Below are positions 1 through 64,000 of a DNA stretch of 64,000 nt, in pieces. The notes under the pieces are model-generated. The model searched no databases and was not told the origin of the DNA. It saw only the letters and a list, made by a program, of their open reading frames with translations. This DNA comes from Phallusia mammillata (taxonomy: Eukaryota), in assembly GCA_965637545.1 (NCBI GenBank), contig OZ281500.1, positions 7,626,001 to 7,690,000 on the forward strand, read 5' to 3'. Made by a program: the position numbers and the translations under genes. Every line of letters begins with the position of its first letter. Position 1 is the first letter of the stretch.

Positions 1-3000
1 TCTGTTTCCACAATGCCTACCGAGTGGCACGTAACTTGTATTCTCGACTGAGTACACTGACACATAATCGTACAAACAAGCAGGGTTTTCCTCCAACGAG
101 AACTCCACAAAATGCAAAAGAACTTGTTTGTCCTGTCCGCCTGTGCTCTTAAAACAAATTAAGCAAATGTTAGTTAATCAAGTTTAACCAATAATACGCC
201 TATCTACAACTACTGCAGTAACACAATTTGTTATGCAAGTTTGTGCAGCATACGGATAAATTCATGTATAGAACCTTAAACTAAAAAAATTACCTGAATT
301 TTCCAGGTACACTCTAGATTTGGGTAATAGGGAGATTCCCCATCAAAGTGAGGTGAAGTTATAACTCCTTTCTTTCCACGCACTATGGCGCCAAACTTTT
401 TGCACGGGTTGCCAGAAATCACCATGTCGTCGTCAGGGTCTCCTGTTAAATGCAGATCATCAATGTAAAGGAGTTACATTTGTGCGCTTTGGTCTGTGCC
501 TTACTACAATGTAACAGACCGACGGACTTAGACAACAAGCTTGTACCAAACAATAATAAACATGTTGGGCTGATCTGGGTTTACCGTATTCATCCTCTAT
601 TTCCACAATCTCAGGCACAGTGCTCTCTGCAGCGAAGACAGGTTTTCCAGTGGGTGTAATTGTGACGTGTCCCATCATGTGCTTTAGCCAGGAGATGTAC
701 CGGTGCACTTTGGTGTAGACTCCCGGCCTTCCTGCCTGTGCGCACCCAATACCCCACGAAACAACTCCAAACAGCACGTTTGCCTCATACTCAGTGCTGT
801 AACACACAAGTGGTCCACCGCTGTCTCCCTGCAAAGTCGGAATAGATTAGAAAAATGTTTTCAGGTCGAGCAAAAAAATAGCGAGCATCGGTTTTGTACA
901 AGAATGGGTTGGACTAGCAAAAATCAACTGGAAAAAAAGTAAGCGATTGAAAAAAACAAACACTTTTTTAGGTTCATTTTTGTTACGCGTTTGTAGAAGT
1001 TTTGTGTTTGGTCAGAAAATTCAATAAACCATGTCGAAGGCTTTTTCACTTTATACAAAGTAAAGACTAATTATGTGGTTCAAAAAGCATAAAAAAAATC
1101 TACCTGACATGTGTCGATGCCCCCGTGTGGAAGTCCTGCACAAAACATAAACTCAGTGATACAACCAAATGAACCAGGGGACTCGCAGACATCGTCATAC
1201 GACTGGATGCAGGCACTTTCGGCATACACGGGAAGATCGGCCTGTAATAACCAAGATTGAAAGTTTGAATTGGGTACACTTTTTTGCTAAATAATGCCTG
1301 CAGGTTGGCTGTTTATTAGGGTTGATTAATATGCCTGGTCGGAAACATTCGCGACTTGTTGTCAACGTGATTTCGTAGTGAAACAGTTGTAAGGCCTATG
1401 TTAAAGATTTTGTCGCACTAGCTTAACAATTTGCAAAGCCCGCAAAATATTCAAACGAGCGTGGCGTTATGTAAACAGTTTGTAAACAATAATTTTGTAG
1501 TTTATTCTTTATAGTTTTTTAGAAATCCTGGAATAAAAAAGCTATAAAAATTAAAACAAGGATTGTTAATTTTAGCAGTTACCTTGCGAAGTACAGAAGG
1601 CATACGATAGTGTGTTACGTTAGTAATTCCCCAACCGGAAGCCTGGCATTTTTGTCCAGCAGGTGGCAGTGGATCGTCCTCTTCACTCAGTAGACAAATC
1701 GGCTTTACAGTGTCGTCGTATACAATGTCGCCGTCCAATTCTGCACAAAAATGTGCGGTTAATTTACAGAGTGCAGCTTTAAAACAAAAACGGGTGGATG
1801 AACCTATAAGCATGATGTCATTGTTATATGTCAGGTGATCGTATGAGGGATGGATAATGATCCGCAAAATCAAAAATTGCTGCTCATTATTTTCTGCTGT
1901 TTCCTTGTCGGTGTCCCCAACTTTCACGAAGAAATCCTCTTGAATATCACTGTGAACAGCTAATATGTTAGAGACTTAAACAATAGGCTAGCTAGAACAG
2001 TGTTTATAGTATGTAGTTTCTTTGAACAACTTGTTTTTTACTTAAGGCTAAAGTGAGTTTGAACTAAGTTAATGCCCGCACAAAACAGACGAAGCGCAAC
2101 ATTTGTAGCTAGGCCATGAACCGACAATTAGGCAGATATCCTGCAACCATGGAGGTTAATTCTATTAAACATGCCTTAAAAAACTTTCAGACGAACTCTC
2201 AGATTTCATAATCAGCCAAACGGAGCTAATCACAAACCTAAACGTCCGAGTTGTAATACTTACTGGGTTGGATTGAAGCAATGTGCAGCACTTAGTATCC
2301 ATCGTACGTCGATAATTGATCCGCCGCACACCTGTAAACTACCAAAACGAATTTAAGCCAAATCAATTAAAAGTTTGACAGTCCCCAAATCTGCCCCTAA
2401 ATTTTATAAAGTTACTCCTGTTTAAAACACGTAGCCTATGTATGCAAAAATAATTATAAACAACTGTAATTCAGCATTCACTACTGTTCTAAATATACTT
2501 TCACCCACTTTCTGTTCCATAATCCCGCCTGCCAGGGAAACTCGCCAACAATGGCTGCTTTTCCTCCCACGATTCTGGACGCGTAACCCGGAGGATAGGG
2601 CCACGCAGGCCGCGAGCCACATTTATGTTCCTCTGGATTTACACCAACTACATTCAAAACGTTAGATCACTAAAATATCGAAATGACTTCACTCGAATAA
2701 AACGGTTTGACATAGCCTACCCCAGTGTTTTTAACCTTTTTGGGGGCCAAGGAACACTTTATGCATTAAAATATGCTTTCGACCACAAAACGAAAGTTTA
2801 TAATGATGCAATATACAAAAACAAGCTCACACAAACATTGTATTGTACTAACATTATTGTCATTACGCGTTAACATTCTTATTATTACACAACAATAAAT
2901 GAAGCTTAACGCGAAGAAACGTTCAAACTGGTGATAATGGGTAATTACTTTGATAAAAGAAAGCTATTTACGCCCACTGTGTTAAACCAGTGATTTTCGA

Positions 3001-3216
3001 CCGGTGTTTCAAGGAAAAATGGTCAAACTGGTAAATTTCAAATTTCCAAATTTCTTTGGGAACACCTGACAATCTTTCACAGAACACTAGTGTCCCGCAG
3101 AACACCTGTTGAAAATCACTGCCTGTTGTATGGAAGTGATAAAAATAATTTTACTTACCAATGTGCGTTGAAATAATTCCCCAAACCAAACATATTCCGA
3201 AAGTGTATCGACCCAT
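1..3216 (-). CDS. Ovochymase-like secreted trypsin-family serine protease followed by a CUB domain (multi-exon, 3' end runs off the window)
   Basis: ATG at 3216 gives a signal-like peptide ([19 protein letters not shown]). Spliced exons give the activation site CGSRP..ASR|[15 protein letters not shown], His motif LSAAHC (~2280), Asp motif YNNDIML (~1815) and GGIDTCQ|GDSGGP (Asp189, trypsin specificity), then CUB motifs ([32 protein letters not shown]; [26 protein letters not shown]) in exons at ~445-298 and ~148-1. All junctions GT-AG and in phase. The protease-then-CUB order matches ovochymases. Confidence 0.8.
2723..3121. mobile_element. Degenerate hAT-type MITE(s) in protease intron 1
   Basis: 2988-3121 has TIRs cagtgattttcgaccggtgtt / aacacctgttgaaaatcactg; a second left end cagtgtttttaacc at 2723. 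No TSD recognisable. Confidence 0.6.
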
Positions 3217-3629
3217 TTTAATTGCAACCTGAACAGAAATGCGAAAATGCGAAAAGGCGTGGCCCGTTGTAAAGTTAAACGCCATCACAAAATGACCGGT
3301 AATTTACGTGCCCATTGACAGCAAGTCCAAACGTCCAATTCCTTTTCATACGAAGCGACCTTTGTTCGTACAACAAACCTGTACACCACATTTCCCGTGT
3401 TCACAATGCCTACGAACAGCCAATAGGAGAGCTCGTACGCCAAAAATACCAACAAATCAGTTACACGTGGATCTGGTGTATTTCGCACAACAAACAATTT
3501 GTGTCACAATTTCGAAACGTCACCACACACGTGGCCTTTGCCCATCGGATGCTGTCAGAAGTCGAGAATGATTTTGCTGCGTTTGGCTATGTACAAAAGC
3601 TGAATGTTGTTTTGTTTAACATACGGCAT

Positions 3630-6600
3630 TCAGAAGAAATCCATGTCTTCAGGTGCGTCCAAATCCTGGTAACCAACGATAGGACGCGACGAGTACGAGT
3701 CGCTGAAAATTAAAACGTTAGGTTATTTATTAAACCAGCGAAGTCACCTTCGCAAAGCAACGCTTTTCCTGCGCTATAATGTAGGCCAGGGGTCAGCAAG
3801 TAGTGGGTAGGTGACCGTCAAAATTATTGTCATGTTTCTTGGTTGCCTGCACGGACTGTTTGCCTTGTTACCAGCGCTTGTAAAATGTGCTTTGCCACTG
3901 TCTGTTTGTTTAATACGTCAACGTAACTACGTCACGGTAACCGTTAAGTTGGCAGCAATTGTCAGTGTGTAAAAGTGTAGTAAATCTGGTGAGAGTTTGA
4001 TTTGTTAGGTAAAACATCGGGCTAAAAAATAGATAAAATGCTTCGCTTTTGTATAATTTGTGTAACGAGAAGGGTTTATTATTATCGGTCGCGTTGAGAA
4101 TGTTTTCGTATTTGTGGACCCCGATTTAGGGAAAACTACGACTGGCAAGGATTTAAATTTTGGAAACAAGCCATTACATACGTTAATAAGGGGGTGGTTA
4201 TTAAAGCAATTAAACACATTTTGATGCCCAAACCATAGAACATCCCCACAGCACATGTTCCACTCCAGTTTTACTTACTTTGGTCGCATTTCGCGGCCTT
4301 TCGGCGGGTAAGTTCTTCCCGCTCCGTTTCCATACGGGTTCGGCGGCCTCTGAAACTGGGGAGTCGAAAATGGTCCGCGTCCTATAATAACAACAGTTTA
4401 CCAATGCTTGTGAAGTGTTAGGTATTGCCAAGGACATTAAAACCAAGAATCGGGATTTAGGTTTTTGATCCGTATTTTTTCTTACCTTGTTCAGCCCTGA
4501 ACGGTGGTGTACCATGGGGTGGACCGTACCCTCGCCCCGGTGGTGGACCCCCATACCCCGGTGTAGGGGGATGTTGGGGTCCAGATGGGGGTCCACCTGG
4601 CGCTGTTTTCGGTCCTTGACCTTCAAGTGGTCCTGGACGGCGAGGATCCATTAAGTAGTTGTTGAAGTAAAGCACGTCTTTCTTGACTGCCTCGACTTTG
4701 TCATTGTGTTTATTGAAAATGTGCTTTCGGATGTAATCAGGTCCCTAGAGCAAGATAGATTGAGTTGTTGCGTTTTAGATATCATTTGATACAGCTAGGA
4801 ACTGTAGTATCGCTTTATAATTGTGCTTAACTTACTTTGAACTTCTTTCCACTTAGCGGACACAACCATTTATCCTTGCCCAATTCCTGTGTGTTGGCCT
4901 TAATGAACTTCTCAACCTCAGTATCAACATCTTTAGGGCCTAAAAACAAACGGGAATTTTTCAAACATTTTCAACATTATTTTCGAACAGGAAAACGACA
5001 TTATGTGACATTTTAATTGTATTCACAAACTACAAAAGACTACCGTATCATATTAAATAGTTGCAAGGTCAACTTTGTCATTTACCGAGTTTCTTGGACT
5101 CTTCTTCAGTAAGTTTGTCCTTGAAGTTGAGAATATGAACCAGTTTGTCGTTAAATCGCTTCTGGAACTCATTGATGTCCGACTTGGTGAGCATGTTGGG
5201 TGGGACTGGGCCTCGAGCATGGACAATGCCACACCTACGTACAAACAAAGAGGTCTTACTTATACATGCAATACACCTAAGCATGGTGTTTGGGCGCCTA
5301 AAATAGAGGTTATTGTAAAACATTATGTTCGTGTTTTGCAACATTTTACCCTTTCGGCTAATAGGGTGATATAGACTAGGAATGGGTGAGCCGAGCCAGA
5401 ACCCGAGTACTCGGTACCGAGCATCGCTGTTTTTGATGCTCGGTGCTCGGCCGAGCGGTTGCACAAACTGACCAGAGTACTAAATTTGCAGATTTATACT
5501 AACATAATAAACTTCTGATAAAAGGGTATACAAGAACAATAATGACTGTTTATTTAAATGCGTTATGATTGTGAAAAAACGCGTACTTCTAGGGGCAGGG
5601 GTGGCCAAACTGTGGCTCTCGAGCCGCATGCGGCTCTTGGATGCTACATATGCGTTCCCCATCTTACAGTTGTTTGACCAGATGGCAAAGGGTCATTTGA
5701 CATAACCAATGTACATTCCGAAAACCAACCGAAAATAACATTATTGTACAGAAGCGTGCTAGATTGTGCATTGTAGTCAAATATATTTTTGGATTTAAGC
5801 TGTAAGTCAGGGCTGACATTGAAAGCAGTTTACATTTGTATTGCAGCTTCTACTAGCAATAACTGCAAAGTTTAAACCTGTGTGTCTTATCTGTCAAGCT
5901 TCGCTCAATCATTACAAAACTAGTAACTTGAAACGTCATTACGAAGCTAAACACAAAACTTTCCCATCATATCAGCCTAATTTCAAACACCTTGCAGCCC
6001 AGGTGGAGACTCACAGTATCACACTGCAACAATAATCATTATTTGATAGCATACACTTCGTTGTGAGTGAATAAATTCGTTTTTTTGATTTTTTTGTGTT
6101 GCGGCTCTTTTAAAACTAAGTTATGTGATATAGCTCGAGCGTGAAGCAGGTCTGGCCACCCCTGTTCTAGGGCCTGTACAGCTTTTGTACCGCTGGTGAC
6201 GTAAGCAACCTTGGTGACGTAAGCGATCTTGTAAAACTAGCTGGAATGGGAGAAGAATGAAATGTTTGTGACGTCATAATGCACCCAAGCGTGCTCGGCC
6301 GAGTACCGATCATTAACGGGAGAAGCTCGGAACACTTGCAGTTTTGGCCCATCCCTAATATAGACCTTATCTCCAGACTGGTTCATTTAAATCTATGCGA
6401 GTACAAAAATACAAAATATAAACATTGGAGTATCGGACAGAGTGAATTAAAATGTTCCTTTAGAAATGGTTAAAGATTTTAGTTATGTCAAGTTTTCTCA
6501 AATTACGACTAATAAAAGTGTCGTTAAGTAACACTCTTTTAACTTCGTTTCTGACAAGCGTGGCAATTTCATAACCTCATTTCACCTGTTCGGCATTTCG

Positions 6601-9600
6601 TCTTCACATGGATATTCGCTTGCATTGTAATAATCTACTGAGTGGACGATTCTCAAATAGTAGAGAAGTCTGTCCAAAATCTACAACAATAAAGGTTTTT
6701 GCAGATTAGTGATCAATTTTTTATGAAAACTTAATTGGCAATATAGTACAGAATATAAACATACACGTCTGTCTATCATTCTAAAAAGAACTGTGATTAC
6801 GTTTCGACAACCTGTCGCAAATTTCAACATAATCATACTTCTTCATTATTCTGTATTTGTTTTACATTTAATGTTTTGGAAAGTGTCCACAGCAGTGGTT
6901 CTTAACCGGGGTTCGATCGAACCGGCATTTATATTTGCCAAAAAATGGCATTTATATTTGCCAAATATCAAAACGCTTACACTAAGGCAGGGGTGCACAA
7001 CCTGCCGCCGCAGAGTCGATTTGTGCGGCCGGGAACATATGTACAGGCGGCCATGACGTAAACTCTTTTGCTAAGTATTTTGATTTTTAAACTGCTCTAA
7101 ACAGTTTTTGTGATACTGAAAAGAGTATTACCAGCCTAATTACCATATGCGTCAGATTTCTTGTACGCCTATTGTGTGCAAACAATACGAACAAAATAGG
7201 TACCACAAGCATCACAATATAGATTATTACATCATAAACACTTAAGACTGGATCTCCACGCTGTGCAGCTCAATCTGTGCACCAAGCTAGAAAAAAATCT
7301 ATTAGATGTTATACATATGATATAAACCAAGTATTTTAAAACAAAAAAGCAGGTAGATGGTGGCCGTTGGTGAAATAGAAATCTGCGATGCGGCCGTCCT
7401 AGCAAAATGGTTGTGCACCCCTGCAATGAGGTTTTATTTTCTTTTTTTGACGTAACAAAGAACACTGTGCGCGTTGTTCGCAACCAGAAAACAACGAAAT
7501 TTTGTTGGCAGCAAAAACTTATTACTTCATCTTTTTCATGTTTGTGACAGATGCTAAAAATACAATGCTTCATTTTGGTAAAAACCAAAAATTGCCGAAA
7601 TTAAAGTAATCCTGAAACAAGTTGCTCGTATTATTATGTCAGAATTTAACAAAATGGCAAACGGTAACTGTCACCATCATGTTTGGTCTAAATCTCATTA
7701 TGACAAAAACAAAATGGGTAAAAATCTAAGATGTAACTTTGGGGTTCGACCAAAGGCTAAAGAATATCGTAGGGGTTCGGCCGTTATAAAAAGGTTAAGA
7801 ACCACTGGTCCACAGCAAGTTGGTCAAATCTAAAACCAAACTGCGTAAGGGGCCAAATTAAAAACACAGTGAAACACAACAATGTACCTTGATCAGTTCC
7901 GGGTCTCTTGTGATTTTCACTGTCGCCTCTCCAGGTTCTTCTCCCTCCTCCTTATCTTTGTCTTCTTTCTCTCCGAGCAGCTCCTCCTCCTCAGCGCTCG
8001 TCTCATCAACCAAATATTCGGAGATGTTTTTCAGCCACGGATTTTCCCCTTGAATTTTGGTGACCTTTTTTTCTGCACCTTCTTCCCCGCTTGGCTCTGT
8101 TACCTAACACAAATACATAATGGGTTAGACTGACATAGTCCGGACAAACATATCGTTGTTGAGTAACTCTATTTACATACTTTGGTATAATGAAACAATT
8201 TTGTGTACTAGGTAAAGCTACTAACAGCATATCTCACGGCAGCCCAACATCTAGCTAAATTTCGATAGGTGGCGCAAAGGGCTAAAATTTCAAGTTTTAA
8301 GTTAGTTTTAATGGATTTGAATGATAATACCTTCACCAACCCAAATAACATCGGAGAAGTATCGTTTTGACAGGTATTCGTGCTCTTTACGCCCCCTATC
8401 GAAATTTAGTTAAACATGCAGACAACGTGAGGTATGGCGTTAGTGGACTTTCCTTCTTCAAAAGAGTGATAATAATTTACGACTGTAAATGTCCACAGTG
8501 ATTTCAAGTCAAATGACTTGGTACTAAAAAACTCCAAACGGTCTGTTCTTGTTACAAAGCCTGAAATTCATTGTATTTTTGTTTTGTCAATCCTTACAGC
8601 GTTTCATCTTTCAAAAAATAAAAGTGCGTTAAAAAGTATTCCTGGTATTACGAGTCACCAACCTCCTTTTCCCATATCTTCCACTTTTCGTCGAGGTGCA
8701 TGATGAGTCTGGCGATATTACGCAGATCATTCCGTGCGCAGCTGGGATGTTGCGAAATTCCTGATATCGGTCGAACACGCCGTGCAAGGTCACGATTCAC
8801 CACTGGATTCAACTCCAGATCACGAAGCTGAAAAGAGTTTGTTGTAGTTGTGTTTGTTAAATAACACAATGCCTGGCTTATAAGTGTAAACCAGTGTTTT
8901 AAGCGGACCCAAACCGGAAGGTACAAGTCCGAAATCCGGCCCTGATGTAACATATTTTTAACGCAAAGCCTGACTTTGGCCCGAAAGTTGGTGACATTGC
9001 GGCACAAATAAAGCTATGTGTGATGCCAGGACCAAATACATATTTTATTTAAACTTAAGTCTAAACGCGGCCTAAAAAGCCCGGCCCCACATACAACTCT
9101 GGTTTCGACACCCAAGATTTGTCTGCAAAATAAAACTTATGCATGCGAATCTCCTTTTGAAACTGCTTCTGGTTGTGTTTGGCTATAGACAAATTACAGT
9201 CTTACCCTTAAGTTGTTGAGATTCCAGCAGATGTCCTTGATGTTCACGCTTCGGTCAAATGTAACCCAGCAGCGGCGATAGAAACGACTGAAAGTATGTT
9301 ATGATAAATATCCTGCTGCCATAACCAATAAATAGTTACATACAAATTTATTCAAATTCACTTTTAGCTAGGTATGAATTCATCCGTTACTCTATGTCCA
9401 ATTTTAAAAATAATTGTGTAGAGTCTCTATGCATATTAAAATTAAGTACAGTAAAGTGCTACCGAAGTCAACAAAAACGATGGCAAGTGAGTTCGATTCT
9501 AAAGTCTTACTTTCTGTCCTCCAGTGGATGGGAGAATGCAACACGTATGAAACCAGGAAATCTTTTGCATAAGTTAACGATCTCTTGTTTGGTAACAGAA

Positions 9601-12600
9601 GGTGGCAAGTTGCGCATAAATATGGAGTGAGTGCGGTGAAGGGCTCTCGGTTTTGGAGTACTAGCCACCTTTAAAATAATTACATACATAAGATACAAAT
9701 GACTCAAGATTCATTGTATGGGAAAGAAAAATCTTACCTCTCCTTCTTCTGATTTGGTTTCGCTCTCTTTAATTGGTGGTTTTTCTGCAATAACAAAAAA
9801 TCATAAACTGTGCTTGTACAAAAATCGTCTTGAATCAACGCACGCTCTCTAGAGACAAGTCCATTTGGGATAATATACACCAAACTAAAGCTTTCAGTAC
9901 ACTAAAATCAATCTGTGCTTTTCCGTATGCAATGTAATAGCCTGCATTTGAATAAAAACTGATGATGCTATTATATGGGCGATATCAATTTTTATATGTT
10001 ACGTTGCATAACGCAAAACACTGATTAAATGGTACTGAAAGTTTGGTATTTTAAAAAAGGCATTAATACCAAAACTTCAGGGATCAATAAACTCTATTTT
10101 GAAGAATTTCCTCAAATTTTAAACAACAGAACTTATAGAATAACTTGCTAACTTGCCACTTTGCAACCTGTTAGGGTGTGATTGTAAACAACATAATATA
10201 GTTAGAAGTGTGGAAAGCCTACCTCCACCTTCAGTAGCATCTTGTTTCACCTCAGATTCCTTAGCAGCACCTTAACAACAGAACAAAGTAAAAATCTAAT
10301 CATAAACATACAATACAAGCCATCTTATGTTTACCAGCATCAGAGTCACTATCACTAGAACCTTCCCCATCTTCATCATCATATCCCATGTAACCACGAT
10401 CCCGCTTTTTCTTTGTCTTCTTTTCACCTGCTTGTTCTGAAGACTGAAAATAACACACGGATAACAGAAAAGGGCTCAATATTTTTTTTCAGTATTGATT
10501 GGCTTGTACATGCGTATGTTACATCAAAGTATGGCCGCACACAGATACGAACATTACAAATTTTTATGCTGAAAAATGAACAAGGTAAAAAGAAAAAAAT
10601 CAATACAATAATTCTTTCAGTATTGGTTGGTTTGTATGCTAAAGTAGTATGTAACATGGACGTATGACTGCACTCCGATATATAAAAACTTCGCAACTAG
10701 AAATGCTTTTGACACATCTATATTCTTAGCATATCATTTTGAAAAGTGTTGTACTCAAAAATATGATGTAGCTAATTGTCCCCACCTCAGCTGACTCTCC
10801 AGGTTTCTGTTCAACCAGTTGTTTATACAACTGTGCTTGTTTCTTTAATTCATACTGCTCTTCGGTCAAGGCTTCCGGCTGCAAAAAATGATTACTTTCA
10901 CCATGTATATATTGCATGTTGACTAGACATTTGCAATGTTCTCACATTTACTGGTTCTGGATCCTTTGCATCTTGGTCTGAAGCACTGGGTGGTTTTTCT
11001 GGTTCTGCTTTTTGTGCTTGAACAGCACTTTCAGCTTCAAGCTGCATTGGATCCATGTCAAATACCTTTAAATCTTCTGATGTGCCACCCTCCATTAGTA
11101 TCACAGCTGCAAAGAACACAAACAGATGTTTACTGAAACTATATCATCAGGTCTGCCATCGACATGAACCCCAAAATCAGTACAACAGAAAAATTAAATT
11201 TGCCTTCGAAACGCAACAAATGTTTTTGAATGAATCTTTGTATTTATACTAGTCATGAGATATCATACGCCATATTTTTTTGTCAGAAACAATCTGCTAC
11301 AGTAACTCATCGTTCGCAGACAATACTTTGCACTTCTCATGACAGCTCAGGTCTAGGTTTAATTCTACTTGCAGCAGAGGGAGTTGATTTGTAATGGTTA
11401 AAAATGAAACAAACTAAGGACTCAAGTCAAAAACAAAGACATTTCTTAGAAAAAAGGGACAATAATTTGTTCTAAAATAAGGAAAAATCTTAGTTTTTTT
11501 ATTTTAGTGGTAAAATAATGGAAATCTCAGTTTAAAAACAATGCAAAAAGACAAACTAATCCAAATAATATGGTTTCATATAACTGCAACCATTTAAGTG
11601 CAAATAAATGAAACAGACGGTAACTTGAATTTTTACACAAAACTATGCATTATACCTGAGTCAAGTACTTTCACAATTTCCGGCTCATTTTGAAGATCCA
11701 AATCGATACCATTGTACAATGCAAGATCAGTGAGCTTTTGAAAAACCTCAGCTCTCCACTTGATACAGGTTTGCTGGTCTTTAAAACACTTGTCTGCTTC
11801 ATCAGGGTGATACTTTTCCTTAAACCTAATGTAATGATAAACAAGCTTTATTTAGCACGTGTTAGGGCATATATAAATAGTGTACCAAAGGCCTATGTAA
11901 TGCGCAGCGCTTACATTATTTATGAAAAATTCAGTGAGATGATATCATGTTAGTCACCCAAAATCTAATAAAAAATCTTTGCACCAACAAGTGATGCATC
12001 AATTTAAATGACGGTTTTTGCGATACAATTTATTCATGGCAAGAACTTTTTCTATTTGGAATAATACCATACTTCACAACCACAATGTGACATAACTAAA
12101 TGCTAAAGGCTATTTGCTCAGTTTGCTAAGAGTAAAAAACTAAGTTAAATGCACAAGTCATACCACTGGTCCTGTTTATAATTAAAAAAAAAGTTGCAAA
12201 AAACACAATCTTTTTTAATTATAACATGCTTTACCTTTGTTATTGGAAACTCGATCAAATATGCTTACATAAAAACCACTGTCTAGGATACAGAATACAC
12301 TCTGACTAACTCATATCATATCAGAAATACAACAAAACTATCTGTTTTCAGTATACAGTTTGAATCTCTGTGCTAATAACCAAATTCAATGGTTTCCATT
12401 TCAATAACAGATATAACTGATTTCTTTGGGTTTTGGGAATAAAGTGAATTGCTTCATTGAAGATCCTGTCAATAAAAAGTAGTTGTAATTTTAATACTTC
12501 CTATATCTGCTGACTGCAGATGACAATTATGTGGCTTATGTAACTGCAGGTATGTATATGGTTGCTTTGGTAAACATAATTGTCATTTACCATTCTTCGT

Positions 12601-13816
12601 CTTTGTGGGCAACAAAGAACTCTTGTAACTGTTGTCTTCGGAACCCAACTTTATATTCTGTGTACTTCTTTACCGCATCATCATCAGTGATGTCATCACT
12701 CTGCAAGTATCGTACTTATAATTTCAGGAAAAAGCCCTCACCAAAAACAGAAAACATTGCACAATAATGGTGGTCAACTGTTATTACAAATACAAATTAA
12801 ACAATCTTTTTCAATTTTTGTAACAGAGTATATCATAGCATTAACATACTTGAGTGTTGAGCCATTGTTTGAAAGTCATCATGTTTTGGCCAGGTTTGTC
12901 CATGTCCATGGGTTGCCTTAAACCTCGGTCACCAGGACCCCAGTCCTCTCTAGGAGGATAAGGGGGTCTGTCCCACATGGGACCACCCCAACCTTGATCA
13001 AAACCAGGCTCAAAAGGCCTAAATACAAAAACGAACATGTTTCATGTGTACAATAATTAAAGGATATCTACAACATTCCTTATGGTCATTCTAAAACGAA
13101 AGCCTGGGAATTTTTGTCTTAAACTGTTGTCAGTAATTCTGGAGAACAAATATATATAGCACTTCACTAGATAATAAATTTTAACTATAAACCCTCAACA
13201 GTTCTATACACACAAACAGCTCTATTTTTCAGCATTTTTATACTAACAACAATTCATGATTCACATTTGAATGACGAAAACATGACTGCACAGATTTGTT
13301 TGAAGGAGTACAAAAGATCCAGGAAATAACATATATGTTAGATACAGACATTAATTTGCACATTAGTTTAAATCTATGATCCATATGTTTTAATATCTAG
13401 CTTTACCTAATCCTCTTTCTGGCTCGCATGTCAGCATCCCGACCTGGACTAAAACGACGTTTCATTTCAGGAGGACCTGGCGGGGGATAGTCCATTCTTC
13501 GTCGATGCATTGGTTCTGCTGGTCTCATTCCTCCCTGTTTCATTTCTCCTCCAGGCATTCCAGGTGACCCATTCCAGCCCCTCGGTCTAAAATAACAAGC
13601 ATTGTGTTGACCATCAAAAAGCAATGACCCAATAAAAGATATTTTTAGTCACATACATGAACGATAATCCGTCAAAATTAAAAAAAGTGACACAAATTAT
13701 ACACACCTTTCTCGGGACCATTCTCTTTCGTGACCCCTTCTCTCATATTGATCGCTTCGTTCTCTTTGGAATTTGTCTCTCCTCTGCCTTTCTAGTTCAT
13801 CTTCGCTGTCACCCAT
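3630..13816 (-). CDS. SRRT: Serrate RNA effector / Ars2, about 20 coding exons
   Basis: N-terminus [22 protein letters not shown] (ATG 13816); [17 protein letters not shown]|FKEKYHP; AVILMEGGT; [40 protein letters not shown]; [12 protein letters not shown]; [24 protein letters not shown] zinc finger; C-terminus [16 protein letters not shown] (TGA 3632-3630). All exons join in frame via GT-AG. Confidence 0.96.
5377..6357. mobile_element. Non-autonomous hAT (Ac-type) element with a nested insertion, in an SRRT intron
   Basis: Termini taggaatggg / cccatcccta; perfect 8-bp TSD ATATAGAC at 5369-5376 and 6358-6365; subterminal ctcggc/ccgag repeats. Confidence 0.85.
5596..6164 (+). mobile_element. 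Buster/Charlie-type hAT deletion derivative retaining a transposase BED-finger remnant
   Basis: TIRs caggggtggccaaac / ggtctggccacccctg; flanks ttctaggg(g) / ttctaggg. ORF 5841-6035 contains [26 protein letters not shown], typical of the C2H2 BED finger of Buster/GTF2IRD2-like transposases. Confidence 0.8.
6893..7807. mobile_element. Non-autonomous hAT element with a nested MITE, in an SRRT intron
   Basis: TIRs cagtggttcttaacc / ggttaagaaccactg; perfect TSD GTCCACAG at 6885-6892 and 7808-7815. Confidence 0.88.
6988..7423. mobile_element. hAT MITE nested in 6893-7807; same family as 61599-62076
   Basis: TIRs caggggtgcacaacc / ggttgtgcacccctg; flanks cactaagg / caatgagg (6/8 match). Confidence 0.8.
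8252..8412. mobile_element. Small MITE with ~25-bp TIRs in an SRRT intron
   Basis: tagctaaatttcgataggtggcgcaaag at the left end pairs with ctttacgccccctatcgaaatttagtta at the right end. Confidence 0.65.
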
Positions 13817-14652
13817 TACGTTGTTCTATTTACTCAAAACTGTTTAATAGTTAATATCACTATAAGTCAGTAGTCAGTACTCAGTAGTCAGTACTTTCGC
13901 CGATCTTCGCCGGCGCACGGCAACACTTCAACTCACAACGATTCACACAAAAATCTTTTTTCAACTGACCGTAATTTTTTGAGTATTTATTGCATTTGTT
14001 ACTCATTGAAACTAAAAAAACTATCCAATTGTTTTTTGTTAATAAAGTATTCTAATAGTTACAACTAATACAATTGTCAGTTTAAAAAGCGTTTTACATT
14101 AAAAGACTTTGAATCTTTGGCGTCCCAAATAGAAACAAACTCATAATCTATTGCCCATAGGCCACTTTTGCTTGTCAAACCGTAGAGCACTTATTATTAG
14201 TGTTCTATCGTCCAATAAATACTCTGCTGGTCGCTACAATGTGTACAGCTGACATATAGGTAATGGGTTGGGGGATTTTGTTCGTACGCCAGCTGATTTG
14301 CGTCACAAGATTTGTGACGTATGTTTAACCAAGGACTTCTGAAGCGCGTTCACAGACTACCAAAAGTAACATTCACAATCAACTACAATTAAAGTACAGT
14401 TAATAGATAATTACAAAACATCACATTTGATTTCAGACGGCAATGTGTCAACTATGAAAATGCAAATTATACTTTCTGTGGCCGTAAACATATTGTTATT
14501 TGTGCGTTGAAATGGTGATTCCATGTTTTTCTGTTTATGTTTAATAGCACATAAACAATTGACAAACTAAAACCGGATCTGTCGGGAAAGAGTCGTTACT
14601 CAGCGTCCTGCGTTGCGAGTCTACCTACAGGTTCTTTAAACTTTCAAAATTG
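13817..14652. promoter_or_regulatory. Divergent (head-to-head) upstream region shared by SRRT and the CLC gene
   Basis: The two ATGs point outward ~840 bp apart; perfect inverted repeat cgtcacaa-gat-ttgtgacg at 14301-14319 (CRE/AP-1-like half sites). TSSs not visible. Confidence 0.5.
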
Positions 14653-17600
14653 ATGTCTGGTTGGAACCGCATTTCTTTCAATATCCGTAAAGGCAGAGCG
14701 AGTTCAAACAACGTTGAGATTGATATGGCTTCGTCGGCGTGGCGGAGTGAAACGAACGGTAGGTCCTGGGTAGAGAGTTATTGATTCCTCCGGATAATAT
14801 GAACGTCTTGGGCATAATGATTGTGTTTTTCTCGACAAAGGTATTTAACGTTATTGAATGAAAAAAAACCCACTGCCTCGCATGTAACAATCGCCAGAAA
14901 AAAGCCTATTGTAAAACAACTTACACTTGTTTGAGCTTCCTGCAAAAGTGGAGTGCCAGACTATGTTAAAAGAAAAAAGCATGATTAAGTTTAAAAGTGC
15001 CTGAGGCTAAGTGAAAGAAGTGCAAACAGCTCTCTTACAAGATCAAGATGTAATGCATGTGATAAAAAGAGCATAATGTTTGGTTTGTGAATAACTAACA
15101 GCAGGTTTTTATGTTAGTTTTCAAAACATTTCTTGAAAATTTATAGGAAAGTTTTTAGTGGCATTCACATCAACAAGTGTAAGAAATTGTTAAAAATTTG
15201 TTAAAGTGTGCAGGTTTTGAAATAGTATATAATTATTGTACAGTTGTGTAATCGAGTTAAGTTATTCACAAACCAAAAATACAGTTGTGTAAAAGAAGAG
15301 GCATTTGGTTTAAAAAAAGTTAATTAGGGTATAACAGTATACAGTAAGTGCTTTCATACCTCAGATAACAACAGATTAACAGCCTTTGATAAGGAAAACT
15401 ATATAATAATTAAAGAAATGAGTTTTGTACTGATTTTTCTCTTTTTCATTTTAACCAACGTGTCCTAATGTTATTAAGGCAAACTGCATGCTAGGCGCAT
15501 TGACAGTGATACTGACGACGATCTCATAGACATGACAAGTTTCACAAATAACACCGGAGTATACCACGATGACAGTGAAGATGACCCCCTACTTGGAAAT
15601 CATACATTTCAAGGTATATTTTACAACTTTACAAAGTGTGCACCTAAAATATACAGAATTGCTTGGATCACTTGTTGCATTATTATCACCGCTTGGTGCA
15701 TCACTATACCACTTCGCGTGCACCTTAGTATCCCTTGGTGCTCCTTTATATTACCACATGCACATTTATATCACTTGGTGCACCAAGCAATATGAAGTTG
15801 GACAGAAGGAAATAAAGGTACACCAAGCAAATAAATGGGGCCACCAGGCGATAAAAAGGTGAACCAAGTGATATTAAGGTGCGCTAAGCAGTGATAATAA
15901 TGCACCAGGCAATCATGTATATTTTAGATGTGCCTCCTCCTACTAGACTAAATACACTTCTATAAATAACCTACCAATTTACTGTCATCAACAATATCTC
16001 ATGAACAGATACACAGTTTTAGGTATAATTTATTACCACATGACATTTTGGGACACATAAAACAATGAGACATGTTTTTCAGATAATTTCTATTTAGCAT
16101 TTGGTGTTTAAAAAGTTTCCAACTGTCAGTAAGTTTCTCATTAATGAAGAGGATATGCAGCCACTGTAATCAATCCACAAGCTGGAAATCAATACATTTT
16201 TTCTTCTTTACAGCCATTGCAACTGAAAGAAGAGGCAAGTCTGGCACAGCAGTCACCAGTCATTTATTGGAGGCACTAGACAGTTCAGAGGCAGGCATGG
16301 ATGACATTGGTACTTATGATGATTTTCACACAATCGATTGGCTTAGGGAGATGTCCCGAAATCGTTTACGGCATCGGCAGATCTTGTATGGCAAAAAGGA
16401 ATCTTTCTTTAAAACCATTAAAAGCTTGCATGATGCCTGGTCAGGTTGGCTTGTGGTGCTCCTGGTTGGGTTAGCTGCAGGTGGGAAAAATCAATTTGAA
16501 TGTTGTTGTTGTTTAAAATTGTTGTTGCCAGACTTAGTCTTTTGTGTTGTACTGTAAAACTTTGTGGAAGAAATAGCTATTGGGTTGTGACAATAACTTT
16601 ATGTCACTTTTAGTTTGACTGTTCTGTATGTGTATTTGGCACTATTTGCAACATTATAAATGCAGTAACCCTTAGTTAAACCTGATTCAGTTAATCCAGA
16701 CCTTTGTAAAATTAGGACAAAACTTGAGTTACAAATGATTTATAAAGCGGTAAGGCTTGAACTAACTGATGTTGGTTAATCCATCTTTGACTTAATGGCG
16801 ACACATTTTTTGGTCCACAACGAATCGTGATTAACTGAGTTTTACTGTATAACATTTAAAAAACAAATTCATGTCATCTTAATCACAAAATATTGCACCC
16901 CTTGGCACTACAGCATAGCCTGAATATAAAATATTAGCAGGGTTTTAAGTCTGTGTTCAGTCATAAATATTGCATAGACATGTGAAAACAAGCACCACAA
17001 TATTATTTACAGGAACATGTGCTGGTATCATCGACATTGTGACCAAGTGGCTTACAGATATCAAACTTGGAGTATGTACATTTGCATTTTATTTAAACAA
17101 GGAATCATGTTGTTGGATGTCAGAATCAAAAAACAGTTTAACTGATAATTGCACTCAATGGAAAACTTGGTCTGAAATCTTTGGCATGACAGAAAGTGTA
17201 AGTGCAATTTTAAACTGGCCAATTTGGTGATGCAATTTGCTAACTTTTGAGTTTTATTTGTAGAACACATCTTCAACATATGTTCTGAATTATTTTGTGT
17301 ACATCTTGATGGCCATATTGTTTTCAGCACTGGCTGCATTGCTTGTAAAAGTGTTTGCTCCATATGCTTGTGGTTCGGGTATACCAGAGGTAAGATCGTA
17401 ATCAATGTTCTTACCCACCAGTCCCGTTTTGTTTCAGAGGAAAATTTGGTTTAAGCCTTGAATAATATATTGTTTGAAATAACAGTATTCAATTCATATT
17501 TTGCCTTGCAGGTCAAAACGATATTGAGTGGCTTTATTATTAGAGGTTATTTGGGAAAATGGACATTGCTGATCAAATCAATGACAGCACCTTTGGCCGT

Positions 17601-20600
17601 GGCATCTAACCTCAGCCTTGGTAAGGAGGGGCCACTTGTGCACATTGCAGCATGCTGTGGAAATGTATTTGGCCATTTATTTCCTAAATATGCCAAAAAC
17701 GAAGCGAAGAAAAGAGAAGTATTGTCGGCTGCAGCAGCTGCTGGTGTTTCAGTTGCTTTTGGTGCACCAGTTGGTGGAGTTCTATTTAGTTTAGAGGAGG
17801 TGAGAGATTTTGACATTAGTAATCAATAAATAAAGATATAAAAAGTAATGACCTTTAACATGTATGGTGTGAATATATTTAAAAAATTAAAGTGGTGTTT
17901 TGTAAAAGTTTTCAATAAAAAATACCTTCCCAATCAATAAGCAACCCAAACCACCATCTTCTCAGGAATATATTTGTTATAAATGTGATTTAAACTGTTA
18001 TAGGTCAGCTACTACTTTCCTATGAAGACACTATGGAGGTCATTCTTCTGTGCTTTGACTGCAGCCTTTATATTGCGCTCAATCAATCCTTTTGGGACTT
18101 CACACCTTGTCATGTTTTATGTGACTTACAACCGGCCATGGTTTCTCTTTGAGCTAATACCATTTTCACTACTAGGAGTTCTGGGTGGACTTTATGGGGC
18201 AGCATTTATTCATGCCAACTTGGCCTGGTGCAGATTCAGAAAGACCTCCAAGGTTTGCACATACTTGTAACATTGAGTAAGAGGGCTTTACACATGCCCT
18301 TAGTGACTGAATATTGATTTTAAACGCTGTCAGTCCAAATTGAAATCAACACAAAATTTTGATCAAAAAAACATTTTTTGCTTAAACCAAAAAATATTTT
18401 AGTGCAAAGAGTTTTGTAAGTTTATTTGCATTTTTTGTAAATCTTGTCAAACTTTAAGACATATATTTACAATTTTTATTCAAAGTTCTGTTTTACTTTT
18501 TTAGCTGGGAAAGATTCCAATTTTAGAAGTAATAGCAGTGACATTTATCACTGCCGCAGCATCTTACCCAAATCCTTACACAAGAATCGATGCAAGTTCT
18601 ATGATTGCTGGTTTGTTTAAAGAATGTGGTCATGTCATTGAAACCAATTTATGTGATTACAAGGCTAGTGTAAGTAACATCATCATGCATCTACTGCATT
18701 ATAAGTTTCAAACATTTAAAACATAAAAAAACTCTGTCCAATTTTTGCAGAACAAAAATGGCTCAGCAATATTTTCATCTGAAAGAGATCTTCCAAATGG
18801 TGACATTGGTGCAGGTCTGCAGACAGCTGTTTGGCAGTTGGTGATTGCACTGATTCTTAAATCTGTAATCACGGTCTTCACATTTGGACTCAAGGTAGGT
18901 TGACAAAACAGATTTTTATGTTTGTTAACCAAAAAGTCTGCAGACTGTTTTCTATGTTTCCTAGTTTCCATGTAGCTCCAGTTTTAAGCTCATCATTTAT
19001 TAATTTTCATTTTGGCATTTGGTTTTTATTGCAAAACAAACTAGATTTTCTGTCAGAACATTTTTGTCCAAAAGAGAATTTTACTTCCCCAAAATTCAGC
19101 TTACACAATAAAGCATGTCGCATTTACGTCTGTCTGGGCCGGTACTTTCATCATTAAACTTATGAACAGATCTGTACATAGTGTTCCAAAGTACATAGGC
19201 AACCATTTACAGCATTGTAATGAAGAAGACAGCTTATATATTTTCACAAACTTCTCAGGTCCCAACTGGTCTCTTTATACCAAGCATGGCTGTTGGTGCA
19301 ATCATGGGTCGGCTAATTGGCATCGGGATAAAGCAATTAGTGTTCACGTACCCAGACTGTTTCTTGTGGAAAAACAGCTGCCATGGGGCGAGCAGTTGCG
19401 TTACACCAGGCCTGTATGCGATGGTCGGTGCAGCAGCCACACTGGGTAAGTGTAACTTGTTCCGTTGCTTAAACATGCGGATGGTCAACAGGGTTTTGCA
19501 CTTAAACAACCAGGCGTTGGCAATGATTTAATTCCGATCATATGGTCGCTAAAATCCGATTACAGAAGTCGCTGAACTTTGTCTTTTGTGTTTTACAATC
19601 GCCAATCAATTGGTCTGCGAGCGCGCCGTTTCATGCAGGAAAGCATTCGAACCCCGGCTTATTTTGCAGTAGCTTTACAGAAGTCACTGCTTGTAGAACA
19701 GAGTGTATGAAAATTGTTTCCGGACAGACAATCGCGTGCGCATTGTTCAGTGGATTTCACAAGCATACGACTTTTTGCGTGCAGGGGGAGTGACGCGTAT
19801 GACGGTCTCACTGGTTGTGATCATGTTTGAACTGACTGGAGGCCTGCAGTACATTGTGCCGTTAATGGCTGCTGCGATGTTCAGCAAATGGACGGGAGAC
19901 GCGTTTGGCCACGAAGGCATTTATGATGGCCACATACGACTCAACGGCTATCCTTTTCTTGACAACAAAGAAGAATTTACCCACACAACTCTCGGTTTGT
20001 GCTCACACTTAAACTTTTGATTATTTAAAAACTTGAATGCAAATTTACACTAGGCCTTCATATTTTAGGATGTAACACTCCAAACTCATGCAATGTTTTG
20101 TTGATTTTGTTCTCAACATTTGGGCAGTTAAAAAAAACATTGATTAAATCTCCAATATCTTAAGTCGTGACACGTTTTCTTGGTGGGGAGTTTACTGAAT
20201 TCATATGTTTGTCACTAAAATCAATTTGTGTTGCTTTGTAAATGATTCCGACAGAAATTTCCAAAACTTTACCTAAAATGGTAAACATGTGCTCGACACA
20301 ATGTATATAAGTTTTTCAAGATATTTTTCTTCGCACTAATGACTCACTTACCAACACCACCCAAGGCTTTGGAATTTTCCATCCTATACTGCAGTGGCCC
20401 TAGGATTTTCCAGTCTGTAATATCCTGAACGAAACTTTTCCTTTGCAGCAACGGACGTGATGCGGCCGCGGAGGGGAGATCCCCCTCTACGTGTCGTCAC
20501 AAAAGACGGAATGACGGTGGAGGATTTGGAAATGTTGGTGAGGTCGACAAATTACAATGGGTTTCCAGTAATCACCTCTCACGACTCGCAAAGATTGGTC

Positions 20601-21972
20601 GGTTACCTTTATCGACGAGATCTTATTTTCGCTTTAGGTAAGTTGGGATGTGTTTTGACGAAGTTGTTTTAATTTAATTAACATATAACTGCCAGAGAAT
20701 TGTGTGCGGTAAAAAAGTTACATGTGGTTGTCCTATGAAAAAATTTTTTTTGCGGGAATGTGTTCTTTTATTCACGCCACTTGGGTGACTTGGTTAATTG
20801 CTTGAGCTTGCATGCATTTTCGCTGGCTACTAACTTAAGTAATAAAGAAAAATTATTATTTTAGATTAAACGCTCACAGTTGGTGTTTCTAGAATAAGCC
20901 AAGCCTGATAAAAAATTTCTTAAAGCTTAACGCTCAACAAATATAGATGTTTTTTTAAACTGAATGTTTTTCACAGAGCATAAATGCTGGTCTTAATCAT
21001 ATCTTGTCAAAATTTTAAAAAAAATACCAATTTGTTCAGGAACAGTGGTAAATGTATTCTGTGACAAACTACTCTAAACCTGCTATCTTACATAAAGCAT
21101 TTTGGTTGCAGAAAATGCGCGACTTCACAACGAGAACGTGCTCAGCAACTCGAAAGTTTATTTCAGTTTGCATGCACCGCCGTCGGTTTCTTCTTCCAAC
21201 GAACCTTCACCAGTTCGTCTTTTTAACATCGTCGATCTGAGTCCAATCACAATCACCGATCACACGCCCATGGAGATCGTAGTCGAAATATTTTCCAAGT
21301 TAGGGATTCGTCAAGCGCTAGTCACGCATAATGGGTAAGTAAAAGCCGCATTGGACGAAGTTTTAGTTAACTTTGTATCTTTTACATTAAATCTTTGTTT
21401 TTAACTGTATGACTACATTCGTGTGGTACTTTTTAATAATATGTTTACGATGAGCAAATTTTAAAGGACAAAAATTTGATTTTGATTTTTTATGTAATGC
21501 CTGTGTTTTGTGCATACACTAGCACTCGGAAGAATAAGTGGGAATGGTAAATATTATATGCACGAAAACTTTCACAAAGTGTTTGTCAATGTCGTCATGT
21601 ATATATCTCTATTGTAAAATTTCCAAAGTTTTTTGTGGTATCTGTGATGTTTGATATTGTGAGTATCTTGCGTCAAGGAAAGATAACCATTCAAAATCTG
21701 AAAATATTTTTTTAATTATAAACACAAACAAAATGCTCGCCGGAAATGCTTTCCGAACCGAAAAAGTTAATGACCCGACAACAAGAACGCACAGGCTTAT
21801 ATTATCAAATGTTGATTTTTATCTGCCGAACAGTCCGCTCTTAGGCTACCTTCGATACTAATCCAATTTGTTGTTCAACAGCCGTCTATTGGGAATTATT
21901 ACCAAGAAAGACGTTCTTCGTCACATCGCGCAGCTCAACCAGCAGGATCCGGACTCGATTATGTTCAACTAA
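14653..21972 (+). CDS. CLCN3/4/5: Endosomal ClC-3/4/5-type 2Cl-/H+ antiporter with CBS domains (multi-exon)
   Basis: [14 protein letters not shown]; GSGIPE; GKEGPLVH (gating Glu); VLFSLEEV (proton Glu); GLFIPS; [13 protein letters not shown]; C-terminus [30 protein letters not shown] (TAA 21970-21972). All internal exons join in frame. The first exon 14653-14758 is less certain. Confidence 0.95.
15637..15934. mobile_element. Foldback-like palindromic element built from ~20-bp tandem subrepeats, in a CLC intron
   Basis: Left arm ctaaaatatacagaattgcttgg..tgcattattatcac mirrors right arm gtgataataatgcaccaggcaatcatgtatattttag; internal degenerate ttatatcacttggtgcacc units on the left and ggtgaaccaagtgatat units on the right. 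Confidence 0.7.
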
Positions 21973-22789
21973 CTTCGATGTTTCATTGCTTTTTGTCGAA
22001 GGGTGTCGCCCGTGAGCGAGATACAATAAATTCAGAAGCCAAGTACGGCGGTTCTGAATAAAGCAAACCCATTGAAGCTGAATCATATACATTTGGGTGT
22101 AACATGAGTTCAAAGGGCAAGATCATACTTGTTTCGTAGTGTTAAGCAGCACACTGTTAAAGATCAAATTTTACACACCACTTACCAACAGTACGTGAAT
22201 CCACACGCGCCATTTCATCAACGTACACATTATACTTGTGCAGTATTTTCTTGTTTTAAGTACATCTAATACCGTTCGTGAGATATCTATATATGTTCGT
22301 TATTATTATTTCGATATTTATCGTTTATATTATTATCGTTTTGAAATCTGTACTCGTGTGAATTTCTTCCCGAACACAAGTGTACACGGTTTGTGCATCA
22401 CGGACTTGTGAGTATTATCGCTGTGTTCATGCGACTTTTCATATGATTCAGTGAAATATTGCTCGCCGGATCATAACAGTGCAATGAGAGACTGGACACG
22501 TTGTCATTTTTATTTAAATGCGTTGTGCATTTTTCCCTAACCCGTTACAACGCCACAGGGAACAAATGCGTTATTAACTTGCTAATAAAGTTAAAAGCTC
22601 TCAAAGAATATCTTTGTTGATTTTTATTTGACTACTTAAATGAAATGTTATGTTATTGTAGATCAAGAGTTCTGCTGTGTCAAAATGCATTTGCAAAGAT
22701 TTTTTCTTCCGTTTCGACAGCCTGATGGGTGCAACAGAAAAGAAGCTATTGTACTTGTGCAGTCGTTCGCAACCTTATTTAGGCCTATG

Positions 22790-23045
22790 ATTGTTGACCT
22801 TGGGCAAAGCTACTCGGGTAGTGTCTGTAACATAGTTACGCGTACCACAGGCACTACTCTAGTGACCAGTGTAACAGGATGTCATTTAAGATTTAACTTC
22901 CTCATGATGAGTAAATTTTGACGGCGATTGCACTAACCACTAGACTATCTCAGTGTTAAAATCTGAATGGGGGTCTGGTGGGTTTGAACCACTGAGCATT
23001 TGAATATGGGCGATGGTACCAACCACCTGACTAACTCGCTAGTTA
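22790..23045 (-). mobile_element. tRNA-derived SINE-like element between the CLC and SPATA18 3' ends
   Basis: Minus strand shows an A-box-like tagtcaggtgg (~23033-23023), a B-box-like ggttcaaaccc (~22990-22980) and a SINE-body motif ttgcccaaggtca (~22807-22795). Confidence 0.5.
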
Positions 23046-24197
23046 GCAAGTAAAAACGCGAGAAACCGACATGTAAAATTTGTGTTGTATTACAGATCCG
23101 ATGCAAAATTAAGCTTCCATGCAAAATTCTAACAGTGAACCACCCTACGACTAAGCATTGATACATATTTCTAAAGTACAGTGAAAACAAAACATAAAAA
23201 GCGAGTTCGAAGGCACTTTTGTGGAACATCGCAAGAAACATTTTCAAACTATGTACAAAATCGAAATAATCGACATTTCAACCGAAGACAGTGAGGGCCA
23301 ATCTATAAATATAGGAGTTTGCAAGATGTGTGGTCGTGCAGTTGAACTGTACAAACGTAAAAAAATAGAAAATTTTGTTTGAATCTTCCGCGGCGTTTGG
23401 GTATTGCACGACGCAAAGGTTGTGTTTGTTGCAATCTAAAGCAAGCCGAATTGATTTTCGGGGTGGAGAAGTGACTTTTTTACAAAATATGTTGACATCT
23501 GCACACACGCCTGAACAAGGTCAAGCTGCAGCACAGATATCATTGTGTAGAATTTAAAACGGAATTAAATAAAATCTGTATGCCAGCTTAGGCCAGTGAA
23601 ATCTGCGCTGAAGTTGGCCCGGCAAATAGTGTTGACTCCGGGCTTGTGTTTGCCCAGTCACAGAGCGGACGGGAACTTGAGAGTTTCGGGCATAACGCGT
23701 CAGACCAACGTGACGCAATAATAGCGATCGAACACGTCAGCAATTGATTGTGCAAAACACCGGCCGCTGTCCAAACAGGCAAAGATCCAGCTCGACGGGA
23801 AAAGCGCCTATGAAATTCGATTTATCACTGTTCAACTACAAAGAGTGCTCGGCGCTACGGTAAGTGCTCTAAAACGTTAAGTTCGAGTAGAGAACGGCAG
23901 GGCTGCGAGCGCCAAAAAGGGGAACACATAACTAATTGAGTCGGCGGTACATATTGACGAACACTTCGCTGCTGTTTGGCACCCAATATTTAACCCGAAG
24001 AGCCGTGACGTCATCAGCGTACCGAGTGACGTCACTGCGTGGTTCGGGTGAGGCATGAGCGAAAGACACAGAACAATATAAGGTTTGAGGCGACTTCTAA
24101 CGGGGACATATACTGGTAAAGACACATACATGCACTAAGGACACAGAGTGGTACAAAAAAAGGAAATTACGGTGGAATCTGGGACGCGGTGGTGGAA

Positions 24198-27100
24198 TTA
24201 ATACCTACGTCCCCTGCTTCTCGGAATGTAACCCTGAATAAACAAATGCCATGTTAAAGAAGTTATTACCACATTACAAAAACCTTTGTCACTTTGGGCA
24301 AATATTTTGTAAATGAGAAAGGACACTAAAAAACAAAAGTTGCATCTCTGACGTCAACTACTGACGCATTGCAGACTGGGATCAATAAATGCGCGTTGTT
24401 ATTTAACAGAAAATCGTTGTGTCGTAAATCGTGTTTGCGGATGCACTTTGTGTAAATAACAGATAATATGGCGCTACTACTCCGACGGTTTAGCTAAGAG
24501 TTCCCACTTTGCCCAGTAAAATCATTGATGCTTAAATTGTAAAGTTTTATCATCCTGTATTTCATTTTTGTAATAATAGTTTCAGAAATAGTTAATACTC
24601 AAATAGTGAATACTTTCCCTTATATCAGCGACAACCTGGTAATCGCAGTTAAGTGTTACTCTTAACATAATAGCGATCAAACAAAACTGTAGCTGAAAGT
24701 CATCGCTTTCACAAACAGGAAAAGTCACACAACTCCACAATCAAACATTGGAACACACTCACTCCAGGCGAAAGCAAACACAAATGCGGTTGCACAGAGG
24801 TGATGACGGAAGGACAACTTACGCTTAGTACCGACGAGAGCGTGGTGAAGGGCTGCGGCTTCTCCGTGGGCTCTGCGCAAATGCAAACAGTCGTTAGCAA
24901 AAATGACGAGCTAAATTTTTTGCTGAATGGCAAAAGTCCTCAAGCTTCCGTCCCCCTTGTCAAGAAAAACAGCTTTGTCCCACAGACAGTGCGATATTTA
25001 TAGCATTAAAAGGTCTTATTGGTGAAATAACGTATTGCTTTTTGATTGAAGAAATTTTCATATCAAACAATTGTGGAGTGTTTGTTGAGTGGCAGAAACT
25101 TACCAAACTGCTTCTGGACAGACGAGACGAGCTTCTGATGGGACTTGGCGATCTGCTGCGTCGTGGCGACGAAAGCTGTCAACAGGGGGCGCAATTGCAA
25201 GCGTTAAGAAAAGAACAAAACGCCAAACAAGGCACGACCAAACTGCCACAAGAATCAACTTAATCAGGTTTCAAAATATCGATTCGTCGATTTTAAATGA
25301 CAAAAAAGCAGAAAGGGGAAAGGGGAAAAATGAATGTGGAAATCGACTTACAGCTCCACGTCGAGTGACGCATTCTCCTTTAATAAGCACACTGCAATCT
25401 TCCAAGAGTGCAGGCCATACGTGGTATGCAACAAGCGGAGCGGAAAATTCGCTGTCGTAACTCCTTCTGTATCTGAAAGCGTAATATAAAATGTGCGATT
25501 ATTCAAAAACTTGCATGACTCGGTAATATTAAGCCCTCTTTGCTATAAAAATATCATTTTTACCGCAACGCAAGCTATATTTTTTTACATTCATAAACCA
25601 TGTAAAATTACACTTTTTAACGATTTTGCAAAAGTTTGCGGATCCTAGTTCTGAGAATTTGTGACTTACTTAGTTTCGCTCATCAGCTCGCCGTCAGTTG
25701 CCAGTGGGATATCCAGAGGTGGTTCAAGCGCCTGCATGCGGTAAGCCACCTTGCACACCTCGCGAATGAACGGGCTCAACAAAGCAAATTCGCACTCTGG
25801 TGGGAACGAGATCTTCGGGTTCACGTTCATCGCACGAATCACATCCTACGTAATTACACAAGGTCAAAATCAGGAATATTTGATTTGATGTACGATAGAA
25901 CTATATAATAAAATTCCGACAAAATGGAAAAACGGGTTTTCTACGCTAAAAATGTCGACATTGGTGCGAGTTTGTAGCGTCTCAACATTGGTCGGAATTT
26001 CTACGTTAAAAAATGTTGCCATTGGTCGGAAATGCCCGCTCTTAAAACAACCTTTATTTGTAAGTTTACTATGTCATAAATATAACGCGATCCGAACAAC
26101 AATGCCAGGCTTGTGACAACAACTTGTGTAAATCAAAATATTTATTTAAGCCACCGCAGGAGTAACTTTTAAAGATATTAAAAGGCAAAATTCCAGTTTA
26201 TTAAAATCAAGTAAGTTGCCATCATCCATACTGTGTAGCGACACCCTACTCTACGGCGAAACCTGGCCCAAACGCCATTAAAAAAGGCGTAAAATAAACG
26301 TGTAAGGTAATTGCGAAACAAATAAGTCCAAATATGAAGTTAGGGCCGAATCAAGTGTGTTTTATTGAACAACCCGACGCGAAAAGCCGGACCCGGCTTA
26401 CAACTCGCACATAATATCGATATTTGCTTCACTTTTTTGCTCAACACAAAACTTTACCTCGACGCTGCGGTCGACGTCGTAGAGATCCAAGTTACGGACG
26501 ATATAGTCAGTGACCGCTTCTTCGAGACTGCCTGGTCCGCTGTGGATAGGCAAGAGAAGTTTGCGAGCACGCAGACGGAAGGCACGGAACGACATCTTTG
26601 CAACGTGGAAAGCTTCACATGTAGCAATGAAGATGATTCGCTTCACCATCTCATCGTCATCCACAAAACGACGCAAACGGTCCTATTGTTTAGATTTTAT
26701 GAAGTTAATTAGTTTTATTCCGAACTGTAAATCATTTTAAAGTGTAGCTGGAGCTGAGATTTTATCATAATTAACAATTATATGCCATAAAAGTGAATAC
26801 AAAAGCATAAGATCCTAAATATTAGAACATGTGTAAAAAATGGCAACAACGCCACTGAAGATTCTGTTTAAATAAGGTACTGGTGATGCTGTTAAGGCAA
26901 AACACATGTCTTAAAATTTTATGGAAGGACTCAATATTTTTCAACTTAAATCAGCCCTAAAGAAGTATTTATAATTTTGCAAACCCCCCTACAAAAAGAT
27001 TGTTTAACGGTAAATGTCGTCTCAGATGCTGTAGTGTGACACAAATTACACAAAACATGGCGAACCTGCATGTCAAGACGATCCACGGCATAAAGGTCGT

Positions 27101-30100
27101 TGAAACGAGCGACAAGACGCGAATGACGGATCGAGTTGGTAAGTTCAGCATGGGTTGGTGAAGACGGAGGTGGTGGCAATGGCCGCTCGTAGTCACACAA
27201 CCTTTATACACAGAGACATTGTAAAGTCCGAACCAAGCGTTTAAGCGTCAGCACACAACACCAAGCACACAAAACAAACATTACCCAAAAGGGTGAATGG
27301 CAATTATCGTGTGGTGCTATTTGAGACGCATGCCGGTGTGAATAAAAAGAGTGTGGTTTAAATAGGTTCAAATGAAAGCGGACATTCCGAGCAAGGCGCA
27401 GATACTTGGCGAACAACGCGGTGAGGACGGTCCGGTTTCAAGCTGATCAACCTATCATTATCCCGACACGAGTTAAAAATACTTTGATCGAAAGCGAGAA
27501 CGCCGTTGCTAAGCAACATAAAAGTGCTATGATAAGATATTAAAACGTAAAATGAAAGTTTTTGGTGGCCAAGTCTATTATAAGTTGCAAAAAGCTTGGC
27601 AATCGAAAGAAATCCCGTTGGAAAGTTGACATCTGTGCGAATTTAAATTAAAACTGTCGGTTTCCAGTGAATGGTTTTTATTTTTCAGTGCGGTCGTATG
27701 GTCAGCTGCTTCTGTATCAAACCTGTATTGGTGGTGGAATATTAACGACTGACCATTTCGCAACACCGCGCAACATCGTTTAAGAGAAGCTGGCATCAAT
27801 TGTGACAGGAGGCCACGCTAACTTGTCTCGACCCGCCCGCGTTAACGCCATTCAATATCCAAGTCGGCCTTTGTTGGAGCTTTGACTCCAAGCGAGGTTT
27901 AAATCAACTTGGAGGTTCCGTGCTGGAGAACATGTGGCCTCCCACACGCAGGTTTTGCTCCGAAATTATAATGACTTTTTTATTTTCGTCCAACCCAAGT
28001 AAACAACTATTGATCAAGCAATCCATGAATCTGTGTACGGAGCTTAATGATTTTGCTATAGCGGGTTTAAATAATATCATGATTAGGCCTTCAAAAAGGA
28101 AAGACGAAAAAAGTTGAATTGCAACATTGTGTCCATTTGGTTTGGGCTGTTGTTGAATGATCGTATGATAGTCGGCTTTCGGGGTCAAAGGGTCTCCACT
28201 ACACGACGATGGTTTGTAGCAGAGTGGCCTCATACCTGATCCAATGACCGGCGGCTTGGCTCCTAATCCTTCTTTATGCGAAAAATGTGCACAATGGCGC
28301 TGCGCGAGTTTTAACATACTCGAAGTGCTTACACTATCAATTCCGCTGCCACAATGGCGCGGTTAAATGGTATCGAGTGCGCCGGTCCTTTTAACACTTG
28401 TTTTGATTAGGAACAAACCCGAACAAAGGCCTTTGTCGGCCGGCTACGCGTTCTCCGTGAGTGTCCTTGACGACCTGATTTGCCGACTCCCGCCTATAGC
28501 TACCGCGAAAAAGTCATATTCCAACTATGTACGAACTTATGAGTTTTAGTATTTCACACACATGCAAACCTGTGCTATTTTACCAAATATGGCATGCATG
28601 CCCACACACGAAAAAGTTAAGGTTGTTAAATGTAAAGCAAAAGACAAAACGCATGCAAAGGTACGCACACAGGTGATCTGCACCGACGAGGTGGTGGACT
28701 GCAACTACGTCGACGCAATCTGTGACATCACAATAAGCATTGTTGTTGACGTGAAATTAATGAAGTGCTCAGTACTAATTTTATCATGAAAGTTTTTACC
28801 GAATAATCTCTAACATTACAGCTGACCAAAATCGAACTATACGATTTTGATGCCTTCATTAAATAGCCATGTTTGCAAATTGAAGCTATTTGATCAAATT
28901 ATTCTTATAGTCGGTAAAGTTTATGCGAAAGTAAATTAGTAGGTGCAATGTTATGTGCAAAACATGAATTGCAAAACCTTCTACCTTGACTCCAAAATTT
29001 CACGTTCTTGTCGCAAAAGGCTGATCTCTCCCTTCAGACGGTCAATCTGTCTCTCGTAATCTCCAACACGATCCAGTTGCAACTTATAGCGGGAAGCCTC
29101 ATCCCTCGCCAGACGCAAGCTGCACATTTTCAACACTCTTGTTAAGGATCGTACTTAATGCAATAGAATATGTACGGAAACTTACTCGGCCCTGAGCAAA
29201 ATAATTTCTTCTTCGGATGCTAGCATAGTTCCGCCGGATTCAACTTTAGTCTTTTCCAACTCCGCTTGGCTGTCGTTCAGTCTGAAATGGCGACGACAAG
29301 GTGACTGTGAGGCGGCCTCAGCGCGACGCGCAACTTCTTTCGAAAGCGAAAACACAATCGTAAACAATGCCTAGTATCCGGTTGCGCTGATCTGGTTTGG
29401 GCGCGGACCAGATCGGTTAAAGGGATGTACAGTAAACAGACTGCCCTTCACGCTCTGCAAGTCTTATGACGTTGCACAATGGTAAAAACCAGCTGGAGGC
29501 ATGTCGTGTGCAAATGGGTCTGGACGTGTTTTTTTGTGTTAACACCAACTAGGTTCCCTAAACTTTCACCTTTTGAACCTAGTTTCGTAATATGAGAAAC
29601 AGATTTTGAAACACTATATTCAACTGCTTTCTACGAACATTGAGCTTTTTCTATTTCTGTCTTAGAGTACATGCTCTCGCCACATGTTACAAGGATCACT
29701 TACAAGTGATTCCCTTCAAAAGCAGCTGTTGTTTTGCAAAAACTAACAGGAAACGAAACTTACTCATCTCGCGTTACATTTAGTTCCCCTTGTGCAGCTG
29801 ATAATTCAGTTTCAAGTTTGATCAAGTCATCATTATGCTTTGATTTCAGCTCAGAAATTTTGCGGTCCTTCTCAACAGACTCCTGCAAAAATGCACAACC
29901 AAATCATTAATATACGTTTTATGACAAACAAATTTAAAAAAACATTTATTATTGAAAAGTTCTTGCTGAATTTATGGCGAAAGCAATGGCAAAAGACCTG
30001 AATCAGAGCCAAACTAGTGTCTGAAGTAACACTTCCTCCAGAGGCAATGAATCCTGCACCAAGCCAAGGCAGCAATCTACTTTTCAGTGTGTCAACTCCC

Positions 30101-30534
30101 CCATAAGTGCCACCCTCCGATGCTGTTAAACTCATTGCAGTAAAAAGTTGACTTTGGATCTTGGATGTTAACTCGATAAGTTCACATAGCCGTCCAAGGT
30201 TTGTGTCACAGCTGTTAATCTAAAAGCAGTATATATATTGTTACAAAATGCAAGACTTCTTTGCATCAAGATAAACTTTCAAATTTCGACATATGATTTG
30301 AAATTTTACAAATTGCAAAATGGATTAGGTAAAATGTTAAATGCTTTCAGTTTAAAGCTACCAAATTATTGCAGATTTGCATTCTCATTAAATAAAATAT
30401 GGTCTTGTAATTGTAATGGTAGACAAAACATCACCATTATCACTTACAGCATATGAATCTTTCAATGCTGAAATCTTGTCTTGTAATGCTGCATATGTTG
30501 AACTACTTGCCAGCCTTCTTATTGTTTCAGACAT
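24198..30534 (-). CDS. SPATA18: Mitochondria-eating protein (Mieap); two alternative stop-containing exons (stops at 24827-24825 or 24200-24198)
   Basis: [21 protein letters not shown] (ATG 30534); [27 protein letters not shown]; coiled coil [13 protein letters not shown]; [66 protein letters not shown], closely matching the vertebrate SPATA18 C-terminal domain as I recall it; RSRSPSP tail. Confidence 0.93.
27505..27517. promoter_or_regulatory. RFX X-box-like palindrome inside a SPATA18 intron
   Basis: GTTGCTAAGCAAC fits the RFX X-box (GTTGC-n3-GCAAC). Confidence 0.45.
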
Positions 30535-30862
30535 TTCTGTTACTTGCTAGGGCCTAAATATTAAAAACACAAAAACCTTGACTATAAAATAACATAGAAG
30601 GTACATTACTCAGTTATTTAAAGGAAACAAATTAATCTGCTTCTAATTGTTGAAATACAAAAGACACTTAAATGTCTACCTAAACAGATTTTTATTGGCT
30701 TTCTCTATTATCGGTTTACTATAAAAGCGGCACAAATTAATCATTCTAAATCTATTGAAACCGCGTTTCGACCCGTATTGACGAAAAAACATTAACGAAC
30801 GTAAGCGTGGCATAAAAAAAAGTGCAATGCCCAAAACTGATCGCCTAGGAAACTAACATTAC

Positions 30863-31020
30863 CCTTTAAACCCGTACTCTACAAATTTTTGAGTTTACCT
30901 CTTATGAATGAGCCATACCACTATTACGTCAAACATAGTGCCCACAATATCCCGGCATGTTTACTTTGCCACTTACTACACAATCACACAGGAAACCTGG
31001 GACGCTACGCATGCGCAATA
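30863..31020 (-). promoter_or_regulatory. SPATA18 non-coding first exon / promoter region
   Basis: Donor agg|gtaatg at 30862, acceptor at 30547 twelve nt before the ATG; NRF1-like tacgcatgcgca at 31006-31017. Confidence 0.45.
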
Positions 31021-32183
31021 CGCTTCACTGATTTCGGCACAATTGAATTTTTAATTTTCGCAAAATAGGAGAAAATTCTGGACACTGAAAATTTTCATTT
31101 GGTAAACATGTTATGCTGGCCACGAAATTTATGTTGAAAATTGGCAAATAATTGACATTTAGTTAACATCGGCCAGTTTGGATGAAATTCGTTTTCTTTT
31201 AATTTCAATGACCAATTGTAAAATCAACAAACTATAATACTGTATGTTGCCACAAATTCACCATGGTGGTGCATTTAACCTCCTATAAAATGCCTAATAA
31301 TTGCAATAAAACATTTAATGCAAAATCAAAAACTTTTGGAATTAAGTACTGTCCTCTGAGAACAAGATCATTTTTTATCAAAAAGGAGGAAATTATCACT
31401 AAAAGGAGGTCTTTTGGCATAGGCTTACCGTAAAAGATTTTTTTTCTGAAAACAATATATTTTAAAAATATGATGAACACAGTTGCAGACTTTTTTAGAT
31501 CCAAGGTAATATATTAAGTGTGCATAAGTCATCGCAAAAACATCCTTAGGTTGGGGGCTTAAGTCAAGTCTTTGAAAAAGTCAACTTAAATCTTCCAAAT
31601 CTGTGTCGTGTTGTTATTTATTGTTGTACCATTTTAAAAATTAATCCAGATTTTTGTCTCTAATTATAGCCTCAAAACAGTCCGACTGCTTGGCTGTTCT
31701 ATCGTAACATGTCAGAGTTTGTTCTTCTCAGCATCTTCCCAGTGCTGTATAGACTACCTTGCATTTATAAGCACCAAGACATGCAGTAAAAGAGGGAAAA
31801 TAAGAGAAAACCAACAAAATATTTCAAACCTAAAACATAAAAAATTATGATTATTGTTCCTATACAAAAAATGTGCAAGTAAAAAAACAACATTTTAACA
31901 AATCACATTGTTGACATTGACACAACAAACAGTAACAATACCGAAACTAATGTAATGGCAAGCTCCATAACATACATTATCGAAACTCTAAGAAAAGTGG
32001 ACCTTGGCAAAATTATTAGCGAAATACAAAAAAGGAATCTGAAAGGATGTACAAGACATGATATGAATGTGGGTGCTGTTAATGAACATTTATGTGCATT
32101 ACCCAATATTAACACAGTCACAAAATCAATTATTGCAGATCAACATCTTTAAGTTGCAAACTCACAATAAAATCAATACCTAA

Positions 32184-34238
32184 TCAATACTCCTCCATGA
32201 ACATTTTGTACCTTTCTTTGTCAATATGGTACTTGTTCATTAGGATTTCAATAAAACTAAGCTTGAGGTCATTCATGCATTCTCTATATTCAGGTAATGT
32301 TCTGTACTTTTGCAATTCTATGCTAGGTAGATGAGGTATATGAATAATGAAACCATGTGGCAAGACAACAAAGCTAAATCCCATTGCATCAAGCTCCATA
32401 ATGTGTGAAATTTTGTTCCAACCAAAACCAATAAAACGTTTATCATAGAGTGGACATCTTTTTTTGCTAAGCACCACATATGGTTCAAAATCTTTTTGCC
32501 ATCTTATGCGGTATGGTGTATTACTTTTCTTCCACAATGAATAGTTAGTTGGGGCATGCCCCTGAGGCCAAACGTTTTCCCGGAATGTGGTAATTGCACC
32601 ACTTTCCAAGTGAGACAGTAATTCGGCTTTGGTAGAAGGCAATTCATTCTTATACCACAAGCTCTCAAATGCTGGTATAACAAAAGCTGTTAAGTTAGAG
32701 TGCATTTCTTCAGTTACATGACTTAAAATGTACGAGTACAGTCCCATCATTGGAACAAAGTCAACATCATACAAAAATACAAAATCTGTGACAACTTGCT
32801 GCAAAGCAATGTTTCTTAACAAGTTGATGGGATACACATCCTTTACAGTGTTTTGAAATACAAGATGAAATGCAATATTTTTCCTGGAATTAAGTATGCT
32901 AGATTCTTGAACAAAAACCTCCACTTTTCTTGCATCGAAATCAGAAAGAAATATCGCAACACTAACAGGGCCATCCCACTGTCGGCAGAGAATTTCTAAC
33001 ATTTGTAAACGGTCAATTGATAAATGGACCACAATACTCACATCATCTTCTATTGGCTTGTATTCAAATTCAAAGTAAAACAGATGTGTTCGATGAGGTC
33101 CAGTACTACTGGCAACAAAGTTGCTGCACATGTTATTTTCATCATAGTCAGCTAGGACCACCATATTATCAGTGTTGTCGTTGCATACTGACACAGATTG
33201 TCTAAGAAGTGCACCATTTAACTCAACAAAGTGGCTTCGGATGCTTGTGAACAACTCAACATGCTTGTACTTTTTCACTCGATTTTTTCTGAAGTTCCAA
33301 TGTACAGCTTTAATTTGATGTTTGTTTTTTAGGTAGCAAAGGTCAAATTTCATGTTGTCTGAGAGTTGCAAATTCCAAACACATGGCAGGGTATGTACTA
33401 TGGAAGGCATTCCTTTAATGACAGCATTAAAAATATCTTGATCAGCCAGAGCAACTTCATTTAAGTGCTTTAAATGCTGTTTGGTCACTTTCAGCCATAT
33501 GTCATTCCATCCTTTTGACCTTAATTTATCACATGACAGCAACATAATACCAGTATTAAAACCACGACCTAGGGCAGGCCATATAGTAGAGGTTGTATGC
33601 AGTGTACCTAAGTACCAGTTGGATTGATTCTCAATCAAACCTATGCACTCTTCCTTTGTAAACAACTTGAAATACTGCCACAGCTGAAATATGTCACTAG
33701 AAAATACAATATCAGTATCCAGCACAATGATTTCTTTTAAGTGTTTAGGCAAAATATCTGGAATCAGCAGTTTAATCAGTCCATACACTCCAGCATAATG
33801 TTTGTTTGGTATCCAAGAAACTGCCTGAATGTGCTCATCAATTAAGTAAAATGTAACTATGAGATTTGGCACATTCCAGGTTCGAAACATTGTTCCTAAA
33901 ACGGTTTTCGATTGCTGATTAACAAAGATGTGAAAATGCAGGTGGTGTTTTCGATAATGTAATATTGATTTGATCAAAGTTACCATTTGTCGATTAGTGC
34001 TAAATCCAACACAGACCATTGCTACTTGAATAGGTGTACACTCCTCACTTAATGGTGTACCAGTTTCATAAGAGATTTTGCTTGATTGCTCCTTTTCTTG
34101 ATCACTACTACTTTTCTCACGTTGATTGGAAATCCTACTTCTTGGCAGTTTTGACAAAGTATATAAAAGCCAAAGAACAATGGCCAAAGACAAAAGTTTA
34201 AGTGCACCATTTTTGTATATAATTTTTCTAAACAGCAT
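32184..34238 (-). CDS. LARGE1/2: LARGE-like bifunctional xylosyl/glucuronyltransferase, 684 aa, single coding exon
   Basis: N-terminal type II TM; GT8-like domain (WIPNKHYAGVYGLIKL, IVLDTDI DxD, LGRGFNTG, LADQDIFNAVIK, WNLQL); GT49-like domain (LSIDRLQMLE..WDGPVS, YPINLLRN, FLYDVDFVP DxD, FEPYVV, GFGWNKISH). Confidence 0.93.
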   Translation of the reverse strand: MLFRKIIYKNGALKLLSLAIVLWLLYTLSKLPRSRISNQREKSSSDQEKEQSSKISYETGTPLSEECTPIQVAMVCVGFSTNRQMVTLIKSILHYRKHHLHFHIFVNQQSKTVLGTMFRTWNVPNLIVTFYLIDEHIQAVSWIPNKHYAGVYGLIKLLIPDILPKHLKEIIVLDTDIVFSSDIFQLWQYFKLFTKEECIGLIENQSNWYLGTLHTTSTIWPALGRGFNTGIMLLSCDKLRSKGWNDIWLKVTKQHLKHLNEVALADQDIFNAVIKGMPSIVHTLPCVWNLQLSDNMKFDLCYLKNKHQIKAVHWNFRKNRVKKYKHVELFTSIRSHFVELNGALLRQSVSVCNDNTDNMVVLADYDENNMCSNFVASSTGPHRTHLFYFEFEYKPIEDDVSIVVHLSIDRLQMLEILCRQWDGPVSVAIFLSDFDARKVEVFVQESSILNSRKNIAFHLVFQNTVKDVYPINLLRNIALQQVVTDFVFLYDVDFVPMMGLYSYILSHVTEEMHSNLTAFVIPAFESLWYKNELPSTKAELLSHLESGAITTFRENVWPQGHAPTNYSLWKKSNTPYRIRWQKDFEPYVVLSKKRCPLYDKRFIGFGWNKISHIMELDAMGFSFVVLPHGFIIHIPHLPSIELQKYRTLPEYRECMNDLKLSFIEILMNKYHIDKERYKMFMEEY

Positions 34239-34459
34239 TATTAACTACATCTTTTTGCACCTGTAACAAAGATAAAACATTTATAAGATATGATATGTAC
34301 ATACTTTTTCCCAAGCTCAATAATAGTACTAATCATAAAATATATTTACAAAATTGATTTCAATACACTGCTGAAAATATTTGTAGTAATCAAACCTGCA
34401 AAGTACCAGCATAACTTTTGATATTCACTGATCAAAACACTGAACTACAACAACTAAAC

Positions 34460-34769
34460 CAAGGGTCGGCAACCTTTTAGGCGACGCGTGCCAATTTACG
34501 TGTTATTACCATGTGTTAATGACCTCGCGTGCCAACGTTTTTCTAAATAATAGTGGTTCGTGCCCGCAGATATCAATGATAAAGAGAAAGCAGAGTGTTT
34601 TGCGCATGTAAGGCTGAATTTCAACACAATGGCATGATAAAAACTATAAACTAGTAGTGCAACAGGTTAAATTGTTAATTCAATATAAACACGCAAATCG
34701 GTTGGCGTGCCACGAAAAACCACCTCACGTGCCAACCTTGGCACGCGTGCCAGGGGTTGCCGACACCTG
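34460..34769. mobile_element. hAT MITE in the LARGE 5'-UTR intron
   Basis: Termini caagggtcggcaacc / ggttgccgacacctg; repeated cgcgtgcca subterminal motifs; TSD imperfect. Confidence 0.7.
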
Positions 34770-35108
34770 ATTTACTAAACTATAAGGCAAAATATCGCTG
34801 CAAGTGCAAACTGCAAATCTTTAACTGCATTGGGTATTCCCCTTCTCCATTTTAGGCTCTTCCATTTAATCCAAAATTGTACAAGTTGAAAAGGTACCAT
34901 TTACAAAAAGCTGCACCTGCAACCAATAAGAGCAAACAAAAAACACGAGTCTGTATAAAATGTTTAGCGTTGAGATCAAACTTGTATAAGTGTCAATAAA
35001 ACATAATCATCACAGAACGTTCTTAAAATTTCTTTTTCAGTAAAAATTACTGCATAAAAATTATTCAGTTACAAAAAACGAAAACATTATTTTGGCTGTT
35101 GTACTTAC

Positions 35109-35185
35109 GATGGTTTATGGCACCCAACCCACACACGTGCAACGTTTTTTGACGTTATCAAACGTTGTTTGAAAGATCAAAAAGC
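35109..35185. promoter_or_regulatory. LARGE non-coding first exon and very compact LARGE/SMN bidirectional promoter
   Basis: Minus-strand donor c|gtaagtac at 35108 pairs with acceptor ttgttacag at 34261; the SMN ATG at 35186 on plus leaves 76 bp between exon end and ATG; central CACGTG. Confidence 0.55.
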
Positions 35186-36410
35186 ATGACTTCTAGTAAG
35201 AATGAAATAGTTTTTCGCAGGACTAAAGGGAAATATGATGATTGTGATCCTGATATGTGGGACGATAATGCATTGATCAATGTATACGACGCCGCGGTAT
35301 CGGGTCTACCGGTTGCAAACACGCCAAATGATGACAGTTCTCAAGTATCTGAGGATGAAATAGTTGACCAAACAAACTACGGTGAAATGGTTTGGACGAG
35401 AGAAGCAGGAGTGATTGCTGATGAGCCACAATCCACAACACAGCGAAAGAAGGGCAAAAGAAACAAACGAAAACGAAACAAGGGAAGTGGTAAGCTCCTT
35501 CATCTTGACAATTATAGTCAACAATAACTTGAAAATATTCTATGAGAGATTTTTTCACACATTTTTATGTAATTTATGTTCTGTGCACATCTTAATATGA
35601 TAGTTTTACCAGAAACATAATGTGATGGACAGAGTATCAAAGTATACCATATGTGGCACTGAACAACCCTTTAGGAAAAGTTAATTGTAGCCTAAATTTA
35701 AGCATGAGCAAGACTACCCAAGTTTATGTGTGCTTTTGTAACAAGCATTATTAGTATTATCAAAACTGGTTTTATTTAGCTAAGTTAATTGTACTTGTTA
35801 AATTTTAGTGCAAAAGCAAAGCAGAAGCTCGGACTGGAGCATTGGTGACAAGTGTATGGCTATGTATTATGAAGATGGAATGTACTACAAAGCAGAGATT
35901 GTTGAAGTAGGTGATCAGACAATTAACGTCAACTTTACTGAATATAATGAGGAGGAGGTGGTTGACTATGCTGATGTTCACCCAAGAAGTCTTTGGGAAA
36001 ATGCTGGAATCAATTTGTCACAACAACCCTCTAGCATTGTGGAGGGAGAAACAGAAAGCGCACTATCCACTGAAAGTGAGAAACAACCACAACCTAAAAG
36101 AAGCAAAGAAAAATGGACAAAAGAACAAACAGCAAACTCAAGAACAGATTCTCTTTTTCCCACTCCTGACTTTGATTTTTCTAACCCTATGTCCAATTTA
36201 CCCCCTCCTCCGCCATTATTGCCCCCAAGTGGATTAATTCCGGACAATTCCAATCTTTCTTGTAATAATTGCAATTGTTGTAAGAACAACAATTTGTCCA
36301 AAGAATCATTATCGTCAATGTTAGTTAGCTGGTACATGTCTGGTTATCACACAGGGTATTATCGAGGCATACATTCTTCAATGCCACAAAAGTGTAGCAA
36401 AAAATCATAG
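35186..36410 (+). CDS. SMN: Survival motor neuron protein; two coding exons (35186-35489, 35809-36410)
   Basis: Gemin2-binding DDCDPDMWDDNALINVYDAAV; basic stretch; Tudor WSIGDKCMAMYYEDGMYYKAEI; poly-Pro; YG box LSSMLVSWYMSGYHTGYYRG. Phase-1 GT-AG intron. Confidence 0.95.
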
Positions 36411-37528
36411 TGGGTATTAAATTAAATTTCTGAAGTTGACTATTGCCTATTTGCAATAGGTTTGGTTTTGCATCATACAAACACTGCCACATGACAAGAC
36501 ACATTTTTTTACATCTTCTTCAGGGTGAGAATGCTTGGGCAAAGTTATGGCTTACTTTTATGTCCATATTGCAAACAACCTTGTTTTAGTTGTTATTCAC
36601 AAAGGAATAAATCAGGAGATGACTTTTTCTGTGTAATTTTATCAAAGAATGACGCAATTAAGAGTGTCGGATTTAGAGCAACACAGTTGAAACGTATACT
36701 CTTATTTTTTCCAAGTTTATTAGTTTTCATGGTGCATAAATTGAAAAATTGATGTTTAAAACTGATACTGGTGTGTTTTTTATCCTTGTTTGGACATTAT
36801 ACGGACAAATCCGGTTTATCGCCGAAGCAATTATTTCAAGGTTTCTATGCGATTAACCGTAATATGCGATAAACGGTCAGACGTTCAAACAGTACACGTT
36901 GTTAACAAAAGTACAAATTGACACTTTTCAAAGAAACGCAGAGCTACAAGAACGTTACCTATCTGTAGCAATAGAGATGCTGGTTTAGTTTTTTGTAACC
37001 GAAAACAGAACAAATGCTTTCTTAAAAGGCAAAATTAACGCTAACAACGAAGAATGTGATGTCATGCTTCCTAATTATCGTGGGAATGTTGCAACAGCCC
37101 TTGTGTTTTGTAGAAACATCGGCAATTTACACCCTATCTACAATATGGTTCCCACGCCTTACTACGCATTTGTTGCATTGTCCACTTTGAAGTGCATCGA
37201 TCAAACAGTATGAATGTTGGTCACTTTTCGCTTTATTTGGAATTTTTCTTTTGCAGTCGGATTGGTCTTAATGTTGTGTCTCGTCGCATTATAGTCCACC
37301 AACAAGGGAGAGCAGATCTAAGAGAGATTAGAAAAAAAGACTACAGTTAAAAAGATAATACATGTGGTTATCGTTATCTTTTTTGGTCGAACTTGCTTTA
37401 AAAACGGTTTGTTCGAGTACTGTTTTGGTGCTTCAGACGAGCTGTTGGAGATTTCCGTTGCATATTTCGACCTAATTTTCCCCACTGGCCACATCTCATC
37501 GATCATCGACGTTTGCTATACTATAGGT

Positions 37529-37993
37529 CAGGGGTCACCAACCCTATGCCCCAGTCGCCCGCGGACCGGTTCTCGAAATGGCTGGTTACCTATTTAGTTT
37601 TCACAAAATGCTGCGCCATATAAAGATTGTATTAAAAGTGATGTAAGACGTTTATCTAACCATGGTCGATTATTATTAATTAACAAAGCATCCTGACATT
37701 CGACTGTTACGTCATACGCGCGGTAATAAATGTGAGTTAGTGAACAAATTCGTATTTCGTTTCCAAAAATGTTGTAGACCAGGGGTCTCAAACACGCGGG
37801 CCACATGCGGCCCTCTATGAGTTTTTCTTCGAACCACGAAGCATTTAAAATTAAAATATGGGCTTGACATTTCATATGAACACATTGTTTCAACATGTTT
37901 ATAAGTTACTTGTTTATGTTTTGAACTGGTAGCCCTCGAACCATTTGGTTATCTTAAGGTAGCCCTCGGGTTTCAAAAGGTTGGTGACCCCTG
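37529..37993. mobile_element. Composite hAT (Buster-type) MITE
   Basis: TIRs caggggtcaccaacc / ggttggtgacccctg; perfect TSD CTATAGGT (37521-37528, 37994-38001); a second internal left end caggggtctcaaac at 37780. Confidence 0.85.
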
Positions 37994-38794
37994 CTATAGG
38001 TACTCTTTGTATGTTTCTTCTGCTGTAAAATCAGCTGCTGTTTTTGATTAAGCGGTTAAACGGGCAATGTATAGTGTGTTTGAATATATTTTTGGCCTAC
38101 AAGTCGAATGTAGCCTACAATTGTTTTCTTTTATTACTACGTCGGCAAAACAAGAATCTATAAAAAAATCTTTTTGAGCATTGAAGCAATCTGTATTATA
38201 AAAGCCGTGAATTAAAAAAAAAATAGAAAATGAAAGACAACCGACTTGCAAAAACAAAATGTTGCCTATTTTTTAGCACAAAATAAGTAACGCACGAAAA
38301 AACTGCAACAACTCGTAAAATCTCATTCTGCGATCATCCTACCAGCACCATATCTTGCGTTTATATGTTTGTGCCGTATTTGGCTTGAGCGCGCAGGGGC
38401 CCATACCACTTTATAATACAAATATATCTTTAACCGTAGATCTGTGTTACAACACCATGGCAAAAGTTAGATGTCGAAAAGAAATTGTGGGGTAAATAAT
38501 AATTTTCTTGGCGGGTAAAAGCACAAGAAATTCGTCATGCATCGCAGTAATTAATCTCAGCAATTTCATCGTGGTAAATTGGTAGTTACAACATATTTGC
38601 CAGAAAATGTTGATTTCTACCAATTCCCGCTTTTTCTCACTACTACTTGTGATAATGCGTTGTGTGACGTAACAATTAACTGTCAGTTTTGTCTCATAAC
38701 GCAAGGTGTTTAGTTCTTTTTGTTCCTTCCTTCCGCAGAGTGCGATGCTACATCGGTTGCATTGAAAAGGTATGTTTTGGCGTGTACTGTAGAT

Positions 38795-39939
38795 CAGGAC
38801 TTCTTAAACTGTGGGTCGCGACTAGGGTTTCTCTCCCGGGATCCCGGGAATCCCGGACAATTTTAGCAAAAAATTCTATCCCGGGATTTTTTCTCAAAAA
38901 TTGAATGCTTTTTTAGTTGCACTCTTCAACCAGAGGTGCGACATCCACTGGGTTTCCGTGAATTAAAGTGTTCACCGAGGTTTCTTGCAACAATTCAAAC
39001 AGGAATGATAAATAGTTCTGCTGTTGCGAACATTACAACAGTGTTAGAACCCACGTTATAGAACCCAGTTAGTCAAATTCGCGCTATAGCTCTCCAGTTG
39101 GTAAAAATCTGGCAATTTGTAAAATTCCAAGACGGCGGTGTGGTTATAGCGCCATCGACGTGTGTCACAAGGTTGTGGGTTCTAATCCTATCTCAGTAGC
39201 TGGAACCTGATGGGTTGAACTAAATTGGACTTACCAACTGACTAATTTGAAAACTGATTTCAACTTAAAAAAAATATTCAATTTACTTAGAAAATAACAG
39301 GCTGCTCTACGGTGGCCTTCTGAACATATTGCATTGATGCTTTGCCGGCCCACTAGAAATAAAAATGAAACAAACAAACTAATATTATAAATTTAACAAA
39401 AATCGAATAAAATCCCGGGATCCCGGGATTGAGGTTGTTTTTGTCCCGGAATCCCGGGATAAGCCAAAGTGGCAAATTTGAGAAACCCTAGTCGCGACCC
39501 CAATTGGGATCGCGTAATATAATTTTGGGGTCGCGAAACATTATGGGTTATTATGTCAGTCACAATAAATGGTATACGTGCGTACATTTATTGATTAAAC
39601 ATCATTCCCGTGTATGCAAACTGCTCTAAACACATTTTATAGAACTTAAAAGAGTATTACCAGCCTATTAGCCATATGCGCCAGACTTTTTTTATGCATA
39701 TTGTGTGCAAACAATGCGAAAAGGCAGATACCACAAGCGTCACAATATAGATCATGACGTCATAAAAACTAAGACTGTCAATCTGTGTCAACTTAGAAAT
39801 TAATTTAGTTTTTTTAGGCGCCATTAGATGGCATACATATAAAATATAAGTATTTCTTTACATCATACCCATCAAGGGGTCGCGTAGAAATTTCTGTTTT
39901 AAAATGGGGTCGCAGAGCAAGAAAGTTTGAGTAGCCCTG
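38795..39939. mobile_element. hAT (Buster-type) MITE carrying a nested element
   Basis: Termini caggacttcttaaact / agtttgagtagccctg; perfect TSD CTGTAGAT (38787-38794, 39940-39947). Confidence 0.85.
38823..39490. mobile_element. Ac-type hAT MITE nested in 38795-39939
   Basis: TIRs tagggtttctc / gagaaacccta; perfect TSD GTCGCGAC (38815-38822, 39491-39498); subterminal cccgggatcccggg arrays at both ends. Confidence 0.88.
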
Positions 39940-40808
39940 CTGTAGATGATTGTTACTGGTGTGTCACTTTGTATGCATATATATTTTTCGACTCCTAAAA
40001 GTCAATGATTTAAATAGTGAACTATAATCAATATGAGTTTAACTGCGATAACCTAATATTTGCTATAGTTGTCCTGTTCTTCTAGTTTGATTTATGCCAC
40101 ATGTATTTTGTTCACGTAGTGTTCTTAATTGTGCGATACCTTCACCTGAAGCGTGAACTCTACACATACAGTCGCCCAACACAGCTTTGGTTACGATTGT
40201 GAGCAACGTTTAAGTTTGTGACATGTCTTTGTGTAAAAACCGTTACTTTTCGTCTCTGCATTTTGACCTGTTCGCCTAAACAACATTTATAACAGGTTTC
40301 TGTGTGGAGAGTTTGTTGAAGGCCGTTTCGATGTTCGTTTTAATAAACCCCCGTGTGACGTTCCGCGCTCTGGACCGTGGCGCGTTCACGGACGTTATTG
40401 GTCGTGGTAAATTCAAAAGTAATAATTGCGTCGCAGCAATTTCATCGCGGTAAATTCGTCGTAATAGGTACACATTCAACGCTGCTTTAGGTTTCAAACT
40501 TCGCTTTGACCTGTTTGCATTAGTTGGGATGAAACTGGTTAATGATTTGCTAAACACTGTAACAAGCCTTGTTTAAGGATTTTTTGCAGTTTAGCGTATA
40601 GCGAAACGGACAGAGAATCAGAGATGGAAATGGCTGGAGCAGATCGTTTTTAAATTAAGCTACAAAAGAGTTGAGTTTATTTCGTTAAGTCAAAGCAAAA
40701 CATTAGGAAAAAATACATTGGTTTACGTTATATGTTATAATTTAATCGACCTTGGAACTCTGTAGAAATTTTAACAACTTATGAATTTTTAAATGCTAAA
40801 CTTAAACA

Positions 40809-43800
40809 ATGTTAAGTGGTAAAAATTTGCTGTTAGTTTCTTTGCTGTGTATCACGTTTGCTGTCATAGCGGGAGGCGATAAAGCAGATGGCGATGAAAC
40901 ATATGTCTTGGACAATGGCTGCACTATTACACGAAGACAAGGCAATTCAACAGCACCTCCTATGTAGGTCATAGATGTTCTGCAGCAGTTTTCTGATATG
41001 TAACTTCACTAATATAACGACAAGTTACATGGTCACATTTTGAATCTAAAGTCATGGTCGAAACATAACAGTTTTAGAAACTTACTAAATGTATTTCCAG
41101 ACCATGGTACGGGATGCCCCTGCCTCACCTAAACTGCTCAGGGGCAGGATTGACCAGATTAGATGTTGAAGCTGTGGTCGACGACACAAAGAGCATTACC
41201 TTGTCCTACAATGATATGATTGAATTTCACGTTGACGATTTAAACGGTTTTCCAGTATTGGAGAAAATCGAGCTCAAAGTCAACAACTTAACCAGGGTGG
41301 TTCCCTCAAAAACTCAGGAAGTTTTGAAGTCGGTACGCCACATTTCTCTTACGTGAGTAGAAGCAGTGCTTTACGATTATCCTGTTTTGTTGGGACCAAA
41401 ATTATGAGTTTTTTGCTTAACGGATAAGCATAAAAGGGGGTTCGGTTAAACGCATATCTAATTTGCCAAGTTCATTTTATAGTAGGTGCTGATCAGCACA
41501 TGCGATTAACCTTTTTTCTCAAACAAATGTCTTGGGTTTAAGTTGTGACAATGTGACACATTTATCCTATATAGTACATAACGTCCTTCATCAAGGGAAG
41601 TGATAATAATCGAATGCCAGCAGTAATATAAAGAACCACTGCTGTTTACTGAAATCCACCAACTTAAAAACACACCAATACAAGAATAAACTCATTGCTT
41701 TACTTAGGAACAACAAATTGACTGAAGTTCCCAATGAAGCTTTGAAAAGTTTTCCCAACCTGAGAATCCTTGTTTTGCATAGCAATGCCATCACAAAAAT
41801 TCGAAACCATGATCTCCGTTATAATAAAAAGTTGGAGGTATTCATGTACTTTTGACCAGTTGTTAGTTAAGCTTTGACTTTACTAAGTTCTGCAAACCTT
41901 TTTAGTACTTGTACTTGGGACCAAATCCTATTGAAACTTTCGAAGATGAATTCCTTGCAACTTTAAATCTTACTGGATTAGGTTTGCGTTCGTGCGGTTT
42001 AAGGAAATTACCGACACACTTTTCAAAAATGACAAGTACGTATTACAGCAATTATAAAAAAGCCTACTTTCAACGTTTTCCCAGGAAAGTGTTTAACTTC
42101 TTGCATTTTCATCAGAATTGGTTTATGTGGACATTTCCGTAAACAAAATAACAAGTTTGGGTCCAAACTCCTTTCGAAATTGCCAAAAGCTGCGTTGGCT
42201 GGAACTTGCGTCAAACCAAATACACACCGTTGATGCGTTAGCTTTCAAAGGTGACCAATCCAAATATTACATATCACATATATTTCCGTGTTTGGAAGCT
42301 ATATTCCACCTAAAAAATTGCTTTATTCCAGGTGCATATAACTTAAAGATGATTGACCTTTCGGATAATTTAATCACATTTATTCCAAACAACACGTTTA
42401 ACGACATCAGCAAAGAACGTGTGGAAATTGATTTGTATGAGAATCCAATGACTTGTGATTGCTCAAATGCTTGGTTGAAAGAATGGTACGATAAGGTGAC
42501 TATACTTTGTTTGGGTGTTCTGTTTTGCAAGGAAAAATTTTAAATGCTCTTAGCTTGTGGAACACGATATATCTACCGAACTGCGATTCAGATGTGAACA
42601 ACCTTTGCGAAATCACGAAAAGAAATTTTACCAGCTCCAACTAAGTGATTTAACATGCATGAGTGATGACCAGCAATGGCAAGGTTTGATTTGTTTCTTT
42701 ATTTTCTTCTATGATAAAAAAACGTCTTCAAAATAATTTCCTGATAAAAAATGCATGATGAAGCAGCAAGTTCAGTATAAAAAAGCGTTCTATAAATCGG
42801 ATGGATAGCTGGCCTATTTCACACTTGTGAGTAGGCCTATCATTAGTCTCTTATTCAAATACAGTAGAAGCCTTATTTCTAGCCTGTGGTGAATCCCACA
42901 TTTAAGCCAAACAACAGAAAATGTTGTGATTGTCCATCAGCACTTCATAAAGTGCCGAAAAATTTATCCAGTTCAGTTTTATTTCCGTACATTTTGGCAA
43001 AAAAATGACAAATACTGAACCTCCTGTTTTTGAATCGTTCATCGATGTCAACACGGTGTTTCAAATGCGGTTTGTAAATAACACAGACTGTTCAGCTCCT
43101 GCTCCTTCGCCGCACACACTAGTGACTACCACGGCTAGAGTTGTCGAAAACCGCAATGCTTGTCCCCAAGGTTGCACTTGCTACGATGAAAACGGTCGAA
43201 GATATGCACCACCTCCGAACAAATCTTCAGGAGCTGGTCCACGTACACGAATTCATGGGTTGGAATTTGTTTTTTATCTGATTATGCACTTATAAAACAC
43301 TTTTGACAAATTTATTATCAGGTTGTCCATTTCCTCAGATCCGTTTTTGAAAAGATGTTTTATTTAGATTCGCTTACATGAAATTCGCGAAACTTAGTGT
43401 GAGTTGTATTGGAATTGGGCTGACTCGGATTCCAACTGAAAGTATGCGATCTGATGTACAAATGATAGTTTTGTCGGACAACAACATTTCGACACTGGAC
43501 TTGACGGAATTGAAAAAGTTCAAAGACCTTAATATACTCGACCTCAAACGTAAGTGGTACCAGTGCTGGATTCGGGCATAACATTGAATATAAAACTGTC
43601 TGTGCTGGATACTGATTCACTCTCGTCACTTTTTTGTCGAGATACTCGGCAAATGCCTTGGTAAACTTAACTTTCAAGCCTAATCGGGCTTTATTACAAA
43701 CAAAATTCGGGTTTAGGGGGGCTTTAGGTTTACATTTTACTGTTTGGGCACAATTTGGGACCCGCTTAATAAATAAAAACAAACCTGATTTTTATCAAAT

Positions 43801-45723
43801 CATCAGTCATCCATTAAACTTATCCTTTCTAACAGGAAACGGGATAAAGGAAATTAAAGCTTCCTCCCAAGTAGTATTAAAAGATGTTACCTTGGTAAAT
43901 CTTCGCTTCAACAACCTCACCACAGTAGAGAGCAGTCATTTTCGTTCATTTCCCAACCTTGAAATTGTGATGCTCTACCACAACCAGATAAAACGGTTTC
44001 CCAACAACCTGTTTGTCCACAACCCGTAAGTTTTTGTTTGTTTGTTTTTTCTGCACCCAGTTTCAAGTATTGTTGGTCCATTTCAGGAAACTAAACCGTG
44101 TCTACCTGGGTCCTAACCCCATTGAAAAATTTCAGTTCCACTTTCTTAAAGCACTTGACATTTACAGCTTGTCGCTTCGAAAGTTGTCCTTGAAGTCGGT
44201 TCCACAAGAAATTGCTACGATGGTTATAATACGTTTTATCTTGTGTTACATCTTTTGCTTCATTATTTTCCATGTATCCCGTATTTTTTGCAGAAAAACC
44301 TCACCTATCTTGATTTAAATGACAATCACATTACGTCGCTTCCCAATGAAACATTTTCGAACACGACCGCTCTGTACAGAATAAAAGTAGAAAACAACAA
44401 AATCGAATCAATCGGGGTCAATGCGTTCAAGTAAGTTGGTAAAGACCTAGTGAAAACAGGCTGAGTTGCTAAATTCAGGATTAAACGCATGAGAAATGGG
44501 GAAATTTTTGCTCAAAACGGGCAATTTAAACTAAAAATTGCGATATATTCTTTTCAGTGGTGCAACTCTTCTGCGATTTGTTTATCTTTCTGAAAATAAA
44601 ATCAAGACGCTTCCTGCTGGAATCTTCTCAAACATCAGTCAGGAGAGATTGAAAGTCGAACTGTGGAGCAACCCGATGGTTTGTGATTGCAACCTGAAGT
44701 GGTTCAAGACATGGATTGAGGAGGTAAGTAACGATCTGAACACTCAAACATTCGGAAACTGGCCGAACTAAGATATAGGAACTTGCTTGGTGTGATGCGT
44801 TGATGTTGTTCTATAGGCCGAGGAACGGGATCCAACAACAGACGTTCGATTTATTTGTTCAACGCCATCTCGGGTTCACAATAAAAAATCTGACGAACTT
44901 TCACCAGCAGAATTCTTCTGTAAAGATGCCGATAAAAATGATGATGGATGTAAGTTTCAAAACTGGTAATGCAACAAAAAATGTCAATACCGTGTTGTAT
45001 TTTTAAAAGGGAAGACGACTGTTGATATATTCTGGACACTTTTTATTTAAAAAAAAAACAAGATCCCCCCTTCTGAATTTTGCAACCGTTGCGCAATGTT
45101 TGTAGAATATGGGCTAGTAGTTTTAGAAATACTCGTCAGTAAACTAGACCACTTAAAATACTTGCTAAATATAAGTTAGTGCTGGAAATCTGTTTCGCGT
45201 TACAACTACCCTTTTGTATTAATATGCGCCTTTAATACACTTTGAAACTTTTTTAGTTTCGCTTTTAAAACATTTCTTTGATAACAAATTGCACACTTGT
45301 TTATAAAAATCAGTTTTAAAAATTGTTACCGTCTTGCGGTATCATAACCCTTATCAACATAAAGAAGAAAGAATGATTATTTTTACTTATTGCTTCCTGT
45401 TTAAAGAATGCGGAACATTCTTCTACAATCTACATCAATGGTTCTCAACCTTTTACTGATCGTTTTGACCACTTTATCTATTGCTGCGTACCGCTACCGT
45501 TGAAGCCAAAGTAGTTTCAAAAGTACATTAAAAATGTTTTTCAGTGGCATGTTCAGTCTGCAAGATCCCGGCTGGACCCATCGCTCTCACTGTGCTCCTG
45601 ACATTTGTGGTAACGGCAGTCTGCTGCTGCGTTGTGTGGCGATGTACGTTCAAGAGAAGATACGGCGATTTGATAAAGTACACAAGGGGTAAAGATACAT
45701 ACAGTGAAGTGGACACCATGTAG
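40809..45723 (+). CDS. LRR single-pass membrane receptor, paralog A (15 coding exons): SP-[LRRNT-LRRs-LRRCT]x2-TM-short Tyr tail
   Basis: Signal peptide MLSGKNLLLVSLLCITFAVIAG; LxxLxLxxN repeats; LRRCT ENPMTCDC and SNPMVCDC; TM PIALTVLLTFVVTAVCCCVVW; tail RCTFKRRYGDLIKYTRGKDTYSEVDTM* (TAG 45721-45723). All introns GT-AG and in phase. Confidence 0.85.
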
Positions 45724-46694
45724 CATACAGCACACATTTGTAAATAAACTAGTTGTTGTCGAGATTGTCATTTCTTCGCACGGAAGAGAACTAGAAGACT
45801 GAAGAACATGCAGCCCTACCCTTGTTTCTTTTAATCATTCGTCGTTGGGATTTCAACAGTAACCTTTGCCTTAATTGTAATGTTTTGCGATTTACTTCAT
45901 TGTTGACTTACTACGTTGGTTAAAAATCTCGATTTTATTTGTCAAATCATATTTAAATAATGTTGTACAATAAAAAAATGTATCGTATAGTAGCCGGACC
46001 ACTAAAATGGAATTGATGTCGTTTTAACCTTCAGCGTACAACGTATTTACAAATTTGTTCACGATGGGGAACTTGTACTGAGAAAGTATTGAGTGACAAT
46101 AATAAATAAAGACATGTAAAAAGTGCTGGGTTGTGTTTAAACTGTTTTCATTTTTTAGAAACTCTTTAGTCAAATATTGCAATGAACGGTATTGAGAAAC
46201 GATCCTTGCAGTTCGTATTAGAGTTTAAAGTAACATTGGCTCTACAATTCAAGAAACTAATTAATTTTGCCTTTAAATCCTTAAAACTGCTAATAGAATC
46301 AGCGTTTTTAAGCTCTCTGTTTGCTTTTCACTCAAACTTTGTTGACCTGCTTTGGACGATAACACAGCAGCTTGGTAAATAATTTCCTAACGTGCGTGGC
46401 ACCCATTGGTATTAGTTGGCAAAAAAGGCGCCATGTAGTCAAGTGCAAAGCGATTCGATGTCTGTCAAACAAGACCATCAGTAGTTAATCAACAGATAGT
46501 AACAAGAGCTAACTTTAGACCAAGCGCTATAAAATGTATGACAGAATTTGTATTGGGTGCATATCAGTTGTGTTAAAAATTATACGAGGGCTTACTAAGT
46601 TGTTGCCAAACCTTGCTAACAATAAGCTGCTAGGCTTGTCTGACCTGTATTTGTTTTTACCTTTAAACGCTGGTTATTGAAGTTTTGATACAAA

Positions 46695-49600
46695 ATGATG
46701 CTTATTCGTAAAAATACACTGTTTTGTGCTGTACTGGGTATTGCGTTTGCTGCTACAGTGTGGGGTGATGAAGCAGATGGCGATGTGACCTTTCTATTGG
46801 ACAACGGCTGTTCCATCACCAGAAGACCAGTAAATTCAACAGCACCCCCAATGTAAGTGTTGTTGTTGTTTTGAATTTTCTTGCGTTAGACACAACAGTC
46901 AAAATACACAAGCTGGTAAACAGTTATAAAAGAGAGAATTTTGTTGAGGTAGCTTACCCATTGATAGCAAAAATTTATTCGTAAAGTATTTCAATAACTG
47001 TTGGATGTTTGATGTAGACCCTGGTATGGGATGCCTCTACCTCACTTGAATTGCTCAGGAGCCGGGCTTACAAGATTGGATGTTGAGGCCGTCGTTAACG
47101 ACACGAAGAGCATTTCTTTGTCTTATAATGATATGATCGAATTTCATGTCGACGATTTAAAAGAGTTTCCTGGGGTGGAAAAATTAGAGTTAAAAGTAAA
47201 TAAGCTCACCAGGGTCGTCGCATCACAAGACACGCCCGAAGCAATGATGAAATCCCTACGATATATTTCCCTAACGTAAGAGTCAAGTTGGTTAAGTTTA
47301 TTGTAGTTAAAACCGTATCAAGATAAAGAATCACAAATGATTGCTACAATCCGATAGAGGGCGCAAAAGCACAGTTTTTTTCAACTTTAGAAACTAAATT
47401 TAGTATAGGATCTAGGTATTTATGTTATGTGTAATATCGTTTTCTAATGAAACCTCACCCCAACCCAAATAACCCTAACCGTAGCATTTTCTTACAATTA
47501 AGATTTCAATGTTTCTTAATGCTCGTTGTGTCACCTATCAGTAAACTTTTGTTATTTGAAGCTTTATGTTCCGAAGTCATTCATTTAAATTTCATTAAGA
47601 AAAACGAAAAAGAATATCCACCAGATTTGTCATATTTTTTTTCACTTGGGTTTTAAAAGTTCATGGTTGATTTTTGTGAAAATATTTAGTTTGCAAAAGC
47701 GTTTTTTTCAAAGTCGATTTCAAATACCAGTTTCTTTCTTTGCGAGTTGAAACAACTTTTAAAGTGTACCCTGTGTTAAATCTCTACTCAATGCCAACAC
47801 ATCGGTCCGTTCGTAACTGCACGGTTACCTGTCATGCCCTGAAAGTCAATTTTTACCCTATTCATTGTTTTCTCAGCCACAACAAATTGACTGCAGTCCC
47901 AAACGCAGCTTTAAAAAGCTTTCCGGAATTGAAATTCCTAATTTTGTTCAGTAACGCTATTACTAAATTTCGGAACGATGATTTTCGGTACAACAAAAAA
48001 CTCGAGGTATAACAGTTCCATATACTGCATAAGTCCTTTATCAAACATTTCGATAACACAGTGCTCTATACCAACAGTTCTTGTATTTGGGGCCGAACCC
48101 GGTTGAAACTTTCGAAGACGATTTTCTCTCGAAAATGAATCTCACCGGATTAGGCTTGCGCTCATGTGGTTTAAAAAGTTTGCCCGTTCATATTGCGACA
48201 ATGACAAGTAAGTTTCCCTTTCTCAATTCAAATGTTTGTTCACTAGCGCAGTACCATTAACTACCAGTTTGTTTTGTCGAAGTGTGCTGAGGTTTTACAC
48301 ATGCATACCTGATTTTCTGACTACTTTATATAAAAACAATTTAAGGATGTATGTCACTTCACACAATAATGTAACAATATTAGATGATCTTTTCAAAATG
48401 TGAATGGCATCCACAACGACATACAAGTTTGAACAAAAACCTCCATCATTTTACACAAAAACATTGTAAAGAAATCAGGCTTTATTGCATGATGCTTTAT
48501 AGCTTGCTTTTCTAGCCCTGTACTCTTTCAGGGTTGGTCTATCTCGACCTTTCTGTCAACAAACTAACAAGTTTGTCACCAAATTCCTTTCGGGATTGTC
48601 GCCAGTTACGTTGGCTCGAAATTGCGTCGAATCAAATACACACCGTTGACGCATTTGCATTCAAAGGTACATATTGAAAGTTACACATTATTTATGTAAA
48701 AATGTGACATTTATGATAAATTTTGAACACATTCTAGGGGCATTTGCCTTAAAGATGATTGACCTTTCGGATAATTTGATTACTGTCATTCCAAACAACA
48801 CGTTCAGCGACATCAGCAAAGAACGTGTGGAAATTGATTTGTATGAGAATCCGTTGGTTTGTGATTGCTCAAATGCTTGGTTAAAAGGATGGTACGATGA
48901 GGTACGGTTTATGTAAATTTGGAATATCGTCCAAATTGAAACGTGGACAAACCTTCACACAGACTTAAATATTAAATGCGTGTTTAAGTTGGCCGCAAAA
49001 AAAATCATTTTTTCAACTATGTCCAACTATTTCGGACACAGCACTCCCATTAGTACAGGCCTATACCTATTAGTTCCATTTAGTTAAATATGTGGACCGT
49101 TACAGTATGTTATGTATTACGGCAAACACTTTAAAATAAAAACAATAAAATTTCACTAACCATTAGGCAAGAACTAAAAGCAAAAAGCAAATTTTGTAGT
49201 GACATTTGTTTTGGGGAACTAATTGGTGTAATTGTTTAATGTACCATTGAAAAGTTGTAATTTCCGTTTGATGACACACAACAATTAAGACGATAAAATT
49301 GTGCCAAAAAACATATCTTATAGGATTGTAACTTGTATTTTTAACTTGCTGTAAATAACAATCTTTCCACCAATATGGCAATATGTATTTGACTTTACGA
49401 TAAAAGTAATCCTCGAATTAAAATTATAAACTAGATTTAAAACACCAAGATTCGGCAATAAAATGAACGATGATCCAAGCGCAGGTTGTAGCATTTAAGT
49501 GTCGTTCAATATGGCGGCATTAGAATAAATGCGCATCGGCTATTTTTTACCGTTTCAGCTTGTTGAGCATGATATGTCTACCGAGCTGCGCTTCAAATGC

Positions 49601-52600
49601 GTACAACCATTGAGAAATCATGGAAAGAAAAGTTACCAGCTTCAACTTAGCGATTTCACATGCAAGGACGATGACCAGCAATGGCAAGGTTTGTTTTTGT
49701 AAAGAATTTTAGTGTTGGTAAATTGCATTGCTGACAACTATTCACGTGGGCGCCGGCACGTATGGGCAAGAGGAGAGACAAGCAATTCCACTGTGTACAA
49801 TTTAAGCCTATATGCTCATAATTAAACGATAGCGTAATTCATTCGTGTAAGTATGTATGTGTCAAAAGTTACCGCCTCTTCCAAAATTTTCTGCCGGCGC
49901 CGATGCCTATTTATACTATTTCAAGCTTTTAAAAGAAGAGCAATTGACAGTAAATATGCATCTTGATGTGTAAATATGACGCCGGAAGTCTGCAATCTTT
50001 AAAAAAATGTGAAAAATGCCAATTGTATTGCCAGAAGAGCTCTATACATCTGATATCATATACCTGGCAGCAACAGCTCTGAGAAAATGTATTTAAAATC
50101 TCCAAAATAGTTTTGTAAATTTGCGGCACAATGTTTTTATGGTGCTTTTTATCCATGTATCCACTTTACAGATTGTAACGCGCCATCACCCCCAGTGACT
50201 TCTTCCCCACTGACCGTAACCTCCACGACAACACCCGTTGTCGACAACCCAGCAGCATGTCCCGAAGGTTGCACTTGCTTCGATGAAATGGGCAAACAGT
50301 ATTCACCCGCGACCGATACAACTGATAGCAAACCAGGACTCCGTCAAATACGAGGGTTAACTTTTCTTTTCACTTAAAATAAGATTAGGACAATGCTGTC
50401 TGAATTGCAGCCAACCCAAATGCTATTTACCAGTTCAAATCGCTTAGTGATCTTAATAGGTTTTGGTTGTAAACATTAGTTTTAGAAAAAAAAATTGATA
50501 TTATTTTTAGAAAAAGTATGGTGCAACACAAAAGTGTGGTTCTTTGTAACTTGTGAACAAATTAAAAGAATTTTTTCGATTACAGATTTCGTTACAAGAT
50601 GTTTGCACAGCTCAGTGTGAGTTGTATTGGAACTGGATTGACTCGGATTCCGGTCGAAGATATGCGCTCTGACGTTAAGATGATAATTTTTTCCGACAAC
50701 AATATTTCGACACTCGACTTGGTTCAATTCAAGAAATTTAAAGACTTGAAAATATTAAACCTTAAAAGTAAGCGTGATGCCGCTTTCGTAAGTGCGTCTC
50801 GATGAATTTTTAAACAAATATTTTTGCTTTCAGGAAACGGAATAAAAAAGATAAAGGCTGCCCCCACAATGGTCCTAGAACAGGTCACCTTATTAAACCT
50901 TCGCTTTAACAATATTACGGCAGTATCCAGTTTGCATTTCAAGTCTTTTCCAAATCTTGAAATCATTACGCTTTACCACAACCAAATCAAATATTTCCCC
51001 GACAAATTGTTTTCTAACAATCGGTAAGTAACAGAAAAAACATCTTGGTTCTGCTTTGAGCTTTGTTTCTTATTTTCCTTTTTTTCTCAATATAGGAAGC
51101 TGAACCGCGTCTACCTAGGCCCAAACCCTATCAAGACGTTCAATTTTCACTTTCTCAAAGATCTTGACCTTTTCAGCTTATCGCTGCGAAAGTTGTCGCT
51201 CAATTCAGTTCCAGCGGAAATTTCCACCCTGGTAACAAAAATATAGTTTAAAATTGGTATGAGTTCGTCCACACACATTAAAACGTTTAATTTTTTTAGA
51301 AAAACCTTACTTTTCTTGATATGAGTGACAATTTTATTACGTCGGTGCCAAATGGAACATTCTCGACGACCAGTGCTCTATTCCGTCTCAGAATGGAAAA
51401 CAACAAAATCGAATCAATCGGGGTCAACGCTTTTAAGTACGTCCTAAACTAGTTTGAAAAACCCTCACATAAAATTCCACAACTATACCGCAATAAAACC
51501 TTCAATAACAAACCGACTAGGGCAGTGGTTCTTGACCTTTTTGGTGTGGTTTCCCACTAAAGTCAATCACCAACTTCGAATTTCCCCCTCTGTTATTTTT
51601 ATAAACATGTTTTGTGCCCTACGTTAACAAAAAAATATTCTTTAAATGAAATAATTTTGTGGAGCGCTTTGGTCTGGACCCTAACGGTATACTGCAATCT
51701 TATTTAGTTTAAATAGTGCTACTGTGAGAGATTAAACTTTTTGGAATACTGAAGAGTCTGCTATGCTTGCATTAGTCATTTATTGCATCACAATCAACAA
51801 AGGAAAGGCTTTTATTCGCGCACAACAGCAAAGTCATTGATGGTTTCAGTCTTGTCTGTGATGTAACAAATGGCCTTTGGATTTGTATGTGTCTTGTAAA
51901 CCTTGGTTAAATCAATCTTACATGTTGTTGCAGAACATTTTTAGTAATGTAGCTTTCAACGGTTAATTCAAAGCCGGATTGGACCCTCGTGCCCGCGGTT
52001 GCTCTTTTCAAGCTTACATAATTTCCCTCCGAAAACATTAAATTTCCCACCGGTTAAGAACCACTGGACTAGGGTTACAATTCGAGTTTGTTTGCAGTGG
52101 CGCCACGTTGTTGCAATGGCTTTACCTTTCCGAAAATAAAATCAAGACGCTTCCTGCTGGAGTCTTCTCAAACATCAGTCAGGAGAGATTGAAAGTCGAA
52201 CTGTGGAGCAACCCGATGGTTTGCGATTGCAATTTGAGATGGTTCAAGACATGGATTGAAGAGGTAAGTAACGATCTGAACTCTCAAACATTCGGAAACT
52301 GGCCGAACTAAGATAGTCAATGAAAACCGCACACCCTTTATAGAGGACAGTGGACAAATTGTGTGTCAAGAGGCATTTTATGTTATATTTTCATCTAAAA
52401 GCAGATGTTAAGCTATATATGCATAAGTTAGTTTTGCAGATATTTCATTTATAAATGTAAAAGTATCAAGCCAATAAATGACAGACGGTACCCACTGTTT
52501 TAGACCTAAATAGGCTGCAGACAATAGTAATACACACTGTTTTGGCCTATAGTCTCATCAGGGCAGCTGGTTTTACTAGCGTCTCCATGTAAATGTTGTT

Positions 52601-53494
52601 GTTTTTTCAAATATTGGTTTGTTTGTTTTTCGAGCGCTTCAAAAAGTGCAAGGTGGGTTTTGGTGTTGACAATTTTGTGGTTTGGGTTATAATAGACGGA
52701 GGAACGCGATCCAACAACTGACGTGCGATTCATCTGTACATCCCCATCTCGTGTTCATAACAAAAAGTCGGATGAGCTTACACCTGAAGACTTCGTCTGT
52801 GAAGATTCAGATAAAGGCGATGATGGGACCAACGCCAGTAAGTCAAAAAACTGAACTTGAGTATAAATTGGGCTATTCCTAAACTTGATATTGTCAAGTA
52901 AGCGGCCAAAATTAATATCTTGTTAAGTAAGGTGTGTAACCAAATCTGCACTTCACAAACCGGTCATTGTATTTACCCTAACACCAAGTCAAAGTCAAAA
53001 ATCTTTCGAGAAATTTTTGCCCACATTTATTCTGCAAATGATGCATAGGTATTTCAGCCAATATCTTCGCCCAGTATAACATACGATCTATAGTTTGATT
53101 TTGGTCAATGTAGGTCGTGCCGGGTTTTTCGTGTTAGGTTAGGGATTGATTTTGAATAAAACAGGCTTGGACTAGGCTTTATTAGGTTCATTTGTGCCGC
53201 AATTTTACCACCTGTCGGGTCTATTTGTTTTAAACCTCTGTGTTGAACACTTTTGCATATCGCTGATCCGCCTAATAATTTGGTAGTTGACATCTACAAT
53301 TTGAATACTTTGCAGTATCGTGTCAAGTGTGCAAAGTACCAGCTGGATCTATTGCACTGACCGCACTCCTAACATTTTTGGCAACAGCAATTTGCTGCTG
53401 CGTTGCGTGGCGATGTACGTTTAAACGAAGATATGGCGAACTGATACAGTATGCAAAACAAAGAGACAACTACGGTCAGATGGACGACATGTAA
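46695..53494 (+). CDS. LRR single-pass membrane receptor, paralog B (same exon structure as A)
   Basis: Signal peptide MMLIRKNTLFCAVLGIAFAATVWG; exon-for-exon homology with A (e.g. MPLPHLNCSGAGLTRLDVEAVV in both); TM SIALTALLTFLATAICCCVAW; tail RCTFKRRYGELIQYAKQRDNYGQMDDM* (TAA 53492-53494). Confidence 0.85.
49743..49905. mobile_element. Small MITE-like inverted-repeat element in a paralog B intron
   Basis: Left cacgtgggcgccggca and right tgccggcgccgatg are imperfect inverted repeats; absent from the equivalent intron of A. Confidence 0.5.
51523..52066. mobile_element. hAT (Buster-type) MITE in paralog B intron 12
   Basis: TIRs cagtggttcttgacc / ggttaagaaccactg; perfect TSD GACTAGGG (51515-51522, 52067-52074). 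Confidence 0.88.
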
Positions 53495-53859
53495 AAATAT
53501 TGGAATACTGGAAATGTTGGTTTGTCTTTGTAAAATCGTTCAATTCATGTGTACATCTAAACGCTGTTAATCCTGTGATTGTGGATCCGTGTACTTTTTA
53601 ATTTTATATCAGCATACGTGATGCAATGAAAAATAAATAAACTGTTTGTGTGCTTGATACATTTTGGATCTACCAGACTGCGTGTTTTCTTCCAGGTGAG
53701 CTATCATGAAAAAAATCTTTTATGAAAAACTAAAATTTTTTCAACATATTTACACAAAAATATATGACACAAGGGCGGACTTTTCATGACACTTACAAAT
53801 GTCTTTAGTTGTTTTTGTTTTTTCAATCCACAGTCGGCTGAGGTGCAAAGTACTCGGGC

Positions 53860-54291
53860 TGAGGTGTAATTTACGCAGAAGGTCATTTGCGCATGCGCAG
53901 CTAAATAAAAACACTCTTTGCGTGCGATTTGGGCTCCCATTACAGAGGCCGATCCCCGCGTGGAAGTTCGCGTTGCTCCGACCCGCGATAACGTCACAAT
54001 GACTTCCTGCGCGTCGATGCGGCGCTTTCCCACAGGGCAAGGAAAAAGCAAGCAGGCGACCCGGGACGCGAGGCATTCCCACGGAAGTGCGCCTGGAATA
54101 GGAAACCGCCGTTACCGCGATGCTTGGTGGAAACTATTGCCACTTGAGTCATTACGCTCCTGCATCCGCATGACACACAAGGGACGCCGAGTAGAAGCTT
54201 AGGAACAAAGACGGACTGGAAAAGAGTCACCAACAACGATGGTTGGATGTTAGCGGCACCCACTTAGTTGTTAAACATTGGGTTCAACAAG
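53860..54291 (+). promoter_or_regulatory. CpG-rich promoter and non-coding first exon of the VEGFR-like gene
   Basis: Sharp GC/CpG rise; perfect TGCGCATGCGCA (NRF1 consensus) at 53888-53899; ETS-like acttcctg (~54002) and cggaagtg (~54082); donor aag|gtttca at 54292. Confidence 0.5.
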
Positions 54292-54443
54292 GTTTCAGAA
54301 CAGGATAGGCTTGTATGTAAGGAGGATACAAGGTTCTTGAATTAATAGGCTTGTGTTTCGTATACAGGGTTAACACCACCTTTCCAGCATAGCGAAAATA
54401 TAAGTTAACGTTGTATTGTCTCTGAAGTGTGAAATAGCAAAAT

Positions 54444-57400
54444 ATGGGATTACTTGGAGCAAGTCTGGTGTTGGGAATATTGGTAACTTGTTCGTTTGGA
54501 GGTAAGAGACCATTTGTCTGTCTCAAAATTACTGCCTGACTGTTTTATTTACTTTTTTATCCCCCCAAACAGTCTTATCGTTAAAAAACTCTTTGTGTAA
54601 AAATACTTGCTTTCAAAAACTATTTTTGCTAGAAAGACTCAAGGGATCAAATTTTCTGGGGTTGTAGCTTTTTCAGCCAAGTGCCTTTGAAACTATATTT
54701 TAATTTAAACTTTAAAAACTGTCCACGTTTTTAGGTCGAATTGGAACGACCAGGCAGCGACAAGTTTTAACAGGTGACACAGTCAAATTGCGGTGTCAGG
54801 GCGATGCGCGGGGGCCACAAGTCGGACTTCAATGGAGTTTTCCGAAATCCATGTCTTCGAACGGTCGTGGAAGCGTTGTGCCAACTAAAACTGAAATCAG
54901 CGGCGGAAAACTAATACTTCGAAGTTCACTGAAACTCAATAACGCAACCACGGAAGACACAGGGTATTACGTGTGCAGATACAGGTTGCTAAGCAATGAA
55001 ACCAGCAAAGACTGGGATCAGCCTGAAAACTCTGCCTCAAAAACTTGGATCAAGCGTATTTACCTTTATGTTTACGGTTAGTTTTGAAAACGATATGCCG
55101 TTGGCTAGTGGTAGGGAGCGTTGTGTTAAAATCTTTGGTTTTTGCAGATGGTAGAACGTTACTTCTCGATGTGCCTGGAAAAATTGAAGCCAACATACAC
55201 AAAGACGTCGTGGTGCCTTGTAGACCAACCAGGGAAGATGTGGTGGTCGGTTTGTCAAAGTTAGCAGACGATACACCTGCAACGAGGGTAAGGGCACACC
55301 CCAACCAACATCACTGTTTGCAAACAAGCATTTCTTCGTTAAGTTTCATGTTTTTTGTTATCATATGATCTAAATGACCTATGGTCGATAATTTTCTGTT
55401 TTAAAGTTATCATATGATCCAACTATATCATATGACCTAAATGTATCTGTTGTTTTCAGTTGTCGTATGATCCAACCGCGGGTTTCACTTTACATAACAC
55501 GACTGACTATGATGTAGGCCTGTGGAAGTGTACAGCGACATACCAGGGAATAAAACATTACCACCGTTTTCTTCTCACTGTTAACAAAGGTAAAAAACAA
55601 CTCCCGTTGCTGCGCAGGCATAAGTCCGCAACGCCTGTATTTTTCAATTGCAGAAACCCAAAAACGAATGGGAGAGCTGTTAATCAAAGCCGACAGTTAC
55701 GCATTTCTATCGCAAAAGATCCGTGTTATGTGCGAAGTAGAGGTTCCCGGTCAAGCGGTAACATTTGAATGGATTGCACCAAACGGACGTAACCTCACTG
55801 GAGGCGATAAGGTATTTCTTTGATACATCCATGTTTGGTTTGTCTGCGTGGATGAAACTTAAATCAAATCGTTCATTTCCATAAAAGCAAGAGTGCAAAG
55901 TACAGAAATATCACCTGGAAGTTTATGAACAAACTATGTGCTACAAACCATTTATGGTTGAAGTATGACCATAGTGTTTTGTCATGGCATACCTTGTACT
56001 TCATTATTTTTATACACGTCTGAAAATTATAGGTAACTTACTTTGAACTACCTGCAAAGAGCAACGGTATGGACGTATGGCGAAGCTGGCTTACATTGTC
56101 CAGGGCAAGTCTTAACGACAGCGGCACTTACATCTGCGACGCCCTATACAATGGCAAACGCAAGACGGCAGAAACCGACATAGTTGTGTATGGTAAGCCC
56201 CACGGAGTCACGTTACTTAAATTTCCGCGAAGGGGTATTTTAAACAACTCGTGTCGTCTTCTTACAGAAACTCCGTACATAAAAATTACCGGTTGTTCGG
56301 CGAGTGGAGAAAATCAGACGAGCCTGAACGCTGTCAAAGGATACGAAGTGGCGCTTAATTTTTCCGTTGACGCTTATCCTGCTCCTACCTTTTCGTGGCA
56401 CAATGGCACTACTTTGCTTCGCGCTGATGGCGCCGATAACAGGATTGTCATCAAAATGTCTAGTCTCTTAATTCGTGATGTAGGCTATGCTGATGAAGCA
56501 ACATACACTCTGACAATATCAAATCGCGCAGATACCGTACAACGAAAAGTTTTTCTCCGTGTAATCGGTAAGGATCTTGTGCTTGTGAACTTTCCTGGCA
56601 GCAAATTAAGTTTATTAATAATTTACAGAACCGGAAAAGCCAAGAATACTAGAAATTGCTGAAGAGGTCGTAGTGGACCTTGGGTTGGATTATGAGGTGG
56701 CTTGCAAAGTTTCTGGCGTTCCCACTCCTGAAATCATGTGGTATCACAACGAAATTCCAATACCTCAAGGTTTAACTCAAACCATTCTGTAACTTGTACA
56801 CTCCACTGGTTGGTAGTTAACATATATATATGAAATCTTAGCCACCACTGAAGAGCTAAAAATCACAAGAGTGCAAGCCGAGGATGGGGGTACATACACC
56901 TGTCATGCTCGTAACGGACTGGGAGAAGCAACGCGCCAACAGATCTTACATATCAATGGTAAGAGAAGTTCATGTATTATTATTGCATTATAGTCGTCAT
57001 TACCCAAAACTGTTTTACTTTTTAGATGCAAACCAGCTTCATCGCATCCTATTCTCGTCTTTGTCCGTCGTAATGTTTCTCACTATTGTGTGCGGGGCAT
57101 GGATGCTTATCTCCAAGATGAGAAGAATCAAGAAAGTACGTGATGCACTGTTAACCATTCACAAACATTGCAAAAAACAAAATCTTATTTCAACAGCTTC
57201 AACGACAACTAAGGCTGGAGCAAAAATATCTGGTCCCTGTGCTCGATATCAAGCAGATGCCAGTGGAGGAACACGCTCAATGTTTGTCTTACGATCCCAA
57301 GAAATGGGAATTCCCGAGAGATCGTCTAAAGTTTGGCAAGACTCTTGGCCGTGGGGCGTTCGGCAAAGTGGTGCAGGCGACCGCCTTTGATCTCGAGCGT

Positions 57401-60400
57401 TCCTCTTCCTGCAAAACCGTGGCTGTGAAAATGCTCAAAGGTGAGAAATTTCAACAAACGGCAGACGCGCGTGTACTTTTCTCCAAGTTGAACGTTGCCC
57501 AGATCATCGCTATTTATGTCCGCGACATATTTACCTTTGTGTATTTTGCACTGAGAAAGTCTTTGCTTGAACTTGCTTTAAATTTAGTCACCGTCACTCA
57601 GCGATATTCTTATTCAGATTTGCCCTAGCGTTATTTGGGCTCAAGATTTCAATATTCGGGGTATGACTTCCGCTTTGGAGTCAGCGTGACATTGCTGTGT
57701 GCCCCTGGTCGTGCGCCACAGGTCTTTGGCGAGTCACAGGTTTTCACACTACCCAACCCGGTATTCGATGGCAGCGCACTGATCTGCTTAACCGCACAAT
57801 ACGCTAGTAATATTGTTCCATTTATGGAGTGGCGCCGTAAGTCTGCCTCGATTGGTCATATTTTCCAATACAGCAATCGGAAACTATCCTCAGCGCTGCT
57901 TCCTCGCCGCTGCCCGAACTCCGATCCAATCTGACATTTACATTGGACATTTTGCGTAAGCGTTACGTCACGCGAACCAGCGTTCACACAATTTGCAGCC
58001 ACAAAAACAAAAAAATTAAAGGCCATTTTGCATGTATGTTCTAAAAGGAGTTGTAGGGCTCGATATTTAAAACAACGTTTTGCGGATACCAATTGTAAAA
58101 TGAACCCACGCGGATCAATTTGATGTGTTTCCTTATCCACGTAGTTGCGGTTTTAATTGCACTAATTGGCATCTGGGACAAATGTAATTGAAATCATATG
58201 TGACACTTTTTTTTACAGTGGGATCCCGAAGCAGCGAATACAGCGCCTTGATGTCAGAACTCAAAATTCTTATTCACCTTGGCTCCCATTTGAACATTGT
58301 CAATCTGTTGGGCGCTTGTACGACAAAAGATGGTAAAAGCACCTTTTTTGATCTGTTTGCATTTAATTTATTTTGTGCGAGGTTTGTGAATTTAAAACTC
58401 TTCAATTCTAGGTCCACTGATGATCATTGTGGAGTACTGTCGCCATGGCAACTTATCGACTTACTTGAGAGGCATGCGTGATTGTTATGTTGGCGGACGA
58501 GTCGACGGAGCCGAGAAAAAAGTGCTCAGTAACGACTCAAAAAAATGCCGGCTCTTAAGTGAGGACTCAACGGACGACGGAGCCTTCTCGGGTCTGGAGA
58601 ACGACAGATCGAGCTGGTTGACTGACAAACGAGTGAGCCGAGCTTCGTGTACAAGCGCTGCTGACACTGTAGCGTCGCAAGAATGTGAGATCACTGGACA
58701 AACCAACTTGTCAAGGTATGGTTGAGATATGCTTTTGGGCGATGTTGGATTCAGGCTGTTTAATCACATGCATACGCGTAAAATATGAAAAAGTATCGGC
58801 TTTTTGAGTTTCTTGACCTGTATTAGTGAAAATGTTTGAACCAGTCATGTCACAGTTTGTAGTGGTAACTTGTTAGCATGTCTTAAGGTTTGCACCTTAC
58901 AAAAAATCGTTATCTCTTTTCGACTATGCATCCAACAGCATACAGTCAAACTTGTAAAGTCGAATGTTTTGGTTTCCCTTTATAGCCATTAACTATACGA
59001 TTGTTGTTGTTTTAGCGGTTGCGAAGATAGTCGGATGAGTTTGCGGAAAGTGTCGGAAACAAACGAAGACGACAAGGAGAAAAAAGATGAAAAGACAACT
59101 CTTACCCTCACCGATCTGCTCTCGTACAGTCTTCAAGTTGCAAGAGGGATGGAGTTTTTGGCATCGAAAAAGGTAAATATAAAAATCAAACACCACTAGA
59201 GAAACTCCGTTTAATTTAGTTTCCGTGATGAAAATCAGTTACGTTTTGAAAGCTAACATTTTTTGACGCCGTTTAGCAACAAAACTTCAAATGCAAACTG
59301 CTGAAAACCTATCGTAAAACGTATTATGAAAATTTTTTAAATCAGAACAAAAAAACGAACAAATTTACTATGTCAGTGCATGGGAGTTCGTAGACAGCCG
59401 GTCGCCTCATTTCCTGCGATATTTACAATTGGGGGTGAAAGTTGGTGCGTGTGCTTGTGGGAAAGTTACCTTCTCTTCTCCGTTTGGCATCAATAGAGTA
59501 GCAATCGCCAATTGTTGAATACGCGGTGACTGTTTTGCAGGAAACTGATTTGTTAAATATCCTCGCAGTGAACTTTATATCGGACCTATCTCGTTTCTTG
59601 GCCGATCGCGTGGAGTTTAATCAATCGAAAAACTGTTTGTTGCATTCCTGTGGACATATGGCACCCGCGTTCGGCTGATAAGGTGTTATTTGTAATCAAC
59701 TTGCCAAATACCACATATTAATTCTTTACAACGACTGAGCAATGTCGCCAGTACCGTATTTAGATCCAGCCTGTGGAATGAATCAACGAGTAGAATTTTT
59801 GTTATGAAAGTTACCGATTCCAAGTTTGGCCATCTAGCCTGAATCGTGGTCAAAACATTTTCATTTTTGCAGTGCATTCACCGAGACTTGGCAGCAAGAA
59901 ACGTGCTGATCTCCGATTACCAAGTGGTAAAAATTTGCGACTTCGGTCTTGCAAGAGACGTCTACAAAGATCCGGATTATATTCAAAACGGAGAAGCGCG
60001 TCTTCCTATCAAATGGATGGCACCAGAGTCGATTTTTGACAAGATTTACTCCACAAAAAGCGATGTGTAGGTTTCTCATATTAATTAACATAATATTTTC
60101 GAAAAAATGGTGATCGAGAATTTTGGTTAATTAGGTGGTCGTTCGGAGTCTTGCTTTGGGAAATATTCAGCCTTGGTGGATCGCCTTACCCTGGTATACA
60201 AATGGACAAAGATTTCTGTAATAAACTGAAGCGAGGTGTACGAATGAGCAAACCCGAATATTCATCAGATTCAGCGTGAGTTAAAATCAAATTATGAGTT
60301 GTTTGCTTTTTTCATATTGGATTCAACCAATTGTTTTTCTTTAGATATTCCAATATGCTGGCTTGTTGGGCAAACCAACCAGAAGAACGACCAACCTTCA

Positions 60401-61349
60401 CGAAATTGTGTGAAGAACTTAGCGATGTGCTGCAAGCTGAAGCGGGACACGTAAGTTGCTTTCCATATCTTTTACGATGTTTTTTTCGTACTGTGGACAA
60501 ACCATATACATAACTTGAAGTTTAAAGGTGAATTACAAAATGGCTACGCAATATTTATGTGCCAATGGATACAAACTCCAGGCCACCAGGACCTTCTGTA
60601 GCTTGTCACTAAAACCACAGTCTTTCCGCCACCTATCGGAAATAACTTGGCGCAAACTATTACCGACATTGCCTATGCACCGACACTTATGGGCATTTTG
60701 TTTCGCAGGAATATCTTGACATCTTGAAAATCATCGAGGGAGCCGAAGATGGAAAAGTTCCACTGCGTGGCGTTGGACCGCAAAAGTCACCGGAAGAAAC
60801 GTTTGACATGGACAAATGCAAGTCGGTAGACGCCGAACCGTGTACATCGTGCGAAACAGTCAACTACACAGACGTGCATACTAATGTGGTAAGTTGTTAG
60901 GCACAGTTGCAGTATGGCGCTTTTGCTAACTGATTCCTACTTGTTGAATTTACGTTTGCTTGTATTCGAAAGGTGGACTCTCTAAAAAAGCAAGAGGCTT
61001 GCGAGGAGCAAAAGCGATCAAGTGCTGTTACGCAAGTTGCAATTTCACATGAGAACGTATCTCTGCGAAACCAGTTTACCGATGACGGTAAGATGTTTAC
61101 GTTTGTTAAACAAAGACATTTAGCATTTGCATTTGGACTGGTGAAAAACGTTAACTTGAACATCTTTTAAAATACATTTTTCCTCTAGGTTGTTTGTCAG
61201 AGGACAGCGGTCTTTGCACAAGCACGGACAGAAATCTGTTGTACGTTGACACGAGCAGCTTCCGATCATTGGATACTTGTTCTGCGACATCTTGTGATGC
61301 GCCGCCTCTCTACGATGAAGTCATCGCTTCGAGAAGCAAACAAATTTAA
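54444..61349 (+). CDS. VEGFR: VEGFR-family (class V, split-kinase) receptor tyrosine kinase with five Ig domains
   Basis: Signal peptide [19 protein letters not shown]; Ig domains; [24 protein letters not shown]; juxtamembrane [30 protein letters not shown]; [26 protein letters not shown]; kinase insert; [39 protein letters not shown]; tail PPLYDEV, TAA 61347-61349. Confidence 0.92.
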
Positions 61350-61598
61350 AGGCGCACCAAAAGAAGCACGATCAGAGCCGTGTAAAGAGGTGCCAATAGA
61401 CTGGGACGTCGTTAGAACTGCTCTTAGTTGCACATTTCACGCCTTCACATTCCTACAACAGAGCTTCAAGCTGCCAGTTAGGACTATTAGTGTAGAGTGC
61501 ACCTTGAGGCGTACCGACCAAAACATTTACAAGTCTTTTCACTGCCAAACATTCAACAGAAGTGATTAACATCTCGATTCAAATCTGTTTGTCTAGTG

Positions 61599-62076
61599 CA
61601 GGGTTGCACAACCTTTTTGCTAAGACGGCCGCATCGCAGATTCTTACTTCACCAACGGCCGCCAATTACCTGCTTGTTTTTGTTTTTAAATTTATTATGT
61701 GAAAATAGGACTTGTCCCACATAAACCATCTAATGGCGTCCAAAAAGCCCGGATAATTTAAAACTTGATCCACAGATTGAGCTAAACAGTCTGAGCTATT
61801 TATGGCGTCATAATCTATATTGTGACGCAAAAGGTGACTGTTTATTTGCATTGTTTTCACACAATAGGCGTATATAAAGTGTGATGCACAGGGTCACTAG
61901 GCTGGTAATATTCTTTACAGTCTTACAAAATCTATTTCATGCAGTTTGAAAGTCAAAATATTTAACAAAAGAGGTTTTTGCGTCACGGCCGCCAGTGCAT
62001 ATATTTTAATAAACATGTTCACGGCCGCACAAAATCGTCTACTCGGCCGCATGCGGCCGTACGTTGTGCACCCCTG
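61599..62076. mobile_element. hAT MITE downstream of or within the VEGFR 3' UTR
   Basis: TIRs cagggttgcacaacc / cgttgtgcacccctg; perfect TSD GTCTAGTG (61591-61598, 62077-62084); inverted copy of the 6988-7423 family. Confidence 0.88.
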
Positions 62077-62225
62077 GTCTAGTGTTTTATCCGACCCCTG
62101 CCAATTTTGTTACAAATGCGTTCGCTGTTGTACATATTGTCGAATAAAAAAACGAAATACCGCGACCACTGAATGTATGTGATTCCTTCCATGCACAAAG
62201 CAGATAGGAATAACTAAGTTATAGG

Positions 62226-62584
62226 CAGGGTTGCCATACCGTCATAATTTCTAAGATTTGTTCTTATTTCGAAGGGCAATGTCTTAGAAAAAAATATTGT
62301 CCATATTTTAAACAAATGTCCTTGATCTAAACTTGAATCCTTATTTTGTCTTACTTTCAATACTTACAAGTCAAATCCCTGCTGCAAGTAAAGTAAACCT
62401 AATCCTGGTGAGACGCACGAAGTATTTTTTTACTGCAAGGAGTTGCTGGAACGGAATGTTTATGACAAAAAAGGTGGCTCGTATAAATGTAAAGTTATGT
62501 CCATAAACGTTTGTTTCGTTTCGCATAAAAATTTAATTTTTCGGTTGTCCTTATTTTAGGGTCCATAGGTCGATGGCAACCCTG
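62226..62584. mobile_element. hAT MITE
   Basis: TIRs cagggttgccat / atggcaaccctg; flanks gttatagg / attatagg (7/8). Confidence 0.8.
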
Positions 62585-63204
62585 ATTATAGGCAAAGTCG
62601 TGGAACATCAAGAAAGGGGCACCTTAAAGATTTGTATGGGACACTGTTTGGTGCCGTAGAAGCATTTAAATGTAGCCCAAATACACTTTCTCTTAATTGA
62701 TACTGAGTCGTGTTCGGAGAATGTAAATATAGCAACTGTAAAAACATCCATTGTACAGTCACGAGCCACCATTATATTACGAGTGTAAGGGATCCGAAGG
62801 GCTTAATCTGGTCCTGCCGAAATGCAAACTAGGAGATGGAAGGAAATTGTAATGAAGGTAAAATACCGAAGCGAAATTCGGGGCGGATTTATGCATGCAG
62901 AAAAGTTGAGTCTGTACTGAAACGCAGCCGCACAACATTAAAACATCGACATACTTACCCCACGTCATTGACTGTGGAATCAAGGGGCTAAAGCAGGCGG
63001 AATACACATTACATACTATACCAGCACCTTCAGCTTGCATTTTGCATCTACTCTCTGCAAAGTCAATGCGCTAAAAACTGGCAGCAGAATAAAATAAGTA
63101 AAATGTAGGAGGCAGATTTTCTGGAATTTTGCTAAACAATGCCTGGGGTATAAAATATTGGTCTTTCTTCTGGCGACATAAGTGACGCTCACGTGTGTAA
63201 AGCG

Positions 63205-63450
63205 CTACTTATTTGCTGCGCGACTTAACAAATTGCTGATAGCCTGCTGCAGATCACCATTCACTCGACTTAGTTCAGTTTCTGCCTGTGACCGCTTGAA
63301 GCCCATATCCAAAAGTTGACGAACTTTATCGTTAAACACAGCTGGGGAGAAATTGTTCTGTGGTCCAGGCTGCTCATGCGGAGGTTCTCCCGATGAATGT
63401 ACTAAATTTAAGTTGCTCGTTTCAGGCTTCATCGCTTCTGCAGCAGACTC
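63205..63450 (-). CDS. Terminal exon of a protein ending in a UBA domain (DDI1/2-like is possible); upstream exons not resolved
   Basis: Acceptor tttacag at 63451, then ESAAEAMK..DKVRQLLDMGFKRSQAETELSRVNGDLQQAISNLL (MGF loop, LL end typical of UBA). Confidence 0.7.
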   Translation of the reverse strand, partial: ESAAEAMKPETSNLNLVHSSGEPPHEQPGPQNNFSPAVFNDKVRQLLDMGFKRSQAETELSRVNGDLQQAISNLLSRAANK

Positions 63451-64000
63451 CTGTAAAGTTTTTTCATGTTAGATTAGTGCTGTCAGAAAACGTTACAACA
63501 ATGAAAGCATCACGACAATTGCAGGAATCAACTGTATGCAAAAGATCATACAGTACTCTAACCTATGAAAAACATTACAATTTTCATTATTGTGGATTAT
63601 ACTGCAAGAAGTCTATGCAAACACCAAGTACACTTTGCAGGAGTTTGACAGATGTGCCATCAATTTGTGAGTTGGTATGGATGTGGCTTGAAGGGTGAAG
63701 TATCCCAATATTATAGTGATCCCAATATCACTATAGTTATTTCTATGCCCACCGAAAGCATATTTTTCAGTTGAGCACTCATTTGTTGTATTTCCGAGTT
63801 TAAAACTTAAAATAACTACCAAAAGTACAAAGTTTTATGTACAGAGTATCTATCCTACCAGCAGTGAAGATGGTCATAAACACCCTGTGTTCTTTTAAGG
63901 AATCAAGGTATAGAAAAAAATACATTTAAACTTGTGTATATAAGACAAAAATTATTAAAAACACAAAAACTATTTTAACAAACTGACCTAGATTCCTAAA

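What the first reader, a model, noticed from the sequence alone, without database searches (positions are those of the whole stretch)
40809..53494. Tandem pair of TIR-less, double-module LRR receptors: a possible undescribed receptor family
Seen: two intact paralogs with identical 15-exon structure: signal peptide, LRRNT-LRRs-LRRCT, Pro/Thr-rich linker, second LRRNT-LRRs-LRRCT, CxxC, TM, CCC and a ~27-aa tail. No TIR, Ig, FN3 or kinase domain. Known: a mid-ectodomain cysteine cap recalls multi-cysteine-cluster Toll and Slit modules, and TIR-less LRR receptors signal through partners in some invertebrates (Hydra HyLRR/HyTRR). I cannot assign a known ortholog. Inference: a lineage-specific recognition receptor family (innate immunity, allorecognition or adhesion), or an LRIG/Kekkon-style modulator of the adjacent RTK.
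Basis: partly seen in the sequence, partly recalled or inferred. Interest (0 to 1): 0.75.

Follow-up and report, generated by a model that had tools for sequence, protein, structure and literature searches.

The report
Ascidian double-LRR membrane receptor gene pair
[quoted passage not shown] They belong to an uncharacterised family kept across ascidians beside the VEGF-receptor gene, and they look like receptors for a conserved partner, not fast-evolving immune sensors.

Summary
Gene A (40809-45723) and gene B (46695-53494) are intact 15-exon + strand genes with GT-AG introns and identical phases. They encode 796 and 806 aa: signal peptide, capped LRR module, Pro/Thr linker, second capped LRR module, CxxC, TM, Cys cluster, 27-aa tail. 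There is no TIR, Ig, FN3 or kinase domain.

The family is not confined to this genome. Full-length relatives exist in Ciona, Clavelina, Styela and Phallusia, labelled only "uncharacterized" or "slit homolog-like". Outside tunicates, scores fall to generic LRR proteins. Three more copies 2.5 Mb away are 94-98% identical to a Phallusia mammillata protein, which names the organism.

The window holds the ancestral locus. SMN, VEGFR and DDI2 flank family members in other ascidians, and VEGFR is adjacent in Ciona and Styela.

A and B are under purifying selection (dN/dS 0.13). Their concave LRR faces are more conserved than the rest, and the tail motif RYGxLLxY is conserved. This argues against a diversifying immune or allorecognition receptor and for an adhesion receptor or co-receptor with a conserved ligand. 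SLITRK and CHADL are the nearest architectures, but homology is not shown. Expression of A and B is unconfirmed. An earlier scan note (s1-385375) on this window had flagged the conserved intron 13 start.

The parts
40809..45723 (+). Gene A: 15 exons, 796 aa. Exons: 40809-40963, 41101-41352, 41708-41837, 41906-42035, 42116-42250, 42332-42495, 42554-42683, 43087-43258, 43368-43549, 43836-44025, 44087-44222, 44294-44430, 44558-44723, 44817-44949, 45545-45723.
   Evidence: Model built from open frames, A/B conservation and GT-AG sites; open frame with no internal stop.
46695..53494 (+). Gene B: 15 exons, 806 aa. Exons: 46695-46852, 47018-47275, 47877-48006, 48078-48207, 48532-48666, 48738-48901, 49559-49688, 50172-50355, 50586-50767, 50834-51023, 51096-51231, 51300-51436, 52098-52263, 52696-52837, 53316-53494.
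   Evidence: Same phases as A; 73% protein identity to A.
41101..42683 (+). Gene A exons 2-7: LRR module 1, made of an N-cap (begun in exon 1), 9 LRRs plus cap repeat, and LRRCT. The equivalent in B is 47018-49688.
   Evidence: Pfam LRR_8/LRR_4/LRR_1 on the exons; LRR register laid out; generic LRR hits in PDB.
43087..43258 (+). Gene A exon 8: Pro/Thr/Ser-rich linker and the start of LRRNT2 (CPQGCTC), followed by a basic loop inserted before the fourth cap cysteine. The equivalent in B is 50172-50355.
   Evidence: Translation; family alignment. The equivalent stretches of paralog P0007 have pLDDT below 50 (residues 361-379 and 399-422).
43368..44949 (+). Gene A exons 9-14: LRR module 2, made of the end of LRRNT2, 9 LRRs plus cap repeat, LRRCT and an acidic stalk. 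The equivalent in B is 50586-52837.
   Evidence: Pfam on the exons; 37% identity to module 1, one intron position shared exactly and three within 1-4 residues.
45545..45723 (+). Gene A exon 15: CxxC, TM helix, CCC, juxtamembrane WRCTF, tail motif RRYGDLIKY and an acidic C-terminus ending in the stop codon. The equivalent in B is 53316-53494.
   Evidence: Translation. Own-genome search finds the same exon in B and in three distant copies. The tail motif is conserved in Ciona, Clavelina and one unassigned JGI metagenome sequence (P0079).
44724..44775 (+). The first 52 nt of intron 13 of A. It is 51/52 identical to B 52264-52315, and read-through would add VSNDLN(T/S)QTFGNWPN-stop. It is a conserved element of unknown role.
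   Evidence: all other ungapped 60-nt intron flanks match at 8-30 of 60. The element is absent from copies C, D and E.
35165..36410 (+). SMN (Tudor/YG-box) gene upstream, used as a synteny anchor.
   Evidence: ORFs. It matches the SMN gene that lies directly upstream of the Clavelina family member.
54788..61350 (+). VEGFR-type receptor tyrosine kinase gene (Ig domains plus split kinase), about 1.3 kb downstream of B.
   Evidence: ORFs. The kinase exon hits VEGFR1 and VEGFR2 best in PDB. It is collinear with the RTK next to the Ciona and Styela family members.
63205..63432 (-). C-terminal (UBA) exon of a DDI1/2-type gene, used as a synteny anchor.
   Evidence: ORF. It matches the DDI2 gene beside the Ciona member. 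DDI2 is also beside the second Clavelina member.

Best explanation
A and B are tandem paralogs of an ascidian-wide, functionally uncharacterised family of type I membrane glycoproteins. The ectodomain is two capped LRR horseshoes, each with 9 LRRs plus a cap repeat, that arose by internal duplication. A flexible Pro/Thr/Ser linker joins them. Behind them come a short stalk with CxxC, one TM helix, juxtamembrane cysteines (candidate palmitoylation sites) and a 27-30-aa tail carrying a conserved RYGxLLxY(A)K.. motif and an acidic end.

The window is the family's ancestral locus (SMN - LRR - VEGFR - DDI2).

Most likely mechanism (inferred, not shown): the concave LRR faces bind a conserved endogenous extracellular or cell-surface ligand, in the manner of SLITRK, LRRTM or FLRT adhesion receptors. 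Having no enzymatic or TIR domain, the protein would act through proteins recruited to the conserved tail, or through a co-receptor in the membrane.
For: Shown:
- Intact gene models.
- Only LRR and LRRCT domains.
- AlphaFold model of paralog P0007: two confident solenoids (pLDDT about 85-92), a disordered linker and a TM helix at 737-767.
- Full-length relatives with the same architecture in Phallusia, Ciona, Clavelina and Styela, plus two contigs that carry an uninterrupted ORF and so look transcript-derived.
- A sharp score drop to generic LRR proteins outside tunicates.
- A tree that groups sequences by ascidian order, with the Phallusia copies monophyletic.
- Shared neighbours: VEGFR in Ciona and Styela, SMN in Clavelina, DDI2 in Ciona and Clavelina.
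- A-B dN/dS 0.13, and 0.08-0.14 within the LRR modules.
- Concave x positions more conserved than the rest of the LRR: 80 vs 72% for A-B, 54 vs 43% for A-Clavelina, 47 vs 41% for A-Ciona, 38 vs 33% for A-Styela.
- Tail motif conserved across orders.

Inferred: ligand binding on the concave faces, palmitoylation, and signalling through the tail.
Against: - No ligand, partner or expression pattern is known for A or B.
- The only contig laid on gene A is one unspliced 271-nt piece from a run whose RNA label is itself a guess, so transcription of A and B is unconfirmed.
- The concave-versus-rest differences are consistent in direction but not individually significant (Fisher p = 0.18 and 0.06).
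- dS between A and B is near saturation (1.29), so dN/dS is approximate.
- The young copies C, D and E have a higher dN/dS (0.36-0.39), which leaves room for relaxed or diversifying selection there.
Confidence: 0.55

Rival explanations
1. It is a TIR-less pattern-recognition receptor. The LRR ectodomain would bind microbial molecules and signal through a TIR-bearing or other partner, as proposed for Hydra HyLRR/HyTRR and as with vertebrate RP105/CD180.
For: The best profile hits in PDB are TLR3, TLR7, TLR13 and Toll ectodomains, although these are generic long-LRR matches. In Ciona robusta, TIR-less 'TLR-like' LRR-TM genes (*CiTLR6, *CiTLR7) are expressed in hyaline and refractile amoebocytes alongside MyD88 and NF-kB (PMC12816324). 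*CiTLR6 may be the Ciona member of this family, because its PANTHER match starts at residue 396 and LRRNT2 of P0202 starts at 398, but I could not verify this. Phallusia has expanded the family to at least 5 copies, and the young copies have dN/dS 0.36-0.39.
Against: dN/dS for A-B is 0.13, and the concave faces are more conserved than the rest. Only one Ciona gene was found. Neighbouring genes are conserved across ascidian orders. The conserved tail motif has no likeness to known TLR-pathway motifs. The identity with *CiTLR6 is unproven: none of my searches returned the *CiTLR6 accession XP_002130253.1, and it is not in the Ciona cluster listed.
Confidence: 0.2
2. It is a cis-acting modulator or co-receptor of the neighbouring VEGFR, in the LRIG/Kekkon manner. 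The two genes would have stayed adjacent because they are co-regulated or work together.
For: The VEGFR ortholog is the immediate same-strand neighbour in Phallusia (this window), Styela (LRR then VEGFR, 2 kb apart) and Ciona (VEGFR then LRR, 1.2 kb apart). These span the Phlebobranchia and Stolidobranchia in genomes known for scrambled synteny, a point noted in PMC12816324.
Against: Adjacency alone is not evidence of binding. Gene order differs between Ciona and the other two species. Neither Clavelina member has VEGFR within 10 kb. Copies C, D and E sit 2.5 Mb away. The protein lacks the Ig domains of LRIG and Kekkon. No complex prediction or expression correlation was done.
Confidence: 0.12
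3. It is the tunicate ortholog (co-ortholog) of a vertebrate double-LRR protein: SLITRK (two LRR modules plus TM) or chondroadherin-like CHADL (two LRR modules plus Pro-rich linker, secreted).
For: The ESM Atlas structure search with P0007 puts chordate CHADL clusters first (TM-score 0.56/0.53 over 565 aligned residues spanning both modules) and a SLITRK5 cluster sixth (0.45/0.41). SLITRKs are defined as TM proteins with two LRR domains (PMC9846221). A 2026 OrthoFinder analysis put one Ciona TIR-less LRR gene in a SLITRK orthogroup (PMC12816324).
Against: There is no sequence-level affinity. Neither SLITRK nor chondroadherin is among the best 60 PDB profile hits, which are TLR3, LRRC15, LRIG1 and LGR4. 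With one exon piece, SLITRK1 and CHAD rank far below LGR4 and LRRTM2. From my own knowledge, SLITRK modules have 6 LRRs against 9 here, and their coding sequence is intronless against 15 exons here. The tail has no Trk-like region. CHADL has no TM. PMC9846221 states that no urochordate SLITRK ortholog is known.
Confidence: 0.12

Closest known systems
SLITRK1-6 (vertebrate Slit- and Trk-like synaptic adhesion proteins)
   Same: Type I membrane proteins whose ectodomain is two separately capped LRR modules joined by a linker, with no Ig or FN3 domain (PMC9846221; architecture-level match).
   Different: This family has 9 LRRs plus a cap repeat per module, against 6 in SLITRK (my knowledge). The gene has 15 exons, while SLITRK coding sequence is intronless (my knowledge). 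The tail is 27-30 aa with an RYGxLLxY motif and has no Trk-like region. There is no sequence-level affinity. SLITRK orthologs are reported absent from urochordates.
Chondroadherin-like protein CHADL (class IV SLRP)
   Same: Two consecutive capped LRR modules of similar size joined by a linker. It is the best structural look-alike in the ESM Atlas (TM-score 0.56/0.53 over 565 residues).
   Different: CHADL is a secreted matrix protein with no TM helix or tail (my knowledge; Tillgren 2015 is cited in PMC11917481 but could not be read). Chondroadherin is not among the top PDB sequence hits.
Slit1-3 (source of the automatic database names 'slit homolog 1/3')
   Same: LRRNT-LRR-LRRCT modules of the same general type arranged in series.
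   Different: Slit has four LRR modules followed by EGF repeats, a laminin-G domain and a cystine knot, and it is secreted (my knowledge). This family has two modules, a TM helix and none of those domains. The database name is a best-hit artefact.
Multiple-cysteine-cluster Toll/TLR, and TIR-less TLR-like proteins (RP105/CD180, Hydra HyLRR, Ciona *CiTLR6/7)
   Same: LRR ectodomain with internal cysteine caps, a single TM helix and, in the TIR-less forms, a short tail. PDB profile hits are led by TLR3, TLR7 and Toll.
   Different: There is no TIR domain. The two modules are separated by a disordered linker and do not form one continuous solenoid. The selection pattern is conservative.
LRIG1-3 / Drosophila Kekkon (LRR-Ig modulators of receptor tyrosine kinases)
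   Same: LRR type I membrane proteins, here with an RTK gene as a conserved neighbour. LRIG1 is among the top PDB profile hits.
   Different: LRIG and Kekkon carry Ig domains after a single LRR module. This family has none and has a second LRR module instead.

Membership tests
Ascidian double-LRR TM family (P0007, P0151, P0152/P0202, P0006, P0022, P0027, P0079; alignment A1) | Collinear full-length similarity with the same order of parts: SP, NGC...HLNC cap, module 1, linker, CPxxCxC cap, module 2, TM, short tail | tested here: met
   A and B align end to end with all members at 34-53% identity. The cap cysteines, which are invariant in the database-only alignment A1, line up with A and B in the regions printed. 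The exon query finds these proteins with the match at the same residue positions.
Ascidian double-LRR TM family | Position at the SMN / VEGFR / DDI2 locus | tested here: met
   The window order is SMN - A - B - VEGFR - DDI2. VEGFR is adjacent in Ciona and Styela, SMN in Clavelina, and DDI2 in Ciona and Clavelina.
Toll-like receptors | Cytoplasmic TIR domain | tested here: not met
   The tail is 27 aa and ends at a stop codon conserved in relatives, including the Phallusia record CAB3266366.1. Pfam finds no TIR in the exons or in five full-length relatives.
SLITRK | Two capped LRR modules plus a single TM helix | tested here: met
   The definition is taken from PMC9846221.
SLITRK | Six LRRs per module; C-terminal region with Trk-like conserved tyrosine (SLITRK2-6); intronless coding sequence | tested here: not met
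   This family has 9 LRRs plus a cap repeat per module, a 27-aa tail and 15 exons. The SLITRK features themselves are from my own knowledge and were not checked against SLITRK sequences.
SLITRK | Sequence-level orthology (modules group with SLITRK modules in a tree) | tested here: inconclusive
   No SLITRK sequence could be obtained for a tree. SLITRK1 is a weak, non-preferred PDB hit (E = 3.6e-10, against 6.8e-15 for LGR4) and is not in the top 60 profile hits.
Slit | Four LRR modules followed by EGF repeats, a LamG domain and a C-terminal cystine knot; secreted | tested here: not met
   There are only two modules, then a TM helix. Pfam finds no EGF, LamG or CTCK.
CHADL / chondroadherin (class IV SLRP) | Two chondroadherin-like LRR modules, secreted, no TM helix | tested here: not met
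   Two modules are present and the Atlas structural match is the best found. However, a TM helix and a conserved tail are present, and chondroadherin is not a preferred sequence hit.
LRIG / Kekkon | An LRR module followed by one or more Ig domains | tested here: not met
   No Ig domain is found in the exons or in relatives.

The most novel reading that the evidence does not exclude
The family is an ascidian invention (or a highly diverged stem relative of SLITRK/CHADL) that works together with VEGFR. On this reading the LRR gene and the VEGFR gene have stayed immediate neighbours since the last common ancestor of phlebobranch and stolidobranch ascidians because the LRR protein is a co-receptor or modulator of VEGFR signalling, for example in haemocytes or vessel cells.
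Probability: 0.12. Interest if true: 0.7.

Novelty: new variant of a known kind. Interest (0 to 1): 0.4.

Why it matters
Extracellular LRR membrane proteins are a main toolkit for cell-cell recognition in nervous and immune systems. The vertebrate double-module SLITRKs are said to have no urochordate counterpart (PMC9846221). This report defines an ascidian-wide double-module LRR membrane family with a conserved cytoplasmic motif and an identified ancestral locus beside VEGFR.

That gives a named, testable candidate for three open questions:
- What TIR-less "TLR-like" LRR genes of tunicates really are.
- Whether double-module LRR receptors predate vertebrates.
- Whether VEGFR has an LRR partner in the vertebrate sister group.

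The report also corrects misleading database labels ("slit homolog 1/3"). If the family turns out to be an ordinary adhesion molecule, the result is still useful annotation but of modest general interest.

Tried and rejected
- **RNA evidence.** The run search found no run on record as RNA that holds the locus. Four runs guessed to be RNA gave only one unspliced 271-nt contig (41219-41489) and no splice joints. Expression of A and B therefore remains open.
- **Spliced models and the operators' rule.** Spliced models of A and B were never sent to a search or fold tool. All searches of the window's genes were exon by exon, by reference. Joined models were used only inside local scripts, for length, identity, dN/dS, the LRR register and the tree. 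Structure prediction, profile searches and the Atlas search used database relatives as proxies (P0007 and alignment A1).
- **Sequence and fold searches.** PDB sequence and profile searches and Foldseek gave only generic long-LRR matches (TLR3/7/8/9, LGR4, LRIG1, LRRC15). They are not informative about orthology.
- **Link to the 2026 Ciona paper.** I tried to tie the Ciona member LOC100179272 to *CiTLR6 (KY21.Chr4.574). Literature searches for accessions and gene IDs found only that paper, its supplement holds no sequences, and the Ciona cluster carries only 'slit homolog 3' names. The question is unresolved. One search was a badly set search.
- **Intronless LRR genes elsewhere.** The roughly 640-aa intronless LRR genes on C6 could have been SLITRK-like. 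The one I read (L029) has LRRNT-LRR-LRRCT, then a non-LRR extracellular stretch that I read by eye as FN3-like (no domain scan was run), then a TM helix. That resembles FLRT, and it is unrelated to this family.
- **CHADL paper.** Tillgren 2015 (PMC4294519) is not held.
- **Complex prediction.** I did not run a complex prediction with VEGFR, because neighbouring genes alone do not justify it and no full-length referenced chains of A, B or VEGFR exist.
- **Human synteny.** A memory-based idea that human 4q12 (SPATA18 ... KDR) or 22q (LARGE1, CHADL) synteny points to a vertebrate ortholog could not be tested, so I make no claim from it.

Full report
**Observation**

The + strand between 40809 and 53494 holds two complete genes. 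I rebuilt both from open frames, A-versus-B DNA conservation and splice sites.
- Gene A (40809-45723) and gene B (46695-53494) each have 15 exons, and every intron is GT...AG.
- Intron phases are identical in the two genes. Exon lengths are identical, or differ by multiples of three in exons 1, 2, 8 and 14.
- The joined frames are open for 796 and 806 codons.
- Exons are 68-89% identical in DNA, while the ungapped 60-nt intron flanks match at about chance level (8-30 of 60). These are real, selected coding exons.
- Pfam sees only LRR families in the exons and only LRR/LRRCT in five full-length relatives. There is no TIR, Ig, FN3 or kinase domain.

The two modules are 37% identical over 301 residues with a single gap. 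One intron position is shared exactly, three lie within 1-4 residues, and one does not correspond. The double module therefore arose by internal duplication of an already intron-containing module.

**How the searches were run**

The window's genes were searched exon by exon, by reference. Joined models were used only inside local scripts for lengths, identities, dN/dS, the LRR register and a tree. For structure prediction, profile searches and the Atlas search I used database relatives as proxies.

**Relatives and organism**

Own-genome searches with two exons found A, B and three further complete copies (C, D, E). These lie on the minus strand of the same chromosome about 2.5 Mb away, spaced about 16.8 kb apart, with a more divergent double-LRRCT gene nearby.

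The exhaustive protein search with one in-frame exon pair (window:42118-42495) returned, among thousands of generic LRR hits, five proteins of 775-805 aa that match at the same residue positions as in A. Word searches with these relatives as queries (P0007, P0152 and alignment A1) and cluster look-ups added further members and names:

| Species | Database name | Accession / id | Length |
|---|---|---|---|
| Phallusia mammillata | Slit homolog 3 protein | A0A6F9DTR4 / CAB3266366.1 | 787 aa |
| Ciona | slit homolog 3 isoform X1; uncharacterized LOC100179272 | XP_009860829.1 | 797 aa (first model), 859 aa (second) |
| Clavelina lepadiformis | uncharacterized | LOC143457671 and LOC143468498 | 791 and 781 aa |
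| Styela clava | formerly slit homolog 1-like | LOC120340487 | 805 aa |
| unassigned (Logan and JGI contigs) | none | P0027, P0079 | 775 and 796 aa |

The two unassigned sequences sit on 2.6-3.5 kb contigs that carry the ORF uninterrupted. Given the 15-exon gene, these look like spliced transcripts.

After these members, scores fall sharply to artichoke, chaoptin, Tollo, TLR3/7 and LGR5-type proteins at 21-30% identity. I found no non-tunicate ortholog by sequence, with the caveat that the word searches score only 8000 candidates.

Copies C, D and E are 94-98% identical to the Phallusia mammillata protein. The genome is therefore P. mammillata or something very close to it. A and B themselves are not in the protein collection.

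**Evolution and locus**

A maximum-likelihood tree separates the stolidobranch sequences from a phlebobranch plus aplousobranch group. It joins all Phallusia copies (A+B with C/D/E) with 100/98 support.

The neighbours tell the same story:
- In Ciona the order is VEGFR(+), LRR(+), DDI2(-).
- In Styela it is LRR(+), VEGFR(+).
- In Clavelina one member follows SMN and is followed by a 438-aa LRR gene, and the other member precedes DDI2.
- In this window the order is SMN, A, B, VEGFR, DDI2(-).

The RTK is VEGFR-type by its best PDB hits and is exon-for-exon collinear with the Ciona and Styela neighbours. The window therefore carries the ancestral ascidian locus. A single ancestral gene has duplicated independently in some lineages: at least 5 copies in Phallusia, at least 3 in Clavelina, and 1 found in Ciona.

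**Selection**

- A versus B gives dN/dS 0.13 (dS 1.29, near saturation), with 0.08-0.14 in the LRR modules and 0.06-0.13 in the LRRCT caps.
- The linker has the highest dN (dS not computable there), and LRRNT2 has the highest dN/dS (0.35).
- The young copies C, D and E give 0.36-0.39.
- I assigned the LRR register and compared the solvent-exposed x positions of the concave beta-face with the remaining non-core LRR positions. The concave positions are the more conserved in every deep comparison: 80 vs 72% for A-B, 54 vs 43% for A-Clavelina, 47 vs 41% for A-Ciona and 38 vs 33% for A-Styela.
- The differences are consistent in direction but not individually significant (Fisher p = 0.18 and 0.06).

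This is the opposite of the pattern expected for diversifying immune or allorecognition LRR receptors. It points to a conserved ligand.

**Structure and tail**

AlphaFold2 on P0007 with the family alignment gives two confident solenoids (block pLDDT about 85-92). It also gives a disordered linker (361-379), a disordered basic loop inserted in LRRNT2 (399-422), a TM helix (737-767) and a disordered tail.

The tail, though short, is conserved from Phallusia to Ciona, Clavelina and the JGI sequence: W(R/K)C(T)F(K/R)xxYGxL(L/I)xY(A/T)(K/R)..(D/N), followed by an acidic end (-EEF, -DDM, -DTM). This argues for a specific cytoplasmic partner or a sorting signal (YGxL fits YxxΦ). It also suggests palmitoylation of the juxtamembrane cysteines. 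Both are inference.

**Comparison with known families**

- **TLR.** TLR membership fails because there is no TIR domain.
- **Slit.** Slit membership fails because there are two modules instead of four, no EGF, LamG or CTCK domain, and a TM helix. The database label is a best-hit artefact.
- **SLITRK and CHADL.** The nearest architectures are SLITRK (two LRR domains plus TM; PMC9846221) and CHADL. The Atlas structure search with P0007 ranks chordate CHADL clusters first (TM-score 0.56/0.53 over 565 residues) and a SLITRK5 cluster sixth. Sequence gives no support for either. The number of LRRs per module, the exon structure, the tail and, for CHADL, the TM helix all differ. PMC9846221 states that no urochordate SLITRK ortholog is known.
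- **Ciona TIR-less TLR-like genes.** A 2026 paper on Ciona TLRs (PMC12816324) reclassifies three TIR-less 'TLR-like' LRR-TM genes. One of them, *CiTLR6 (KY21.Chr4.574), fell in a SLITRK orthogroup and is expressed in many tissues and in hyaline and refractile amoebocytes. It might be the Ciona member of this family, because its PANTHER match begins at residue 396 and LRRNT2 of the Ciona protein begins at 398. I could not verify this.

**Verdict**

This is an uncharacterised, TIR-less, double-LRR membrane receptor family, but it is ascidian-wide, old and conservatively evolving, and its members are already deposited under uninformative names.

The best-supported working model is an adhesion receptor or co-receptor for a conserved endogenous ligand that signals or is sorted through a conserved short tail. 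A pattern-recognition role and a VEGFR-modulator role remain possible and testable. The conserved VEGFR adjacency is the most intriguing lead.

Expression of A and B is not shown. The only laid contig is one unspliced 271-nt piece.

Noticed in passing
window 44724-44775 and 52264-52315: The first 52 nt of intron 13 are 51/52 identical between A and B, although all other ungapped 60-nt intron flanks match at about chance level and exon 13 itself is only 89% identical. Conservation stops 4 nt after an in-frame stop, so read-through would add VSNDLN(T/S)QTFGNWPN and give a TM-less product truncated inside LRRCT2. The absence of synonymous changes suggests either nucleotide-level constraint or a very local gene conversion. 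The element is absent from copies C, D and E.
   Followed up: partly
G000:C7:10190061-10227476 (L021-L025), minus strand: Three further full-length family genes (C, D, E), with exons 2-15 intact, lie about 16.8 kb apart and are 93-97% identical to each other. The database protein P0007 (Phallusia mammillata 'Slit homolog 3') is 98% identical to both D and E. Exon 1 was not modelled.
   Followed up: partly
G000:C7:10162167-10164955 (L018), minus strand: A more divergent gene with two LRRCT-type exons about 2 kb apart is 30-45% identical to family members. No TM/tail exon was detected. It may be a sixth, divergent or decaying member.
   Followed up: partly
LRRNT2 loop: window 43190-43258 (A) and 50290-50355 (B), with relatives: The second N-cap carries a 25-35-aa disordered insert between CxC and the last cap cysteine. 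In several members the insert holds dibasic or furin-like motifs: TRKR in P0007/C/D/E, KKSRR in Styela and KKRR in P0027. A has PRTR and B has RQIR. It is a possible proprotein-convertase site and was not tested.
   Followed up: no
L026 (Ciona intestinalis AP043580.1), protein P0152: The 859-aa RefSeq model of LOC100179272 has an extra hydrophobic stretch of about 60 aa inside the LRRNT2 loop. The stretch is missing from the 797-aa Ciona model P0202 and from all other members, so it is probably a retained intron in the model.
   Followed up: no
L028 15698-17603 (Clavelina lepadiformis): A 438-aa LRR gene sits directly after the Clavelina family member. It may be a single-module or truncated tandem copy.
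   Followed up: no
L029 2181-4073 (G000:C6:4237181-4239073) and two more hits at C6:4208348 and C6:4222423: The one gene I read is intronless and about 630 aa, with LRRNT-LRR-LRRCT, then a non-LRR stretch that looks FN3-like by eye (no domain scan was run), then a TM helix. That resembles FLRT. The other two hits have open frames of similar length and were not read. They are unrelated to the family studied here.
   Followed up: partly
window 32184-34238 (-): An intronless 684-aa ORF looks by eye like a two-domain glycosyltransferase of the LARGE type. I judged this from the translation only and ran no domain scan.
   Followed up: no
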